The notes under the pieces: generated by a model | Databases searched by the model: none | What the model saw: only the letters and a program-made list of their open reading frames with translations | Told to the model about the DNA's origin: nothing | NCBI GenBank assembly: GCA_963724265.1 | Contig: CAVRTU010000005.1 | Span: forward strand, 280,800-344,799 | Length of the DNA stretch: 64,000 nt | Reading direction: 5' to 3' | Origin: an uncultured Gemmatimonadales bacterium | Lineage (GTDB): Bacteria; Gemmatimonadota; Gemmatimonadetes; Gemmatimonadales; GWC2-71-9 | Made by a program: the position numbers and the translations under genes | Part shown: positions 1-64,000 of the stretch, piece after piece | Numbering within the stretch: the first letter of the stretch is position 1 | Layout of the letters: each line of letters opens with the position of its first letter

Positions 1-368
1 GTCAGCCCCAGCGGCAGGGTGATCGCGGCGCAGACGATGATCAGCTGCCAGCCCCAGAAGTGGAGGCGGGACAGCGCGTCGCTCCACATCCGGACCTTGA
101 GCAGCCGCTGCATCGAGTAGTAGATGCCGGTGAACAGCATGTTGCCGGCAAAGGCGAAGATCACCGCGTTGGTGTGCAGCGGACGCAGCCTCCCGAAGGT
201 GGTCCACGGCAGCCCCAGGTTGGCCGGCCACCAGGCCAGCTGCAGCGCGATGATCACCCCGACCAGCATCCCCACTACGCCCCAGGTCACGGTGGCGATC
301 AGGAATTGCCGGACGATGTCGTCATCATACCTGACGCCGTCCGGGTTCTGAGCCGCGGTATATTGCAC
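1..368 (-). CDS. ccoN: cbb3-type cytochrome c oxidase subunit I (CcoN), N-terminal part; gene continues beyond window start
   Basis: Runs off the window, so it is absent from the ORF track. My minus-strand translation from GTG at 368 reads [91 protein letters not shown]..., with the [10 protein letters not shown] region typical of CcoN. GAGGAGG lies just upstream of the GTG. Confidence 0.85.
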
Positions 369-418
369 CCCGTCCTCCTCTCTGGTGTCGTGCCGAAGGT
401 CCTTCACCCTGGCCCCGC

Positions 419-1069
419 TTGACGCCCTTCCTGCTGACCGCTCTGCTCGCCGGCCTGGCCGGCAGCCCCCATTGTGTCGCGATGTGCGGTGCCTTCGCCT
501 CGGCCTGCGCCGCCCACCGTCCGGGGTTCGGCGCGTGGCACGCCGGCCGCCTTGCGGCCTACGCGGCCCTCGGCGCCCTGGCGGGAACGGTGGGCCGGCT
601 CATTCCGGGTCCCGCCTGGCTGGCGCCACTTCTCGCCGCGCTGTTGCTGCTCTGGTTCACCCTCACCCTCGCCGGCCTGGTCGGCGAGCCGGTCATTCCC
701 CTGGCCGGGCTCACCCGCCTCGGAACGCGGCTCGCCGGACGGCCGGGACTCCTGCCCCAATTCACCTTCGGGGTCGTCAATGGATTCCTGCCCTGCGGGC
801 TGGTGTATTCGGCGCTCAGCCTGCCGGTCGCGCTGGGACAGGCTGGGCAGGGCGCGCTGGCGATGCTCGCCTTCGGTGCCGGAACGGTTCCGCTGCTTTC
901 GGTCGCCGCCCTGCTGCTTCGCCGAATCACAGCGGCCAGCCTGGCGCGTCGCCGAGTGCTGGCCGCAGTGATCCTGATCCTGGGATTGGCCGCCATCGCG
1001 ATGCGCAGCGGAGTGATCGGCACCGGCCATGTGCACCACGGAGCACCAGATCACCCGACGAGTGATTAG
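419..1069 (+). CDS. DsbD_2/TauE-like integral membrane protein (cytochrome oxidase biogenesis-associated type)
   Basis: ORF track 216 aa. Multiple hydrophobic helices and an N-terminal SPHCVAMCG (HCxxMCG) motif typical of this family. Divergent from ccoN. TTG start is uncertain. Confidence 0.6.
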
Positions 1070-1151
1070 CACACAACCGCCCCGTGATGCACGTCCGGCA
1101 GAAAACTACCGCGCCGGCATAAAGCCGGATCGATGATAGAATGAATGCTTC

Positions 1152-1701
1152 TTAATCCTTCTTCTTCTCGTCGGCCAGTGACTTGTAACTGAACTTCTGC
1201 CCCCCGACGCTGGCCTCATACATCAAGCCTCCCTTGGCCATGGTGAACACCGCCACTCCGTTGCGGTAGGCGGCGTTGGCGGAGGCACCCGCGGTGACGG
1301 CCACCGCACTGACCTGGGCGTCGAAGGAGAAATCGCTGTTCTTGAACCCGTCCAGCGTCTTGGCGGTCTGGAAGAAGATCAGCTCGGAATAGGACTGGCC
1401 GCCGAGCTGGAGACCGACCGTCACCTGAGACAGTCGGGCGGTTCCGATCTGAGCCCCGCCGGCGTACACGCATCCCGTTCCGGTGGCGCCGCCAATGCCG
1501 ATGGCGCCCTTTGCCGATGCTCGGAAAGATGGCGTAGCCGACTGCGTCCTTGAAGAACTTGTCGATCCCGGAGTCCTTCTTCTTCATTGCCGTCACGGCC
1601 TCCTGGCACTTCGCATTATCGGGGTCGTTGGCGCGGCCTGTCGGTCACTGGCGGCCAGTGGCGGCGACCAGGGCGGCAGCGACTGCGAGGCGTGTGATCA
1701 T
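1152..1701 (-). CDS. SYLF (YSC84-like, DUF500) domain protein; interrupted in this sequence
   Basis: Two ORF-track pieces, 1152..1469 (...GLQLGGQSYSELIFFQTAKTLDGF...GGLMYEASVGGQKFSY) and 1216..1596 (MTAMKKKDSGIDKFFKDAVGYAIFPSIGKG), join with one frame change near 1503. A signal-peptide-like MITRLAVAAALVAATGRQ (ATG 1701, AGGAGG SD) is in the same frame but separated by an in-frame TGA at 1645-1647. Confidence 0.7.
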
Positions 1702-1715
1702 TAGTCCTCCTGAGA

Positions 1716-2240
1716 TTAGAAGGGAATGTCGTAGGCCGGCGGTGTGACCCCGTTGAGTCGAAGGTAGGGCACCGTCTGGCCAAGGGTCCAGACCGAGTGC
1801 TCTAACGATAGCTCCATCCAGCGGAATGCGGGCTGGACGTCGGGGCCGTAGACCTTGGTCGGCTCGGACAGCGACGTCGGCGTGGCCGCCTGGAGGGCGG
1901 CGAGGACGTAGTCGTAGGTCGCCGCCGCGTAGGCCTTGAGCGCCGACTTGTCGTGGAGGTAGACGGCGGAATCTCCCAGCGCCGGGAACTGCTGGACACC
2001 CTTCAGGGCCCGGGCCGCCACCTGGAGGTTGGTGGTCACGATGTGGTCGAACTGCTCGGCGAAGGTGCGCACCCCGGGGGTTGGGCGGAATCCCATCGCA
2101 CTGTCGGGCATAGCGTCGATGTAGGCCAGCACGTTCTTCCGGCTCCGCTCCCAGTCGCCCAGGGCCGAGCTGGAGGGGGTCTGGGCAGCGGCGAGGGCGG
2201 GGGCCAGGAGCAGCAACGTGGACAGGACGGCGGGTCTCAT
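1716..2240 (-). CDS. DinB-family (DinB_2-like) secreted protein
   Basis: ORF track 1716..2267. Likely start is MRPAVLSTLLLLAPALAAAQ (signal peptide). Helical-bundle DinB-like sequence (FAEQFDHIVTTN...LEHSVWTLGQ). Confidence 0.7.
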   Translation of the reverse strand: MRPAVLSTLLLLAPALAAAQTPSSSALGDWERSRKNVLAYIDAMPDSAMGFRPTPGVRTFAEQFDHIVTTNLQVAARALKGVQQFPALGDSAVYLHDKSALKAYAAATYDYVLAALQAATPTSLSEPTKVYGPDVQPAFRWMELSLEHSVWTLGQTVPYLRLNGVTPPAYDIPF

Positions 2241-2424
2241 GCAGGCATCCTCGGTGGGGGGTTCCATTTTGGGCCAGGGGGCAGGTTATGTTCCTTGCCA
2301 ATGGACATAGCCTTCGGGCCCCGGTGAACTGGCAGAGCAGACCGGGTGATCAAAGTGCCACGAACCATCGTCCCGGTTGGTGCATACGCACTGGACCGGG
2401 CGTTGTGTTTTCAGGACCTGCATT

Positions 2425-2493
2425 TCCCGCCCTCCCGCGACCGAGCGACGAAGTCGCGAGGAAGTCCTTTAGGGCCCTCCCGCCCTCCCGCCC
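2425..2493. repeat. C-rich tandem-word arms flanking a copy of the conserved ~26-nt motif
   Basis: cccgccctccc / GCGACCGA[14-nt insert]AGGAAGTCCTTTAGGGCC / ctcccgccctcccgccc. The minus strand carries GGGCGGGAGGGCGGGAGGG (G4-type motif). Confidence 0.7.
2437..2476 (-). repeat. Conserved motif copy 1 (GGCCCTAAAGGACTyCC...TCGGTCGC), variant with 14-nt insertion
   Basis: Read on the minus strand: GGCCCTAAAGGACTTCCTCGCGACTTCGTCGCTCGGTCGC. It starts 18 nt after the stop of the minus-strand SRPBCC gene. Confidence 0.7.
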
Positions 2494-2928
2494 TCAGACA
2501 TCAAGTCGCTGCGAATAGGGCACCATCTCCCCCTTCTCGAGGTGTCGGCGGAGAATCCGGAGGTACATCGCCCAGCAGTAGCTCGACACCCGGAAGTGCT
2601 GGTTCATCTCGGGCCAGCCGGTATGATAGAACCGGACCTCGGTCGTTCCCGGCCTCTGCGCGGCCAGCCGGAAGCCGACCCTGGAACCGGTCCAATCGCC
2701 GTCGGCCCGGGACATGGTCAGCTGAAATGCCTCCCCCGGCAGGCACTGGGTGACCACGGCCCGCCAGTCGTTGTCCGGACCGAACCAGAGCTGGTACTCG
2801 GCGCCCATCCGGGCCTCGCCCGAGGAGCGGGCGGTCCACCACTGGTCGAGGCCGGCGGGGGTGCTTACCGCGTCGAATACCTGCGCCGGCGAGGCCGCGA
2901 TCGGAAACTCGTGCAGAATCTCGTACAT
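2494..2928 (-). CDS. SRPBCC superfamily protein (AHSA1/activator-of-Hsp90-ATPase-like)
   Basis: ORF track 2494..2967; probable start [31 protein letters not shown]. Typical AHSA1-like N-terminus and length (~144 aa). Confidence 0.75.
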
Positions 2929-3041
2929 GCGGCTCCTTTCGGGCCGGAGCCGGTCGGCCGCGCCCACCTTGCCAGTATCTCAGCGGCCCGGAATATTCCG
3001 GGCTGGAGTCCCGCCTCTATTCTTCAACGGTCCGAGAACTC

Positions 3042-4106
3042 ATGAACGCCGCCGACATCCGCCAGCTCCTGGGAGACCAGGCCGCCTCCCTGCTCGATTT
3101 CAACAGCCCGAAGATCGGCAGGGAGCGGCTCCACCTCCCGGGGCCCGACTTCATCGACCGGGTCTTCGGCCCCTCGGACCGGAACATCCGGACCCTGGTC
3201 AACCTGCAACGGCTCTACGGACACGGCCGCCTGGGCGGGACCGGCTACATGTCGATCCTGCCGGTGGACCAGGGCATCGAGCATTCGGCCGGGGCGAGCT
3301 TCGCGAAGAACCCGGACTACTTCGACCCGGAAAACATCATTCGGCTGGCCATCGAGGGGGGCTGTAACGCCGTGGCCACCACCTTCGGCTGCCACGGTGC
3401 AGTGGCCCGGAAGTACGCCCACAAGATCCCCTTCCTCGTCAAGATCAACCATAGCGAATTGCTGACCTATCCCAACAAGGCCGACCAGATCCTCTTCGGG
3501 ACGGTCAAGGAGGCGGCCGACCTCGGCGCCGCGGCGGTCGGGGCCACCATCTACTTCGGCTCCGATGGGGCGGGGCGGCAGATCGTCGAGATCAGCCAGG
3601 CCTTCCAGCAGGCCCACGAGATGGGCCTCGCCACCGTCCTCTGGTGCTACCTGCGGAACAACGCCTTCAAGAAAGACAAGGACTACCACCTGTCGGCCGA
3701 CCTGACTGGCCAGGCCAATCACCTCGGGGTCACCATCCAGGCCGACATCATCAAGCAGAAGCTGCCCGAAAACAACGGGGGGTACAAGGCGCTCAACGTC
3801 GAATCCTCCTACGGCAAGATCGACGACCGGGTTTACACTGAGCTGACCAGCGACCACCCGATCGACCTCTGCCGCTACCAGGTGGCCAGCTGCTACATGG
3901 GCCGCTCGGGGCTGATCAACAGCGGCGGGGCCTCGGGCAAGAACGACCTCAAGGAGGCCGTCCTGACCGCGGTCATCAACAAGAGGGCAGGGGGAACGGG
4001 GCTGATCTCGGGCCGCAAGGCCTTCCAGCGCCCGATGAAGGAGGGGGTGGCGCTCCTGAACGCAATTCAGGACGTGTACCTGGCCAAGGAGATTGGGGTA
4101 GCCTGA
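3042..4106 (+). CDS. fbaB: Class I fructose-bisphosphate aldolase (FbaB/DhnA type)
   Basis: 354-aa intact [31 protein letters not shown]..., KINHSELL and [12 protein letters not shown] are characteristic of ~350-aa class I FBA. Confidence 0.9.
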
Positions 4107-4110
4107 GACA

Positions 4111-4199
4111 GGCGGGAGGGCGGGAAGGCGGGAAGGCGGGAGGAGAGTCTGTAGTCCGTCTCGTCCTCCCGCTCTCCCGCCCTCCCGCCCTCCCGCCCC
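4111..4199. repeat. Long GC hairpin of tandem words (GGCGGGA/GGGCGGGAAGG arms)
   Basis: G-rich arm 4111-4145 (ggcgggagggcgggaaggcgggaaggcgggagg) and complementary C-rich arm 4164-4199, between the fbaB stop and tRNA-Ser. No U-tract follows. Confidence 0.75.
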
Positions 4200-4200
4200 A

Positions 4201-4287
4201 CGGCGTGGGAAGGATTCGAACCTTCGAGGGCCTTTCAGCCCTGGCGGTTTTCAAGACCGCTGCATTCGACCACTCTGCCACCACGCC
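4201..4287 (-). tRNA. tRNA-Ser (anticodon TGA)
   Basis: Minus strand GGCGTGGTGGCAGAGTGGTCGAATGCAGCGGTCTTGAAAACCGCCAGGGCTGAAAGGCCCTCGAAGGTTCGAATCCTTCCCACGCCG. It has a 7-bp acceptor stem, anticodon loop CTTGAAA, long variable arm and GGTTCGAATCC T-loop. CCA is not encoded. Confidence 0.9.
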
Positions 4288-4547
4288 AGAACCGCATTTT
4301 CCCCGGAGCCGTTGCACCGGGCCGGACAAGAATAGCCCACCCCCATTTCCCTCACCAGTTTCTGCCCCTCTGCCCCTCTGCCCCACCGATAATCTTAAAG
4401 TAACTTCTCACTAGCTAAGTCGCTGCAGTTAAATGTCCTGACTCACTTGCACCCACCTGTGGCAACCGCGCGATGCGCCTGATCACGGGAGGCCTGCCGG
4501 CCGGGCGCTACCTTTGCCGGCTCTCCCCGGATAAGGCATCGGACCCT

Positions 4548-5528
4548 ATGCGACTCATTTCCACATTGGGATTCCTCCTGGTTGCCACGCTGCTGGCCTG
4601 CAGCGTGAGCGATGGGCTGGGCACCCTCCCGCCGCCTCCGGACACCACCACGCCGGGCCTGGGCGTCGGGGCCAGCCTGGAGGGCCGGCGGCCCTTCCCC
4701 GATGACAACCCCTGGAACACCCCGGTGGACGCCGCTCCGCTGGATCCCAACTCCGCAGCCCTGATCGCTGACATCGGGCCGGGTACGGCGCTGCATCCCG
4801 ACTTCGGCGCGAACTGGAATGGGGGGCCGTTCGGCATCCCCTACATCGTGGTGGCGGGCTCGACGCCGGGGGTCGGGGTGACGTTCGACTATGCCGACGA
4901 GAGCGATCCCGGTCCCTACCCGATCCCGGCCAATGCCCCCATCGAGGGCGGAGCCGCGAGCGGCGGCGACCGCCATGTCCTGGTCATCGACCGTGACCAC
5001 TGGATGCTCTATGAACTCTTCGCCGCCTACCCGGTGGCCGGTGGTGCCCGCTGGACGGCGGGATCGGGGGCGATCTTCGACCTCGCCTCCGACGCCCTCC
5101 GCCCCGCGGGGTGGACCTCAGCTGACGCCGCCGGACTGCCGATCTTCCCCGGCCTGGTCCGCTACGACGAGGTCGTTGAGCAGGGGGTGATCCGCCATGC
5201 GCTCCGCTTCACCGTGAGCCGGAGCCGCCGGGGGTACATCTCCCCGGCCCGGCACTTCGCCTCGAGCGACACCAGCACCAGCCGTCCCCCGATGGGGATG
5301 CGGGTCCGCCTCAAGGCCGGCTTCGACCTCAGCGGCTATCCCCCCAGCGCCCGGGTCATACTCCAGGCCCTCAAGACTTACGGCATGATCGTGGCTGACA
5401 ACGGCAGCGACTGGTACCTGTCGGGGGCGCCCGATGCCCGGTGGAGCGACGACGAGCTCAACACCCTGAAGACCGTCCACGGGGGGGATTTCGAGGTGGT
5501 CAGGATGGGGCCGGTCACGACACAGTAA
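4548..5528 (+). CDS. Conserved hypothetical lipoprotein
   Basis: ORF track 4473..5528. Probable start is MRLISTLGFLLVATLLAC (lipobox LLAC). Pro/Thr linker followed by a ~280-aa domain. I do not recognise a characterised family. Confidence 0.5.
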   Translation: MRLISTLGFLLVATLLACSVSDGLGTLPPPPDTTTPGLGVGASLEGRRPFPDDNPWNTPVDAAPLDPNSAALIADIGPGTALHPDFGANWNGGPFGIPYIVVAGSTPGVGVTFDYADESDPGPYPIPANAPIEGGAASGGDRHVLVIDRDHWMLYELFAAYPVAGGARWTAGSGAIFDLASDALRPAGWTSADAAGLPIFPGLVRYDEVVEQGVIRHALRFTVSRSRRGYISPARHFASSDTSTSRPPMGMRVRLKAGFDLSGYPPSARVILQALKTYGMIVADNGSDWYLSGAPDARWSDDELNTLKTVHGGDFEVVRMGPVTTQ

Positions 5529-5591
5529 CCCGTTCTCTACCCCGTCCTGCGACCGCGCATTAGCATTAGGGACCCCAACCGACGGGATTCC

Positions 5592-7835
5592 GTGGCCACA
5601 ACGCCCGAGGGCACCCTGGCCTGTTCGCGCTGCGGGAGCGAGATCGCTCCCGGGGTGCGTTTCTGCGCCATGTGCGGCCACGATGTCTCGGGCGTGCAAG
5701 CCTCGATTTCCACCGAGCAGATGGCGGCGCAGGCGCCCCTCCCGCGGGGGGGCGAGGCGATGCAGCAGGAGATGGTGGATCATCTCCGGCACGCCACGCT
5801 GGGGGAGTACGAGATCCAGGGCGAGCTGGGACGCGGCGGCATGGCCACCGTCTACCTGGCCCACGAGATCGCGCTCGACCGCAAGGTCGCCATCAAGGTC
5901 ATGTCCCCCTCGCTGGTGACCGGCGAGGGGATGATCGAGCGCTTCAAGCGGGAGGCCCGCACCTCCGCCTCCCTCAGCCATCCCAACATCATCCCGGTCT
6001 ACGCCGTCCGGGAGACCGACCGGCTGCTCTTCTTCGTGATGAAGTTCGTCCAGGGCCGTCCCCTGGATTCGATCATCAAGGAAGTCGGCCCCCTGCCGAT
6101 CCCGATGGTCAAGGCGATCCTGGCCCAGGCCGGCAGCGCCTTCGGCTACGCCCACCGGCGCGGCATCGTCCATCGCGACATCAAGCCCGCCAACATCATG
6201 ATCGACGACGAGGGCTGGGCCGTCGTCACCGACTTCGGCATCGCCAAGGTGTCGGAATCCCAGGGGCTCACCATGACCGGGATGACGGTCGGCACCCCCA
6301 CCTACATGAGCCCCGAGCAGTGCATGGCGCAGGACGTGACCGGCGCCTCCGACCAGTACTCCCTCGGGGTCGTCGCCTACGAGATGCTGACCGGGCGGCC
6401 GCCGTTCTCTGGCGGGTCGATGATGGCCATCATGTACGGCCATTTCAACGAGCCGCCGCCGCCGATGGAGCGGTTCCGGCCCGACGTTCCCGACGATCTC
6501 CGGATGGCTGTCATGCGGATGCTGGAGAAGCCGCCCGAGCGGCGCTGGCCGTCGGTGGATGAAGCCATCGCGGCCATCGGCGTGCAGCCGCTGGCCCACG
6601 ACGACCCGACTCGCACCCGCCTGGTGGCGCTGGCCAGGGACGGTGCCTTGAAGACGCAGGCGATGATGGGCAAGCTGATTACGCCCATGAGCCCGATTCC
6701 CGGGGGCCGGAGGCAGGGGCGGACTGCTCCGCCGGCTGGCGCGGCAGGGGCGCCAACCGCGAGGGCCCAGCCGGCCGGCCGTCCGGTACCCCGGTCGGTC
6801 CCTGCGCCGGAGAAGGGCTCGAAGAAGGGCCTCCTGGTTGGCGGGGGGGTCGCATTGCTGGCGATCGTGGGTGCGCTGGCGGTGCTGCATCCCTGGCGGA
6901 AACCCACGGTGGCCGAGCCACCCGCGCCTTCGGTTACTCAGCAGGCCCCCGTCGAGCAGGCTCCCGCGCCGGAAGCAGCTCCGCCCGCTGCGTCCGGGGC
7001 CGCCGAGTCGGGCGCCGCGGCGGCGCCCCCGCCCACGACCGAGTCGCCCGCGCCGCCCAAACCGGCAGCCAAGCCGCCACTGGCCGAAAAGAAGAAGGTG
7101 GTCGGGGCGGCTCCGTCGGAGGCGGAACCGCGACTCCACGCCCAGCCCAGCAATCCCGAACCGGCGGTGACCCACACCGGTGGCCGGATCGTTCCCGACC
7201 CGCAGGAGCTCGAGCGCGACCGGACCCTGTACCTGAAGCTGCTCGCCAATGCCCAGTCGGCCAGGCAGGCCGCGGTCGCCGCCGGCGCCACCGACGCCGA
7301 CCTGGCCGGCGGTGACCTGCTCTTCAGGAACGCCCAGAACATGGCCGAAGCCCAGCAGTACATGGCCACGACTGATCCCCTCAACTCCGCTTCATCGGCC
7401 TATGTCTCGGCCGCGACCACGGCCCGCGATCGCGCCTCCGCCGCCCGCGCCGCGGTGGAGCCCGTACTCCCTCCCGCCGCGGCCCCGGCAGCACCGGCCG
7501 TCGACGAGCAGGCCAACGTCCGGCAGGTGGTGCAGGACTATTCGCGGGCCCTGGCGGCCGGGGACCTTAACGGCGCCCTCGCCGCGTTCCCCGAGATGTC
7601 GGCCGAGATGCAGGCCGGGTACCGGGATTGGTTTCAGAAGGGAATTCGCCTCGATACCAGCAAATGGGCCATCACCTCGATCAGCGTCTCCGGGACGACG
7701 GCTACGGTGACGATGAATGGGCCGGTCGCGCTGCTGGACAAGAAGGGCAAAGCGAGTGAGAAATCGGCCGGGCCCAAGTCCATCACCCTGGGCCAGGGGA
7801 CTGGGGGCTGGCACATCACCAACCTCAGCAACTGA
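5592..7835 (+). CDS. Ser/Thr protein kinase with N-terminal zinc ribbon, TM segment, Pro/Ala-rich linker and C-terminal NTF2/SnoaL-like domain
   Basis: 747-aa intact ORF (GTG start). CSRCGSEIAPGVRFCAMCGHD zinc ribbon; Hanks kinase motifs GRGGMATVY, VAIK, HRDIKPANIM, DFG, TPTYMSPEQ. Hydrophobic LLVGGGVALLAIVGALAVL segment. C-terminal VRQVVQDYSRALAAGDLNGALAAF. Confidence 0.85.
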   Translation: MATTPEGTLACSRCGSEIAPGVRFCAMCGHDVSGVQASISTEQMAAQAPLPRGGEAMQQEMVDHLRHATLGEYEIQGELGRGGMATVYLAHEIALDRKVAIKVMSPSLVTGEGMIERFKREARTSASLSHPNIIPVYAVRETDRLLFFVMKFVQGRPLDSIIKEVGPLPIPMVKAILAQAGSAFGYAHRRGIVHRDIKPANIMIDDEGWAVVTDFGIAKVSESQGLTMTGMTVGTPTYMSPEQCMAQDVTGASDQYSLGVVAYEMLTGRPPFSGGSMMAIMYGHFNEPPPPMERFRPDVPDDLRMAVMRMLEKPPERRWPSVDEAIAAIGVQPLAHDDPTRTRLVALARDGALKTQAMMGKLITPMSPIPGGRRQGRTAPPAGAAGAPTARAQPAGRPVPRSVPAPEKGSKKGLLVGGGVALLAIVGALAVLHPWRKPTVAEPPAPSVTQQAPVEQAPAPEAAPPAASGAAESGAAAAPPPTTESPAPPKPAAKPPLAEKKKVVGAAPSEAEPRLHAQPSNPEPAVTHTGGRIVPDPQELERDRTLYLKLLANAQSARQAAVAAGATDADLAGGDLLFRNAQNMAEAQQYMATTDPLNSASSAYVSAATTARDRASAARAAVEPVLPPAAAPAAPAVDEQANVRQVVQDYSRALAAGDLNGALAAFPEMSAEMQAGYRDWFQKGIRLDTSKWAITSISVSGTTATVTMNGPVALLDKKGKASEKSAGPKSITLGQGTGGWHITNLSN

Positions 7836-7925
7836 TCCTCGCCGGCCCGGGCCGGATCCTCACCACGTGGCATCTTCCCCCCGGGCTTCCCGACTGATAT
7901 CGTAACCGGTCCCTCAGACAATCCG

Positions 7926-9242
7926 TTGCGCCGCACGCCTTTCGGAGGTCCGATGCCCAGTCGCCTCGTCCGGTGGTGCCTCCTTTCTCTGGCACTTTCC
8001 GCCCCGCCCCTCGCCGCGCAGCAGGAGTCCATCACCGACAAGATCGGCGACCTCTTCCGGTTCGGGACCTGCGGCCAGCCGCTCTGCCTCGATGGATCGA
8101 TCAACGCTCAGAACGGGCACGGCGACCACTTCATTCCCTCCGCGGTGGCCGGCAACCTCCAGGTCATCAACTTCCTGACCGACGCCGTGGCCTCGACCGG
8201 CTCGAATTTTCCCATCGGCTCCACCAGCGGCGGCGCGACCTACCGCCTGGTGGGTGGGGTGCCGGTCAAGACCAGCAACTCGCTGGGGCCGATCTTCGCC
8301 GAGCGGGCAGACAACCTGGGCCGGGGGCGCTTCCTCATGGGGGCGGTGGTCAACTTCATCAACTACCAGTCGATGCGCGGGGTGCCGATCAACAACCTCT
8401 ACTTCAATTTCACCCACCAGGACGTGCCCCCGGCGGGACTGGGCAATCCGCTGCGCGAAAACGACATCATCGTGGTCCAGGTGGCCTTGTCGGTGAACCA
8501 GGTGGTCACCGCCTACTACATGACCTACGGGCTGCTCAGCCGGCTCGACCTGAGCGTGGCCGTGCCGGTGGTACACGCGTCGATGGAAGGCTCCAGCACC
8601 GCCCAGATCATGCCCTTCGGCACCCCGGCGGTCCACTTCTTCTCGGGCGACAGCGCCAATCCGGTGCTCCGGGCGGCGGCGACGACCTTCGGCTCCGCCA
8701 GCGGACTGGGCGACATCGCCGGACGGTTCAAGCTGGGGATCACCGCGGCGGAAAAATTCTCCTCATCCCTGCTGGTGGATGTACGCTTCCCGACCGGCGA
8801 CGCCGACAACCTGCTCGGCGCCGGCACCTACTCCGGCCGGGCGCTGGCGATCTTCTCGTCCCACTTCGGCAACTTCAATCCGCACGCCAACGTGGGATAC
8901 CTCTTCCGCGAGGGCGACCTCAATGACGAGATCGTGGCCAACGCCGGGTTCGACGCGATACTCGCCCCCTACGCCACCATGGCGATCGACGTGCTGAGCA
9001 ACTGGGTGCTGGGGACGCCGTTCCAGGTGCCGCCACCGGTCAACTACATCGCTCCCTATCAGCGCACCGTCGTTCCCACCACCGTTCCCAACATCCACGA
9101 CCACCGGGTCGACGCCAGCGCCGGCTTCAAGTTCAAGATCGGCAAGCCCACCACCATGATCGTGAACGCACTGCTGCCGATCAGGGACGGCGGAGTGGAG
9201 CCGAGCGTGGTCTGGACCGGCGGCGTCGAGTTCAACTTCTAG
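7926..9242 (+). CDS. Putative outer-membrane beta-barrel protein
   Basis: 438-aa ORF. Signal peptide (LLSLALSAPPLAAQQ), alternating beta-strand-like pattern, C-terminal WTGGVEFNF ending in Phe. Confidence 0.55.
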   Translation: MRRTPFGGPMPSRLVRWCLLSLALSAPPLAAQQESITDKIGDLFRFGTCGQPLCLDGSINAQNGHGDHFIPSAVAGNLQVINFLTDAVASTGSNFPIGSTSGGATYRLVGGVPVKTSNSLGPIFAERADNLGRGRFLMGAVVNFINYQSMRGVPINNLYFNFTHQDVPPAGLGNPLRENDIIVVQVALSVNQVVTAYYMTYGLLSRLDLSVAVPVVHASMEGSSTAQIMPFGTPAVHFFSGDSANPVLRAAATTFGSASGLGDIAGRFKLGITAAEKFSSSLLVDVRFPTGDADNLLGAGTYSGRALAIFSSHFGNFNPHANVGYLFREGDLNDEIVANAGFDAILAPYATMAIDVLSNWVLGTPFQVPPPVNYIAPYQRTVVPTTVPNIHDHRVDASAGFKFKIGKPTTMIVNALLPIRDGGVEPSVVWTGGVEFNF

Positions 9243-9258
9243 GCGATGGCGGGGAGTC

Positions 9259-9304
9259 GGGAAACGGGAAAGGCCGGGGGACTCTCCCCGGCCTTTCCCG
9301 TTCC
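9259..9304. terminator. Hairpin between convergent genes (possible bidirectional terminator)
   Basis: gggaaacgggaaaggccgggg / actct / ccccggcctttcccgttcc; ~20-bp stem between the 9242 (+) and 9325 (-) gene ends. Confidence 0.5.
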
Positions 9305-9324
9305 GGCTACCCGCCCGTGCCGCG

Positions 9325-9702
9325 TCAGGGGGGCGGCGGCGGCACAACCGTCACGAAGGCGGTATCCGCGAAGCCGTCGAGCGAGGCGATAATGCTGTCC
9401 AGGCCCAGACCGGCCCCGGTCACGATGCCGCTGACGCCGATCGTCGCGACGGCCGGATTGCTCGTGTTCCAGGTGACCGCCCGGCTGGCCAGCAGGGCGC
9501 CCGTGGCGTCGAGGCCGAATCCGTGCAGGGTATCGACCGCGCCGGGGATCATCTGGAGCGATTCGGGGACGATCCGCACCGCGGCGACCGGGCCGGGCCC
9601 GATGTCCGTGTCGGTGCTGCAGGCGGCCCAGGTCAGAGCCGAGCACAGGCTCAGGGCGACAGCACGACGGGTAGCCGATCCAGGTCCGGTACGAGGCGCC
9701 AT
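9325..9702 (-). CDS. Bacterial Ig-like (Big_2) domain lipoprotein
   Basis: C-terminal part of ORF 9325..10992 read from the internal ATG at 9702: MAPRTGPGSATRRAVALSLCSALTWAAC (lipobox), then VTWNTSNPAVATIGVSGIVTGAGLGLDSIIASL, typical of Big_2. Confidence 0.7.
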   Translation of the reverse strand: MAPRTGPGSATRRAVALSLCSALTWAACSTDTDIGPGPVAAVRIVPESLQMIPGAVDTLHGFGLDATGALLASRAVTWNTSNPAVATIGVSGIVTGAGLGLDSIIASLDGFADTAFVTVVPPPPP

Positions 9703-9821
9703 GTGCTGGCCTCCGGCCCCCGAGGGGCGGCGACAGATGACCCGCGGAAGAATCCGTTGAATCTGCCAATCTGCGGATTCACTGTCAAAGGGCGCGGGAA
9801 GCAGCGTCCCGCGCCCGATGA

Positions 9822-12085
9822 TTACCGCTTCTGCTGGATGTTCCGCTGGATCTCGAGCGCGATCGAGTCCGCCCGGGCGGCCGCGGCGGTGTCCCCCTTC
9901 TGCCGCATGCTGGACGCGGCCCCGCTGTAGGCCACCAGGTAGAGCTGGAGCATCGAGGCGGATGGCGGATCGACCCAGCCGTGCGGCCGGTCCTTGGTGG
10001 CCGTCTGCCAGTGGTAGACATCCCAGAGCAGGTTCATGGTCCGCGGATAGTCGAGATAGGCCAGCCCGCGGTTGAGCAGAATCGTGTCGTTGGGGACCAC
10101 CGCCGTGTATTGCAGCCGGCGGCCGAACCCGGCCGAGACCAGATAGGGGGTCAGGTCGAAGGTCGCGTCCGGGTAATTCCCGTCGCTCCAGCTGAAATAG
10201 ACGGGCCGGGCGCCGATGTTGTCCCGGATCATGAACAGCGTGGCCAGGTCCTTGAGCTCGAGGTACTGGTCGCCGAAGCGGACCTGGAGGCTGTCGAACT
10301 TGACGCCCGAGCCCTTGGGAATGGAAGACAGCTCGGGCAGCGAATCGATCTGGGCCGGGGTGAGCTGCAGCGCCGGCTTGGTGGGGCGCACCCAGGTCCC
10401 GGTGCGCCAGATCGGCGCCGCGCCGGCCGGGTTGAACTCCGGTGTCACCCGGCGCGACAGCTGCTTGAGGTGCCACCGGGTGTTCATCAGCGAGAGGTTG
10501 GCCAGGGTGACGTCGGTCCGGATGCCCTCGACCTCCTGCGCGTACCAGAGCGGGAAGGTGTCGTTGTCGCCGGCGGTGATCAGGATGCCGTAGGGCTCGA
10601 CCGACTGCAGCATGTCGATCGCGGCGTCGCGCGCCATGGTCTCGTTGGCGCGCGACGCCGTCAGCGTGGTTGCCCGCCAGCGGCACCAGCGCCAGGGCCA
10701 GGACCGGCGAGGCGGCGAGCCACCGGCTCCGCTCGCTGCCCCGGGCCTTGAGCGACTCGACGATCGCCGTCATCAGCGCGCCGAGGCCGACCGCCACCCA
10801 GAGGCCGAAGGCCGCGAAGGAGACCACGAAGAAGTAGTCTCGCTCGCGGACCTCGCGGGCCACCTGGTCGCGCCCGATGTCGTACGAGTAGCCGTACTTG
10901 AAATTGAGGTAGAAGATGAGCGCAATGGTCAGCGTGCCCATCAGCGCCGTCGAGGCCGCCGCGGCCCGCTTGTCCTTCTGCCACAGCGTCATCGGCGCCG
11001 AACAGGCCGAGGACGGCGAAGAGCCCGGTGAAGATCCCGTTGGCCGGCGCCCAGTCGCGGGCGAACTGCCAGTTGAAGTACTGCCAGTAGTTGCCGAGCT
11101 GCGAGATGAAATCGGCCTGGCGCTGCCAGACCGGAGGCTTGCCGTACTGGACCCGGTTGAGCACCTCCATCAGCGCGTTGCTGAAGAAGCCGATCGGCTC
11201 GCCCTCGTTGATCGGGGGGAAGTGGGCCGCGCGGATCGGCAGGAAGAGGTAGTTGGGGCCGATCGCGACCAGCACCGCGATCGTGCCCAGATAGAAGATC
11301 GGGCGGCGGAACTCGGCCGGGTCGCTCCAGGCGGTATAGAGCAGCAGGGTGCCGTAGGCCAGGATGATGGCACCGCGTCCCGACATCGGTCCCGTGACCA
11401 GGACGGCGCCCAGCCCCGACACCGCCAGCGCCAGGGTCAGCGCCATCATCAGCACCCACGGCTTGAGCGCCAGGCGCCAGTCGGTCCAGAGGACGTAGGT
11501 CGCCACGGCGATCGACCCCAGCACGCCCATCATGTGATTGGTCGAGCTGATCGCGATGATGTAGGCGATCAGCACCAGCCACCGGTCGCGGTGGGGGCCC
11601 GGCTCGTCGTCCGCCCAGTGCACCCCCAGCCACGTCACCAGCGCCGTGGAAAACATCGAGACGGTGTACACCTTCTCGTTGACCGTGGACTGGTTCCAGA
11701 CCGTCCAGCTCGTGGCCGACACCAGCGTGCCGGCGAAGGCCGCCGCCAGCCGGGCCCAGCGCACCGGGACCACGTCCCGCATCCACCGCTCGGCTACCAG
11801 GAACCAGAGCCCGGCCGAGGCGGCGCTGGTGACCGCGGCGAAGAGGTTGATCCGCACCGCGTAGCTGGCCGCCAGCGGCAGCGCCCCGAAGGTGTGGGCC
11901 AGCATCGTGAACAGCGGATTTCCCGGCGGGTGCGGGATGCCCAGCACATACGCGGCGGCCAGGTACTCGGAGGTGTCCCAGAACGCCGTGGTCGGCGCCA
12001 GCGTGGCCACGTAGATGCCGAAGACGAGCAGCGAGGTCAGTGCGGCGTAGCCGTAGGGAGGGCGGGTCTCGGTCGAGTCGGTCAT
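9822..12085 (-). CDS. DUF2723-family polytopic membrane protein (putative glycosyltransferase), paralog 1; interrupted
   Basis: N-terminal piece is the 10661..12085 frame (TLAPTTAFWDTSEYLAAAYVLGIPHPPGNPLF). The middle piece is the 9325..10992 frame (MTLWQKDK...YLNFKYGYSY...RERDYFFV). The C-terminal piece is 9822..10637 (ITAGDNDTFPLWYAQEVEGIRTDV). Frame changes lie near 10990 and 10680. Confidence 0.8.
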
Positions 12086-12092
12086 GTACCCT

Positions 12093-12176
12093 GGGGAACG
12101 GGGAAAGTGGGAGCAGGAAGCAGGGAGCAGGGGGTGTCGGGAATCATCCCGCTCCCTGCTCCCCTCTCCCTGCTCA
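12093..12176. repeat. Hairpin of GGGAGCA-type tandem words
   Basis: tgggagcaggaagcagggagcaggggg / loop / cccgctccctgctcccctctccctgctc, lying between the DUF2723 start and the purH stop. Confidence 0.7.
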
Positions 12177-12184
12177 CCCGGGTT

Positions 12185-13715
12185 TTAGTGTCTGAACTGC
12201 CGCCGGCCGGTGAACACCATCGCCAGGCCGTGCCGGTCGGCGGCGGCGATCACGTCGGCGTCGCGGATCGAGCCGCCGGGCTGGATGATCGCGGTCACCC
12301 CCGCCGCCGCCGCCTCGTCCACTCCGTCGGCGAAGGGGAAGAAGGCGTCCGAGGCCATCACGGCGCCCTTCGGGTCGTGCCCCTGCTGGCGGGCCTTGTG
12401 CACCGAGAGGAACGAGCTGTCCACCCGGCTCATCTGTCCGGCGCCGATGCCGATGGCCATCTCGTCCCGGGCCAGCAGGACGGCGTTGGACTTGACACTG
12501 GCCACGGCGGCCCAGGCGAACCGGAGGTCGTCCCACTCCGCGTCGGTGGGCGGACGGGAGGTGACCACCTTCCACTCCGCCTCGGAAGGCTCGAAGGTGA
12601 ACCGGTCCTGCAGCAGGAAGCCGCCCCGGATCCGCTTGACGTCGAGGGCCGGCTCGCCGTGGCCGACCGGCAGCTCGACCACGCGGAGGTTCTTCTTTCT
12701 GGCGAAGAGCTGCCAGCGCCTCCTCGTGGAACGAGGGCGCCACCACCACCTCGAGGAAGAGCTCGTCGAGCGCCGCAGCCGCCCGGGCATCCACCACCGT
12801 GTTGAAGGCGACGACCCCGCCAAAAGCCGACTGCCGGTCGCCGGCGACGGCCTTGCGGGCCGCCTCCTCGGCGGTGACCCCGACGGCCATGCCGCAGGGC
12901 GTGGTGTGCTTGATCACGGCGCAGGCGGGGCGGATCGGCCACAGCGCCACGGCGCTCATCGCGGCGTCGAGGTCGAGCAGGTTGTTGAAGGAGAGTTCCT
13001 TGCCCTGGCGCTGCTTGAGGTCGCGGATGCCGCGGGGCTCGTCGGTGGCGTAGAGCGCCGCGCGCTGCGACGGATTCTCGCCGTAGCGCAGTCCCATCAC
13101 CTTTTCGACCGAGACGGTGATCTGGCTGGGCAGCCCGTCCTCGCGGGGAGTCAGGTAGCGCGCGATCGCGGCGTCGTAGTTCGCGGTGTGGCTGAAGACC
13201 TTGGCCGCGAGCTGGCGGCGGCACTCGGTAGACACGGTACCCGCCCGGAGCATCTGAAGCACCCAGCCGTAGTCCGTTGGATCGACCACCACCATCACCG
13301 AGTCGTGGTTCTTGGCGGCGGAGCGCAGCATCGCCGGGCCGCCGACGTCGATGTTCTCGATGGCGTCCTCGAAGCTCACGTTCGGCTTGGCGACCGTTTC
13401 GCGGAACGGATAGAGATTCACCGCCAGCAGGTCGATCGGTTCGATCTTGTGGTGCGCCATCGACGTGCGGTGCTCGGCCAGGTCGCGCCGGCCCAGCAGG
13501 CCCGCGTGGATCACCGGGTGGAGGGTCTTGACCCGGCCGTCGAGGATCTCGGGGAAACCGGTGACCGACTCCACCGTGACCGCCGGGACTCCGGCCGCGC
13601 GGAGAGCGGCGTGGGTCCCGCCGGTGGAGATGATCTGCCAGCCCATCGCCACCAGTTCCTGGGCGAAGGGGACGATGCCGCGCTTGTCGCTGACGGAAAT
13701 CAATGCACGGGGCAT
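12185..13715 (-). CDS. purH: Bifunctional AICAR transformylase / IMP cyclohydrolase; one frame break
   Basis: 12174..13715 frame gives MPRALISVSDKRGIVPFAQEL...KHTTPCGMAVG...APSFHEEAL. The C-terminus is in the 12185..12823 frame (LFARKKNLRVVEL...KSNAVLLARD...IQPGGSIRD...MVFTGRRQFRH). The frame change is near 12715. Confidence 0.92.
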
Positions 13716-13721
13716 GAGGAC

Positions 13722-14328
13722 TCAGCCTCTGGGCTCCTGCGCGAACTGCACCGGGACCGGGTGCCCGGCCCGCGCGGCGGCCAGGACCACGGCCGGGAGC
13801 AGTTGATGTTCGACGTCCAGGACCCGGGCCCCCAGCCGTTCCGGGGTGTCGTCCGGGAGGACGGGGACCCTGGCCTGGGCCAGGATCGCGCCGCGATCGT
13901 AGACTTCGTCCACCAGGTGGACGGTGGCGCCCGACTCGGGCCGGCCCGCGGCCAGCACCGCCTCGTGGACCCGGCGGCCGTACATTCCCCCGCCGCCGAA
14001 TTCCGGAAGCAGGGCAGGGTGGATGTTGATGATCCGGCCCCGGTAACTTCGCGATGACGGCGGCCGGCACCAGCTTGAGAAACCCGGCCAGGACGACCAG
14101 GTCGACCCGTGCCTCCTCGAGATGCCTGAGCCACTCCGCGCCGTCGCGGTGGTCAGCCAGAACCCGGGTGGCCACGCCGTGTTTCCGGGCCCGCTCCAGC
14201 CCTCCGGCCCGCGGAGTGTTGCTCAGGACCAGGACGACTTCCGCCGGGGCCCCCGGGCCGAGGGCCCCGATCAGGGCCTCCAGGTTGCTGCCCCCGCCCG
14301 AAATGCAGACCCCCACCCGCATCGGCAT
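13722..14328 (-). CDS. purN: Phosphoribosylglycinamide formyltransferase; one frame break
   Basis: N-terminus [20 protein letters not shown]...[11 protein letters not shown] (12430..14364 frame). C-terminus ...[38 protein letters not shown] (13722..13985 frame). The frame change is near 14040. Confidence 0.88.
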
Positions 14329-14433
14329 GGCGCAACAAAGTAATCGGCGAGGCGTTCGATTCACAGTCGCGCTACCGGGGCACGGTCGCGCTTCCGCGGG
14401 ACTTGATGCGAGGCGGGAGACTGCGTGGCCGGG

Positions 14434-15546
14434 CTACCCCTTCACCATCCTCCAGGCGTGATACGCCCCACGCGCGACCGTCGATGCGGTCCGCCGGCGG
14501 GCTTGAAGGGTCAGCTCCTTTCCCTTGACCAGTTCCTGCATCGGCATCCCCGCCTCGATCCGGGTTCCTTCCTCCAGCAGTTTCTCCAGCAGCCGGGGAC
14601 GGTCACCGGCCCGGCGGAAGGCGGCCAGGCGCCACTTCATGACCCGCATCATCGGGAACGGCCGGGGCATCGCCCCCAGATGCAGGCGGAGGGGGACGCC
14701 GGCGAGCTCCGCCGCGGCCTGGAGCCAGCGGAGAAGGAGGTCGCGATTGCGGATTTCGCGCGAGGTGAGTCGCTCGCCGATGACGTCCCAGTAGATGGCC
14801 GCGTCGCCCCCCATGAGCACGGCCGCGTCCAGCAGGTAGTGCAGGCGGAATGCGTTCGTCCCCTCACCGGCCGCGTGCGTCAGGGTGTGCCAGAACAGCT
14901 CGGTCACGCTGGGGACGCGCAAGGTGAGCTTGTCGCGCGCGACCACCTGCGACTCGAACATCTGGCGGCGCCAGGCGTCCGGCGGCTTGATCTCGCGCGA
15001 GGTCGAGGTGTGGATCTCCACCGCCACCCGGTTGGCGCCGGCCAGCGGGATCAGGTGCCAGAGGTCGACGGGGGTCAGGTTCGGGTCGGCCGCGAACTTG
15101 TAGCCGGACTTCTTCAGGTCCTCCCAGACCGAGGAAGCGTGCTCGGCCGGAAGCAGCACATCGACATCGATGGTGGAGCGGGCATCGATGTAGGGGTAGC
15201 GGTCGGCCAGGAGCCTGCGGGCGATTCCCTTGAGGAAGACCGCCGGGATGCCGCCGGCGGTGAGCAACTCCGCCAGCCGGATTGCCTCGGCTTCGACCAG
15301 GAGCCCGTTCGCCGTTTCCACCCGGGCCCGCCTGATCAGCCAGGTCCAGAAGGCGGGCGGCAGCTCATCGCCGACGCCCAGTCCCCTGAGGCGCCGGTAC
15401 AACCAGATCGTGACCTGCTCGTAACTGACCAGCTCGCGCAGGCCTGACGGGTCGGTCCGCAGCCAGGCATCCTTGAGACTGGCGGCATCCCACCCCCCGC
15501 GCAGGCGCACTGTCTGGTACAGGACCTCAGCCGCGTTGAGCGTCAT
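14434..15546 (-). CDS. Uncharacterised-nucleotidyltransferase-family protein (NTP_transf_5-like), RiPP-cluster associated
   Basis: 370-aa intact ORF. Its ATG is 3 nt after the B2 stop. IPAVFLKGIARRLLADRYPYIDARSTIDVDVLLP... resembles the nucleotidyltransferase that co-occurs with PqqD/B2/HPr-kinase genes. Family assignment is from memory and not computed. Confidence 0.65.
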   Translation of the reverse strand: MTLNAAEVLYQTVRLRGGWDAASLKDAWLRTDPSGLRELVSYEQVTIWLYRRLRGLGVGDELPPAFWTWLIRRARVETANGLLVEAEAIRLAELLTAGGIPAVFLKGIARRLLADRYPYIDARSTIDVDVLLPAEHASSVWEDLKKSGYKFAADPNLTPVDLWHLIPLAGANRVAVEIHTSTSREIKPPDAWRRQMFESQVVARDKLTLRVPSVTELFWHTLTHAAGEGTNAFRLHYLLDAAVLMGGDAAIYWDVIGERLTSREIRNRDLLLRWLQAAAELAGVPLRLHLGAMPRPFPMMRVMKWRLAAFRRAGDRPRLLEKLLEEGTRIEAGMPMQELVKGKELTLQARRRTASTVARGAYHAWRMVKG

Positions 15547-15549
15547 TGA

Positions 15550-15966
15550 TCAGGTTGCCGCGGAGGGATCGGGGAAGACAGCGATCACGGTGTGGGCTCC
15601 CGGCGCCTCCGGTTCGGGTTCGAGGTAGAGCAAGTTCTCGAGCAGCAGCCAGGCGTGGGCGGCCAGCTTCCCGTCGGGCCCCCGCCGGACCCCGATGACC
15701 AGTTGCAGCGGACGCCCGGCCCCGCGCAGCAGGTGATAGAGTACCGCGGCCCGCTTGAGACAGGTATACCGCCAGGGGCCCGGCAGCCGGCGCAGAACAT
15801 CATCCACCCAGCCGGCCAGGGCCGCGTCCTCGAAGGGCGGCATCGGGCGACGCTGCCCCAGGCGGGCCACCAGCCGCTGGAACGAGACGAGCAGGATCAG
15901 CGGCGGGATCCACAGCGAGGCCGCCAGAGCCCGTATCCGGATCCCCACGGACAACCGCTCACTCAC
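15550..15966 (-). CDS. Lasso-peptide B2-type leader peptidase (transglutaminase-core-like cysteine protease)
   Basis: ORF track 15550..16005. The preferred GTG at 15966 forms a GTGA overlap with the PqqD stop. Has candidate catalytic Cys (PWRYTCLKRAAVLYHLL) and His (GKLAAHAWLLLENLLYLEP); ~138 aa. Confidence 0.8.
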   Translation of the reverse strand: MSERLSVGIRIRALAASLWIPPLILLVSFQRLVARLGQRRPMPPFEDAALAGWVDDVLRRLPGPWRYTCLKRAAVLYHLLRGAGRPLQLVIGVRRGPDGKLAAHAWLLLENLLYLEPEPEAPGAHTVIAVFPDPSAAT

Positions 15967-16238
15967 TCGCTGCGGTCCTCGATGACCAGCTTGGCGCCGA
16001 GGCACCGGTCGAGGAAGTGCCGGGCGCTCACTTCCGCCTTCTCGGGCGTCACCTCGAAGCGCTTGACCAGGGCGGCGCCGATTTCGGCCAGCGTGGCTGA
16101 GGGCTTCAGGGCCTCGAGGATGGCCAGTCCGGTCTCGTTGACGGTGAAATAGCGCCGGCTGCCGAGATGGAGCACTACGCCCTCGCCCTCGAGGGCGGTC
16201 AGGCGGAGCTCCGGGTGAGCGCGGTATCGGGTCGTCAT
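15963..16238 (-). CDS. PqqD-family RiPP recognition element (lasso B1-like)
   Basis: Internal ATG at 16238 forms an ATGA overlap with the kinase stop. 91 aa: MTTRYRAHPELRLTALEGEGVVLHLGSRRYFTVNETGLAILEALKPSATLAEIGAALVKRFEVTPEKAEVSARHFLDRCLGAKLVIE, the PqqD pattern. Confidence 0.8.
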   Translation of the reverse strand: MTTRYRAHPELRLTALEGEGVVLHLGSRRYFTVNETGLAILEALKPSATLAEIGAALVKRFEVTPEKAEVSARHFLDRCLGAKLVIEDRSE

Positions 16239-17227
16239 GGGGGTGCGATGGTTGCGAGAATGGACGGATCGAGGAAGAGGTCCCGTCCCAGGATGACGCG
16301 GAGGCACCGGGCCTGCCGGGCCAGGGCGTTGAGGAGATCGAGATGCGATTGGGCCAGGTCGGGCTCCAGCGCCACCCAGGCCGACCAGCGCACCAGCTCC
16401 GCGAGCACCTCGGCTCCCCGGATTGGCTGGGCTGAAGTGTAGTCGGTGCCGACGCTGGTGAAGAGAATGATGTCAGGATGGACGGTCCCGATCCAACGGC
16501 CGCCGAGTTCTTCGGGCGTGAAGAGCCGCTTGCCCCGCTGCGCGATCAATCGGCCCCCCCGGCGCGCCAGGAATTGCTGCCCCTCTGGCCGGAGGGCGAT
16601 CGGCGTCCGGTAGGCGTGGACGACGACCTCCGGGCCCGAGCGAGACAGGAAGGCGATGTCGTCGCAGCCGACTTCCCACCCCAGGCTGGCCAGCAGGGCC
16701 GCGGTCGTGGATTTGCCGGCGTGAGTGTTGCCAGCCAGGAGCCAGCCGCGGCCTGCTGGATCCACGGCGGTCGCGGCGTGGACGTGGTGCCACCCCACCC
16801 GGCGCAGCAGGAAGATGAGGGCGACCATCCCGAATCCGCGGAGGCACTCATCCAGGCGATCGTGCGCCTCGGGGGAGAGGATCAGTTCCGCCTCGGCTGT
16901 CTGGCCGTTCAGCCTGGCAACTGCGGGGGCGCCCTCCCACGAGACGAGAACCTCGCCTTGGGGCTCACCCCCCGAGCGGATCAGAACGTTTCCCTGTCTG
17001 AAAGTGGGCCGTGTATCGGTCGAGAGGTCGGGCGGGGAGCCGATTTCGACCCGAATCGTCAGCGGACGGGGCGGGGTCAGCTCCGATCCGTCGAGCCAGG
17101 TCTGGATTGCCCGGGTCAGTTCGGGATGGGCGCCGATTACCGTGAAGGAGGGCACGGGGGAAAGATCACCCGCCCACCAATCGAAACGCCAGACTCTCGA
17201 GGGAGTCTGGCGTTTGGTGCCGCTCAA
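16235..17227 (-). CDS. HPr-kinase-related (HprK C-terminal-like) P-loop kinase
   Basis: 330-aa ORF. Walker A LLAGNTHAGKSTTAALLA followed by GCDD, as in HprK-like RiPP kinases. The TTG start at 17227 is doubtful because the first codons overlap a hairpin; a GTG at 17155 is an alternative. Confidence 0.75.
   Translation of the reverse strand: MSGTKRQTPSRVWRFDWWAGDLSPVPSFTVIGAHPELTRAIQTWLDGSELTPPRPLTIRVEIGSPPDLSTDTRPTFRQGNVLIRSGGEPQGEVLVSWEGAPAVARLNGQTAEAELILSPEAHDRLDECLRGFGMVALIFLLRRVGWHHVHAATAVDPAGRGWLLAGNTHAGKSTTAALLASLGWEVGCDDIAFLSRSGPEVVVHAYRTPIALRPEGQQFLARRGGRLIAQRGKRLFTPEELGGRWIGTVHPDIILFTSVGTDYTSAQPIRGAEVLAELVRWSAWVALEPDLAQSHLDLLNALARQARCLRVILGRDLFLDPSILATIAPP
17184..17214 (-). terminator. 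Hairpin after precursor A1 (attenuator/partial terminator candidate)
   Basis: Minus-strand RNA AAACGCCAGACUC-CCUCGA-GAGUCUGGCGUUU, a 13-bp stem with a weak U tract. The stem core ACGCCAGACU is shared with the terminator after A3. Confidence 0.45.
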
Positions 17228-17245
17228 TACTGGGAACTGAGCCGA

Positions 17246-17368
17246 TCAGCCGGGGCAGTTCTCACCGGTGCAGGGAGCAAGGTCCCCGGAAGCAAGCGTC
17301 AGTTCAGCCAGCGAGGCCTCTTCAGTGAGTGTGGGCTCAACGAAGGGCTTTCTTTCGACGTGCGGCAT
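17246..17368 (-). CDS. RiPP precursor peptide A1 (40 aa)
   Basis: Not in the ORF track (<60 aa). My translation: MPHVERKPFVEPTLTEEASLAELTLASGDLAPCTGENCPG*. AGGAGG sits 5 nt upstream of the ATG. The leader is homologous to A2/A3. Confidence 0.75.
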   Translation of the reverse strand: MPHVERKPFVEPTLTEEASLAELTLASGDLAPCTGENCPG

Positions 17369-17452
17369 CGGTGCCTCCTGAGCGGGTAAGTGCGGAGTCC
17401 CCTCTCCAAGGGACGACGTCGCCTTTCTCGCAATTCTCGCACCGCTACAAAT

Positions 17453-17461
17453 CGTGATGTT
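17453..17461 (-). promoter_or_regulatory. Conserved upstream box AACATCACG (A1 copy)
   Basis: Identical 9-mer 85 nt upstream of the A1 ATG, within a locally AT-rich stretch containing TTGACT. Flanking similarity continues to ...ATTGC about 25 nt downstream. Confidence 0.4.
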
Positions 17462-17571
17462 GATTAGTGTAAGTCAATATTTTATTTGCACTTGTAAATC
17501 TTCGGTATCTGCAATTCCGGACCCATGTCGGCAGGATTCATCAACAGCGATGGGAGAGGCGGGTGTGACAA

Positions 17572-17598
17572 CGCCGGATTTCCTGGGGAAATCCGGCG
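17572..17598 (-). terminator. Hairpin after precursor A2
   Basis: cgccggatttcc-tgg-ggaaatccggcg, a 12-bp stem 26 nt after the A2 stop, followed on the minus strand by UUGU only. Confidence 0.45.
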
Positions 17599-17624
17599 CT
17601 GACACTGCTGGGTGAGGCGTTGGC

Positions 17625-17813
17625 TCAGTTGCGATCGCGACCGTAGGCATGGCCGTGGCCGTGACTATGACGCTGGCCTTGGCTCTGGCCCTGGTCAAAT
17701 TGCTGGGCCGAGGCACTGCTGGCGGGGGACCCGGAAGTCAGGGTGATGTCCGCAAGGTCCGCCTCTTCGACAACTGTGGGATCCACAAAGTGCTGTTTCG
17801 TCGTGTCCGGCAT
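17625..17813 (-). CDS. RiPP precursor peptide A2 (62 aa)
   Basis: ORF track: MPDTTKQHFVDPTVVEEADLADITLTSGSPASSASAQQFDQGQSQGQRHSHGHGHAYGRDRN. GGAGG SD. The leader aligns with A1/A3. Confidence 0.75.
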   Translation of the reverse strand: MPDTTKQHFVDPTVVEEADLADITLTSGSPASSASAQQFDQGQSQGQRHSHGHGHAYGRDRN

Positions 17814-17903
17814 AGGTACCTCCGTTAAGGCAGGCGAACCCTATGTCCTCCCGGCACAGGAATCACGATTATCAGGATAAGCAATGCGCGGGCCAAAGCG
17901 ATA

Positions 17904-17912
17904 CGTGATGTT
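17904..17912 (-). promoter_or_regulatory. Conserved upstream box AACATCACG (A2 copy)
   Basis: Identical 9-mer exactly 91 nt upstream of the A2 ATG, the same spacing as for A3. Confidence 0.4.
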
Positions 17913-18028
17913 CGGGATCATAACACGATGGGGCATCATAGGTTCAGAAGGTACTATAGGGCAATCGCTAGCTGACTGTGGCCTGCCTCCCTCACCGAAT
18001 CTGTGGACCCGCCGCCAACTCAACGAGC

Positions 18029-18068
18029 CAAAACAAAGACGCCAGACTCGGCTTTCAGTCTGGCGTCT
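18029..18068 (-). terminator. Intrinsic terminator after precursor A3
   Basis: Minus-strand RNA AGACGCCAGACU-gaaagccg-AGUCUGGCGUCU followed by UUGUUUUG. Confidence 0.7.
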
Positions 18069-18096
18069 GCACTCCCGAGGAAGATTCCGAGGGGGC

Positions 18097-18216
18097 TCAG
18101 TGGTGATGTCTGTCGTACACCCTGGGGCTGGTATTCGAGGTCAGGGTGATCTCGGCCAGTTGTGCTTCCTCGGTGAGCTTGGGCTCAACAAAGGGCCTTC
18201 TCATCGCTTCGGACAT
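18097..18216 (-). CDS. RiPP precursor peptide A3 (39 aa)
   Basis: Not in the ORF track. My translation: MSEAMRRPFVEPKLTEEAQLAEITLTSNTSPRVYDRHHH*. GGAGGAG SD upstream. Confidence 0.75.
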   Translation of the reverse strand: MSEAMRRPFVEPKLTEEAQLAEITLTSNTSPRVYDRHHH

Positions 18217-18306
18217 ACTCTCCTCCAATTGGGCAGGGGCCATCGGCACCCGTTCGACGCTCATGGTTCGGCAACCTTACGGTGCAATCTCCAAGCCACT
18301 GCAATT

Positions 18307-18315
18307 CGTGATGTT
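18307..18315 (-). promoter_or_regulatory. Conserved upstream box AACATCACG (A3 copy)
   Basis: Identical 9-mer 91 nt upstream of the A3 ATG. Confidence 0.4.
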
Positions 18316-18422
18316 GAAAATTACAACACCTTGCATCGCAATGGCATCGGAATGTGCCAAATGTGGACCCCTGCATCACTGTGGGCCGGACCCCTCATCG
18401 GATCTGTGGAGTGCCCGCACCT

Positions 18423-19022
18423 TCATCGGGTGGCGAGAATCCACCGCGCGGCAGCCGCCAGGTCATCCTCCAGCACGAATTCGGAAGTTGAATCCATTCC
18501 CGTCGGCGCTGCCGGAAGACCGGGACCAACCCCGATTCCTCGGCCCCCCAGCAGTCTTGCCGGCAGGAGGTCCGTCACCCGATCTCCTATCCACCAGCTC
18601 TGCGCCGGGTCGATGCCAAATCGTTCGATGGCCCGCCGGTAGAGATCCAGCCCGGGTTTCCGACAGCCGCAGGGGCCGCTGATTTCGGGCAGGTGCGGGC
18701 AATGGTACTGGGCATCCGGGGCTCCACCCGCCTGTGCTAACAGTTCGGCCGTCCGGGCCGCCACCGCCTCGTACTGCCTGGGGGTGATCAGGCCGCGAGC
18801 GATTCCCGACTGGTTGGTCACGATGATCAGCAGAAAGCCGGCTCGCTTGAGGCTTGCCGCGGCCTCGCCCGCCCCGGGCAGCAGACGGACCTGTACGGGA
18901 TCGTTGAGGTATCCGGGATCCTCAAGCAGGGTCCCGTCCCGGTCGAGAAAGACCGCTCGTCGAGGGGCAGAGGGGCGGAGGGGCCCTAAAGGACTCCCTG
19001 TCGGTCGCAGGGGGGCAGCCAC
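18423..19022 (-). CDS. gmhB: D,D-heptose 1,7-bisphosphate phosphatase-like HAD-IIIA hydrolase
   Basis: C-terminal third of ORF 18423..20393: AVFLDRDGTLL (DxDxT), IIVTNQSGIARG, YHCPHLPEISGPCGCRKPG (zinc-site pattern), WWIGDRVTD. The putative GTG start at 19022 is uncertain. Confidence 0.75.
   Translation of the reverse strand: MAAPLRPTGSPLGPLRPSAPRRAVFLDRDGTLLEDPGYLNDPVQVRLLPGAGEAAASLKRAGFLLIIVTNQSGIARGLITPRQYEAVAARTAELLAQAGGAPDAQYHCPHLPEISGPCGCRKPGLDLYRRAIERFGIDPAQSWWIGDRVTDLLPARLLGGRGIGVGPGLPAAPTGMDSTSEFVLEDDLAAAARWILATR
18961..19017. repeat. GGGGCAGA-word array plus conserved motif copy 2
   Basis: gaggggcagaggggcggagg + GGCCCTAAAGGACTCCCTGTCGGTCGC (18982-19008, plus strand, antisense to the flanking genes) + agggggg. 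Confidence 0.7.
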
Positions 19023-19023
19023 G

Positions 19024-20393
19024 CTACTCCTCAAGCGCCCGCTTGAGAGCGCCGCCGACCAGGTTCGAAGCTTGCTTCCGGGAAGCGTCCGTGGATCGAG
19101 AAGGACCCTGCCGTTGGCCACGCGCGTGATCACCGGTGGGTCGCCCAGGCGAAGCCGAAGGGCGAGGCCGTCGGCCCCAAGCGGTCCCGGGTCGATAGCG
19201 ATGAGCGTGGTGGGCAGCGCGGCCCCGGGGAATGCTCCCCCGCCGACGGCGGACTCCCCCCTGAGCAGGGCGGGCGGGCGGGCGGGGGGGAGGGCGGGAA
19301 CCAGTGAGCGATGGAGACTCTGCGCCTGCGCTTCCAATTCAGCGGCGCTCCTGGTGAGCATGCGGAGTACCGGGATTTCCTCGCGGGCCCGGGCCGGATC
19401 ACGGTACAGCGACAGCGTCGCCTCGAGGGCGGCGAGGGTGAATCGATCGGGCCGTACCGCCCTCGCGAACGGGGCCCGACGGCAGCGTTCCACCAGCTCC
19501 CCACGCCCTACCAGGCACCCCGCCTGCGGCCCGCCCAGCAGCTTGTCCCCGCTGAACAGCACGAGGTCCGCCCCCGCGGCGACTGCCTCCGGCACCCGGG
19601 GCTCATCGGTCAGCCCCCACGGGGTGAGGTCCGCCAGCAGCCCGCTCCCGACGTCGTGCAGGTAGGGCACTCCCGCCTCGTGCGCCAGCTCCGCCAGCGC
19701 CGAGGGCGGCGGGGTGGCGACGAATCCCCGCTGCTCGAAGTTGGAGCGGTGCACGGTGAGGATCGCCGCGGCGCCATCGAGGCCCCGCCGGTAGTCGTCG
19801 AGGTGGGTCCGGTTCGTCGTGCCCACTTCCAGCAGCCGCGCCCCGCTCGTGGCCAGGATGTCCGGGATCCGGAAGCTGCCCCCGATCTCGATCAGCTCGC
19901 CCCGTGAAATCAGCACCGGCCGCCCCGCCGCCACCGTCGAGAGCGCGAGGACCAGCGCCGCCGCCGCGTTGTTGACTGCAAGTGCGTCCTCCGCCCCCGT
20001 GAGTTCACTGAGCAGGGCGCGGCAATGATCGGCACGCTGCCCCCGCGTGCCCGAGTCCAGGTCGTACTCCAGGGTGCTGTAGTCGCGGGCCACCGCCGCC
20101 ATGGCGTCGGTGGCGGCAGCGGCAAGGGGAGCACGGCCCAGGTTGGTGTGGAGCACCACACCGGTGGCGTTGAGCACCGGTCGGAGTGACCGGGTGACCC
20201 TGCGCGCCAGTCGCTCGGCGATGTCACCGGCCCAGTCTGGAGGGACTCCCGAGCGGCCCGAGCGGGCGGATTCAAGTGACTCCCGAATCGCCGCCACCAG
20301 GACGGAGCGGGGGTGGGCCTGCAACAACTCCACGAGGGCCGGCTCCGACAGCAGCCGGTCGACCGATGGCAGGTTCCGACGGGGGTCGGTCAT
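19024..20393 (-). CDS. selA: L-seryl-tRNA(Sec) selenium transferase; 3' end frameshifted into gmhB in this sequence
   Basis: MTDPRRNLPSVDRLL...VLNATGVVLHTNLGRAPL...LVLFSGDKLLGGPQAG (PLP-Lys region)...RVANGRVLLDPRTLP. The plausible C-terminus KQASNLVGGALKRALEE* is in another frame, ending at TAG 19024-19026. The frame change is near 19075. Confidence 0.85.
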
Positions 20394-21620
20394 CGGGGCC
20401 TGGTCGAATCGCCGGCTGCCGGCGAGCCCGCCGGCGGGCGAGCGGTGGAATCGGCCTTAGTCGCTTTCGATTCCGGCACCGCCAGACCGCCCCGGACATT
20501 GCCGGTGGCTCCACCCAGCCCGCGAAGGCCGCTGATCTCCAGCACGTACTTGTTGCCGGGAACGAAGGGTGTCGGCATCCGGATCACCAGGCGGTCCTGC
20601 AGGGCTGGGCGCTGGGCCAGCAGGGCGGCAAGGCCGACGGTGTCAGGCGCTGCCTTCGCCCCCTTGACCGCCTTGCCAGGCGGGGGGACCGGCCGGGCCG
20701 GTACCGGTGCGGCGGGTTTGGGTGTTGTCGTGTCGGCCCTCTCCGCCTCGGCCCGCTGGCGGGCGCGAAGACTGTCCTGCTCGGCCCTGGTGACGAGGCT
20801 TGCGCCCTCGACGACGACCGAGTCGGGCAGGGCGAGGAGGCGGAAAGAGGCGAAGGGTGGCGAGCTGTAGGGATCGAGCGGCCCGGTGAACTCGACCGTC
20901 GCTGCGGTGCTGTCCTCCACGGCGATCGACTGGATCCGCGGCGGCACGGTGTCGTGCGGCTGCAGCCAGAGGGCGGGCACCTCGCGTGCTGTCCTCGCCC
21001 ATCCGGATCGTGTCGGAAAGCTCGCGGGAATCGAGCCGGCGATTGCGGTTCTGGTCGACGAAGGCCTGCATCAGGTACTGCCCCGCCGGCAGAGGTGCCA
21101 GGTCGTAGCGTCCACCCGAGTCGGCATAGGCCAGGTAGGGGAGGCTGTCGGGCAGCAGCACCGCCGCGACCAGGGCGCCGCGCCCCACCTGCCGCGTGGT
21201 CCAGTCCACCACTCGTCCCCGCAGCCGGCGAGTCGGGAGCGGTGCTCCCGTGGTGAACGTGACGACGACCAGGGAATCCTCGGCGTTGTTGCGGATGTCT
21301 TTCACCCCGGGAAGCAGCTCGACCCGGTAGACCCGGTTGGGGCGCCACCCTTCCTTGGGCCGGACGCTGAGCCGGCTGCGGTGCCAGCCGACGTCCGGCA
21401 CATTCGGGCGTGGGAGAGACCAGGACCAGGCGTTCGAGCTCGCTGGTTCCCGTCCCGAGGCTCGGAGTGCCTCCCTCCGACAGGGTTTCGTCGAACTGGA
21501 ACTCGACGTCCCCCTTGAATTCGGGATAGACCCCCAGCGACTCGGGGACGGTGGACAACAGCCGCGGCGGCGCCTTGTCGGGTGGGCCGCCGGGCGGCGG
21601 GACCCATTCGGGCACAGGAG
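20390..21620 (-). CDS. Ig-like-domain (Big_5/SbsA-type) envelope protein; several frame breaks, N-terminus unresolved
   Basis: Pieces lie in three frames: ...LSTVPESLGVYPEFKGDVEFQFDETLSEGG..., then ...WHRSRLSVRPKEGWRPNRVYRVELLPGVKDIRNNA...GRYDLAPLPAGQYLMQAFVDQNRNRRLD..., then 20390..20980 (...IQSIAVEDSTAATVEFTGPLDP...NKYVLEISGLRGLGG). Confidence 0.5.
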
Positions 21621-21703
21621 GAGGTCGAGAGGACGGAGAGGACGGAGAGGACGGAGAACAGGGTCGTGAGGACCTCTCCGACCTCTCCGTCGCTCTCCGA
21701 CCT
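21618..21703. repeat. Hairpin of GAGGACG(GA) tandem words
   Basis: gaggtcgagaggacggagaggacggagaggacggag / loop / ctctccgacctctccgtcgctctccgacc, immediately downstream of the valS stop. Confidence 0.65.
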
Positions 21704-21715
21704 TCGCAGCGTGTC

Positions 21716-24404
21716 TCACGCCGCGCCGAGCTGCGCCAGCTTCGCTTCCAGCGCCTGCGCCTGCTGGCGCCAGCTGGCGAGCTTCTCCCTCTCCTTGTCG
21801 ACGATCTCCGCGGGGGCCCGGGCCACGAATTGCTCGTTGCCCAGCTTCTTCTCCTGGCCGGCGACGAGCCCGTTGAGCCGCTCGGTTTCCTTGGCCAGTC
21901 GGGCCCGTTCCTGGGCCAGGTCGATGGCGTCACCGAGCGGGACGAAGACGGTGGTGCCGTCGGACAGCACGGCGCTGCCACCGGGCTCGCGGGGAGGCTG
22001 GCCAAACTCGATCGGTCCGGTGCGGGCCAGGCGCTGGATCGTCGCCAGCTCGCTTTCGAACGCCTCGTGGCGGGCCGAGACCCAGGCCCGCACCTGCTGG
22101 CCGGGCTGGATGCCGTACTCGGCGCGGATGGTCCGGATGGCGCCGACCAGCTCCTGGACCAGGGCGAAATCGCGAAGCGCTGCGTGGTCGGCGGCGCGGC
22201 GGTCGCTCTCCGGCCAGGGCGAGGTGATCAGCGTGGCCTCCCGGCGCGCGACCCGGGAAGCGACGCCAGAGCGTCTCGGTGATGAACGGCATGACCGGGT
22301 GGAGCAGCTGGAGCGCCACCTCGAAGGTCCGCTGCGCCACGGCGCGCGCCACGTCGCCGCCCGGCTGGTCGCCGTAGAGCCGCGGCTTGATCTGCTCGAT
22401 GTACCAGTCGGCCAGGTCGCTCCAGAGGAAGTGGTAGACCACCGCCGCCGCGTCGTTGAGCCGGAACCGCTCGTAGGCCAGCGTCGCCTCGAGCACCGTG
22501 GCCTCGCAGCGGGCGATGATCCAGCGGTCGGCGAGGGTCAGCTCCTCGCGTCGGATCACGCCGGGACGCTGCCCGGCCAGCGGCCGGACCGGGCCGTCGA
22601 GGTTCGAGAGCAGGAACCGGCCCGCGTTCCAGATCTTGTTGGCGAAGTTGCGCCCCGGCGCGAACGATGCCTCGAGGTCCTCGGGATCGAGGATCAGGTC
22701 GGTGCCCACCGCCATGCCGGCGATGATGGTGTAGCGCAGGGCGTCGGCCCCGAAGCGCTCGACCACGTCGAGCGGGTCGATCCCGTTGCCCAGCGACTTC
22801 GACATCTTGCGATGCTGGGTGTCGCGCACCGTGCCGTGCAGGTACACCGTGGTGAAGGGCAGCTCGCCCATGAACTCGAGCCCGGCCATCACCATCCGGG
22901 CCACCCAGAAGAAGAGGATCTCCGGCGCGGTGACCAGGGTGTCGCCGGGGTAGAATGCCCGCGAGGTCCTCGGTCCGGTCGGGCCAGCCCAGGCTGCTCA
23001 TCGGCACCAGCCAGGAGCTGAACCAGGTGTCGAGCACATCCTCGTCCTGGCGCACCGGCCCGCGGCAGGCGGGGCAGGCCTCGAGGCCGGTGCGGCTCAC
23101 GTGGGCGCCGCCGCAGGCCGGGTCCTCGCAGTACCAGACGGGAATCCGGTGCCCCCACCAGAGCTGCCGGGAGATGCACCAGTCGCGGATGTTCTCCATC
23201 CACTGGGCGTAGTCCTCGCCCCGGCGCTCGGGGATGAACCGGAGCGGCGCCGGAGCGATAGGCGGCCAGCGCGGGGGCGGCGAGCGGCGCCATCCGCACG
23301 AACCACTGCTCGGAGAGGCGGGGCTCGACCACCGTGTCGCAGCGATAGCAGTGGCCCACGGCGTGGGTGTGCGGCTCGGTCTTCCGGAGCAGGCCGAGGC
23401 GCTCGAACTCCCGGACCACGAGCTTCCGGACCTCGAAGCGGTCGCGGCCGGCGAAGAGGTTCGGCAGGTCGTCGGTCATCCGGCCATCGGCCTGGATCAC
23501 CTCGATGGCCGGCAGGCCGTGACGCCGGCCGATCTCGAAGTCGAGCGGGTCGTGGGCCGGCGTCACCTTGACCGCGCCGGTGCCGAACCTGGGATCGATC
23601 TCCTGGTCGGCGATGACCGGGATCCGCCGCTCGACGATCGGGAGCAGCACCTCCCGCCCGATCAGCTCGCGATACCGGGGGTCGTCGGGATGCACCGCCA
23701 CGGCGGTGTCGCCCAGCATCGTCTCCGGCCGGGTGGTCGCGACGGTGATCACCCCGGAGCCGTCGGCCAGCGGGTAGTCGAAGTGCCAGAGGTGGCCCGT
23801 CACCTCCTCCTTCTCCGCCTCCTCGTTGGAGAGGGCGGTGAGGCAGCGCGGGCACCAGTTGATGATGTACTTGCCCCGGTAGATCAGTCCCTTCTCGTGC
23901 AGCGCGCACGAAGGCCTCGCGCACGGCGCGGGAGAGGTTCTCGTCCAGCGTGAAGTAGGTGCGGGACCAGTCGGCGCTCGAGCCGATGGCCTTGAGCTGG
24001 TCGAGGATCACGGGGCCGGTCTCGCGGACGTGCTCCCAGACCCGGGCCTCGAACGCCTCGCGCCCCAGGTCGAAGCGGGTCTTCCCCTCCTTGGCGAGCA
24101 GCTTCTCGACCACGTTCTGGGTGGCGATGCCGGCGTGGTCGGTGCCCGGAAGCCAGAGCGCCTGGCGGCCCCGCATCCGCTCGAAGCGGACCAGCGCGTC
24201 CTGGATGCTGTTGTTGAGCCCGTGACCCATGTGGAGGATCGAGGTCACGTTGGGCGGCGGCATCATGATCACGTAGGGGCGCGGACTCACCGGGCCCGGG
24301 GCGCCTGTGGCGTGAACAGGCCGGCCGCGAGCCACTCGCGGTAGAGCGCGGGCCTCGAGGCCGGTCGGATTGTACTGGGGTGGAAGAGGCTCGGTCATGC
24401 CCAT
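21716..24404 (-). CDS. valS: Valyl-tRNA synthetase; at least 6 frame breaks
   Basis: Fragments in the ORF track: 23097..24404 ([16 protein letters not shown]), 22889..23803 ([11 protein letters not shown]...[13 protein letters not shown]), 22228..23199 ([23 protein letters not shown]), 21930..22904 ([12 protein letters not shown]) and 21716..22093 (coiled-coil C-terminus). Frame changes lie near 24347, 24295, 23905, 23250, 22960 and 22255. Confidence 0.92.
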
Positions 24405-24539
24405 GAGGTGGTCGTGGAGCCGGCCCGGCGCCTGCCCGCGCCGGCACGAGGCCCTCTTACATCGGGATTCAGGAAGCGGTTAACTTAACACCGCTGAAGG
24501 GGTTGGCGCAGGAGATCAGGACCGAATCGAGGAGGCTGC

Positions 24540-24698
24540 ATGAGCGAAGACCATACCACACTCACCAGGGCCGAGCTGGCGCGCTGGCTGCTGCTGGGCG
24601 CCGTCCTGCTGGCGGGGATCGTCGCCTACTTCGCGTACGGCCCCCGGGCCGACTCGCTGCATGCCGTCGCTCCCACCGCCGCCGAGGAATCGAAGTGA
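24540..24698 (+). CDS. Small (52 aa) single-TM ORF translationally coupled to thrS
   Basis: Not in the ORF track. [61 protein letters not shown]. Its TGA overlaps the thrS GTG (GTGA at 24695-24698). No homology evidence. Confidence 0.35.
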
Positions 24699-26610
24699 CG
24701 GCTGTCCGGCTGACCCTGCCCGACGGCTCCGTTCGCGAGGTCGCTCCGGGCACGACGGCCCGGGAGGTGGCCCAGTCGATCGGTCCCGGCCTGGCCCGGG
24801 CGGCGCGTGGCCGCGCGGGTCGACGGCCAGATCCGCGATCTCGACCGGCCGCTCGCAGGCCGATGCCCGCTTCGCCATCCTCACCGATCGGGACAAGGAC
24901 GCCCTCGACGTGCTCCGCCATTCGGCGGCCCACGTCCTGGCCACCGCGGTGCGCGAACTCTTTCCCAGGGCGGCGATCGGCTTCGGCCCGCCGATCGAGG
25001 ACGGGTTCTACTACGACTTCGAGGTGGAGCGGCCCTTCACCCCGGAGGACCTCGAGGCCATCGAGAAGAAGATGGCCGAGGTGGCCGCCAAGGATTATCC
25101 CGTTCGTGCGCGAGGAGGTGAGCCGGGAGGAGGCCAACCGCCGCTTCCGGGACGACCCGCTCAAGCTGGAGCGGATCGCCGACCTGGGCGCCGACGAGGT
25201 CATCTCGGTCTACACCGACGGCCCCTTCGTGGACCTCTGCCGCGGCCCGCACGTGCCCAGCACCGGCGCGGCTCAAGCACTTCAAGCTGCTCAACGCGGC
25301 CGGCGCCTACTGGCGGGGCGACTCGCGGCGCCAGATGCTGCAGCGGATCTACGGCACCGCCTGGTTCAAGAAGGAGGACCTCGAGGCCTACCTCCACCGG
25401 CTGGAGGAGGCGCCGCAAGCGCGATCACCGCAAGCTGGGCCGGGAGCTCGATCTCTTCGTCTTCCATCCCTTCGCGCCCGGGGCGCCGTTCTGGACCGAC
25501 CGCGGCACGCGCGCTGTACAACACCCTGAACGACTACATGCGGCGAGCTGCAGCAGGACGGCTACCAGGAGATCAAGACGCCGCTGCTGTACAACAAGGG
25601 GCTCTGGGAGCTCTCCGGCCACTGGGGCAAGTACCGCGAGAACATGTTCCTCGTCCACAACAACGAGACGGGCGAGCAGGACATGTCGCTCAAGCCGATG
25701 AACTGTCCCTCGCACCACCTGCTGTACGCCGCCGGGAAGCACTCCTACAAGGAGCTGCCGATCCGGTACAGCACCTACGACGTGCTGCATCGCAACGAGG
25801 TGAGCGGCGCGCTGTCCGGCCTGACCCGGGTGCGCCAGTTCCAGCAGGACGACTGCCACATCTACCTGATGGAATCGCAGATCGCGGCCGAGGTCCAGCG
25901 CCTCACCCGGTTCATCCTGGACTACTACGCCACCTTCGGCCTGACGGCGGCGCTCACGCTTCGCCACCCGGCCCGCAGCAGCGGATCGGCGACGACGCCG
26001 ATGTGGGACCGCGCCGAGGGCGCGCTCCGGGCCGCGCTGGAGGCGACCGGCCTGCCCTACGAGCTCAAGCCGGGCGACGGCGCGTTCTACGGCCCCAAGA
26101 TCGACTTCGACGTGGCCGATTCGATCGGGCGGACCTGGCAGCTGGGCACCATCCAGCTCGACTACGCCGCCCCGGAGCGGTTCGACCTCACCTACGTCGG
26201 CGAGGACAACCACGACCACCGGCCGGTGGTGATCCACCGCGCCGTGAACGGCTCGTTCGAGCGCTTCATCGCCATCCTGATCGAGCACTTCGCCGGCGCC
26301 TTCCCGCTCTGGCTCTCGCCGGAGCAGGTGCGGGTGCTGCCGATCTCCGATGGCCAGGCGGACGCGGCCCAGCGCGTGGTGGACCGGCTGCGGGCCGCCG
26401 GGACTCCGGGCCACGCTCGACGCCCACAACCAGACGCTCAACTACCGGATCCGCGAGGGCGAGATGCACAAGGTGCCCTACCTGGCGGTGGTCGGGCAGC
26501 GCGAGGCCGAGGCCGGCACGGTGGCGCTCCGGGTCCGCGGGGCGGGGAACAAGCAGGAAGCGATGTCGGTTGATGACCTGGTGACCCGGCTCGCCGGCGA
26601 GGTGGCGGGC
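24695..26610 (+). CDS. thrS: Threonyl-tRNA synthetase; about 10 frame breaks, natural stop not identifiable
   Basis: [16 protein letters not shown] (TGS domain), [73 protein letters not shown] and [27 protein letters not shown] are spread over all three frames. Frame changes lie near 24812, 24863, 25102, 25268, 25415, 25508, 25546, 25960, 25995 and 26402. Confidence 0.9.
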
Positions 26611-26624
26611 GAGGGTGCTGGGGC

Positions 26625-26690
26625 CGTAGGGAGTATGGGAATATGGGATATGATGGGGATTGAGGGATTGGAAGGACTGATCAAACTCAC
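26625..26690. repeat. G-tract tandem words (GGGAGTATGGGAATATGGGATATGATGGGGATTGAGGGATTGG)
   Basis: At least 5 G3-4 tracts with 4-5 nt spacers, between thrS and the thiolase gene. No obvious complementary arm. Confidence 0.6.
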
Positions 26691-26708
26691 TAACACCACT
26701 GGAATCCC

Positions 26709-27902
<1,194 letters not shown>

Positions 27903-27961
27903 CCGCCGCGTGAGGCGCACAATTCGACTGGCCCCTGGCGCTCGCCGCCGGGGTCGCCGGA

Positions 27962-28439
27962 GTGGCGGTCGCGGCGCGGGCGGCGCTGCCGCTGCCCTTC
28001 TCGCCGGTGCCGGTGTCGCTGCAGGGGCTCGCGGTCCTGCTCACCGGCGGCCTGTTCGGCGCAGGCGCTGGGCGCCGGCGCGATGGTGCTCTATCTCGCA
28101 CTCGGCGCCCTCGGCGTCCCGGTCTTCGCCGGAGGAGGCAGCGGACTGGCCCACCTCTTCGGACCGACCGGTGGGTACCTCCTCGCCTTTCCGCTCGCGG
28201 CCTTCGTCACCGGCCGCGTGGCCGAGCGGGGCAAGCTGGTCCGGTGCCTCTCGGGCGCCGCCCTGGGCATGGCCCTGCTCCACCTGGTCGGCCTCACCTG
28301 GCTGGCCATCGCCACCGGGCGCCCGCTTTCTTCCGCCGTGGCCGGCCTGGGCCCCGTGGCGTGGAGTGACCTGGCCAAGGTACTGCTGGCAACGCTCGTG
28401 CTCTGGCAATTCGCAGGGACACTGAGGCCCCGGGCATGA
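27962..28439 (+). CDS. bioY: Biotin transporter BioY; one frame break
   Basis: SPVPVSLQGLAVLLTGGLFG (27962 frame) continues as MVLYLALGALGVPVFAGGGSGLAHLFGPTGGYLLAFPLAAFVTG (28083..28439). The frame change is near 28065. Confidence 0.8.
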
Positions 28440-28454
28440 CGGCTTCCCCGCCGG

Positions 28455-29334
28455 ATGCCCGGGTCCGCAGTATTTCCAGCGTCAGCCATCGCCCTGGGGT
28501 GGTCGGTCCTCTACCTCGTGGTGGGATTCGCCCTGACGGTGGCGCTCGCCTTCGGCGCGATCTTCATCCTGGGTCCGCGGGAGCACCCGTTGAGCATGAT
28601 CGACCAGCCGGGCCCCCTCTCGCTCCTGGTGCAGGGGGTCAGCGCCCTGGCCGGGTTCGGAGTGGCGACCTGGCTGGTGGGTGTGAAGGGGGCCCGGCTC
28701 ACCGCTGCCGACCTGCGCTGGCGAATGCCGGCACCGAAGGGTGACGCGGTGCTTCGCGGCATCGTCCTCGGTGTGCTTCCCGCCGCCGTCGTGATCGCGC
28801 TCTCCACCATCCTGGGCGGGGCCCGCTTCACCCCGGACACCGGGACTCCCATCGACTACCTGAACCGGGTGGGCCTCACCATTCTGGTACTCGCGCCCGC
28901 GGCCCTCAGCGAAGAGCTCATGTTCCGCGGTGTGCCCCAGGTCGCTGCTCGCCGGAGTCTGGGGACGGGTCGCGGCGCTGCTGGTGACCTCCGCCGCTCT
29001 TCGCGCTGGCCCACCTGTTCAATCCGAATCTCACGCCTCTGGCCATCGGCAACATCTGGCTCGCCGGTCTCTTTCTCGGCGCGGCCTTCTACCTTCCGGG
29101 CGGCATCTGGACCTCGTTCGGGGCCCACCTGGGATGGAACGCCACGCTGGCCGCCTGCGACGCACCCGTCAGCGGGCTGCCGTTCGCGATTCCGCTGGCT
29201 CGACTACCAGCCGGGCGGACCGGCCTGGCTCACCGGGGGCGCCTTCGGACCCGAGGGCGGCCTCATCGCCACACTCTGCCATCGGCCTGGCGCTCGCCTG
29301 GGCCGCACGGCGGATCCGCCGGGAGGAGTCGTGA
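28455..29334 (+). CDS. CPBP-family intramembrane glutamic endopeptidase (CAAX protease-like); at least 3 frame breaks
   Basis: [11 protein letters not shown] motif (28455 frame); then ...[10 protein letters not shown]...FGAHLGWNA... is recoverable in other frames. C-terminus ...[18 protein letters not shown] (28930..29334 frame). Confidence 0.7.
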
Positions 29335-30184
29335 AGCACGTTGCGGTGATCGGCGCCGGGCACCATGGGCAACGGCATCGCCCAGGTCTACGCCATGCAC
29401 GGGACCTCGGTCGTGGTCGATGGACGTCTCCGCGGACGGCGCTGGCCAGCGGGGCTCGAGACGATCCGCGGCAGCCTGGCCCGCGTGGTGAAGAAGGGGA
29501 CGATCACCCAGGACGGCGGCGGATGCCGGCGCTGGCCCGGATCGCCACCGTCGACGGACCTCGACCTCGCTGGGAGACCCCGACCTGGTGGTCGAGGCGG
29601 CCACCGAGCAGCCGGCGCTCAAGTTCACGATCTTCGAGCAGCTCGATGCGCGCCTGCCCGCCGGCCACGATCCTGGCCACCAACACCAGCTCGATCTCGA
29701 TCACCGAGATCGCCGCGCGGACCAGGCGGCCCGACCGGGTGATCGGGATGCACTTCATGAACCCGGTGCCGGTGATGCAGCTGGTCGAGGTCATCCGCGG
29801 GCAGGCCACCAGCGACGCGACCACCGGGGCCGTGATGGAATCGGCCCGGGCGCTGGGCAAGACGCCGGTCGAGGTCAACGACTATCCCGGGTTCGTTTCC
29901 AACCGGGTGCTGATGCCGATGATCAACGAGGCGATCTTCTGCGTGATGGAAGGCGTGGCCACCCCCGAGGCGATCGACACCGTGATGAAGCTCGGGATGG
30001 CCCATCCGATGGGCCCGCTGGCGCTGGCCGACCTGATCGGGCTCGACACCTGCCTGTCGATCCTCGAGGTGCTGCACCGGGGCCTGGGCGACGACAAGTA
30101 CCGGCCCTGCCCGTTGCTCCGGCAGGATGGTGGCGGCCGGGCGAGCTGGGACGGAAGACGGGGAAGGGGTTCTACAAGTATTGA
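29331..30184 (+). CDS. hbd: 3-hydroxybutyryl-CoA dehydrogenase; at least 5 frame breaks
   Basis: [20 protein letters not shown] (GTGA overlap with the CPBP stop), [44 protein letters not shown]..., [29 protein letters not shown], ...[11 protein letters not shown]. Confidence 0.85.
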
Positions 30185-30270
30185 GGGATTGGGATGAGGA
30201 TTGAAGGATTGACGGCATTGAAAGGAACTTCATCCATTCCTTCAATCCTTCAATCCATCAATCCTCAATC
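30183..30270. repeat. Hairpin of GGATTGA-type tandem words
   Basis: gagggattgggatgaggattgaaggattga / loop / tcaatccttcaatccatcaatcctcaatc. Unusually AT-rich words for this genome. Confidence 0.7.
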
Positions 30271-30316
30271 TTGCAGCGATCTGAGCCATCCATCGACACT
30301 CGGAGTCCCGACACTC

Positions 30317-31398
30317 ATGGATCTCTTCGCATCGCTGGCAACGCTGGGCCACGAACAGGTCGTCTTCTGCCACGACGCCTCCTGCGGCTATCGGGCATCA
30401 TCGCCATTCACGACACCACGCTGGGGCCGGCGCTCGGCGGCACCCGGTTCTGGAACTACGCCAGCACCGAGGAGGCCATCATCGACGCCCTCCGCCTGGC
30501 GCGCGGGATGACCTACAAGGCCGCGGTCGCCGGGCTCAACCTCGGCGGCGGCAAGGCGGTCATCATCGGCGACAACAAGCGGGTGGACCGCGAGGCGCTC
30601 TTCCGGGCCCACGGCCGCTTCGTCGAGACGCTGGGCGGTCGCTACATCACCGCCGAGGACGTGGGCACTTCGCCGGCCGACATGGAGCTGGTCCGGATGG
30701 AGACCGACCACGTCTCCGGCCTGCACGGCCTGTCGGGCGATCCCTCGCCGGTGACCGCCTACGGGGTCTACGTCGGGATGAAGGCCACCGCCAAGGTGCG
30801 CTGGGGCTCCGACTCGCCTGGCGGGCAAGACCGATCCTGGTGCAGGGCTGCGGCAACGTGGCCCGCTCGCTCTGCGAGCAGCTGCACGAGGAAGGGGCCA
30901 AGCTGGTCGTCACCGACATCGACCAGGCCAAGGTGAAGACGGTGGTGGAGGCGACGGGGGCCAAGGCGGTGGCTCCCGAGGCGATCTACGACCAGCCCGG
31001 CGACATCTACTCGCCCAATGCGCTCGGCGCCACGCTCAACGACGACACCCTCAAGCGGCTCAAGGTCGAGGTGATCGCCGGCGGCGCCAACAACCAGCTG
31101 GCCGAGGAGCGGCACGGCGACGAGCTGGAGAAGCAGGGCCTGATCTACGCCCCCGACTACGTGATCAACGGCGGCGGCGTGATCAACGTCTACGGCGAGC
31201 TGCAGGGCTGGGACCATGGACCGGGCCAAGCGCAAGGCGGGGCACATCTACGACACGCTGCTCCAGGTCTTCGCCATCGCCAAGCGCGACGGGATCCCCA
31301 GCTACCGCGCCGCCGACCGGATGGCGGAGCAGCGGATCGCGGCGGTCGCCGGGCTGGAAGCTCTAGGGATGAGGGGAGATTGCTTCGTCGGCCCCTAA
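30317..31398 (+). CDS. Leu/Val/Phe dehydrogenase (Glu/Leu/Phe/Val dehydrogenase family); 3 frame breaks
   Basis: [20 protein letters not shown]..., [20 protein letters not shown]...[45 protein letters not shown]. Frame changes lie near 30395, 30820 and 31215. The stop TAA lies inside conserved motif copy 3. Confidence 0.85.
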
Positions 31399-31416
31399 AG
31401 GACTCCTGTCAGTCGC
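31390..31416 (+). repeat. Conserved motif copy 3 (GGCCCCTAAAGGACTCCTGTCAGTCGC)
   Basis: Contains the TAA (31396-31398) that terminates the dehydrogenase ORF. Confidence 0.7.
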
Positions 31417-31512
31417 CTGCCGAGGCCTTCCTTCAGCTGCGCTCAGGACAGGCACTCGCAATGCCGATGGCTGGTTATGATTATGAGTGGCCCTGCATGA
31501 AATACGCTCGCG

Positions 31513-31964
31513 ATGACTGAACAGATTCCCGTCGGCGCGGACCACGCCGGCTTCGCGCTCAAGCAGCGGCTGATCGCCGAGCTCGAGGCCCGCGGGCTCA
31601 CGCCGCTCGACCTGGGCACCCATTCGACCGCATCCACCGACTATCCGGACTACGCCCACCCGGTGGCCGAGCGGGTGGAGACCGGCGCAGCTCGCGGCGG
31701 GGCATCCTGCTCTGCGGCACCGGGCTCGGGATGGCCTACGCCGCCAACCGGCACCACGGTGTGCGGGCCGCGGTGGCCTGGAACCCGGAGGTGGCGCAGC
31801 TCTCGCGCCAGCACAACGACGCCAACATCCTGGTCCTTCCGGCGCGGTTCGTGTCGGAGGCCGAGGGACTCGAGATTCTCAGGGCCTGGCTGGACACGCC
31901 ATTCGAGGGCGGCCGGCACGCGCCCCGGATCGCCAAGATCGAAATCGAAGAGGAGAAGAAATGA
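31513..31964 (+). CDS. rpiB: Ribose-5-phosphate isomerase B; one frame break
   Basis: [28 protein letters not shown]...[13 protein letters not shown], then ...[28 protein letters not shown]...[12 protein letters not shown] (31731..31964 frame). The frame change is near 31700. Confidence 0.88.
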
Positions 31965-33222
31965 CGCTCGACCACAACGCCTCGCTCCGGAAGGCCGACC
32001 CCGCCGTCGCCGCGCTGATCGACCAGGAACTGTGGCGCCAGCAGCACGGCCTCGAGCTGATCGCCAGCGAGAATTTCGCCAGCCGGGCGGTGATCGACGC
32101 GATGGGCACGCCGCTGACCAACAAGTACGCCGAGGGGTACCCGGGCAAGCGGTACTACGGCGGCTGCGAGGTGGTGGACAAGGTGGAGCAGCTGGCCATC
32201 GACCGCCTCAAGCAGCTGTTCGGCGCCGACCACGCCAACGTGCAGCCCCACTCCGGGGCGCAGGCGAACTTCGCGGCCTTCATGGCGCTCATCAAGCCGG
32301 GCGAGCCGCTCCTCGGCATGTCGCTGGCGCACGGCGGCCACCTCTCGCACGGCGCCGCGGTCAATCACAGCGGCACGATCTGGCAGGCGATGCACTACGG
32401 CGTGGATCCGGCCACCGGCCGGATCGACTACGACAAGGTCCGCGACCAGGCCCGCCTGGACCGTCCCCGCCTGATCGTGGCCGGGCGGGAGCGCCTACGC
32501 CCGCATCATCGACTTCGCCGCCTTCCGCTCGATCGCCGATGAAGTCGGCGCCTATCTGCTGGTGGACATGGCGCACTTCGCGGGGCTGGTGGCGGGCGGG
32601 ATCTATCCCTCGCCGGTGCCCCACGCGCAGGTCGTCACCAGCACGACGCACAAGACGCTGCGGGGTCCGCGGGCCGGGCTGATCCTCTCCACGGCCGAAT
32701 TCGCCACGGCGATCGACAAGTCGGTCTTCCCGGGTACCCAGGGCGGGCCGCTGGAGCACGTCATCGCGGCCAAGGCGGTCGCCTTCGGCGAGGCGCTGAC
32801 GCCCGACTTCAAGCGCTACGCCAGGCAGGTGGTGGCCAACGCCAAGACGCTGGCCGATGCGCCTGGTCGAGCGCGGCTTCGCCATCGTCTCGGGCGGCAC
32901 CGACACCCACCTCATGCTGGTGGATCTGCGGCCCAAGAACATGACGGGCAAGGCGGCGGAGGAGCTGCTGGGCCGGGCCGGCATCACCGTCAACAAGAAC
33001 ACCATCCCCGACGATCCCCAGACGCCGTTCGTCACCAGCGGGATCCGGCTGGGCACGCCGGCGCTGACCACCCGCGGCATGGGCGTCGCCGAAATGCGGA
33101 AGATCGCCGACCTGATCGACCGGGTGCTGACCCGCCCCGACGACGCCACCATCGCGGCGGTGCGCGGCGAGGTCCGCGAGCTGGCCGACGCCTATCCGCT
33201 CTACCAGGCGCGCAAAGCTTGA
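31961..33222 (+). CDS. glyA: Serine hydroxymethyltransferase; 2 frame breaks
   Basis: [63 protein letters not shown] (PLP-Lys), [29 protein letters not shown] overlap with rpiB. Frame changes lie near 32485 and 32860. Confidence 0.93.
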
Positions 33223-33283
33223 CCACCCGACTGAGGCGGCCTAGCTTCGCTGACATGACCTTCAAGCGGCGCCGCCCCGGCGG

Positions 33284-33670
33284 ATGAACGAGCTTCATTT
33301 TTCGGAAGCGGTACTGGCCCGCCTCCGTGGCTCCCAAGGGGAGTACCACGAGCGGGCCTATCTCTTTGTGCTCGCCACGATCGAGTTCCTGCAGACCCGG
33401 CTCGAGGTGCGCCGCCACGTGACGGGCGGGGAACTCGCCTGGGGGTGCCGGGACTTTGCGGTGGAGCGATTCGGACGCCTGGCCCAGCCGGTCCTCGCCT
33501 ACTGGGGGATCCGGCGGACCGACGACATCGGGCGCATCGTCTTCTCGCTGGTCGAAGTCGGCCTGCTCGCTGCGCTGCCGACCGATCGCGAGGCGGACTT
33601 CGCCGGGGTCTACGATTTCGACGAGGCCTTCAACGCGCCCTACGCCTGGGAAGGCGTGGCGCGGGACTGA
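33284..33670 (+). CDS. Conserved hypothetical protein (resembles the Minf_1886-type family)
   Basis: 128-aa intact [56 protein letters not shown] pattern recalled from that family. Not verified by search. Confidence 0.45.
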
Positions 33671-33689
33671 CGGGAGGGAGGGGAGAGCC

Positions 33690-33884
33690 ATGGAAACGAG
33701 GGATTGGCCGGCCTGCCGCAAGTGCGGGCAAGGGATGCTGATACCGCTGTCCGACTACGGCCGCGAAGGCGCGCCGATCACTTACAAGGCGTGGGTCTGC
33801 ACCAATCCCGAGTGCGGCTTCAACCTCCGCATCGACAACGGCGAGATCTCGATCGGCCGCACTATCGGACCGAGCTTCAAATAG
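33690..33884 (+). CDS. Small zinc-ribbon protein (64 aa)
   Basis: Internal ATG of ORF 33456..33884: METRDWPACRKCGQGMLIPL...YKAWVCTNPECGFNLRI (CxxC...CxxxC). GGGAGGGAGGGGAG lies upstream. Confidence 0.5.
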   Translation: METRDWPACRKCGQGMLIPLSDYGREGAPITYKAWVCTNPECGFNLRIDNGEISIGRTIGPSFK

Positions 33885-33949
33885 GGAGCGGGGAGCGGGG
33901 AGCAGGGAGCAGGAATGTCTTCCTGCTCCCCGCTCCCTGCTCCCCGCTC
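33884..33949. repeat. Hairpin of GGGAGC(G/A)G tandem words
   Basis: gggagcggggagcggggagcagggagcagg / aatgtctt / cctgctccccgctccctgctccccgctc. Confidence 0.75.
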
Positions 33950-33956
33950 ACTTTCA

Positions 33957-35512
33957 ATGCCCATCCCCATCCTCTCCCCCGAACAGTCCGCCGCATGGGA
34001 TCGCCGCGCCGAGGCGGAGGGAATCGCCTTGTCGCTGCTCATGGAGACGGCAGGCCGGGCAGCAGCCGGGGTGCTGGCCGAGAGGTTCCCCTTCCGCCTC
34101 GGCGCGGGAGTGCTGGTCGCGGCGGGTCCCGGGAACAACGGCGGTGACGGCTGGGTGACGGCCCGGGTGCTCCATCGCCATGGCGTTCCGGTCTGGGTGA
34201 CCGGGCCGGCCGGTGACCAGTCGCCGCTCTGCCGGGAGATGGCCGAGCGGGCGCGGAAGGAAGGGGTGCGCGAGGTGGCGGGCGATGGACCGTGGCCCAA
34301 CGTCGGACTGGTCGTTGATGCGCTGCTGGGCACCGGGGCCAAGGGTGCTCCGCGGCCGCCGGTCCAGGCGCTGGTAGACCGGATCGCCGACCTCGAGGTC
34401 CCGGTGCTGGCGATGGACGGCCCCACCGGGCTCGACCTCGCCACCGGCGCCTCGCACTCCGCCGTCGCCCCCGCCGCCGTGACCGTCACCTTTGGCGGGC
34501 TGCGTCGCGGCCACCTCCTGGCCCGGGACGAGGTCGGCGACGTCGTCGTGGTCGACATCGGCCACCCCGCGATGGATCCCGCCTGGCCCCTCCTGGTCAC
34601 CGATGAATTCGCCAGCCTGCGCCTGCCGCCGTTCGAGGCCCGGGCCCACAAGGGCGTCCGCGGACGGGTGGTCGTGATCGGCGGCGATGCCGGGATGTCC
34701 GGCGCACTGCGGCTCGCCTCACGCGCCGCCTTCGCCGCCGGCGCCGGGCTGGTCCACGCGGTCGCCCCCGAGGCAACCATCTCGGCTCTGCTGACGGCGG
34801 AGCCCGACCTGCAGACGCTGGCTCATCCGCTCGAGCGGCCGCTGGATCCGCGGCTGCTCGGGCTGCTCGAGCGATGCGACGCAGTCGTGATCGGCCCCGG
34901 GCTGGGCCGCGCCGCCGGCGCGCCGGGCGTTCGTCGAGGCGGTGCTGGCCGCGCGCACCCCGCGCGGTGGTGGACGCCGACGCCCTGATGGCTTTTGCGG
35001 GTGGAGCGGAGGGACTGGCGGCCGCGGCGGGGCGCATTCCCCTGGTCCTCACCCCGCACGCCGGCGAGTTCCGCGCGCTCTTCCCGGCTCACTCCGACGG
35101 AATGGAACTGGATCCGTGGATGGCAGCCGCGGCGGCGGCCCAGGGCGCCGGTGCGACCGTGCTGCTCAAGGGCGTCCCCACGGTCATCGCCCGGCCGTCG
35201 CGGGTGCCGCTCTGCGTGGCCTCGGGCAATCCCGGCCTCGCCACCGGCGGCAGCGGCGACCTGCTCTCCGGTTTCGTCGGCGCGCTGCTGGGGCAGGGGC
35301 ACGAACCCGAGATCGCGGCGGCGCTCGGGGCCCAGATCCTGGGGCGGGCCGCCGACCTGGGTGCCCGGCGCCATACCGCGCGCGGCCTGCGCCCGATGGA
35401 CGTGCTGGCGGCCCTCCCCGACCTGTGGCGAGCGTGGGAATCGTGGCGCACCGCGAGACCTTCTCCAAGGCCACCCGTCCTTCTCGAGCTGCTGCGCCCC
35501 TCGACGACCTGA
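33957..35512 (+). CDS. nnr: Bifunctional NAD(P)H-hydrate repair enzyme (epimerase + ADP-dependent dehydratase); 2 frame breaks
   Basis: MPIPILSPEQSAAWDRRAEAEGIALSLLMETAG...AGPGNNGGDG (YjeF-N), KGVRGRVVVIGGDAGMSGALRLA..., then the 34874 frame ...LTPHAGEFRAL...GNPGLATGGSGDLLSG. Frame changes lie near 34925-34965. Confidence 0.85.
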
Positions 35513-35513
35513 C

Positions 35514-37092
35514 ATGACCCCCCGCCCGATACTGCTCGCCGCCGGCCTCCTCGCCGCCGGGGGGCTCCCGGTCACCGCGCAGGGCAGGAACTGGTCGCTG
35601 GCGGACCGCACCATCGTCAGCGATGGGGCGATCGTGACGGCGGTGGCCGCGGCGAGTCGACCGGGTCTTCGCCTGCGGACCAGGCGGCCTCCTGCTCTAT
35701 GACCCGATGGCGCGCGTTTGGAGCGGACCGTACTTCCCACCGGTCCCGGGAATGCTGGCCCAGGTCAGCTCGGCGATGATCGACCCGATAGACGGCTCGC
35801 TCTGGCTGGCCGCCGGCTCCGACTGGCTCCACTACCTGCCGGTGATTGACTCGTGGGAGCAGGGATCGCTGGCCGGCACCATTGGCACCCTCGCCTTCGA
35901 CGCCGACGTATCAGCCAGCGGCGTCTACTTCCGCGTCGGCGCCCGCTGGTATCTCATGCCGAGAGGCTCGAATCTTCCCGCACCGGCACCCGCACCGGCG
36001 CGAATGCTCCGACCCGCCACCGTCGAAGAGGCGTTGCGGGACAATCCAGGTCTGGCGCTGATCGGCAACTCATTGCTCCTCGATGGGCGCCGTCAGCCCG
36101 CGCGCCTGCTGTCGGTCGCTCGTGATCCCGGGGGGCGGGGCTGGTGGCTGGCCACCGACGGCGTGGGCCTGCTCTTTCTCCCCTTCGGGGCCACGACGCC
36201 CGATCGAATGATGTTCGGCCTTCCCTCGCGTTCGGTCGAGGCGGTGTACTCCGCGCCCGGCGGGGTCTGGGCCGCGACCGACGTGCTGGGCGGCACTCCC
36301 GCCGCAGTGACCTTCCTGCCCGGCAGTCTGGCTGGAGCCCGCTGGAACTTCGGCCCCCCCGCGACCGGATTGCCCTTCACCCGGGTGGCGCGGATCACGG
36401 CGATGGAACAGGACCTCTGGCTTGCTACCGATGGCGGATTGATCCGGATGCCGATCAACGGCGACCGGATCGAACGCTTCGACGAGGGACGGGGCCTTCC
36501 CGACTCGCGGGTCTATGCCGTGCTGGCCCGGCAGGGGCGGGTCGTGGCGGGCACCGCGCGCGGCCTGGCCGAGATCGGCGATTCGGGCCGGATGAAGCGG
36601 ATCGCCCCCTCCTTCGGCGATCCGGTCAACGCGCTCGAAATGAACCGGGATACGCTCTGGGTCGGCACCAGGCTGGGTCTCTTCGCGGTCCGGCAGGGCG
36701 GGCTCGACCTGCAGCTGCCGGCGGCGCTCGACCAGGGGCCGGCCTTCCGGGCCCCCGTGCTGGCGATCGCGTGGCTGGGCGACACCCTGGTGGCGCTCAA
36801 TGTGGATCGCCTGCTGTACCGGGTGCCGGCCACCGGCACGTGGACCCTTGGTCCAACAATTTCCACCGAGCTCGGTTCGCTCCGCACCATGGTCGTGTAC
36901 GCCGATGGCCTCTTCGTCGCGGGCGATCGCGGTGTCGGCTTTGTGCGGGTCAATACCTCTCCCTCCCGGGTGATTCTCGTGCCGGACGATCTTCCCTCAG
37001 CTCCGCGAGACCTTGCCGTCGACAATGACTACCTCTGGGTCGCTACCGCGAGCGGCCTGGTGCGGTGGAACGTGTCCGTGGTGGGACCATGA
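35514..37092 (+). CDS. Secreted beta-propeller protein with two-component-regulator-propeller-like repeats; one frame break
   Basis: Signal peptide MTPRPILLAAGLLAAGGLPVTAQG, then 35707..37092 with repeated W(L/V)(A/G)T..GL motifs (LWLATDGGLIRM, LWVGTRLGLFAV, LWVATASGLVRW). The frame change is near 35690. Confidence 0.6.
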
Positions 37093-38066
37093 CCCATCAG
37101 CTGCTCGGGCCCGGCGCCGAGTTCGACCGGATCCGCAAGATCGCGGAAATCCTCGGCGGAAACGCCCAGGGGCTGGGTGACGACTGCGCCCTGCTCGAGG
37201 TCGGCGGCGAGACTCTCGCCATCAGCACCGACGTGTCCGTCGAAGGCATTCACTTCCGGCGCGACTGGCTCTCCCTGGAGGAGATCGGCTGGCGTGCTGC
37301 CGCGGGCGCCCTCTCCGACCTGGCCGCGGAAGGGGCCGATGCCCCGTCGGTGGTGGCGGCGCTCTCCCTGCCGCCCAGCGTGGATGCCGAGGCGGTGACC
37401 CAGTTGATGAAGGGTGTCGGCGAGGCGACCGCCGCGGCCGGGGGCCACGTGCTGGGGGGCGACCTCTCCTCCAGTGGCGAGCTCGCGCTCTGCATCACGG
37501 TGATCGGGCACGTGGCCCACCCGGTGCGCCGGGTCGGTGCCAGGCCGGGCGACGGCATCTGGGTGACGGGATCGCTGGGGCTGGCCCGGGCCGCACTGGC
37601 CACCTGGCTCCGGGGGGAGGTGCCCCAGCCCGCCACCCGCGCCGCTTTCGCCCGCCCGGAGCCGCGGATCAGGGTGGGCCGATGGCTGGCGGGACATGAG
37701 GCGCACGCCATGATCGACATCAGCGATGGACTCGCCGGCGATGCCCGCCACCTGGCGGCCGCCAGCGGTGTGCGGCTGGAGATCGCGCTGGACAAACTCC
37801 CCGTTCCTCCCGAGGTCGATGCCGCTGCCAAGGCGGAGGGGAAGACCCCCGTCGTCTTCGGGGCGCTGGGCGGCGAGGACTACGAGCTGCTGGTGGCGCT
37901 GCCACGGGATTTCGGGGAGAAAGAGGCGAGGGAGTGCCAGCGGGCCACCCGCGTGCCCCTGACCCGGATCGGCGAGGTGGTGCAGCGAACCGAGGGGGGC
38001 GGCTCGGTCATCTTCTGGCTCAACGGTGAGCCTGTGTCGCTCAGTGGGTTCGATCATTTCCGATGA
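37089..38066 (+). CDS. thiL: Thiamine-monophosphate kinase
   Basis: MTHQLLGPGAEFDRIRKI...GDDCALLEVGGETLAISTDVSVEGIHF...AAGALSDLAAEGA...DISDGLAGD. ATGA overlap with the previous stop. Confidence 0.85.
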   Translation: MTHQLLGPGAEFDRIRKIAEILGGNAQGLGDDCALLEVGGETLAISTDVSVEGIHFRRDWLSLEEIGWRAAAGALSDLAAEGADAPSVVAALSLPPSVDAEAVTQLMKGVGEATAAAGGHVLGGDLSSSGELALCITVIGHVAHPVRRVGARPGDGIWVTGSLGLARAALATWLRGEVPQPATRAAFARPEPRIRVGRWLAGHEAHAMIDISDGLAGDARHLAAASGVRLEIALDKLPVPPEVDAAAKAEGKTPVVFGALGGEDYELLVALPRDFGEKEARECQRATRVPLTRIGEVVQRTEGGGSVIFWLNGEPVSLSGFDHFR

Positions 38067-38761
38067 TCGGTGCGTTCCGGTACTGCCTGAGCGTCTTCTG
38101 GTTCACCCTCTACCATGCACTCCGGGTCATCGTCGCCGGGTATCGCGGCATCCCCGATGAGCCGGGCGGCATCTACGATCGGGTGCCCCGCGAGTGGGCC
38201 GAGGACCTGGTCCGTGTCAACCGGATGGGGGTGGAGACCGTCGGGCTCGAGCACCTCCAGCCGGGCCAGTCGTACGTTTTCGCCTCCAACCACCTCTCGT
38301 GGGTGGACATCTGGGTCCTGCTGGTGGCCATTCCGGTGCGGCTCCGCTTCGTGGCCAAGCGGGGCCTTTCGTTCGTTCCCTTTCTCGGGCCGGCGCTCCG
38401 CACGGCGCACCACATATTCATCGATCGCCACCATATCAGCCGAGCGATGGCCGCCTACGATGCGGCCGCGCAAATCATGCGGACGGGAATCTCGGCGGTG
38501 GTCTTCGTGGAGGGAACCCGGAGCCGGGACGGCCGGCTTCGCGCGTTCAAGAAGGGCCCGTTCGTCATGGCCATCGCGGCCGGGGCACCGGTCGTGCCGG
38601 TCCGGATCAGCGGCACCTTCGAGATCCTGCCGCGCAGCAGTGTGGTGCTCAAGCCCGGCACGGCGTGGATCGCGTTCGGGCCCCCGATTCCGACCGCCGG
38701 GCTGACCTACGAGGACCGTGAGGCCCTGATGCTCCGATGCCGGGCGGCGATTGAACAACTC

Positions 38762-40476
<1,715 letters not shown>

Positions 40477-40613
40477 AGGACTCCCTTCGGTCGCGGTGAT
40501 TCCGGCTTGAGTTCGGGTTCCCATTTCGATAGGATTGTGGCCCCCGAAGAGGGCCCCCGGCCGTGTCAGGGAACCACTGCTCCCTGCTCACTGCTCCCCG
40601 CTCCCTTCGGTTC

Positions 40614-40687
40614 GGCAGGGTAGCTCAGGTGGTTAGAGCACGGCACTCATAATGCCGGGGTCGTGGGTTCGAGTCCCACCCCTGCTA
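40614..40687 (+). tRNA. tRNA-Met (anticodon CAT; elongator vs Ile2-lysidine type not distinguishable here)
   Basis: GGCAGGG TA GCTC AGGTGGTTA GAGC A CGGCA CTCATAA TGCCG GGGTC GTGGG TTCGAGT CCCAC CCCTGCT A. Cloverleaf is regular apart from a G1-U72 pair. Confidence 0.85.
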
Positions 40688-40800
40688 TGTCCGCAGATTC
40701 CGCAGATTCCACAGATTGCTCCTGCCTCATCGCTCATCTGCGGCATCTGCCGATCCGAGTCCCACCCCGGTCATGTCCCCGCAAAGGGGCCGTTGCTCTA
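40646..40800 (+). repeat. Direct repeat copy A (3' half of tRNA-Met + CCGCAGATT-word hairpin + second tRNA-3'-end-like remnant)
   Basis: 40675-40749 is 74/75 identical to 42490-42564. GAGTCCCACCCCGGTCA at ~40757 echoes the tRNA 3' end. Confidence 0.8.
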
Positions 40801-41049
40801 GGCTTGGGCCTTCTGCTCGAGTACCACGCCGGGGTGTCGTCCAAAGCCTGCCAAGCCTGCGGATCTGCGGGGCGCTTTCGATCTAATGCCTGGCCTTCCC
40901 CGGAGTAGCCTGGCTGGGCCGAGTTTCACGGCCGGTTCATCCTTTCTGTACTGCCTGACTTGCACCATAGAGCCCTTGGAGTGCATATAGTTCGCCATGC
41001 AAGTGGGGGTTGAGAAAGTCAGCTCACCAACCAGGAAGAGGACCCAACC

Positions 41050-41595
41050 ATGAGCCAGATTGCCGAGCAAGCCGGGAAAAGCGGTTCGAGAATGCGCCTG
41101 CTGGGAGGACTCACCATCGTCCTCGGCCTCCTGGCCCTGCTGACCCCGATGCTCACCGGATATTCCATCATCCTCCTGATCGGGGGCCTGGTGGCTGTCG
41201 CAGGGGGGATGCGGATGTTCTGGGCCTTCAATGCGGGCAGCCTCGGCCGAGGGCTGCTTGTCTTCGCGGTGGGCGGCCTGACGCTGCTCTGCGGCCTCGC
41301 ACTCCTCGCCAACCCACTCTTCGCCTCGAGTCTGGTGACGCTGCTGATGACGATCTACTTCATCGCCGACGGCGCGGCGGAAGTCGTCGCCGGCCTGGGC
41401 CGGCGGCCGGAGTCAGGCTGGGGCTGGCTACTCTTCGGCGGCGTAATCTCCATCGCCTTCGGGATCATGCTCTGGCGGCAGGCACCCCTCGCCGGGCCCT
41501 GGGCCCTGGGACTGTTCTTCGGCATTAAGCTGATCTTCGCTGGCATCATGATGCTGACCATCGGGAGCGCTGTGAAGGCGGTTGCCAGGGGGTAG
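41050..41595 (+). CDS. HdeD-family (DUF308) membrane protein
   Basis: 181 aa with six hydrophobic helices. LGGLTIVLGLLALLTP...LLIGGLVAVAGGMRMFWAF...IADGAAEVVAG is the typical DUF308 repeat. Confidence 0.75.
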   Translation: MSQIAEQAGKSGSRMRLLGGLTIVLGLLALLTPMLTGYSIILLIGGLVAVAGGMRMFWAFNAGSLGRGLLVFAVGGLTLLCGLALLANPLFASSLVTLLMTIYFIADGAAEVVAGLGRRPESGWGWLLFGGVISIAFGIMLWRQAPLAGPWALGLFFGIKLIFAGIMMLTIGSAVKAVARG

Positions 41596-41668
41596 GGGCG
41601 GGTGGGTCAATGGACGGTGCCTCACCTTGGGCTCCAGGACATTGTCGGTGATCCTCATGATGGTGCCC

Positions 41669-42001
41669 TCATTGTTCGCTCTCCCTCAAGGCCGCGGTCA
41701 ACGCCTGCACCGCGACCGCGGCCACCAGGGCGGTCACAAGCACCCCGCATACCCCGATCAGGATGGCGAGCAGGCGGGCGATCAGGGTCACTGGTGCCAG
41801 GTCGCCGTAGCCAATAGTAAGGCCGGAAACGAAGGCGAAGTAGATCGAGTCCTGGAGGCTCCAGCCTTCAGCCAGCCCGGCCAGCAGGCCAAGCACGACA
41901 ACGGTCGTCAGCAGACCCGACAGAACCGGCCAGACTACCCCCAGTCCGTTGACCAGTCCACGATTGAACGCCTGCCTCAGCTTGCGTGAATTCATATGCA
42001 C
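41669..42001 (-). CDS. Small 2-TM potassium channel (KcsA-like pore-only)
   Basis: 110 aa with the selectivity filter TIGYGD (FVSGLTIGYGDLAP) between two TM helices. Confidence 0.8.
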   Translation of the reverse strand: MHMNSRKLRQAFNRGLVNGLGVVWPVLSGLLTTVVVLGLLAGLAEGWSLQDSIYFAFVSGLTIGYGDLAPVTLIARLLAILIGVCGVLVTALVAAVAVQALTAALRESEQ

Positions 42002-42029
42002 CTCTCGATCGACTCCGGGCGACGTTCGA

Positions 42030-42180
42030 TATCACGGGCCATCACCGATACGCCCCGGCAGACTCCGCGACGGCCAATGTGCCGGGGCGGTCGCGTGCCG
42101 GCGTTCTCGATTGTAATACCACAACCAGAGAAAGCGCTCTTCGATGAAAGCTGACTGATGCCGGACATCAGACGGATGAA
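42030..42180 (-). mobile_element. Relic of an rve-type integrase/transposase C-terminus
   Basis: Minus-strand frame of ORF 42032..42376 reads ...AFIEERFLWLWYYNRERRHATAP..., matching the conserved ...f..WYN..RpHs.Lg tail of DDE (rve) enzymes. The rest of the ORF is featureless. No intact catalytic domain. Confidence 0.4.
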
Positions 42181-42382
42181 TTGACTCATCGGGGCAAGGA
42201 CTGCCTTGTCTAGGTCCCCACTCGCGCGGTCGTTCGGGACGCACGCCTACGTGCGCTGTGCTCGCGAGTGGAGCCTCACGGCTGCGGTGCAGCCTTGCCC
42301 CCTGGGCCGTGCCGACTAGTAAGAGACTGCGCCCCGGCACTCGGCGCGGTCGAGACTGAACCACAGGCTGAACCAAAATCAG

Positions 42383-42503
42383 TCGAGCTCAGTGGAGTTC
42401 GGTAGAGCCGTGTGGAGCCGGGTGAGAAGGGGGAGCAACGCTCCCTGCGGGAGTCCGGCCCTCATGATGCCAGGGTCGTGGCTTCGAATCCCACCCCTGC
42501 TAT
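42383..42503 (+). pseudogene. Degenerate tRNA-Met-like copy
   Basis: D-arm-like GAGCTCAGTGGAGTTCGGTAGAGC, a ~50-nt insert, then CTCATGA anticodon-loop-like and GTGGCTTCGAATCCCACCCCTGCTA. The anticodon stem and the last T-stem pair are broken, and no complementary 5' acceptor strand is present. Confidence 0.5.
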
Positions 42504-42625
42504 GTCCGCAGATTCCGCAGATTCCACAGATTGCTTCTGCCTCATCGCTCATCTGCGGCATCTGTGATATCTGCGGATCAGAGCCCCACCCCTGCTGTGC
42601 CCCCGACAAGGGGGCATTCTATTTG
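42461..42625 (+). repeat. Direct repeat copy B (see 40646-40800)
   Basis: The same tRNA-3'-half + CCGCAGATT hairpin + second remnant (GAGCCCCACCCCTGCTG at ~42581). Confidence 0.8.
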
Positions 42626-42714
42626 CTCGTCGGCTTCCCAGCATGACGATCCTTTCATTCGTCTGGTCGGACCTGGATTACTTTGTTTCAGGTGGCAATG
42701 TCGAGAGCGAGAAG

Positions 42715-44295
42715 ATGAGCCAGAAACTCCCTGCCGGTGTGAAGATCACGGGGCCAGTCGAGCCGGGCTTCGAAGCGATCCTGACGCCCGAAGCCCTGGC
42801 CTTCGTGGCCAAGCTGCACCGATCCTTCAACGCGCGGCGCAAGAAACTGCTGGCCGCGCGGGTGGAGCGCGGCAAGCGGCTGGATGCCGGCGAGCGGCCC
42901 GATTTTCTGGCCGAGACCGCGGCGGTTCGCGCCGGCGACTGGCGCATCGCGCCGCTGCCCAAAGCGGTCGAGTGCCGCCGGGTCGAGATCACCGGCCCGG
43001 TGGATGCCAAGATGATCATCAACGCGCTCAACTCCGGGGCCGACAGCTACATGACGGACTTCGAGGACAGCACCTCGCCGTCGTGGGCCAATCTGATCCG
43101 GGGCCAGGTCAACCTGGTCGGTGCCATCCGCCGGACGCTGACCTTCGAACAGGGTGGCAAGCTCTACAAGCTCAATGACAGGACCGCCACGCTGCAGATG
43201 CGACCGCGTGGCTGGCACCTGGATGAGAAGCATGTGCTGGTCGACGGCCAGCGTGTCTCGGGCGCCCTCTTCGACTTCGCCCTGTTCCTCTTTCACAACG
43301 CCCAGGAACAGCTCGCCCGCGGAGCGGGACCGTACTTCTACCTGCCCAAGCTCGAGAACCACCTCGAAGCCCGGCTCTGGAACGAGGTCTTCGTGATGGC
43401 CCAGCAGGAACTCGGCCTGCCGCAGGGGACGATCAAGGCCACCGTGCTGATCGAGACCATCCTGGCCGCCTTCGAGATGGACGAGATCCTTTACGAGTTG
43501 CGGGAGCACAGCGCCGGGCTCAACGCGGGGCGGTGGGACTACATCTTCAGCTGCATCAAGAAGTTCAAGCGCGACCGGAGCTTCTGCCTCGCCGATCGGG
43601 CCCGGGTCACGATGCATGTACCGTTCATGAGGGCGTATGCCCTGCTCCTGCTGAAGACCTGCCACCGGCGGGGGGCGCCCGCCATCAGCGGCATGAGCGC
43701 ACAGATCCCGGTCAAGCACAGTCCCGAGATCCACGCGATGGCGATCGAGGCGGTTGGAACCGACAAGCGCCGCGCCGCGGAGGATGGCTACGATGGCGCC
43801 TGGGTGGCCCACCCTGGCCTGGTCGAGGTGGCGATGAAGGAGTTCATTGCCGTGCTCGGCGACCGCCCCAACCAGTGGGACAGGCAGCGCGACGACGTGA
43901 CGGTGACAGCGGCCGACCTGCTCGACTTCCAGCCCGAGACGCCGATCACCGAGGCCGGCCTGCGCCTCAACATCAATGTCGGCATCCATTACCTGGGAGC
44001 CTGGCTGGCCGGCAGCGGCTGTGTCCCGATCCACAACCTGATGGAAGACGCCGCGACGGCCGAGATCAGCCGCAGCCAGGTCTGGCAGTGGATTCGCTCG
44101 CCCAAGGGGGTGCTCGACGATGGCCGCAAGGTGACGGCCGACCTGGTGCGGGCGCTCATTCCCGAGGAACTGGCCAAGGTCAAGGCCACGGGCACCGAGG
44201 GGCGGTTCGACAGGGCGGCCCAGATCTTCGCGCACATGAGCACTCAGCCCGACTTCGCCGAGTTTCTCACCTTGCCCTTGTACGAAGAGATCTGA
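42715..44295 (+). CDS. aceB: Malate synthase A
   Basis: Intact. MSQKLPAGVKITGPV... (ATG 42715 within ORF 42643..44295), NSGADSYMTDFEDSTSP, YFYLPKLENHLEARLWNEVF, LIETILAAFEMDEILYELREHSAGLNAGRWDYIFS. Confidence 0.92.
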   Translation: MSQKLPAGVKITGPVEPGFEAILTPEALAFVAKLHRSFNARRKKLLAARVERGKRLDAGERPDFLAETAAVRAGDWRIAPLPKAVECRRVEITGPVDAKMIINALNSGADSYMTDFEDSTSPSWANLIRGQVNLVGAIRRTLTFEQGGKLYKLNDRTATLQMRPRGWHLDEKHVLVDGQRVSGALFDFALFLFHNAQEQLARGAGPYFYLPKLENHLEARLWNEVFVMAQQELGLPQGTIKATVLIETILAAFEMDEILYELREHSAGLNAGRWDYIFSCIKKFKRDRSFCLADRARVTMHVPFMRAYALLLLKTCHRRGAPAISGMSAQIPVKHSPEIHAMAIEAVGTDKRRAAEDGYDGAWVAHPGLVEVAMKEFIAVLGDRPNQWDRQRDDVTVTAADLLDFQPETPITEAGLRLNINVGIHYLGAWLAGSGCVPIHNLMEDAATAEISRSQVWQWIRSPKGVLDDGRKVTADLVRALIPEELAKVKATGTEGRFDRAAQIFAHMSTQPDFAEFLTLPLYEEI

Positions 44296-44319
44296 GCGCG
44301 ATCCGCCTGCGGACGCCAT

Positions 44320-44355
44320 GATGCCCTGCGGGCCGTCAGGCGCCCGCAGGGCATC
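44320..44355. terminator. Hairpin between convergent aceB and the DUF3494 gene
   Basis: gatgccctgcggg / ccgtcaggcg / cccgcagggcatc, a 13-bp stem with no clear U-tract on either side. Confidence 0.45.
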
Positions 44356-44396
44356 GATCCAGCAACAACGTGGGTGCTGTCTTCCGGCCACCGGAC

Positions 44397-45512
44397 CTAC
44401 GGGTTCGTGATGGCCGTCGCGTCGAGCGTGACCGCGGTCTGGGCCAGCGCGCGGCCCGTCATCGTGGTGCCGGTCTCCATCGCGATCAACGTCTGCGACA
44501 GGATGATCCCCTTGAAGTTCGATGTCGTGCCAAGGGTCGCCGATCCCGCGACCTGCCAGAAGACATTCTTGGCCTGGGCACCGCCGGTCAGCGTCACGAC
44601 GGCGCCGTTGCCCACGGTGAGCGTCTGGGCGATCTGGAAGATCCACACATCGTTGGCGCCGCCCGACAGGGTGACGACGGTGGGGATCGAGACTCCCGTG
44701 CCCCACTTGTACAGGCCCGGAGCGAGCGTCAGTCCGTCGATGTTCCCGGCGCCGAGTTCGGTGAAGTCAGGCAGGGTGCGGCCGGCGGCGTCCGTGTACG
44801 CGGTCTCCATGTCGAGCACCGCGGTGGTCAGCACCGTCGGGGTCGGCGCGTCGTAATCGGACGCGAAGACCTGTCCGGTCACCAGGGCGGAGGTCGAGAA
44901 TGTGGTCGGGGGGGCGGACAGTGCGAAGCCAGTGATGAACGATGCAGCGGCCGGGCTCAACCCGACATCCCCCACCACGGCGGTAGCGCCGGTGGTCGAT
45001 ATCGCGGACTTGGCCAGGATGACGTAGTTGGCGGCCGTGCCAAGGTCAACCGCGGCCGGGCCCGTCGGTGACGTTGCGACCGTGGTGAAACTCCATGTCT
45101 TCGCCGCGGCCAGCGCACCGCCCGCGATGTCCTTGGCACCGGTCGAGATGGTGGCGGTGAACGAAGTGTTCGGGTCGAGCGTGTTCGCGGGGTTCAGCGT
45201 CGCCGTCGTGCCGGCATACGTCACCACGCCAGGAATGACGGTCGCGCCGTTTCTGAGCGTGAAGGTCGTCGCGTTGATGGTCGTGGGGTCCATCGCCTCG
45301 CTGAAGGTAGCCGTGACCGAAACATTCCTGGGGACTCCGGTCGCAGCACTGGCGGGGCCGGTCGCGGTCACCGTCGGCAAGGTATTGGTCGGCGTGGGGG
45401 AACTGCTGTCGCATGCCGCGGAGAGCAGCGCCAGCGTGATGAAGGTTGCCGCGGCCAATCTGGGTGGCGCAAGCGCCCGTGCCAGATGCATGCGGCGATT
45501 GTTCGTGAACAT
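44397..45512 (-). CDS. DUF3494 (ice-binding-protein-like beta-helix) lipoprotein with N-terminal Ig-like domain
   Basis: 371 aa. Lipobox LLSAAC. SbsA-Ig-like segment (VSVTATFSEAMDPTTINATTFTL). Then AVDLGTAANYVILAKSAISTTGATAVVGDVGLSPAAASFITGF...LAPGLYKWGTGVSI...NVFWQVAGSATLGTTSNFKGIILSQTLIAMETGTTMTGRALAQTAVTL, typical of DUF3494. Confidence 0.8.
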   Translation of the reverse strand: MFTNNRRMHLARALAPPRLAAATFITLALLSAACDSSSPTPTNTLPTVTATGPASAATGVPRNVSVTATFSEAMDPTTINATTFTLRNGATVIPGVVTYAGTTATLNPANTLDPNTSFTATISTGAKDIAGGALAAAKTWSFTTVATSPTGPAAVDLGTAANYVILAKSAISTTGATAVVGDVGLSPAAASFITGFALSAPPTTFSTSALVTGQVFASDYDAPTPTVLTTAVLDMETAYTDAAGRTLPDFTELGAGNIDGLTLAPGLYKWGTGVSIPTVVTLSGGANDVWIFQIAQTLTVGNGAVVTLTGGAQAKNVFWQVAGSATLGTTSNFKGIILSQTLIAMETGTTMTGRALAQTAVTLDATAITNP

Positions 45513-45596
45513 AGATGGATCTCCTCAGGGCAGTGGTGCGCAGCCGGACAGGGAAGTGCAGCACCAAAGCTAGGGATGATCGCCTTGAACACCCAT

Positions 45597-45742
45597 CGCT
45601 CGAAGGGATGAAAGAGGAAGTAGGCTTTACGAGCGAGATGAGAGCCGTCCATCGTCTACCACGTGCGCGCACTGATTCCGGAGGAGCTGACCAAGAGAGT
45701 TTCGCCGAGCTTCTCACCTTGCCGGTGTATGGGAGATCTGCG
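45597..45742 (+). pseudogene. Decayed duplicate of the malate synthase 3' end
   Basis: ttcgccgagCttctcaccttgccGGtgtaTgGgagatctgC matches aceB 44258-44297 (FAEFLTLPLYEEI*). Upstream gcgcactgattccggaggagctgaccaag matches aceB gcgctcattcccgaggaactggccaag. Internal deletions and no ORF. Confidence 0.6.
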
Positions 45743-45768
45743 CGGGCGGGGCTCGTGGTGCTGAAAAG

Positions 45769-45806
45769 GAACGCCCCTCCCGGTGCTGGGAGGGGCGTTC
45801 GTTTGA
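45769..45806. terminator. Intrinsic terminator-like hairpin after the aceB relic
   Basis: gaacgcccctcc / cggtgct / gggaggggcgttc followed by GTTTG. Also 26 nt from the stop of the minus-strand gene at 45832. Confidence 0.6.
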
Positions 45807-45831
45807 CTTGCCGCTCGCCAGCTGGTGCGAC

Positions 45832-46953
45832 TCAGTGTCCCTGGTCGTGGGGCACGGTGACGGTGGCGGTCGCTTCGGTCGCGTTGCCCGAGGAGTCCGT
45901 CACCCGGTAGACGAAGGTGTACACCCGCCCGCTGCCGGTGCCGGAGCGTTCGGCGCGCACCTGTACGGTGCGGTCATCCGTGCCGATATCGGCTCCCGAA
46001 ATGTCAGGGGCGGTGTTCCCGTCGCCCAGCCCGTTTTCGGGTTCGTTGCTCGTCACCGACAGCAGCTCGACCCTCGGCGCCAGGTCGCAGTCCTGGATGT
46101 CCAGGATGGCATGGACCTCCTTCATCTTGTGATTCGGCGGCCAGAGGTGGTCCGGGCTCATCGTGAGGGTGACCACCGGCGCTTCCGTGTCGGTCACGGT
46201 CACCGTGACCTCGTCGGTCGACGTGGCACCAGCCTTGTCGGTCACCTTCAGGGTCACCACGGTGGCACCGGGTGGCAGGCTCACCTGGACCACTTCGCCG
46301 GTGGCGATCAGGGAATCTCCAATGAACCATTCGAACGACGCGATGTCGTCATTGGTGCCGGTGGTCGAGTTGGAGTCGGTCGATCCCGATCCGTCCAGGG
46401 TGACGGTACCGCCGCTGGTGAGAGTCAGACCTGGGCCGCCGCCACCACCACCGCCGCAGGTGAGGGTCTGATCCTCGCCCGCATTCGCCACGGGCGGGAA
46501 GTCGACGGCAACGACTGCCGACTTCGTCGAGGCTCCCGAGGTGCCGGTCACGGTGACCTCCCCGATCTGGTCCTCCGTGACATAGAGCGTGTCCAGGGCC
46601 AATCCGTCCTGGTCGGTGGTGACCGGCTGCCCGGCGGAGAACAGTGTGCCCGCGCTGGTACCGAAGGTCACTTCGACACCAGGCACCGGCTGCAGCGTGG
46701 CATCCAGCACGATCGCGGAGATCGCACTCTTGCCGGTGAGCTTCTGCGTGCCCGGATCGCGCGGCGCGCTGGGATTGTTCGGGTCGAGGATGATCAGGGC
46801 CGGGTCGGCCGAGAGATTGACGCCCTCCTCCAGAATCGACCGCTGGGTGCCGTTGCCCATCACCTTGTCGCTGCCGGCATCCGAGCAGGACAGGGTGAAC
46901 GTTGCGAGCAGGGCAAGTAAGGGGAAAGGCCACGAGAGCCGTTGGGTGCGCAT
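45832..46953 (-). CDS. Surface lipoprotein with Ig-like (Big_1-type) and PKD-like domains
   Basis: ORF 45832..47022; probable start MRTQRLSWPFPLLALLATFTLSC (lipobox). VPGVEVTFGTSAGTLFSAGQPVTTDQDGLALDTLYV (invasin-like Ig) and VANAGEDQTL...VTLDGSGSTD...VTLKVTDKAGATSTDEVTVTV (PKD-like). Confidence 0.65.
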   Translation of the reverse strand: MRTQRLSWPFPLLALLATFTLSCSDAGSDKVMGNGTQRSILEEGVNLSADPALIILDPNNPSAPRDPGTQKLTGKSAISAIVLDATLQPVPGVEVTFGTSAGTLFSAGQPVTTDQDGLALDTLYVTEDQIGEVTVTGTSGASTKSAVVAVDFPPVANAGEDQTLTCGGGGGGGPGLTLTSGGTVTLDGSGSTDSNSTTGTNDDIASFEWFIGDSLIATGEVVQVSLPPGATVVTLKVTDKAGATSTDEVTVTVTDTEAPVVTLTMSPDHLWPPNHKMKEVHAILDIQDCDLAPRVELLSVTSNEPENGLGDGNTAPDISGADIGTDDRTVQVRAERSGTGSGRVYTFVYRVTDSSGNATEATATVTVPHDQGH

Positions 46954-47109
46954 GGTGAGTTCCTCCGGGGGACTGCCCGCTCCTGCCGGATCGACGTGAT
47001 CCGGAAGTCGAATCAATGACAAGCTATCAACCGTGTCGGCGGCTCGGCAACTCTAGGCTGGATTTCGGTGAGATGGATTCCCGGCAAATCTACGGGTGCC
47101 ACCACTCGA

Positions 47110-48243
47110 TCACCCTTGTCCTCGAATCGCATTCCTCACGGCGTTCGCCGCCCAGATCAGCAGCATCCGGATACCGAGGTGCAGGCGGACCCCGATCGGA
47201 AAGTGTCGCAGCGAGCGCCAGGCCTCGCGATCGCGAATCGCGGAGAGCAATCCTGCGACCGTGCCCAGGCGGACCTGGCTGCGCAGCCGGTTGGGGCCGA
47301 CCACGGAGACGACCCCGGGGACGAATCGCTGGTCGGCGGAGACTTCCCGTCCCTCGAGCACCGCGGTGAAAGGATCGAACAGCTCGACTCCGGAGTCCGA
47401 GGCCGTGGTGATCGACCCCCAGGGCCTGGGGTTGACTTCGAGGAACTGAAAGGCGCCCGCGCGATCACGGATGAAGTCAGCGTGGGCCAGCCCGGTCCAG
47501 CGCAGTCCCTCGAAGATCCGCCGGGTGGCATCCGCCAGCGCCGGGTCGTCGTCGGAACGGACCGAGGTGGCCTGGCCCCGCTCAGGCGGGTCGAGCGCCA
47601 GCTTTTCCGCGGCGTAGTACCTGAGCATCGTGCCGTTGAGAAACAGTCCGGTGGCCATCCAGGTCGGGCCTGGGATGAACTGCTGTGCCACCAGGCCGCC
47701 GGCGGATCCGGCCCCAAGTTCCAAGACCGCCAGTTCCGCCTCGTTGGCTGTCCGGGCCATGCGAACCCGATCGCCGCCCAGGCCGGTGTCGCCCTTGATG
47801 ACCATTGGATAGCCGAGGCTTTCGCCGGCGGCGGCCAGGTCGGCCGGCGTATGGAGCCAGCGCTGTTGCGGCGCCACGAGGCCCAGGTCGGCGGCAAACT
47901 GGGCCAGTCTGCCCTTGCTGCGCACCAGCTGCTGTTGCCACACTTCGGTGCGTGGAAAGAGCAGCGGCGCCCAGCGGGGTCCCGCGTCCCACAGCCGGTA
48001 GAGAGCCGGCTCGAATAACGGCATGACAACCGTGGCGCCGGTGCGGGCGACCGCCCGCTCCACGGCCGGAAGGAATCGATCGCTGTCCGGATGCGCGACT
48101 CGCGACTGCGAGGCCAGTCCGCTCAGGAACAGCGGGTCCACCCATCGAGTCCCCAGGCGGTGGACGCGGTGACCCCGGCGGCTAAGTTCGTGGGCCAGCA
48201 GAAACGCCGACGGCCAGCCGTCGTCTATGATGAGGAGATCCAT
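47110..48243 (-). CDS. ATP-grasp domain protein (unknown substrate)
   Basis: ORF 47110..48408. Preferred ATG at 48243 (MDLLIIDDGWPSAFLLAHEL). GYPMVIKGDTGLGGDRVRMA...GLVAQQFIPG...ADFIRDRAGAFQFLEVNPRPWGS is the ATP-grasp pattern. The Arg-rich 55-aa N-terminal extension is judged spurious. Confidence 0.7.
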   Translation of the reverse strand: MDLLIIDDGWPSAFLLAHELSRRGHRVHRLGTRWVDPLFLSGLASQSRVAHPDSDRFLPAVERAVARTGATVVMPLFEPALYRLWDAGPRWAPLLFPRTEVWQQQLVRSKGRLAQFAADLGLVAPQQRWLHTPADLAAAGESLGYPMVIKGDTGLGGDRVRMARTANEAELAVLELGAGSAGGLVAQQFIPGPTWMATGLFLNGTMLRYYAAEKLALDPPERGQATSVRSDDDPALADATRRIFEGLRWTGLAHADFIRDRAGAFQFLEVNPRPWGSITTASDSGVELFDPFTAVLEGREVSADQRFVPGVVSVVGPNRLRSQVRLGTVAGLLSAIRDREAWRSLRHFPIGVRLHLGIRMLLIWAANAVRNAIRGQG

Positions 48244-48305
48244 TGGATGCTGCCCAATCTGCCCTCTACAGACCACCTGCGCCACAGGACCCGGAGCGTC
48301 CGCGC

Positions 48306-48761
48306 ATGCTGATCCGCCGGGCCTCGACCGACGACCTCTCCGTCCTCGCACCTCTGTTCGACGCCTACCGCCAGTTCTACCGGAAGCCGGCCGACCTGGC
48401 GCTGGCACATCGCTTTCTGGAGGAGCGGCTCTCGCGGAACGAATCGGTGATCTTCCTGGCCTTGTCTGATGCCGCTGCGGGGGCCGATCCGCTTGGGTTC
48501 ACGCAGCTCTACCATACATTCTGCTCCACTGCGGCCGCCCCGATCCTCGTCCTGTACGATCTCTTCGTGACGCCTGGCGGCCGGCGCCGGGGCGTGGGTC
48601 GCAGCCTGATGGAGGCCGCCCACCACTACGCCCGCGAAGCCGGTGTCCAGCGAGTGGTCCTTTCCACCGCCCACGACAACCTCAAGGCCCAGGCTCTCTA
48701 TGAGTCCCTCGGCTACCAGCTGGACACCGCATTCCGGGTCTATGAACTGCCGCTCGGGTAG
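48306..48761 (+). CDS. GNAT-family N-acetyltransferase
   Basis: MLIRRASTDDLSVLAPLFDAYRQFY...LYDLFVTPGGRRRGVGRSLMEAAHHYAREAG (Q/RxxGxG/A acetyl-CoA motif)...AQALYESLGY. Divergent from the ATP-grasp gene. Confidence 0.8.
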   Translation: MLIRRASTDDLSVLAPLFDAYRQFYRKPADLALAHRFLEERLSRNESVIFLALSDAAAGADPLGFTQLYHTFCSTAAAPILVLYDLFVTPGGRRRGVGRSLMEAAHHYAREAGVQRVVLSTAHDNLKAQALYESLGYQLDTAFRVYELPLG

Positions 48762-48847
48762 CCGGCTGAAACCCAGCCTCCGTGGCCCCGTTAAGGGTCG
48801 CGACGTGATGGCCCGCCACTCCACCGCCCGAATCGAGAGCACCTGAT

Positions 48848-51661
48848 ATGAGGACCCGTCTGACGTCCCTGGTCATCCTGGCGACCGCCCTCCTCCTGGC
48901 CGGCGCCCTCCCCGCTCAGCAACCGGCGGCTCCCGCCGCGCCGGCCAGGCCCGCCGTCCACAAGCCGGCCCCTTCGACCACCGTCGTTGCGGTTCCCGGG
49001 CCGAGCGTGGAAGGCATTTCCGAGTACAACCTGCCCAACGGCCTCAAGGTCCTGCTCTTTCCCGATCAGTCCAAGCCGACCATCACGGTGAACATCACCT
49101 ACCTGGTCGGCTCCAGGCACGAAGGGTACGGCGAGACCGGGATGGCCCACCTCCTCGAGCACATGCTGTTCAAGGGCTCGACCCGCCACCCCGACGTCTG
49201 GCACGAACTCGATTCGCACGGCGCCAATCCCAACGGTACGACCTGGTACGACCGCACCAACTACTTCGAGACCTTTGCGGCCAGCGACTCGAATCTGGTC
49301 TGGTCCCTCGATCTCGAGGCCGACCGGATGGTCAACAGCTTCATCGCGGCCGACGCACTGAAGAGCGAATTCACCGTGGTGCGGAACGAATTCGAGCTGG
49401 GTGAGAACGATCCGGCCGGGATCCTGGAGGAACGGGTGCTCTCGACGGCCTACCTCTGGCACAACTACGGCAACTCTACCATCGGCGCCCGGTCCGACAT
49501 CGAAGGCGTGCCGGTCGACCGGCTGAAGAACTTCTATCGCCGGTATTACCAGCCCGACAACGCGGTGCTTGTGGTGGCCGGCAAGATCGATCCCAAGCGG
49601 GCGCTCCAACTCGTGGTCCAGAAGTTCGGCCGCATTCCGCGGCCTGACCGCGGCGGAGTTCTCAAGATCTATCCGACCTACACCCGGGAGCCGGTGCAGG
49701 ACGGCGAACGGTATGTCACCCTGCGCCGGGTGGGCGACGTGCAGGTGGTGACCGTCGCCTACCACACGCCGTCGGGGGCCGATTCCGAGTTCGCGGCGGT
49801 GGACGTCCTGGCCCACGTCCTGGGCGACGCCCCGTCGGGCCGGCTCTACCAGGGACTGGTCCAGGCCGGCAAAGCCGCCACCGTCTCGGCCTATGCCAAC
49901 CAGTTCCGGGAACCGGGCACTCTCGTCGCCTCGGCCACGGTCCGCAAGGAGGACTCGCTCCCGGTGGCCCGGGCAGCGATGGCGGAGGCCATTGCGGGCA
50001 TCCTCGCGACGCCGGCGACTCCCGATGAGGTGGAGCGGGCCAAGGCCGGGATGCTCAAGCGCATCGACCTGACCCTCAACAACTCCGAGCAGGCGGCGCT
50101 CTCGCTGACCAAGTGGGTGTCGATCGGCGACTGGCGCCTCCTCTTCCTCAACCGCGACCGGATCAAGGCCGTCACCGCCGGGGACGTCTCCCGGGTAGCG
50201 GCGGCGTATCTCAAGCCCTCGAACGCCACGTGGGGTGAATTCCTCCCCACCGAGAAGCCCGACCGCGCCGAGATCCCGCCCACGCCCGACGTGGCGCTGC
50301 TGGTCAAGGACTACAAGGGCGACACGGCACGGACCGTGGGCGAGGCCTTCGATCCCTCGCCCGCCAACATTGACGCGCGCACCACGGTCAGCACCCTGCC
50401 TGACGGGATGAAGCTGGCCCTGCTGCCCAAGCAGACGAGGGGCCAGACGGTCAACGTCCGGATGACCCTCCGGTTCGGCACCCGCGAGGCCCTGCAGGGC
50501 AAGGCGACGTCGGCGGACCTGGCGGCCGACATGCTCCTTCGCGGAACGCGCACCCGCACGCGCCAGCAGATCAAGGATGAGCTCGATCGCCTGAAGACGA
50601 CGCTGGCGATCAGCGGTTCCCCCACCGGGGCCCAGATCCGGATGGAATCCACCCGGCCCAACCTCCTCGAGGCGCTCACCCTCCTGGGCGAGGTCCTCCG
50701 GGAGCCGGCCTTCGACACCAAGGAGTTCGGCGAGCTGCAGCAGGAGAACCTGGCGGCGCTCGAGTCGCAGAAGTCCGACCCGATCGCCCAGGGCCAGATC
50801 GCGTTCAGCCGGTACATGAACCCGGCCCCCAAGGGCGACCCGCGTTACACCCCCACGACCGACGAACAGGTGGCGGACTACACGGCGGCCACCGTCGACC
50901 AGGCCCGCCAGTTCTACGCCGAATTCTACGGGGCGTCGAATGCGCAAATGGCAGTGGTGGGGGACTTCGACGCCAGGCAAGTCGGCGATCTCGTCGGGTC
51001 GCTGTTCGGCGCCTGGAAGAGCAGCACGCCCTTCGTCCGCATTCCGTTCACCTACGACGACGTGGCGGCGAGCGAGATCACCATCGATACGCCGGACAAG
51101 GCGAACGCCTTTCTCCTGGCAGGCGAAAACATGCCGATGCAGGATGACGACCCGGACTATCCCGCCATGGTCATGGGAGACTACATGCTCGGCGGGGGCA
51201 ACCTCAGTTCGCGCCTGGCCGACCGGATCCGGCAGAAGGAGGGCGCCAGCTACGGGGTCGGCTCGTTCTTCACCGCCCGGCCGCTCGACAAGTCGGGGCA
51301 GTGGGGAGCCTATGCGATTTACGCTCCCGTCAATGCCGGCCGGGTCGAGACTGCGCTCCGCGAGGAGATCGACCGGGCGCTCAAGGACGGCTTCACCCCC
51401 GCCGAAGTCGCCAACGCCAAGCAGGGGTGGCTGCAGAACGCCGCGGTGGAGCGCTCGCAGGACGCCTCCCTCGCGGGAGCACTGGCCAGCAACCTCTTCC
51501 TGGGCCGCACCCTGTCCTTCGACGCCGGCATCGAGAAGCGGGTGGCGGCGCTGACGCCGGACCAGATCGTGGCCGTCATGCGGCGCTACCTCGACCCGGC
51601 CAAGGTGACCGTGGTCAAGGCTGGCGACTTCACCCAGGGGGCCGCACCCGCCAAGCCGTAG
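48848..51661 (+). CDS. Secreted M16-family (pitrilysin/insulinase-like) zinc peptidase, double-module
   Basis: 937-aa intact ORF. Signal peptide; HxxEH zinc motif in GMAHLLEHMLFKGS. A second inactive-type M16 module lies in the C-terminal half. Confidence 0.85.
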   Translation: MRTRLTSLVILATALLLAGALPAQQPAAPAAPARPAVHKPAPSTTVVAVPGPSVEGISEYNLPNGLKVLLFPDQSKPTITVNITYLVGSRHEGYGETGMAHLLEHMLFKGSTRHPDVWHELDSHGANPNGTTWYDRTNYFETFAASDSNLVWSLDLEADRMVNSFIAADALKSEFTVVRNEFELGENDPAGILEERVLSTAYLWHNYGNSTIGARSDIEGVPVDRLKNFYRRYYQPDNAVLVVAGKIDPKRALQLVVQKFGRIPRPDRGGVLKIYPTYTREPVQDGERYVTLRRVGDVQVVTVAYHTPSGADSEFAAVDVLAHVLGDAPSGRLYQGLVQAGKAATVSAYANQFREPGTLVASATVRKEDSLPVARAAMAEAIAGILATPATPDEVERAKAGMLKRIDLTLNNSEQAALSLTKWVSIGDWRLLFLNRDRIKAVTAGDVSRVAAAYLKPSNATWGEFLPTEKPDRAEIPPTPDVALLVKDYKGDTARTVGEAFDPSPANIDARTTVSTLPDGMKLALLPKQTRGQTVNVRMTLRFGTREALQGKATSADLAADMLLRGTRTRTRQQIKDELDRLKTTLAISGSPTGAQIRMESTRPNLLEALTLLGEVLREPAFDTKEFGELQQENLAALESQKSDPIAQGQIAFSRYMNPAPKGDPRYTPTTDEQVADYTAATVDQARQFYAEFYGASNAQMAVVGDFDARQVGDLVGSLFGAWKSSTPFVRIPFTYDDVAASEITIDTPDKANAFLLAGENMPMQDDDPDYPAMVMGDYMLGGGNLSSRLADRIRQKEGASYGVGSFFTARPLDKSGQWGAYAIYAPVNAGRVETALREEIDRALKDGFTPAEVANAKQGWLQNAAVERSQDASLAGALASNLFLGRTLSFDAGIEKRVAALTPDQIVAVMRRYLDPAKVTVVKAGDFTQGAAPAKP

Positions 51662-51713
51662 GGAAGCTCTGCCTCGCCGACCAGAAGATTGCTTCGGCCA
51701 TTATCTTCCAGGC

Positions 51714-53040
51714 ATGTCTCTGGTCGATCGCTTCGCCGCCAGAATGGCCGAACTCGGCCTCCACGATTGCCGCGCCGTTGTCGCGGTGAGCGGGGGGAAC
51801 GATTCGCGCGTCCTGCTCGACCTGCTGCTCGCCACCGCGGAGCACCACCGGCTGGATCTCGTCGTGGCCCACGCCGACCACGGCATCCACCCCGACAGCG
51901 CCGAGGTGGCCGGCCGGGTCCGCGAACTTGCCGCGGCGGCGGGGCTCAAGGTCGAGATCGGCCAGCTCGGGCTGGGCGCGGCGGCCACCGAAACGGTGGC
52001 CCGCGAGGCACGGTACGCTTTTCTCGAACGGGTCCGGCGGGAGCGCGGTGCCGAGTGGATCATCGCGGCGCATCACGCCGACGACCAGGTCGAAACCGTC
52101 CTGATGCGCGCGCTCAAGGGCTCCGGTCCTGCCGGCCTCGCCGCCATGGCCGACCGTGACGGGGCGCTGGTGCGGCCGCTCCTGCCGTTCCGCCGGGCGG
52201 AGCTCGAGGAACATGCCCGGGAGCGTGGTCTCGCCTTCTGGGATGATCCGGCCAATCGCGATTCGCGGTTCCTGCGGAACTGGCTTCGCCACGAACTCCT
52301 GCCGGTGCTGCGCGGACGGCTGCCCGAGGTGGAGGAGGACCTGCTCCGCCTCTCCCGGCAGGCGGCGGCGGATCGCACGGGCTGGGATCAGCTGCTGCGC
52401 ACCACGGCCGCCCTCGACTGGCGGCCCGAAGCCCAGGGAGGCTCCGCTTGCCGTGGCGGGGCTCCTGGCCTGGGACGGCCCGCTCGCGATCCGGGTGATT
52501 GCTGCCGCCGGCCGCCGAGTGGGAATCACCATCGGAGCGACGCGTGCGAGCGCCGTCATGGGGCTGGTCCGTACCGGATCCAGCGGCTCGGCCGTGCAGC
52601 TGGGGGAGGGGTGGCGGGCGGAGCGCGCCTTTGACCGGATCAGGCTGGTCCGGGAAGGCACCGCCGGCGGGCTGGCGCCGCTCGAGATCCACGGCTCCGC
52701 CGGTTCCGGCATCTGGGGCACCGAGTGGCAGCTGGACTGGCGACTCGAAGCGGCTCCCGTCCAGCAGGCCCGCGACGCCATGGCCGCCTGGTTCATCCCT
52801 GAGGCGATGACCGTCCGGGGGTGGCTCGCCGGTGAGCGGATCCGGCCGCTGCGGGGCAGGGGCCGGCGGCTGGTCGTCCGCTGCTTCCAGGAGGCCCGCG
52901 TCCCGCGGTCGCGGCGGACCGGGTGGCCGGTGGTCGAGGCGGTGGGACGGGTCGTCTGGGTGCCGGGTGTCTGCCGGTCCGACGACCTGCTTCCCGAGCC
53001 CGGCGCCCTGGCCCTGCGGGTGGAAGCCCGTGGACGCTGA
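51714..53040 (+). CDS. tilS: tRNA(Ile)-lysidine synthetase; one frame break
   Basis: [16 protein letters not shown] (PP-loop SGGxDS), [29 protein letters not shown]-terminus is in the 52156..53040 frame (...[19 protein letters not shown]...). The frame change is near 52445. Confidence 0.85.
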
Positions 53041-53053
53041 GGCCGCCCGCCTG

Positions 53054-53578
53054 ATGTCCGAGGGGGAAGTCACCCGCGTCATCTACGACGAGGCGACCAT
53101 CGCACGACGGGTGGCGGAGCTGGGCCGGGAGATCACGGCGGCCTACCCGGAGGGCGAGCTGCTGGTGCTGGGTCTGCTCAAGGGCGGCTTCATCTTCATG
53201 GCGGACCTGGTCCGCCAGATCCGGCGGCCGCTCCAGGTGGACTTCCTGGTGGCCAGCTCCTACGGCCCGGAAACGGTCTCCAGCGGGCACGTCCGGCTGC
53301 TCTACGACCCGGCCGTTTCCCTGGCCGGCCGACATATTCTGCTCGTCGAGGATATAATTGATACGGGCAGGACGCTGGCCCGCCTGGTGGACATGCTCCG
53401 GGCAAGGGGTCCGCGCAGTCTGGCGATCTGCGCCCTGCTCGACAAGCACGTGGCCGAGAATCCGCCCGCCGAAATCCGGTGGATCGGATTCGACGCACCG
53501 CCCCTGTTCCTGGTCGGGTACGGCCTGGACCGGGCGGAAGAGTTCCGACATCTCCCGTTCATCGGGGCATTGAGCTGA
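53054..53578 (+). CDS. hpt: Hypoxanthine phosphoribosyltransferase
   Basis: [27 protein letters not shown]...[12 protein letters not shown]...[14 protein letters not shown] (PRPP motif)...[17 protein letters not shown]. Confidence 0.9.
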
Positions 53579-55577
<1,999 letters not shown>

Positions 55578-55581
<4 letters not shown>

Positions 55582-56760
55582 TCGTCACCCCGCTGGCGAT
55601 CCATTCGCCGCGGGCGGTGCGGGACACCCTGCTCGCCCATGGGTGGGACAGCACAATGGCCGGGACCGCTTCGACGGGTCTCGGCCCTTTTGCTGTCCGC
55701 TTCGATGGGGTGACAGCCGAGGCACTCGAGGCGCTGGTCCGCCAGGCCGGCAAGCTGGGGCTGGATGTCATCACCGGGACGGACTGGGCGATCCTGGCCG
55801 GATCGTTTGCCCGCCTGGGTGCGCTGGCCCGACCCTGGGTCCAGCCTCCCGAACTCGCCGACCTCTGCTATCGTCTCGGACTCGCCCTGCCTCCGGATCC
55901 GGTCACCGAGTGGGTGACCGCCCGCGGGGCCGTCTCGCTCTCCGCTCCAGTCCTCGTCGGCATCCTGAACGTCACTCCCGACAGCTTCAGTGACGGCGGC
56001 CGCTTCGTGGCCCCGGCGGCGGCCCTGGCCCAGGCGGAACGGATGCTCGAGGACGGGGCCGGGATCCTCGACATCGGCGGAGAGTCCACCCGGCCCACCA
56101 CCCGGCAGCCGGTGACCGAGGCGGAGGAACTCGGCCGGGTCCTTCCCCTGGTCGAGACGCTGGTCGGCCGGCACCCCTCGCTCCTGCTGAGCGTGGATAC
56201 CGTCAAGTCGGCGGTCGCGCGTGCGGCGCTCGCAGGCGGGCGCAGCCATCGTCAATGACGTATCCGGATTCCGCCTCGACCCTGCGATGGCGGGCGTCGT
56301 CGCGGCGGCCGGGGCGGGGGTCATTCTCATGCACTCACGCGGCCCGCTGTCCGAGATCTCCAGCGATGTCCACGCGGATTATGCCGGCGATGTCACGGCG
56401 GCGGTCGTGGCGGAGCTGGGAGCCGCGCTCGAGCACGCCACCAAGGGTGGTGTCGCCGCCGAGCGGATCGCGATCGATCCGGGGCTCGGATTCGCGAAGA
56501 CGGCGGACCAGAGCCTCGCGCTGCTGGATGGCCTCGCGGCGCTGCGTCCGCTGGGTCGGCCCGTGCTCGTCGGCCCCTCACGCAAGCGATTTCTCGGCGC
56601 GGCCACGGGCAGAGGCGTGGCCGAGCGGGACGTGGCCACGGCGGCCGCCTGCGTCGTGGCCTACGAGCGTGGCGCCCGGCTCTTCCGGGTGCACGACGTC
56701 GCGGTCGCGCGTGATGCGCTGGCCGTGGCCCATGCCACGAGGGAAGGCCCTCCGGCTTGA
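55578..56760 (+). CDS. folP: Dihydropteroate synthase with ~115-aa N-terminal extension; one frame break
   Basis: GILNVTPDSFSDGG...ILDIGGESTRP...SVDT, then the 56221 frame IVNDVSG...ILMH...IDPGLGFAKT...VGPSRKRFLG...FRVHDV. The frame change is near 56240. Confidence 0.88.
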
Positions 56761-59151
56761 CCGCGACCGCTGGTTCGCCTCCGTATCGCGCGGCGGCCGC
56801 AGTCGCCGGCCTCGTCCTGGCCGGCTACCTCGTCACGCTGGCGCCCTCGGTCACCTTCTGGGACGCCGGGGAGTTCATCGCCGCCACCCGCACCCTGGGC
56901 ATCCCGCACCCGCCGGGGACACCGCTCTTCGTGCTGATCGCCCACCTCTGGGCCGCTCTGGTGCCGATCGGCGAGTACGCCATCCGGACCAACCTGCTGA
57001 GCGCGCTGCTCAGCGCCATGGGCGCCGGCTTCCTCTTCCTCGTCGCGTACGAGTCGCTGGGGCCGGCGACCAGCGACCTCCCGCCGCGCGAGGGAGCGCT
57101 GGTCCGGAACGGCGGCGCCCTCGCCGCGACACTGATCGGCGCCTTCACCTTCACGCAGTGGCAGAACTCCAACGAGACCGAGGTCTACGCGGTCGCGGGC
57201 GCGACCATCGCGCTGACGGCGTGGCTCTGCCTGGTCTGGCGCCAGCGGCGGCGGAGCGGCGGGCCCGCGGCCAACATGCTGCTGCTCATCCTCTACATCG
57301 CGGGGCTGTCGATCGGCAACCACCTCCTGGCCCTGCTGGTCGGGCCGGCCGTCGTGATGTTCCTCTGGGCCACGCTGCGAACGGAGGCCGCCCCGGACTC
57401 GGTGGTGCGGCGGCGCGAGTGGGCCGAGGTGGCCGTCGTGGCCGGCACCTGGGCGCTGCTGATCGGGATGGGGCTCGGCAGCGCGCCGCTCTCGATCCTG
57501 GGGGGGGTGCTCTGCGCCGCCGCCGTGGTCTTCGCCGTCGTCTCGGGCTCGCCGGCGTTCGGCCTGCTGGGAGTGGCCCTCGCCGTCTTCGGGATCACCA
57601 CCTACTTCTTTCTCTACCTCCGCTCCGGCCAGCATCCACCGCTCAACGAGGCCCAGCCCGATAACTGGCACTCGCTCCTCCTGGTGATCCGGCGCGCGCA
57701 GTATCCCGTCCGCACGCCGCTCGACGATCCGACGGTGCTGCACGGGCCGAACAACCCGGGCCGCACCCTGCGCATTCTCTGGCTCCAGCTGATCAACTAC
57801 CTGCAGTACTTCGACTGGCAGTGGGCCAATGGCGTGCCGGGAGGGATCCCGGCGGGGAAGGGCATGCTGCCCTGGCGGACCGGGGCGACCCTGCTCTTCG
57901 GCTGGCTCGGGCTCCACGGACTGCTGCTCCAGCGCCGGACCGACCGGGCCGCGTGGTGGCTCTGCTTCACGCTCTTCCTGACCACCGGACTGGTGCTGAT
58001 GCTGTACATGAACTTCAAGTTCGGCTACAGCCTGGCCCGCGATCTGTATCCCGACAGCCAATCAGCACGAGGTCCGTGAGCGCGACTACTTCTTCGTCGT
58101 GAGCTACATCCTGTGGGGCTGGTGGGCGGGGTTCGGACTGACCGCCCTGGCCCGCCGGGTGCTCGAGCGGCGGCCTTCCTCGCGCGCGCTCTCCGCCTCG
58201 GTGTTCGGCATTGCCGCGCTGCCCTTCCTCCTCAATTTCACCGCGGCCAGCCGCCGGCACGGCGCCGACGCGCGCCTGCCCGGGGACTTCGCCTACGACC
58301 TGCTCAACTCCGTGCCCCCCTACGGAGTGCTCTTCACCTACGGCGACAACGACACCTTTCCTCTCTGGTGGGCCCAGGAGGTCGCCGGAGTCCGGCAGGA
58401 TGTGACGGTCGTCTGCCTGGCGCTGGCCCAGACCGACTGGTACATGCGGCAGCTCCGCGACCGTCCCCCCGGCGAGTTCGACGAGGCGGCAGCGCCCGCC
58501 TACTGGCAGGGCCGGCACCCAGTCAAGCCGGACTGGCCGCTGCACACGATGACCGACGGCGAGATCGAGTCGGCCCACCCGACGATGCTCTCGGAGTCGC
58601 TGCCGGTCCAGATCGGTCCGATGCGGGTGACCTATCCCGCGCGGACGGTCTTCTACACCAATGACATCCTCGTCGTCCGGGTGCTCCAGCAGAACCTCGG
58701 CCGGCGGCCGATCGTGTGGGCCCTGACCGCGGGAGGCAATTTCGCCGGCCTCAACCGCAACGTGATCCAGCGGGGGATGGGGTTCGCCCTCGAGCCCGCG
58801 CCGATCGACAGCACCGCGCCCGGGGTCGATCCCTCGTACGTCCTCGGGGCGCCGCTGGATGTCGCGGCCACCGAGACGCTGGCCTGGAACGTCTATCGCT
58901 ACGCCGACCTGCTGAGCCGTGGTGCCGGGGGACTCGACCCCACGGCGCGGGGCATCGCCGGCAACCTCTCCCTCCCGTTCACCCGGCTGGCGGATCACTA
59001 CGACCGGGCGGGCGAGACGGAGAAGTCGATTGCCAATCTGGAGCGTGCGGCGAAGCTGGCCCCGAGCCTGGCGATGGACGAGGCCCTGACCGCCCTGCGG
59101 CTCCGCCTGCTGAATCCCGATTCCGCCGGGTCCGGCGCGCCCCTCCGCTGA
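56757..59151 (+). CDS. DUF2723-family polytopic membrane protein, paralog 2; one frame break
   Basis: TLAPSVTFWDAGEFIAATRTLGIPHPPGTPLF...LYMNFKFGYS (56757..58079), then RERDYFFVV...FTYGDNDTFPLWWAQEVAGVRQDV... plus a TPR-like C-terminus (58099..59151 frame). The frame change is near 58070. TTG start is uncertain. Confidence 0.8.
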
Positions 59152-59218
59152 TCCTCACCCCTCCCGGGCGGCCGCACTCCCTTCATCTGACTCGTTGGCG
59201 GGCTTAGATTTGGCCGCC

Positions 59219-59905
59219 ATGTTCTACCCGGGGCTGGTCGATCGCATCGCCCGTGTGCGGGCGCTGATCGCCGAGCACCAGGCACGGCGGGGGTGGACCC
59301 ATCCGGTCAGGATCGTCGCGGTCACCAAGACGCACGGGCCGGAGGCGGTGCGCGAGGCGGTGGCGGCGGGACTCGATGCCGTCGGCGAGAACAGGGTGCA
59401 GGAGGCGCTGGCCAAGCAGGACGCGCTCACCGATGTGCCGGTGGAGTGGCACCTGATCGGCACCCTGCAGAAGAACAAGGCCCGGCACGCCGCCGGCCGG
59501 TTCGCCCTGATTCATTCGGTCGATCGCGCCGACCTGGCGGTCGAGCTCGCCCGGCGGATGCCGCCGGGGCGGCGTCAGGCGGTGCTGGTCCAGGTCAACT
59601 GCTCCGGGGAGCCCCAGAAGGGCGGAGTGGAACCCGACGGCCTCGAGGCCCTGGTGCAGGCGGTCGGACAGCTCGACGCGCTCGATCTCCGCGGATTGAT
59701 GACCATGGCGGAGCTGGCCGAGGATCCCGAGCGCCAGCGCGACGCCTTCCGGCGGCTGCGCGAGTTGCGCGACCGGTGCGCTGCCTCGGGGGCGGTCCTC
59801 CCCGAGTTGTCGATGGGCATGTCGGGCGACTATCTCGTCGCCGTCGAAGAAGGCGCGACGATGGTTCGGCTAGGTACCCTGCTGTTTGGAGAGCGTCACC
59901 CATGA
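59219..59905 (+). CDS. yggS: YggS-family pyridoxal-phosphate homeostasis protein
   Basis: VRIVAVTKTHGPEAVREAVAAGLDAVGENRVQEA (PLP-Lys in VTK)...HLIGTLQKNK...SMGMSGDY...GATMVRLGTLLFG. Confidence 0.85.
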   Translation: MFYPGLVDRIARVRALIAEHQARRGWTHPVRIVAVTKTHGPEAVREAVAAGLDAVGENRVQEALAKQDALTDVPVEWHLIGTLQKNKARHAAGRFALIHSVDRADLAVELARRMPPGRRQAVLVQVNCSGEPQKGGVEPDGLEALVQAVGQLDALDLRGLMTMAELAEDPERQRDAFRRLRELRDRCAASGAVLPELSMGMSGDYLVAVEEGATMVRLGTLLFGERHP

Positions 59906-60420
59906 CGGACGAACAGGCATTTCAGCTCACGCCGCACGAAGCGCGGAGCCAGGTATTCGACCGCGAGTTCCGCGGCTACGACCGGCACCAGGTGGATGAG
60001 TTCAAGCAGCGGGTCTCCGAGGAACTGGAGCGGCTGCTGCGCGAGCGGACCCAGCTCGAGGAGCGGGTCAGGGGCGGCCAGGAACAGCTCAAGGCGTTCC
60101 GCGAGCGGGAACGGGCGATGAACGAGGCCCTGGTCGCCGCCCAGCAGCTGCGCGAGGACTCCCGGGCCGCCGCCGAGCACGAGGCCGAACTCATGCTGCG
60201 GGAGGCCCGCGCCGAGGGGCTGCGGATCGTGGCCCAGGCCCAGCAGGACGAGCAGGGGCTGCGCGAGCGGTTCGAGACGCTGCACCGGCAGTTCGCAACC
60301 TATCTCGCCAACTTCCGCGCCCTCCTCGAGCGCCACCTCGGGGAGGTCGAGGGCTACCAGGTCCACAGCCAGGTCATGCACCAGGTCCAGACCGAGCTGC
60401 TCCTCAAGCGCCAGGCATGA
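59901..60420 (+). CDS. DivIVA-domain protein
   Basis: MTDEQAFQLTPHEARSQVFDREFRGYDRHQVDEFKQRVSEELERL..., the DivIVA N-terminal motif plus coiled coil. ATGA overlap with yggS. Confidence 0.75.
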
Positions 60421-61255
60421 GCCGGCCGGCGTCGGGCCTGTGGGAACAGGTACAGGCCGCCGCGGCCGTGGTGCGCTCCCGCTCGCCGCTGGTGCCGGAG
60501 GCGGCGGTCATCCTGGGGACGGGGCTCGGCGGCCTGGCCGACGAGATGCAAGGTGAGTACCGAGATCGCCTACGCGGACATCCCCGGCTTCCCGCTGTCC
60601 ACCGTCGAGACCCACGCCGGCCGGCTCCTGCTCGGGACACTGGGCGGACGCCGGGTCGTCGCCATGCAGGGCCGCTTCCATCGCTACGAGGGGTACTCGC
60701 TCCAGCAGGTGACCTTCCCGGTGCGGGTGCTCCATGCGCTGGGTGCCCCGGTACTGCTGGTCTCCAATGCCTGCGGCGGGATGAACCCGCTCTGGGCCCC
60801 CGGCGACCTGGTCCTCCTCAGCGACCACATCAACCTGCTGGGCGACAATCCCCTGATCGGCCCCAACGACGAACGCCTGGGCCCGCGCTTTCCGGACATG
60901 TCCGAGCCGTACGACAGGGACCTGCGCGCCCTGGCCCGATCGATCGCGCTGGAGGAGCGGATCGTGCTCCGCGAAGGGGTCTACGTCGCGGTGCCCGGGC
61001 CCGAACCTCGAGACCCGCGCCGAATACCGCATGCTCCGAACGATCGGCGCCGACGTGGTCGGGATGTCCACCGTGCCGGAGGTGATCGTCGCGGTGCACG
61101 AAGGGATGAAGGTGCTGGGTCTCTCGATCGTGACCGACCAGTGCCTTCCCGATGCCCTCGAGCCGGCCGACATCGCGCGGATCATCGCCACCGCCGCCCG
61201 GGCCGAACCGCAGCTGACCCGCCTGGTGACCCGCCTTGCGGAGCGCCTCGCCTAA
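60417..61255 (+). CDS. Purine nucleoside phosphorylase (PNP/MTAP family I-2); 2 frame breaks
   Basis: [95 protein letters not shown]. Frame changes lie near 60550 and 61005. Confidence 0.85.
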
Positions 61256-64000
61256 TGGCCTTCGCCGCCTGGCCCCCCCGTACCGCCGACGAACTCGAAC
61301 GCGAACTGCTGGAGAAGTGGTCGGCCGAAGGGCTGTTCCGGCAGACGCTGGAGCAGACCAGGCACGGCACGCCGTTCGTCTTCTTCGAGGGACCGCCCAC
61401 CGCCAACGGGCGGCCCGGCATTCATCACGTCTTTTCGCGGACCATCAAGGACCTGATCTGCCGGTTCCGCGCGATGCAGGGCCGCCAGGTCACCCGCATC
61501 GCGGGGTGGGACACCCACGGCCTGCCGGTCGAGATCGAGGTCGAGAAGCAGCTCAAGCTCAACGGCAAGAAGGCGATCGAGGAATTCGGGGTCGAGAAAT
61601 TCAACGCCCTCTGCCGCGAGAGCGTCTTCACCTACAAGGCGGACTGGGAACAGCTCTCCGACCGGATCGGCTACTGGCTGGACTACGAGCACCCCTACAT
61701 CACGTACAGCAACGAGTACGTCGAATCGGTCTGGTGGCTGCTGGGCCGGCTCTTCGAGAGGGGGCTCCTCTACCGCGGGCACCGGGTGCTCCCCTATTGC
61801 CCCCGCTGCGGCACGGTGCTGTCGAGCCACGAACTCTCGCTCGGCTACGACAAGGTGAAGGACCGGTCGGTCTACGTGACCTTCCCGCTCACCGACGGCA
61901 GCGGCCGGGAACTCGTGGTCTGGACCACCACGCCCTGGACCCTGCCGAGCAACGTGGCGGCGGCGGTCCATCCGGAAATGGAGTACGTCGTCCTCACTCC
62001 CAATGCGGGTGATTTCAAGGGTCGCAAGCTGGTCGTCGCCGAAGGCCGGATGCGGGCGCTGGCGGACCTCCTGCACCTCACCCTCGAGGGCGCGCCCGCC
62101 ACGGCGTCGGTCGCGGGGCGCTGCGGGGGAGGGAGCTGGTCGGCCTCCGGTACGAACGCCCCCTCGAGGTCGTGCCGCTGCCGGAGGACAAGGCGTCGCG
62201 AGTCGTGATCGCCGCGGAGTTCGTGACCTCCGAGGACGGTTCCGGCATCGTGCACATGGCGCCGGCCTTCGGCGCCGACGACTACTCGATGGGGCAGCTG
62301 CACGACCTCGCCCTGGTCCGCCCGGTGGCGCCGGACGGCACCTTCCAGGGAACCACCTGGCCCGAGCTCGAGGGGAAGCTGGTCACCGCCGACGAGACCA
62401 ACGAGACCATCATCCGCCGGCTCAAGGCCGACGGCCGCTGGCTCAAGACCGAGCAGCACGAGCACGACTACCCCTTCTGCTGGCGCTGCCGCAGCAAGCT
62501 GATCTACTACGCCCGCGATTCGTGGTTCGTCCGGACCACGGCGGTCAAGCAGCGGATGCTGGACATCAACGCCCAGGTCGGGCTGGCACCCGCCCGAGGT
62601 CGGCGCCGGGCGCTTCGGCGAGTGGCTGGAGAACAACGTGGACTGGGCCCTCTCCCGCGACCGCTACTGGGGCACGCCCCTGCCGGTCTGGGTCTGCGAC
62701 GGGGACCCGGCGCACGTCGAGGTGATCGGCAGCTACCAGCAGCTGGCGCAGCGCTGGGGCCGGCCGCTGCCGCCGGACTTCGACCCCCACAAGCCGTACA
62801 TCGACGCCTACCGCTGGCGCTGCGCCTGCGGCGGCGAGATGCTCCGGGCGCCCGAGGTGATCGACACCTGGTTCGACTCGGGGTCGATGCCCTACGCCCA
62901 GTGGCACTACCCCTTCGAGCACGAGGCGGAGTTCACGGCCCACTTCCCGGCGGACTACATCTGCGAGGGCGTGGACCAGACCCGCGGCTGGTTCTATTCG
63001 CTGCTGGCCATCGCGACGGCGGCCTTTGACAGCCCCGCCTACCGCAACGTGATCGTCAACGAGCTGGTCCTCGACTCCGAGGGCCAGAAGATGTCGAAGA
63101 CCAAGGGCAACGTCGTCGATCCCTGGGACATGGTGCGCGAGTTCGGGGCCGACCTGGTCCGGCTCTACCTGCTGGCGTCGAGCCAGGTCTGGCTGCCCAA
63201 GCGCTTCGATCGCCGCGGCATTCCGGAGTCCGCGGGCGGATTCCTCAATACCCTGCGGAACAGCTATACCTTTTTCGCCGCCTATTCGGGCAGCTGGACC
63301 CCCGGCAGCGCCCCGGGGCGAGGCCACCCTGGCCGACCGCTGGGTGCTCTCTCGCCTCGACGCGGCTACCGAGGCGGTCACGGCCGCCTGGGAGCAGTAC
63401 GACGTCACCGCCGGAGTCCGGGCGCTGATGGATTTCGTGGTCGACGATCTCTCCAACTGGTACGTGCGGGCCAACCGGTCCCGATTCTGGGCCCCCGATC
63501 ACGAGGCCGATCCGGCCGCCGTGGCCACGCTGCACGAGGCCCTCGCGACGGTGAGCCGCCTGCTCGCGCCGGCGGCGCCGTTCCTGGCCGACTGGCTTCA
63601 CCGCGCCCTCGCGGGAACCTCGGTGCACCTCGCGGGGTTCCCGGTCAGCGGGGGCAGGCGTGACGCGGCCCTCGACTCGGCGATGGACGCGATCCGGCGA
63701 CTGGCCTCGCTGGCGCGCGCCGCACGCGGTTCCGACCTCAAGGTGCGGCAGCCACTGGCCCGGATGCAGGTCGCGGTGCCGGCTGCGGTCCGGGGACCCC
63801 GCCTCGACCAGCTGCTGGATACCCTGCGGCAGGAGGTCAACGTCAAGCGGGTCGAGGTGGTCACCTCCGATACCGAGCTGGTCCGGCTCCGGCCCAAGCC
63901 CAATTTCCGGACCCTCGGCAAGCGCTACGGGAAGCAGACGCCGGCCGTGGCGGCGGCGGCCCAGCGGCTCACCCCGGACCAGCTTCGGTTGCTGGAATCG
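61255..64000 (+). CDS. ileS: Isoleucyl-tRNA synthetase (type 2), 5' ~2.7 kb; at least 3 frame breaks; continues beyond window end
   Basis: FFEGPPTANGRPGIHHVFSRT (HIGH-type), GWDTHGLPVE, TTTPWTLPSN, WRCRSKLIYYA, DWALSRDRYWGTPLPVW, KMSKTKGNVV (KMSKS). Frame changes lie near 62110, 62590 and 63310. Confidence 0.92.

Follow-up and report, generated by a model that had tools for sequence, protein, structure and literature searches.

Introduction

The closest known system to the cluster analysed here, which is known from its genes alone, is that of the linear polyphosphorylated peptides (LPP) of Bacillota (Popov et al. 2026, PMC13381572). Shared features are a separate RiPP recognition element (RRE), an uncharacterised NTP transferase, an HprK-like kinase and the lack of a macrolactam cyclase; in both systems, one to three precursors combine a conserved N-terminus with a variable C-terminus. 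The leaders also share an aromatic-xxPx-aliphatic motif, which reads [Y/W]xxPx[L/V/I/F/A] in LPP and FVxPxL here. The leader protease of LPP is an SpI signal peptidase, whereas the one found here is of the lasso B2 type (Transglut_core3); further differences are the lack of an adjacent MsbA-like exporter, a kinase-like protein that is weakly HprK-like, and the phylum. Paeninodin-type lasso clusters resemble the locus in their B1 (PqqD), B2, HprK-like kinase and NTP_transf_5 components, as well as in the terminal Ser of many cores of the present family, but the locus lacks their asparagine-synthetase-like cyclase and its cores break the ring-forming rules. In the microcin C system (PMC6495379), a terminator hairpin is located between mccA and mccB.

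Comparison of motifs, their fixed spacing, their conservation and the RNA-level covariation of a stem-loop indicates that each precursor gene of the present locus probably constitutes its own expression cassette, extending from a sigma-54 (RpoN) -24/-12 promoter to a conserved RNA stem-loop. A literature search returned no paper on this cluster type in Gemmatimonadota, and none linking RpoN/sigma-54 to the precursor-gene promoter of a ribosomally made, modified peptide.

Enzyme genes and cluster type

The window, i.e. the whole 64-kb stretch of DNA that was analysed, encodes the following enzymes next to the precursor cassettes.

16235-17155, minus strand: ScmC/HprK-like P-loop protein, first enzyme gene 3' of the cassettes, with weak ScmC and HprK_rel_A matches
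14434-16307, minus strand: the remaining three enzyme genes, as follows
15963-16307, minus strand: PqqD-type recognition protein (PqqD, E = 3e-13)
15550-16005, minus strand: lasso-B2-like protease (NF033537, E = 4e-17; Transglut_core3, 4e-15)
14434-15546, minus strand: NTP_transf_5 nucleotidyltransferase

The assignment of the ScmC/HprK-like protein as a kinase is weak (ScmC, E = 3e-4; HPr kinase P-loop, E = 0.003; precomputed family PF27840). A search of the window, of 66 related loci and of the annotated neighbourhoods found no lasso cyclase (asparagine-synthetase-like C protein), and Asn_synthase did not occur among the annotated neighbours of the relatives. The window contained no PP-loop motif, and the PP-loop matches in the related loci all fell outside the clusters, two of them in GMP-synthase-like sequence. 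Likewise, no SpI signal peptidase was present among the neighbours, its place being taken by the lasso-type B2 protease.

Precursor genes

18097-18216, minus strand: precursor A3, MSEAMRRPFVEPKLTEEAQLAEITLTS followed by NTSPRVYDRHHH, with a GGAGG ribosome-binding site at 18222-18226 (leader HMM, E = 3e-15)
17625-17813, minus strand: precursor A2, MPDTTKQHFVDPTVVEEADLADITLTS followed by GSPASSASAQQFDQGQSQGQRHSHGHGHAYGRDRN, with a GGAGG ribosome-binding site at 17819-17823
17246-17368, minus strand: precursor A1, MPHVERKPFVEPTLTEEASLAELTLAS followed by GDLAPCTGENCPG, with a GGAGG ribosome-binding site at 17374-17378

The A3 start (18216; MSEAMRRPFVEP..., with GGAGG before it) is consistent with its orthologues. 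Leaders take the form (K/R)PFVxPxLxEEAxLAxxTLxS and are followed by a hypervariable core. With respect to the lasso core rule (Gly/Ala/Ser/Cys at position 1 and Asp/Glu at positions 7-9), A2 and A3 fail, and A1 (G1...E9) could comply only if cleavage follows the conserved Ser.

An earlier note on this DNA had proposed that the cassettes expanded by tandem duplication and that the cores then diversified. Three cassettes are present in the window and two in each of three distinct related loci with ScmC-like identities of 70-87% (L067 and L068, which share one protein; L069-L071; and L072), and precursor copies range from one to three across the wider family. This variation in copy number among relatives supports tandem duplication, and the proposal is further backed by the identities between paralogous cassettes, which are 56-66% in the promoter block, 62-67% in the leader and, lowest of these three, 30-43% in the core, with 28-42% in the 5' untranslated regions.

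Stem-loops

18027-18068, minus strand: A3 stem-loop (18037-18068) plus T-rich tail TTGTTTTGGC; 37.6 bits sense, 24.6 bits antisense
17565-17605, minus strand: A2 stem-loop, a CGCCGG/CCGGCG variant with a weak tail (TTGTCAC); 27.0 bits
17184-17214, minus strand: A1 stem-loop of the family-wide type; 44.2 bits sense, 35.9 bits antisense

The hairpin that had been noticed after each precursor was recovered in all three cassettes, each folding strongly (-30.0, -32.4 and -36.0 kcal/mol; z-scores of -3.1, -7.4 and -3.7), and proved to be a conserved feature across the related loci, positioned 15-30 nt 3' of the precursor stop codon. The common core described for the A1 and A3 hairpins, ACGCCAGACU/AGUCUGGCGU, was confirmed, as was the statement that A3 alone has a good U-tract: it was the sole hairpin to pass the terminator scan (12 pairs, then TTGTTTTGGC), and together with this tail it has the appearance of an intrinsic terminator. 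In A1 and A2, strong stems are combined with tails that are poor U-tracts, for which reason termination there may be weak or absent.

Across 39 aligned sequences, the six central pairs of the hairpin (CGCCAG/CUGGCG) were invariant, while outer and inner pairs covaried, with two-sided changes in nine of 14 pairs; 93.6% of the cells were paired, a figure inflated by the alignment having been chosen partly by ability to pair. A covariance model built for the hairpin matched nothing but the three hairpins within the 64-kb window, and in 654 kb of related loci nearly all matches fell just 5' of the ScmC-like gene or between precursors. A comparison with known RNA families gave no more than three sub-threshold matches, each far below its gathering score. 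As judged from the covariance-model searches, in which marginal matches elsewhere were few, the hairpin is a cluster-specific RNA element and not a generic one.

In most loci the hairpin occupies the gap that separates the last precursor from the first enzyme gene, and in the window the A1 stem-loop sits 28 nt 5' of the likely GTG start (17155) of that gene. This placement fits a leaky terminator or a 3' stabiliser, and the conserved element could set the precursor-to-enzyme ratio. The arrangement is reminiscent of microcin C, where a stem-loop likewise directly follows a very short precursor gene and directly precedes the first enzyme gene, and would by that likeness give an excess of precursor mRNA together with read-through. 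The present family differs from microcin C in the invariant stem core maintained across a phylum-level family, the weak U-tract, and the provision of one hairpin per precursor copy.

It is possible, though on balance unlikely, that the stem-loops are protective 3' ends, processing sites or sites for RNA-binding proteins instead of terminators, with enzyme transcription independent of termination efficiency. The six invariant pairs represent a constraint that a plain terminator does not need, and both the U-weak tails (mean of 3.9 T in 11 nt) and the passing of the terminator scan by one of three hairpins point in the same direction. However, the position past the stop codon, the GC-rich stem and a tail that is T-enriched and A-poor across the family are terminator-like, and terminators with weak U-tracts have been reported in GC-rich bacteria.

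A role at the level of duplex DNA, with the inverted repeat serving as a palindromic operator or as an activator site, is improbable. Such a role would agree with the nearly perfect palindromic form and invariant core of the repeat, with the frequent occurrence of palindromes among sigma-54 activator sites, and with the good model scores of the antisense strand; yet the sense score exceeded the antisense score wherever both strands matched, and in a set picked by the invariant anchors only, G·U pairs outnumbered A·C pairs by 32 to 9 on the sense strand. Moreover, the loop ranges from 3 to 9 nt, which would alter the spacing of the half-sites.

Predicted promoters

18307-18315, minus strand: AACATCACG box of A3, at about -43 to -35
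18283-18298, minus strand: sigma-54 type -24/-12 element of A3, TGGCTTGGAGATTGCA, predicted start near 18272
17904-17912, minus strand: AACATCACG box of A2
17880-17895, minus strand: sigma-54 type -24/-12 element of A2, TGGCCCGCGCATTGCT, predicted start near 17869
17453-17461, minus strand: AACATCACG box of A1
17429-17444, minus strand: sigma-54 type -24/-12 element of A1, CGGTGCGAGAATTGCG, predicted start near 17418

Sigma-54 (RpoN) promoters follow the consensus TGGCACG-N4-TTGCW and have an upstream activator site, often with an IHF bend. The similarity previously recorded downstream of the box as GG-N6-7-ATTGC is real, but its spacing is GG-N7-ATTGC in all three copies and not N6-7, and it fits the sigma-54 -24/-12 consensus (GG-N8-TTGC) with exact spacing in every cassette of the window. 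When the search was extended to 70 precursors, from the 66 related Gemmatimonadota loci and the window, GG-N8-TTGC was found 55-100 nt 5' of the start codon in 58, against 0.015 expected per such stretch; the strict form was absent from about 12.

Positions outside the search pattern were also consensus-like, with C/T at -23 in 53 of 60 family promoters, C/T at -21 in 59 and G/A at -20 in 58. These positions match GGCACG although the search did not specify them, and they were therefore counted in favour of a sigma-54 promoter. Further points of likeness are the GG and GC set one helical turn apart, TTGC at -15 to -12, repeats located farther upstream (about -110 to -140) and, between these and the promoter, a positioned CAR-N4-TTR element. 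In contrast to the consensus, T at -26 was not conserved in the 60 sequences. A consensus RNA fold was sought in the promoter block and none was found, as expected for a DNA site. The core promoter of each precursor is accordingly predicted to be a sigma-54 -24/-12 element, and the suggestion that every precursor has its own promoter gained support from the comparison, a promoter-like unit being found at each of the three.

Nine-nucleotide box

The three AACATCACG sites reported on the minus strand are real, and the interval separating each from its start codon, counted from the final base of the box up to the A of ATG, was confirmed as 85, 91 and 91 nt for A1, A2 and A3 (starts at 17368, 17813 and 18216, respectively). 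The 64-kb window contains four copies against 0.20 expected, and at least four occurred in none of 100 shuffles. The fourth copy (57353-57361) lies within GC-rich coding sequence with no promoter-like sequence downstream, and is for these reasons probably due to chance.

Among 17 cassettes of one sub-lineage, which come from seven genomes whose ScmC-like proteins are 56-87% identical to that of the window, 15 carry the box exactly 9 nt 5' of the -24 GG, and the flanking bases vary while this spacing holds. Outside the sub-lineage, and hence in most of the precursor family, the box is missing. The 9-mer had been taken in the earlier note for a promoter element or operator; that role passes to the sigma-54 -24/-12 element as the predicted core promoter, and we read the box as a putative lineage-specific accessory site. 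We know of no binding consensus that matches it and, to our knowledge, no sigma-54 promoter described so far has an additional invariant 9-mer at this position (-43 to -35). As an IHF site the box was rejected: some copies read WATCAA, but the TTR half was never present on either strand.

It is very improbable that the box is a functionless remnant carried along by the duplications. The cassettes are paralogues, and some shared sequence is to be expected on that account, but the surrounding non-coding bases have diverged, including the 5' untranslated regions, whereas the 9-mer is intact and at its fixed distance from GG in both ancient cassette types and across all seven genomes. That the box is itself the core promoter (-35 of a sigma-70 or ECF sigma factor) or a classical operator, with the likeness to sigma-54 promoters incidental, is extremely improbable: it is the most strictly conserved stretch among the three cassettes of the window, and a sigma-70 scan gave two weak 9/12 matches near A2, but these have no equivalent positions in A1 and A3, no cassette has a -10 hexamer at a distance of 16-18 nt from it, there is no ECF pattern (AAC-N16/17-CGT), and most of the family lacks the box while GG-N8-TTGC occurs nearly everywhere. 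Manual -35/-10 pairings around the box each failed in at least two cassettes.

Upstream elements and activators

18379-18409, minus strand: CCACAG-N19-CCACAG direct repeat preceding A3, with copies near -137 and -112 relative to the predicted start; candidate activator (bEBP) site
17976-18006, minus strand: CCACAG-N19-CCACAG repeat upstream of A2
18324-18333, minus strand: CAR-N4-TTR element CAAGGTGTTG, 36 nt 5' of the -24 GG of A3
17526-17546, minus strand: A1 upstream block TGTTGATGAATCCTGCCGACA, kept in last-cassette orthologues with the consensus GTTGAGGA...CCGACA

The CCACAG-N19-CCACAG repeat occurs twice in the window (0.13 expected), each time 5' of a cassette, as well as 5' of the first cassette in L067-L071; a third repeat copy upstream of A3 reads CCACAT (18361-18366). 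The element CAAGGTGTTG resembles the core of the IHF consensus, and CAR-N4-TTR was found at 36±1 nt from GG in 19 of 60 family promoters, compared with 1.1 in shuffles.

No activator with a GAFTGA motif is encoded in the 64-kb window. To judge from motif and profile matches, sigma-54 activators do exist in this order: two loci of Gemmatimonadales, L005 and L015, encode Sigma54_activat proteins with GAFTGA/GSFTGA motifs. In L005, an NtrC-type response regulator (Sigma54_activat, E = 6e-72) and a histidine kinase are encoded divergently, directly beside the precursor, and a second activator/kinase pair lies downstream; L015 has one activator.

Proposed model

From these features we infer actual use of sigma-54, the activator sites, a partner for the box and partial termination, combined as follows. 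Each cassette would begin at its 5' end with a putative activator-binding block (CCACAG-N19-CCACAG for A3 and A2, a different block for A1), downstream of which lie an A/T-rich element whose core is IHF-like (about -61 to -52), the AACATCACG box (about -43 to -35), GG at -25/-24 and TTGC at -15 to -12. A predicted 5' untranslated region of ~50-56 nt, the GGAGG ribosome-binding site, the leader, the hypervariable core and the stem-loop 20-30 nt past the stop codon would complete the unit. Upon a signal, a sigma-54 activator encoded elsewhere in the genome would switch on all cassettes, and the 9-mer would offer an extra site next to the polymerase for a lineage-specific factor. The stem-loops would stop or stabilise most transcripts, as a consequence of which precursor mRNA would exceed enzyme mRNA, and read-through from the last cassette would feed the four enzyme genes; between the last hairpin and the enzyme gene start in the window, no promoter motif was apparent by eye.

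More tentatively, and with considerable doubt, the locus may represent an undescribed Gemmatimonadota class of ribosomal peptides, with a lasso-type protease and recognition protein and no cyclase, placed under the sigma-54 pathway through one promoter per precursor, in which the 9-mer and the CGCCAG/CUGGCG stem are sites through which dedicated DNA- and RNA-binding factors keep the amounts of precursor and enzymes coordinated. If so, the invariant 9-mer and stem would amount to more than a promoter plus a terminator. Ribosomal peptide clusters found in uncultured phyla tend to stay silent under laboratory conditions. Should sigma-54 plus an activator be required by every precursor here, heterologous expression by standard means would not work, and the remedy would be a promoter swap or a supplied activator. 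The -24/-12 promoter, the FVxPxL...TLxS leader and the CGCCAG...CTGGCG stem-loop also provide a signature for mining the very short precursor genes of Gemmatimonadota. For a soil bacterium (Gemmatimonadales), the model describes in testable terms how expression of an undescribed peptide cluster may be turned on. It also poses two sharply defined questions, namely which factor recognises the 9-mer at -43 to -35 and for what reason six pairs of the stem never change.

Additional observations

A fourth sigma-54-like site, TGGGTCCGGAATTGCA (17510-17525), was discarded as a probable chance match because it is not conserved in orthologues. A candidate RNA element, conserved among orthologues of the A1-type cassette, was spotted by eye in their alignment:

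17398-17413, minus strand: small stem-loop in the 5' untranslated region, UCCCUUGGAGAGGGGA

The AT-rich character that had been ascribed to the precursor segment was borne out by windowed GC contents of 0.51-0.62 at 17.2-18.5 kb, compared with 0.66-0.77 on either side.

Precursor region and family

The three peptide-precursor genes A1–A3 are placed between a selA-HAD gene and four enzyme genes, which are followed by purN and purH. Every feature is encoded on the minus strand:

18423-20393, minus, selA-HAD gene
18097-18216, minus, precursor A3
17625-17813, minus, precursor A2
17246-17368, minus, precursor A1
16235-17155, minus, ScmC/HprK-like P-loop protein
15963-16307, minus, PqqD-type recognition protein
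15550-16005, minus, lasso-B2-like protease
14434-15546, minus, NTP_transf_5 nucleotidyltransferase

The analysis was based on sequence comparison of metagenome-assembled genomes. Single-base details need care given the signs of insertion/deletion error in purN and purH of the window; the cassette features nevertheless recur in independent assemblies. The purH/purN region (12174-14364, minus) is apparently frameshifted: the purH family match covers residues 2-341 of a 513-aa ORF (profile positions 6-347 of 510), with the C-terminal part in a different frame (12185-12823), and purN is likewise split (13722-13985 versus 12430-14364), so that the two are either pseudogenes or victims of an indel error in the assembly. 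The selA and HAD phosphatase segments form a single 656-aa frame (18423-20393, minus), as opposed to two adjoining genes (455 aa and ~193 aa) in the closely related loci L067, L069 and L072, which means that either the genes have truly fused or a stop codon has been lost.

Homologues of the ScmC-like protein number in the hundreds, the named ones all from Gemmatimonadales or other metagenome-assembled Gemmatimonadota, except one labelled Rokubacteria. A profile search of species-representative genomes yielded 66 loci, every one from Gemmatimonadota, and in nearly all of them a leader profile made from A1–A3 placed one to three precursors immediately before the ScmC-like gene. The leader consensus is (K/R)PFVxPxLxEEASLAxVTLxS, and the cores are hypervariable, abundant in Gly and His, and frequently end in Ser. 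Many are Gly/His-rich, with runs of HGHGH and a C-terminal Ser or Asn-Ser (e.g. in the related loci L027, L028, L034 and L041), and the A2 core (17625-17700) contains RHSHGHGHAYGRDRN. Such cores hint at metal binding, or at modification of the C-terminal Ser of the kind seen in kinase-tailored lasso peptides. The precursor beside the ScmC-like protein shared by L067 and L068 has 62 aa in the former (9802-9990) and, through a frameshift, 37 aa in the latter (1442-1555); one of the two assemblies has an indel error within the core.

The three cassettes are, on the evidence of DNA alignment, paralogues, with identity concentrated in the promoter block and leader.

Pairwise identity among the three cassettes (DNA alignment)
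Promoter block: 56-66%
5' untranslated region: 28-42%
Leader coding: 62-67%
Core coding: 30-43%

Three distinct related loci (ScmC-like identity to the window 70-87%) have identical gene order with two cassettes only, so copy number shifts over a short evolutionary scale, which fits the tandem duplication proposed in the earlier note. The AT-rich character ascribed there to this segment was also borne out (GC 0.51-0.62 over the cassettes versus ~0.70 outside).

A probable sigma-54 type promoter for each precursor

The earlier note had described downstream similarity of the form GG-N6-7-ATTGC, which is indeed present in all three cassettes, with a spacing that is always N7. GG-N7-ATTGC equals GG-N8-TTGC, the same spacing as in the sigma-54 consensus TGGCACG-N4-TTGCW. 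The elements are as follows:

A3, TGGCTTGGAGATTGCA
A2, TGGCCCGCGCATTGCT
A1, CGGTGCGAGAATTGCG

When the window and the related loci are counted together, 58 of 70 precursors have the motif beginning 55-100 nt before their start codon, against a chance expectation of 0.015 per such stretch on the background of the loci themselves. The consensus is also kept outside the search pattern (C/T at -23, C/T at -21 and G/A at -20). The promoter block showed no consensus RNA fold and no Rfam family match. We conclude from these comparisons that each precursor probably has its own sigma-54 type promoter, with transcript starts predicted near 18272 (A3), 17869 (A2) and 17418 (A1). The earlier proposal of one promoter per precursor is supported, with GG-N8-TTGC rather than the 9-mer as the probable promoter.

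No sigma-54 activator with a GAFTGA motif was found within the 64-kb window. Such activators do exist in Gemmatimonadales: L015 has one, and L005 has two pairs of an NtrC-type regulator with its histidine kinase, the first adjoining the precursor in divergent orientation and the second located downstream. These two pairs (3003-5625 and 9426-12487, minus) flank the peptide cluster and are candidate regulators of it in that genome.

A fourth sigma-54-like motif, TGGGTCCGGAATTGCA (17510-17525, minus), lies upstream of the A1 box and is unconserved in orthologous cassettes. Within the predicted A1 5' untranslated region, a small stem-loop, UCCCUUGGAGAGGGGA (17398-17413, minus), recurs in altered form in the A1-type cassettes of L067, L069 and L072; the ribosome-binding region after it, ACCCGCCGCTGGAGGCACCAATG, is almost unchanged.

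The 9-mer box and other upstream elements

The 9-mer occurs at 17453-17461, 17904-17912 and 18307-18315, at the distances from the A1, A2 and A3 start codons reported earlier (85, 91 and 91 nt), and is commoner than chance within the window (four copies versus 0.2 expected); the fourth copy, within GC-rich coding sequence, looks like chance. The form [A/C]ACATCAC[G/A] stands exactly 9 nt upstream of GG in 15 of 17 cassettes (window, L067, L069, L072, L001, L002 and L003), with a TTAY element ~7 nt further upstream across variable bases, and is common to both ancient cassette types despite their differing far-upstream blocks. In the remaining loci, the exact 9-mer was not found upstream of precursors, nor was an equivalent element seen at its position in the aligned promoters. 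Kept in one group and missing elsewhere, the box is therefore under constraint yet lineage-specific, at about -43 to -35. As a sigma-70, ECF or IHF site it fitted no consensus tried. It is best read as the putative site of a lineage-specific regulator adjoining the closed promoter complex.

The 9-mer AACATCACG also occurs within the third leader of L001 (5844-5852), coding Asn-Ile-Thr, probably by coincidence; at the matching place, the A2 and A3 leaders (near 17750 and 18140) have GACATCACC and GAGATCACC, coding Asp/Glu-Ile-Thr.

Farther upstream, CCACAG-N19-CCACAG precedes A3, A2 and the first cassettes of L067–L071 at about -137 and -112, and is a candidate activator site. A1 is preceded instead by the block TGTTGATGAATCC..CCGACA (17526-17546, minus), conserved in last-cassette orthologues (consensus GTTGAGGA…CCGACA). 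As this block is unlike the CCACAG repeats, the activators may differ between the two cassette types. CAR-N4-TTR, fixed at 36±1 nt upstream of GG in 19 of 60 promoters (1.1 in shuffles), resembles an IHF core in sequence.

The stem-loop after each precursor

Folding is strong for each of the three hairpins and, as noted earlier, that of A3 alone has a good T-tail. A stem-loop follows almost every family precursor, usually 15-30 nt past the stop codon, the last one lying 30-100 nt before the ScmC-like gene. Among 39 aligned copies, six central pairs (CGCC[A/G]G with C[U/C]GGCG) are invariant, covariation is seen in the three outer and five inner pairs, 93.6% of cells are paired, 9 of 14 pairs change on both sides, and the covariation score was reached by no shuffle. 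This set was partly selected on pairing ability, so the count was redone on 44 hairpins chosen by the invariant anchors alone; here, G·U exceeded A·C pairs (32 versus 9), which points to an element acting as RNA on the sense strand. A covariance model, whose E-values are rough owing to shortened calibration, had no match in the window besides the three hairpins and, over 654 kb of related loci, nearly always hit the expected place, with sense scores above antisense ones. Hairpin tails are enriched in T but weak. The element is consistent with a protective 3' end or a leaky terminator, although its invariant stem core exceeds the needs of a plain terminator.

Comparison with known systems

The promoter kind is ordinary; its setting is without precedent found in the literature, where no sigma-54 promoter was encountered in such a peptide-precursor context. 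Microcin C already provides a case in which a terminator separates the precursor gene from the enzyme genes. A lasso cluster is ruled out by the absence of a cyclase from the window, the related loci and the annotated neighbourhoods. The nearest enzyme set is found in Bacillota, in the clusters for linear polyphosphorylated peptides, which share the recognition protein, HprK-like kinase and NTP transferase without a cyclase, and likewise have one to three precursors and an aromatic-xxPx-aliphatic leader motif. The leader protease differs, being of lasso B2 type in the window cluster and a signal peptidase in the linear polyphosphorylated peptides.

Follow-up and report, generated by a model that had tools for sequence, protein, structure and literature searches.

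Three small open reading frames, A1, A2 and A3, lie on the minus strand of the window (the whole 64-kb stretch of DNA that was analysed, from a soil Gemmatimonadales genome), directly upstream of a translationally coupled operon of four genes, K, B1, B2 and N. The first-pass annotation had quoted the three peptides without stating a strand, and translation of the minus strand gives exactly those peptides. A3 (18097..18216) encodes 39 aa, with MSEAMRRPFVEPKLTEEAQLAEITL as leader and TSNTSPRVYDRHHH as predicted core, A2 (17625..17813) encodes 62 aa ending in HFVDPTVVEEADLADITL and the core TSGSPASSASAQQFDQGQSQGQRHSHGHGHAYGRDRN, and A1 (17246..17368) encodes 40 aa, MPHVERKPFVEPTLTEEASLAELTL followed by ASGDLAPCTGENCPG; a leader HMM matched them with E-values of 1e-17, 2e-17 and 3e-17, respectively. 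The strong Shine-Dalgarno boxes described for all three ORFs were found as GGAGGA before A3, GGAGG before A2 and AGGAGG before A1. An alternative start of A3 at ATG 18264 would give 55 aa; the GGAGGA box lies 5 nt 5' of the ATG at 18216, and the 39-aa form was called in an independent assembly. Scans of the A1, A2 and A3 peptides against Pfam and NCBIfam matched no family.

Since the window assembly is noisy and indel-rich, and since one precursor differs by an indel-type frameshift between the related loci L001 and L002, we considered whether the His-rich tail of A2 is a frameshift artefact. This was rejected, as two further assemblies of this organism (L058 and L059) contain exactly the same A2 peptide and it is of equal length in a Logan short-read contig, which carries 62- and 40-aa ORFs with the same spacing as A2 and A1. 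The A1 and A3 peptides are likewise identical in L058 and L059, and the cluster region of the window is 99.3-99.6% identical to these assemblies with 0-1 gaps. The exact sequence of A3 was also found in public collections, and A1 (P0141) occurs on four contigs (NCBI, ENA and Logan).

A strong hairpin is located 3' of each of the three ORFs on the minus strand (dG -26 to -32 kcal/mol, z -4.5 to -9.1). The hairpin after A3 (18037..18068) is terminator-like, with a 12-bp stem followed by the T-tract TTTGTTTTGG (dG -26 kcal/mol, z -4.7), the one after A2 (17565..17605; inverted repeat I1) is without a T-tract (dG -32 kcal/mol, z -9.1), and the one between A1 and K (17184..17215; inverted repeat I3; dG -27 kcal/mol, z -4.6) has a stem nearly identical to that of the hairpin after A3 (direct repeats D6 and D7). 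On the same strand, the repeat TCAACATCACGAATTGCAGTGG (18296..18317; direct repeat D2) was found about 100 nt before A3, and a second copy, TCAACATCACGATTTGTAGCGG (17442..17463; D2), which shares 86% identity with the one at A3, some 95 nt 5' of A1, while upstream of A2 the core of the motif, AACATCACG, is present (17904..17912, minus strand). Relative to the FVxP codons, this core stands at -103 to -124 in the window and in loci L001, L009 and L011. An Rfam scan of positions 14000-19000 identified no known RNA family.

The enzyme genes, all on the minus strand, are spaced by 4-nt overlaps or a 3-nt gap. K (16235..17155; 306 aa, with a GTG start assigned from homologues and spacing) encodes a P-loop peptide kinase of the HprK/PEPCK fold. 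It showed weak matches to ScmC/HprK_rel_A and to PF27840, under which Pfam labels K homologues as 'ScmC', and the K family profile aligns to L. casei HprK/P (1jb1) over the P-loop and the DD motif (E 1.4e-3). An AF2 model of K (pLDDT 90.7) matched PEPCK and HprK/P in Foldseek with a probability of 1.0. Among 47 sequences, residues G143, K149, S150, D166, D167, H125 and H127 are conserved, with the GxxGxGKS/T and DD motifs present as invariant G143-x4-G148-K149-S150-T151 and D166-D167, and the spacing of the conserved residues is that of the essential residues of the lasso peptide kinase BsfK.

B1 (15963..16238; 91 aa), which overlaps K by 4 nt, encodes a discrete PqqD-type RiPP recognition element (RRE; PF05402, E 3e-13) that also matches lasso_PqqD models. 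Its best PDB matches were the lasso RREs PbaB1 (9x90), TfuB1 and TbiB1, whereas LppB (9x8z) was not detected at E <= 10. B1 retains a Tyr aligned with the conserved Tyr of TfuB1, TbiB1, PbaB1 and BsfB1, which is thought to contact Thr(-2) (PMC10368454). B2 (15550..15966; 138 aa), again with a 4-nt overlap, encodes a lasso-type Cys leader peptidase of the transglutaminase fold (NF033537 lasso_biosyn_B2, E 4e-17, 62.7 bits where the cut-off is 33; PF13471, E 4e-15), and its Cys, His and Glu (C82, H117 and E129 in the numbering of a 151-aa ORF) are at least 95% conserved among 40 sequences. N (14434..15546; 370 aa) encodes a nucleotidyltransferase-fold enzyme (PF14907, NTP_transf_5; E 1e-25) with conserved K106-G107, D127-x-D129, E177 and H179. 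The AF2 model of N (pLDDT 89.4) matched MenT1, LnuA, ANT(2'')-Ia and FKRP in Foldseek; its fold is that of Pol-beta NTases, and the ANT(2'')-Ia neighbours 5cfs and 4xje are the same as those reported for PsmN. A homologue search with N retrieved 23 close relatives and no characterised homologue, and the PDB yielded no match when queried with K, N or B2 as single sequences, weak matches being obtained only with the K profile and with B1. With their catalytic motifs intact, K, B2 and N look active.

The A(1-3)-K-B1-B2-N arrangement is found in about 50 Gemmatimonadales loci, where the flanking genes are unrelated. It had been suggested that an HMM might find homologous leaders near related operons, and a leader HMM built from seven sequences indeed found one to three ORFs beside the operon in nearly all of these loci (E 1e-6 to 1e-18). 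In a profile search of 5.8 billion proteins, 431 matches were obtained, all named ones belonging to Gemmatimonadales. The 161 distinct precursors follow the consensus FVxPxLxEEASLAxVTL-[IV]-S-G-G and then continue into a hypervariable tail; position 1 is Phe in 159 and position 20 Gly in 137, and among 60 distinct locus-derived leader segments P4 was present in 59, T16 in 60 and L17 in 59. The first-pass annotation had recognized the YxxPxLx3Gx5Tx register of lasso leaders in A1-A3, and this was borne out by F1, P4, L6, A10 and T16 of these peptides as well as by the 60 segments, which keep F1, P4, L6, A/G10 and T16 with Phe replacing Tyr and Ala replacing Gly. The cores are 6-57 aa long (median 26), and 78 of the 161 contain at least three His. 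The L006-type lineage has no B2 and carries its precursor ORF downstream of N. A convergent Wzm/Wzt ABC-2 exporter adjoins 16 of 34 loci and is absent at the window locus; no exporter was found within the operon of the window or of the annotated related loci.

Short ORFs that lie upstream of an operon and are followed by hairpins may be regulatory uORFs or attenuator peptides, or they may have arisen by chance, since spurious ORFs are abundant in GC-rich genomes. However, their N-terminal 19 residues are kept under synonymous third-position variation: across the 60 distinct leader-coding DNA segments the entropy was 0.74, 0.62 and 1.43 at codon positions 1, 2 and 3, third positions being about twice as variable as first and second ones, indicating that the leader ORFs are a translated frame. 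Each locus moreover holds one to three paralogues with a hypervariable C-terminus each, the leader fits an RRE-binding motif with a dedicated RRE encoded next door, and the L006 lineage has its ORF at the other end of the operon. A regulatory or accidental origin is thus hardly credible, and the assignment of A1-A3 as real RiPP precursors with a lasso-register leader is supported. Given this leader and the bona fide lasso-type proteins B1 and B2, true lasso peptides could be formed if a macrolactam synthetase encoded elsewhere acted in trans; the DNA inspected is 64 kb of a 3.6-Mb genome, and 35 of the 161 cores have Asp or Glu at positions 7-9. On the other hand, positions 7-9 read PCT in A1, SSA in A2 and RVY in A3, in line with the earlier view that these cores are unable to form a lasso ring, and in the family 88 of the 161 cores (55%) contain no Asp or Glu at all, four are shorter than seven residues and position 1 is Ile or Val in 132. 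The cyclase that the first-pass annotation had described as missing was found neither in the window nor within 10 kb in 49 loci: a search for SGGxDS PP-loops in the window and 57 loci returned only TilS or GuaA (TilS only in the window), PF00733 was absent from the called genes of 10 annotated loci, and the 10 largest window ORFs outside the region that has Pfam-labelled genes in the sister assembly L059 are housekeeping genes. Cyclase-less relatives with linear products have also been documented experimentally (PMC13381572). We therefore regard a cyclase acting in trans as very unlikely; with 55% of the cores devoid of acidic residues, some of only 6 residues and no cyclase nearby, the family peptides are not lasso peptides. 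Two further routes to a ring were considered and discarded. Cleavage shifted by one residue gives Ser1...Asp9 in A3 only and not in A1 or A2, and after such a shift still 11 of 62 cores have Asp or Glu at positions 7-9. A role of N as a cyclase substitute through carboxylate adenylation is unlikely, as relatives with its Pol-beta NTase fold modify hydroxyl groups.

The Ser two residues after Thr-Leu had been put forward as a candidate site of modification, and this proposal gained weight, as position 19 is occupied by Ser in 151 precursors and by Thr in 8 (Ser/Thr 159/161, 99%). In contrast, the accompanying restriction of known lasso kinases to a C-terminal Ser is outdated, since BsfK acts on core Ser3 (PMC10368454) and, in linear peptides, Ser3 is the residue modified by the kinase LppK (PMC13381572). 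A kinase directed at the C-terminal residue, with Ser19 serving only as a recognition or cleavage determinant, would resemble the PadeK- and PsmK-type kinases of paeninodin and pseudomycoidin, which phosphorylate a C-terminal Ser, and 89 of the 161 cores do end in Ser and 23 in Thr (typically ...GHGHNS or ...HSS). However, the last residue is Gly in A1, Asn in A2 and His in A3, and it is G, A or V in many further cores of the family, so that a C-terminal Ser cannot be the family-wide site, while the conserved Ser/Thr19 coincides with the mapped LppK and BsfK sites. We find C-terminal modification in place of Ser19 rather unlikely, even if, given the 89 cores ending in Ser, the kinase could in a large part of the family act on the C-terminus, alone or in addition to another site. 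The similarity of K to BsfK is confined to the P-loop-to-DD segment; as LppB was undetected by B1, homology with characterised systems is distant and site specificity could differ. It is also conceivable, if improbable, that N itself nucleotidylates Ser/Thr (AMP or UMP) or modifies it with a phospho-alcohol, leading to peptidyl-nucleotide-type products with K acting elsewhere. N has an intact G-S/DxD nucleotidyltransferase core, and its structural neighbours are O-nucleotidylyltransferases (LnuA and ANT(2'')) and the CDP-ribitol phosphotransferase FKRP; PsmN, the one relative with a known activity on a RiPP, nevertheless requires a substrate that is already phosphorylated and attaches units of 162 Da, K is found together with N in every locus, and there is no hint of a second substrate of K. 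As LppN was inactive in heterologous expression, evidence for what N-type enzymes do comes from pseudomycoidin alone.

We therefore propose, with a probability of about 0.7, that A1-A3 belong to a cyclase-less lasso-derived RiPP pathway, most likely yielding short linear peptides that are (poly)phosphorylated close to their N-terminus. Each precursor gene would be transcribed from its own upstream region and its transcript would end at its own hairpin, and mRNA for the peptides would thereby exceed that for the enzymes. The reactions, their order and the exact cleavage site are drawn by analogy from BsfK/BsfB1/BsfB2, LppK and PsmN: B1 would bind the FVxPxL part of the leader, and K, aided by B1, would add at least one phosphate to the nearly invariant Ser, which stands within T-L-x-S-G and follows the aromatic residue by 18 positions. 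B2 together with B1 would then cut after Thr-Leu, placing Thr at -2, and release a core that starts with x-pSer-Gly and continues into a tail that is hypervariable and in many cases rich in Gly, His and basic residues, whereupon N may decorate the phosphate, for instance with a hexose or a nucleotide-derived moiety. Metal binding by the cores is something we only infer; His-rich tails recur without being universal, and the Cys pair of A1 could equally well form a disulfide.

More tentatively, a Bsf-like pathway in Gemmatimonadales may have lost its cyclase and kept B1 and B2, giving rise to an independent Gram-negative counterpart of the Linear Polyphosphorylated Peptides (LPPs) of Bacillota. 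This doubtful but possible counterpart would comprise a large and rapidly diversifying set of linear phospho(glyco)peptides of very small size, roughly half of which have tails rich in His and Gly, and tail and polyphosphate might together create secreted or envelope-associated metal binders, which in many lineages might be exported via the adjacent Wzm/Wzt polysaccharide-type transporter. If true, B2-dependent linear phosphopeptides would constitute a distinct RiPP subclass. With the proposed pathway, the recently recognised linear phosphorylated lasso-related RiPPs of Bacillota would also be present in a soil phylum that is abundant and largely uncultured, and the lasso cyclase would have been lost repeatedly, each time leaving a different leader peptidase in place (B2 in Gemmatimonadales, SpI in LPPs). 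The loci offer a natural experiment in which B1/B2 and an HprK-like kinase act on the same leader without a ring being made, and hundreds of natural substrate variants, down to six residues, for biochemistry. Genome-mining tools keyed to B1/B2 are likely to mislabel such loci as lasso clusters. The peptides might bind metals or be connected with the export of envelope polysaccharides.

Literature searches for lasso clusters without a cyclase, for lasso RiPPs of Gemmatimonadota or for the Pfam combination of the operon returned nothing relevant. Among NCBIfam models, the best matches of K and B1, all below threshold, were pairs of HprK-like kinases and PqqD chaperones, TIGR04249 ScmC (SynChlorMet) and TIGR04352/TIGR04353 (HPr-rel-A), but these matches are far under the curated cut-offs (20 versus 125-200 bits), and the ScmC and HPr-rel-A cassettes have radical-SAM or other partners and no B2. 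The lasso clusters of paeninodin and pseudomycoidin from Bacillota (PMC8498205, PMC6993621) share with the Gemmatimonadales loci the tailoring pair of an HprK-like kinase and a PF14907-type NTase. In pseudomycoidin, where PsmN adds hexoses to the phosphate (PMC6993621), psmK, psmB1, psmB2 and psmN are all present and psmN follows psmB2 as N follows B2, and PsmN and N share their remote structural neighbours (ANT(2'')-Ia). In these clusters the precursor is polyphosphorylated while its leader is still attached, the order also proposed here. Unlike the Gemmatimonadales loci, however, these clusters encode a cyclase and an exporter, their C-terminal Ser is phosphorylated and their leaders are of the WxxP/YxxP type.

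The bsf cluster of Bradymonas sediminis (Duan et al., 2023; PMC10368454), which makes a phosphorylated lasso peptide, has the gene set A, K, B1, B2 and N in common with the present loci. BsfK phosphorylates Ser3 of ...IIR/GTSG... (the slash marking the cleavage site), BsfB1 speeds the reaction, and BsfB1 and BsfB2 remove the leader (PMC10368454). The leader ...YKKPQLTYHSTLAAIIR followed by GTSG aligns residue for residue with the Gemmatimonadales ...FVEPTLTEEASLAELTL followed by TSG, and the essential H, G, K, S, D and D of BsfK are conserved in the Gemmatimonadales K with the same spacing. Comparison of the family with the Bsf proteins scored 36 bits for the B1 family HMM, 17.7 bits for B2 and 14 bits for K, the latter over the P-loop-to-DD segment only. 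In contrast to the Gemmatimonadales operon, bsf includes the cyclase BsfC and the ABC exporter BsfD, and its product is a lasso whose core starts with the ring-forming Gly1 and has an acidic acceptor, whereas the Gemmatimonadales peptides are without Gly1 and most are without an acidic residue, and residue -2 is Ile in bsf and Thr in Gemmatimonadales.

The publication of the LPPs (Popov et al., Nat Commun 2026; PMC13381572), a cyclase-less family with kinase, RRE and NTase, means that the Gemmatimonadales system is not unprecedented. By gene content, both are without a macrolactam cyclase and both combine a discrete lasso-like RRE, an HprK-like kinase and an uncharacterised NTP-transferase. 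LPP clusters carry one to three precursors with variable C-termini (PMC13381572), as do the present loci, with a conserved N-terminus and a hypervariable C-terminus in both, and polysaccharide genes are often found near both (here Wzm/Wzt, 16/34). The LPP leader YxxPxVLxHQxIxFETxxS has the identical register aromatic-xx-P-x-[VL]-x5-[IL]-x3-T-xx-S, LppK polyphosphorylates core Ser3 (PMC13381572), and the Ser of LppA equivalent to position 19 is the mapped polyphosphorylation site. The intervening residues differ (LxHQxI versus EEASLA, ET versus TL), and the aromatic residue is Tyr in LPPs and Phe (159/161) in Gemmatimonadales, whose cores, at a median of 26 aa, are far shorter than those of LPPs. 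The MsbA-like exporter LppD belongs to the LPP core cluster and has no equivalent in the Gemmatimonadales operon. The leader peptidase of LPPs is the SipW-like serine peptidase LppS (SpI-like), for which no gene was found in the operon or its annotated neighbours, whereas the Gemmatimonadales loci encode the lasso-type Cys protease B2. Together with the detection of PbaB1 and not LppB by B1 in the PDB, which suggests an origin independent from LPPs, this sets the two apart: linear phosphopeptides of this type have so far been described only in Bacillota, to which LPPs are said to be restricted, and with a different leader protease, whereas the present loci are from Gemmatimonadota.

Minus-strand translation reproduces exactly the peptide sequences that the first-pass annotation had quoted for the precursor ORFs A1 (17368-17246, 40 aa), A2 (17813-17625, 62 aa) and A3 (18216-18097, 39 aa), and the Shine-Dalgarno boxes claimed for all three were recovered as a GGAGG-type box at each. 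An alternative start of A3 at ATG 18264 is possible and would give 55 aa, but the 39-aa form is favoured by GGAGGA 5 nt before ATG 18216 and by the same form being called in another assembly. The window assembly is rich in indels and frameshifts, with valS (21930-24404), thrS (24503-26584) and purH (12174-13715) split across frames, and SelA and the adjacent HAD phosphatase (18423-20393), separate genes in L001, L058 and L059, form a single 656-aa ORF; the A1-A3 peptides were therefore compared with other assemblies. L058 and L059 (the latter from a 3.59-Mb contig), two further assemblies of this organism, encode identical peptides, and over the 4.2-kb cluster region they match the window at 99.3-99.6% identity with 0-1 gaps; none of the 57 gaps in 20 kb between the window and L059 lies inside the RiPP cluster. 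A short-read Logan contig also carries the 62-aa and 40-aa ORFs, spaced as in the window. Elsewhere, one precursor shared by L001 (9802-9990) and L002 (1442-1555) ends in ...TSDTSGNPGITG* in the short-read contig, but its tail runs to 37 residues in the long-read one; core length can thus be inflated by an artefactual indel of a single base, and cores that read long in long-read MAGs should be checked.

The expectation that homologous leaders accompany related operons was borne out by an HMM of the leader, trained on seven sequences, which finds 1-3 small ORFs at almost every locus with upstream sequence. Searching 5.8 billion proteins with a profile gave 431 hits, and pooling these with the locus-derived ORFs yielded 161 distinct precursors. 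With the Phe of FVxP as position 1, Phe is present in 159/161, and P4, T16 and L17 are kept in 59, 60 and 59 of 60 distinct locus-derived leader segments. The variable residue 18 is followed by Ser (151/161) or Thr (8/161) at position 19 and then by Gly (137/161), beyond which the sequence is hypervariable (6-57 residues, median 26) and rich in Gly (27%), Ser, His (10%), Asn and Arg. In the DNA coding for the leader (60 distinct segments), the entropies of codon positions 1, 2 and 3 are 0.74, 0.62 and 1.43, the third being about twofold higher, and invariant residues such as Thr16 vary at the third position only. Judged from these sequence patterns, the precursor ORFs are translated, selected genes.

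Each window precursor gene is preceded, at a fixed distance of 103-124 nt upstream of the FVxP codons, by a motif with the core AACATCACG (17442-17463, 17904-17912 and 18296-18317, minus strand), which also precedes precursors in three related genomes (L001, L009, L011) and is a candidate promoter or operator element. Before A1 and A3 it takes the form of a 22-nt repeat, TCAACATCACGAwTTGyAGyGG. Strong hairpins follow A3, A2 and A1 (dG -26, -32 and -27 kcal/mol; z -4.7, -9.1 and -4.6 against shuffles), that of A3 with a T-tract. The stems of the hairpins after A1 (17184-17215) and A3 (18037-18068), ACGCCAGACTC...GAGTCTGGCGT, are almost the same, and the spacing of these two hairpins, 853 nt, is also the period of the upstream repeat; the precursor units therefore arose by duplication of the entire promoter-ORF-terminator cassette.

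Directly downstream on the same minus strand lie K, B1, B2 and N, neighbouring genes overlapping by 4 nt or standing 3 nt apart. K (17155-16235) carries a P-loop and is weakly similar to ScmC- and HprK-related kinases; the K profile can be aligned with L. casei HprK/P over the P-loop and the catalytic DD, and the confident model of K (pLDDT 90.7) matches PEPCK and HprK/P. B1 (16238-15963) is a PqqD-type RRE (PF05402, 3e-13) that in the PDB is matched best by PbaB1, TfuB1 and TbiB1, all lasso RREs, B2 (15966-15550) is a lasso leader peptidase (NF033537, 62.7 bits, cut-off 33), and N (15546-14434) is a PF14907 nucleotidyltransferase whose model (pLDDT 89.4) resembles MenT1, LnuA, ANT(2'')-Ia and FKRP. 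The catalytic residues of K, B2 and N are at least 95% conserved (39-47 sequences), including Cys, His and a Glu 12 residues past the His in B2 and KG...DxD...E.H in N, so that these enzymes are presumably active. The operon is flanked by housekeeping genes, SelA and the HAD phosphatase on one side and purN/purH on the other. Two homologues of TMEM260-like protein O-mannosyltransferases (PF11028) are also encoded in the window, at 10661-12085 on the minus and 56715-58076 on the plus strand, one of them a few kb from the operon.

K has more than 350 close homologues, all named ones from Gemmatimonadales MAGs, and the order A(1-3)-K-B1-B2-N is kept beside unrelated neighbours in genome and metagenome contexts, which argues for a self-contained module. 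One lineage (L006, L007, L008, L021; locus coordinates 9285-12656) has K-B1-N and no B2 gene, its precursor (...VTL before the predicted cut, VSGSTGGGGGGVPT after it) being placed downstream of N; 120 nt upstream of K, a divergent gene for a ClpP-family protease (PF00574, E 5e-62) may be another leader-peptidase replacement. On a JGI 3300056388 contig, a more distant ScmC-like kinase (P0307, E 1e-30 to the K profile) adjoins a radical-SAM enzyme; about 5 kb downstream lies a PqqD + Transglut_core3 pair resembling B1/B2, and a cyclase is again lacking. Given this context and the 1407 relatives that the K profile has in 1.84 billion representatives (E <= 1e-10), several non-lasso pathways may make use of B1/B2 pairs.

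An Asn-synthetase-type cyclase is absent from the window, where TilS at 51789 is the one plausible gene to carry an SGGxDS motif and the ten largest ORFs beyond the L059-annotated region include DeoC, a Ser/Thr kinase, enolase, malate synthase, an M16 peptidase, FtsH, a TMEM260-like protein and a tRNA synthetase. Within 10 kb, no cyclase-type PP-loop gene was found at any of 49 distinct genome loci. As for the cores, 88/161 contain no Asp or Glu anywhere, position 1 is Ile or Val in 132/161, and four are shorter than 7 residues (VSPPPV, QSPGPT, QTSAVL, FTGLNT). The missing cyclase and the inability of the cores to form a lasso ring, as initially annotated, thus hold family-wide (161 precursors, 49 loci); two defining lasso-peptide features are missing, and the products are not lasso peptides. 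A lasso cyclase encoded elsewhere and acting in trans, for which the inspected 64 kb of a 3.6-Mb genome leaves room, would be incompatible with most cores, and we regard it as highly improbable.

For these non-lasso products, we infer the chemistry, step order and cleavage site by analogy with characterised systems: B1 would bind the FVxPxL leader motif, K, aided by B1, would (poly)phosphorylate Ser19, B2 with B1 would cut after Thr16-Leu17, and N would then decorate the phosphate, giving linear peptides starting x-pSer-Gly. The cut is placed there because Thr at -2 is the lasso rule and because B1 keeps a Tyr, aligned with that of TfuB1, TbiB1, PbaB1 and BsfB1, that is implicated in Thr(-2) recognition (PMC10368454). 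In part of the family, a C-terminal Ser, the classical paeninodin-type site, may be phosphorylated as well, with 89/161 members ending in Ser (typically ...GHGHNS or ...HSS); this cannot hold for A1, A2 and A3, whose last residues are G, N and H.

The cores may bind metal: at least three His occur in 78/161 and HGH, GHG or HH motifs in 85/161, and a polyphosphate group would supply further ligands, but ligand side chains are lacking in many cores, TSPIAEPV and VSGSTGGGGGGVPT among them. Two Cys occur in only 3/161 cores, ASGDLAPCTGENCPG, LSCVDPNDPACQSI and LSCTDPNDPACQGV (the A1 core, window 17246-17293, and the L055 / P0234 cores), where a disulfide loop would be an alternative to metal binding. 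In one lineage (L003, L004, L005, L017; locus 7131-20918) the genes on either side of the operon encode an ECF sigma factor, a PF13801 Metal_resist protein, a CzcB-type RND efflux system and a two-component system, a metal-stress-like neighbourhood that could bear on the idea; the precursor core there, TSPIAEPV, contains no His or Cys.

A Wzt/Wzm ABC-2 exporter (ABC_tran with a Wzt_C carbohydrate-binding domain; ABC2_membrane) adjoins N, 16-250 nt downstream, in 16 of the 34 non-redundant loci with enough downstream sequence (L009, L016, L018, L019, L023, L027, L030, L033, L035, L037, L038, L043, L047, L050, L053, L056). Where both are seen, these genes converge on the 3' end of N, and Wzt identity falls to 53-63% in the most divergent exporter-bearing loci. 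Galactokinase is encoded upstream at ten loci. Wzt/Wzm and galactokinase genes are absent from the window locus. The Wzt/Wzm neighbourhood parallels the polysaccharide-locus association reported for Linear Polyphosphorylated Peptides (LPPs) and paeninodins.

LPPs were described in Bacillota, to which they are confined according to the authors (Popov et al., 2026; PMC13381572). Their clusters lack a cyclase and encode 1-3 precursors whose C-termini vary, together with LppK (HprK-like), LppB (a discrete RRE), LppS (a SipW-like peptidase), an exporter and LppN (an NTP-transferase); LppK adds 1-4 phosphates to the leader-motif Ser (core Ser3), and precursors without phosphate are poorly cleaved (PMC13381572). 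The LPP motif YxxPxVLxHQxIxFETxxS is spaced as the Gemmatimonadales motif (aromatic 1, Pro 4, aliphatic 6/12, Thr 16, Ser 19). The Gemmatimonadales family differs in phylum, leader peptidase (B2 rather than SpI), lack of an in-operon exporter, Phe-type RRE motif and very short, hypervariable cores.

In the bsf lasso cluster of Bradymonas (genes A, B1, B2, C, D, K, N; Duan et al., 2023; PMC10368454), BsfK phosphorylates Ser3 of the core rather than the C-terminus, depending on the leader and acting faster with BsfB1, and the leader is excised by BsfB1 and BsfB2 (PMC10368454). For comparison with our family, we translated the bsf genes from their published sequences. BsfA, with ...YKKPQLTYHSTLAAIIR before and GTSGNEVD... 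after the cut, aligns residue for residue with the Gemmatimonadales peptides, ...FVEPTLTEEASLAELTL before and (T/A/V)SG... after the predicted cut, which lack the ring-forming Gly1 and acidic acceptor of BsfA. Family HMMs scored 36 bits for B1/BsfB1, 17.7 for B2/BsfB2 and 14 for K/BsfK (P-loop to DD only). The six BsfK residues shown to matter, H148, G163, K169, S170, D186 and D187 (PMC10368454), have conserved counterparts in K (H125/H127, G143, K149, S150, D166 and D167) with equal G-K-D spacing. In pseudomycoidin, the PF14907-type PsmN puts one or two hexoses on phosphoserine (PMC6993621); that cluster also encodes psmK, psmB1 and psmB2, with psmN after psmB2 as N follows B2.

The initial interpretation was thus essentially right and the finding real with respect to the ORFs, the family conservation and the missing cyclase. 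Since linear phosphorylated lasso relatives are already known, the family is not categorically new, and the Gemmatimonadales variant is undescribed as far as the searched literature shows. In the PDB, B1 detects PbaB1 (9x90) and not LppB (9x8z), and together with the retention of B2 this points to an origin in a Bsf-like Gram-negative lasso cluster, which would make the family parallel to, and not descended from, the LPPs of Bacillota.
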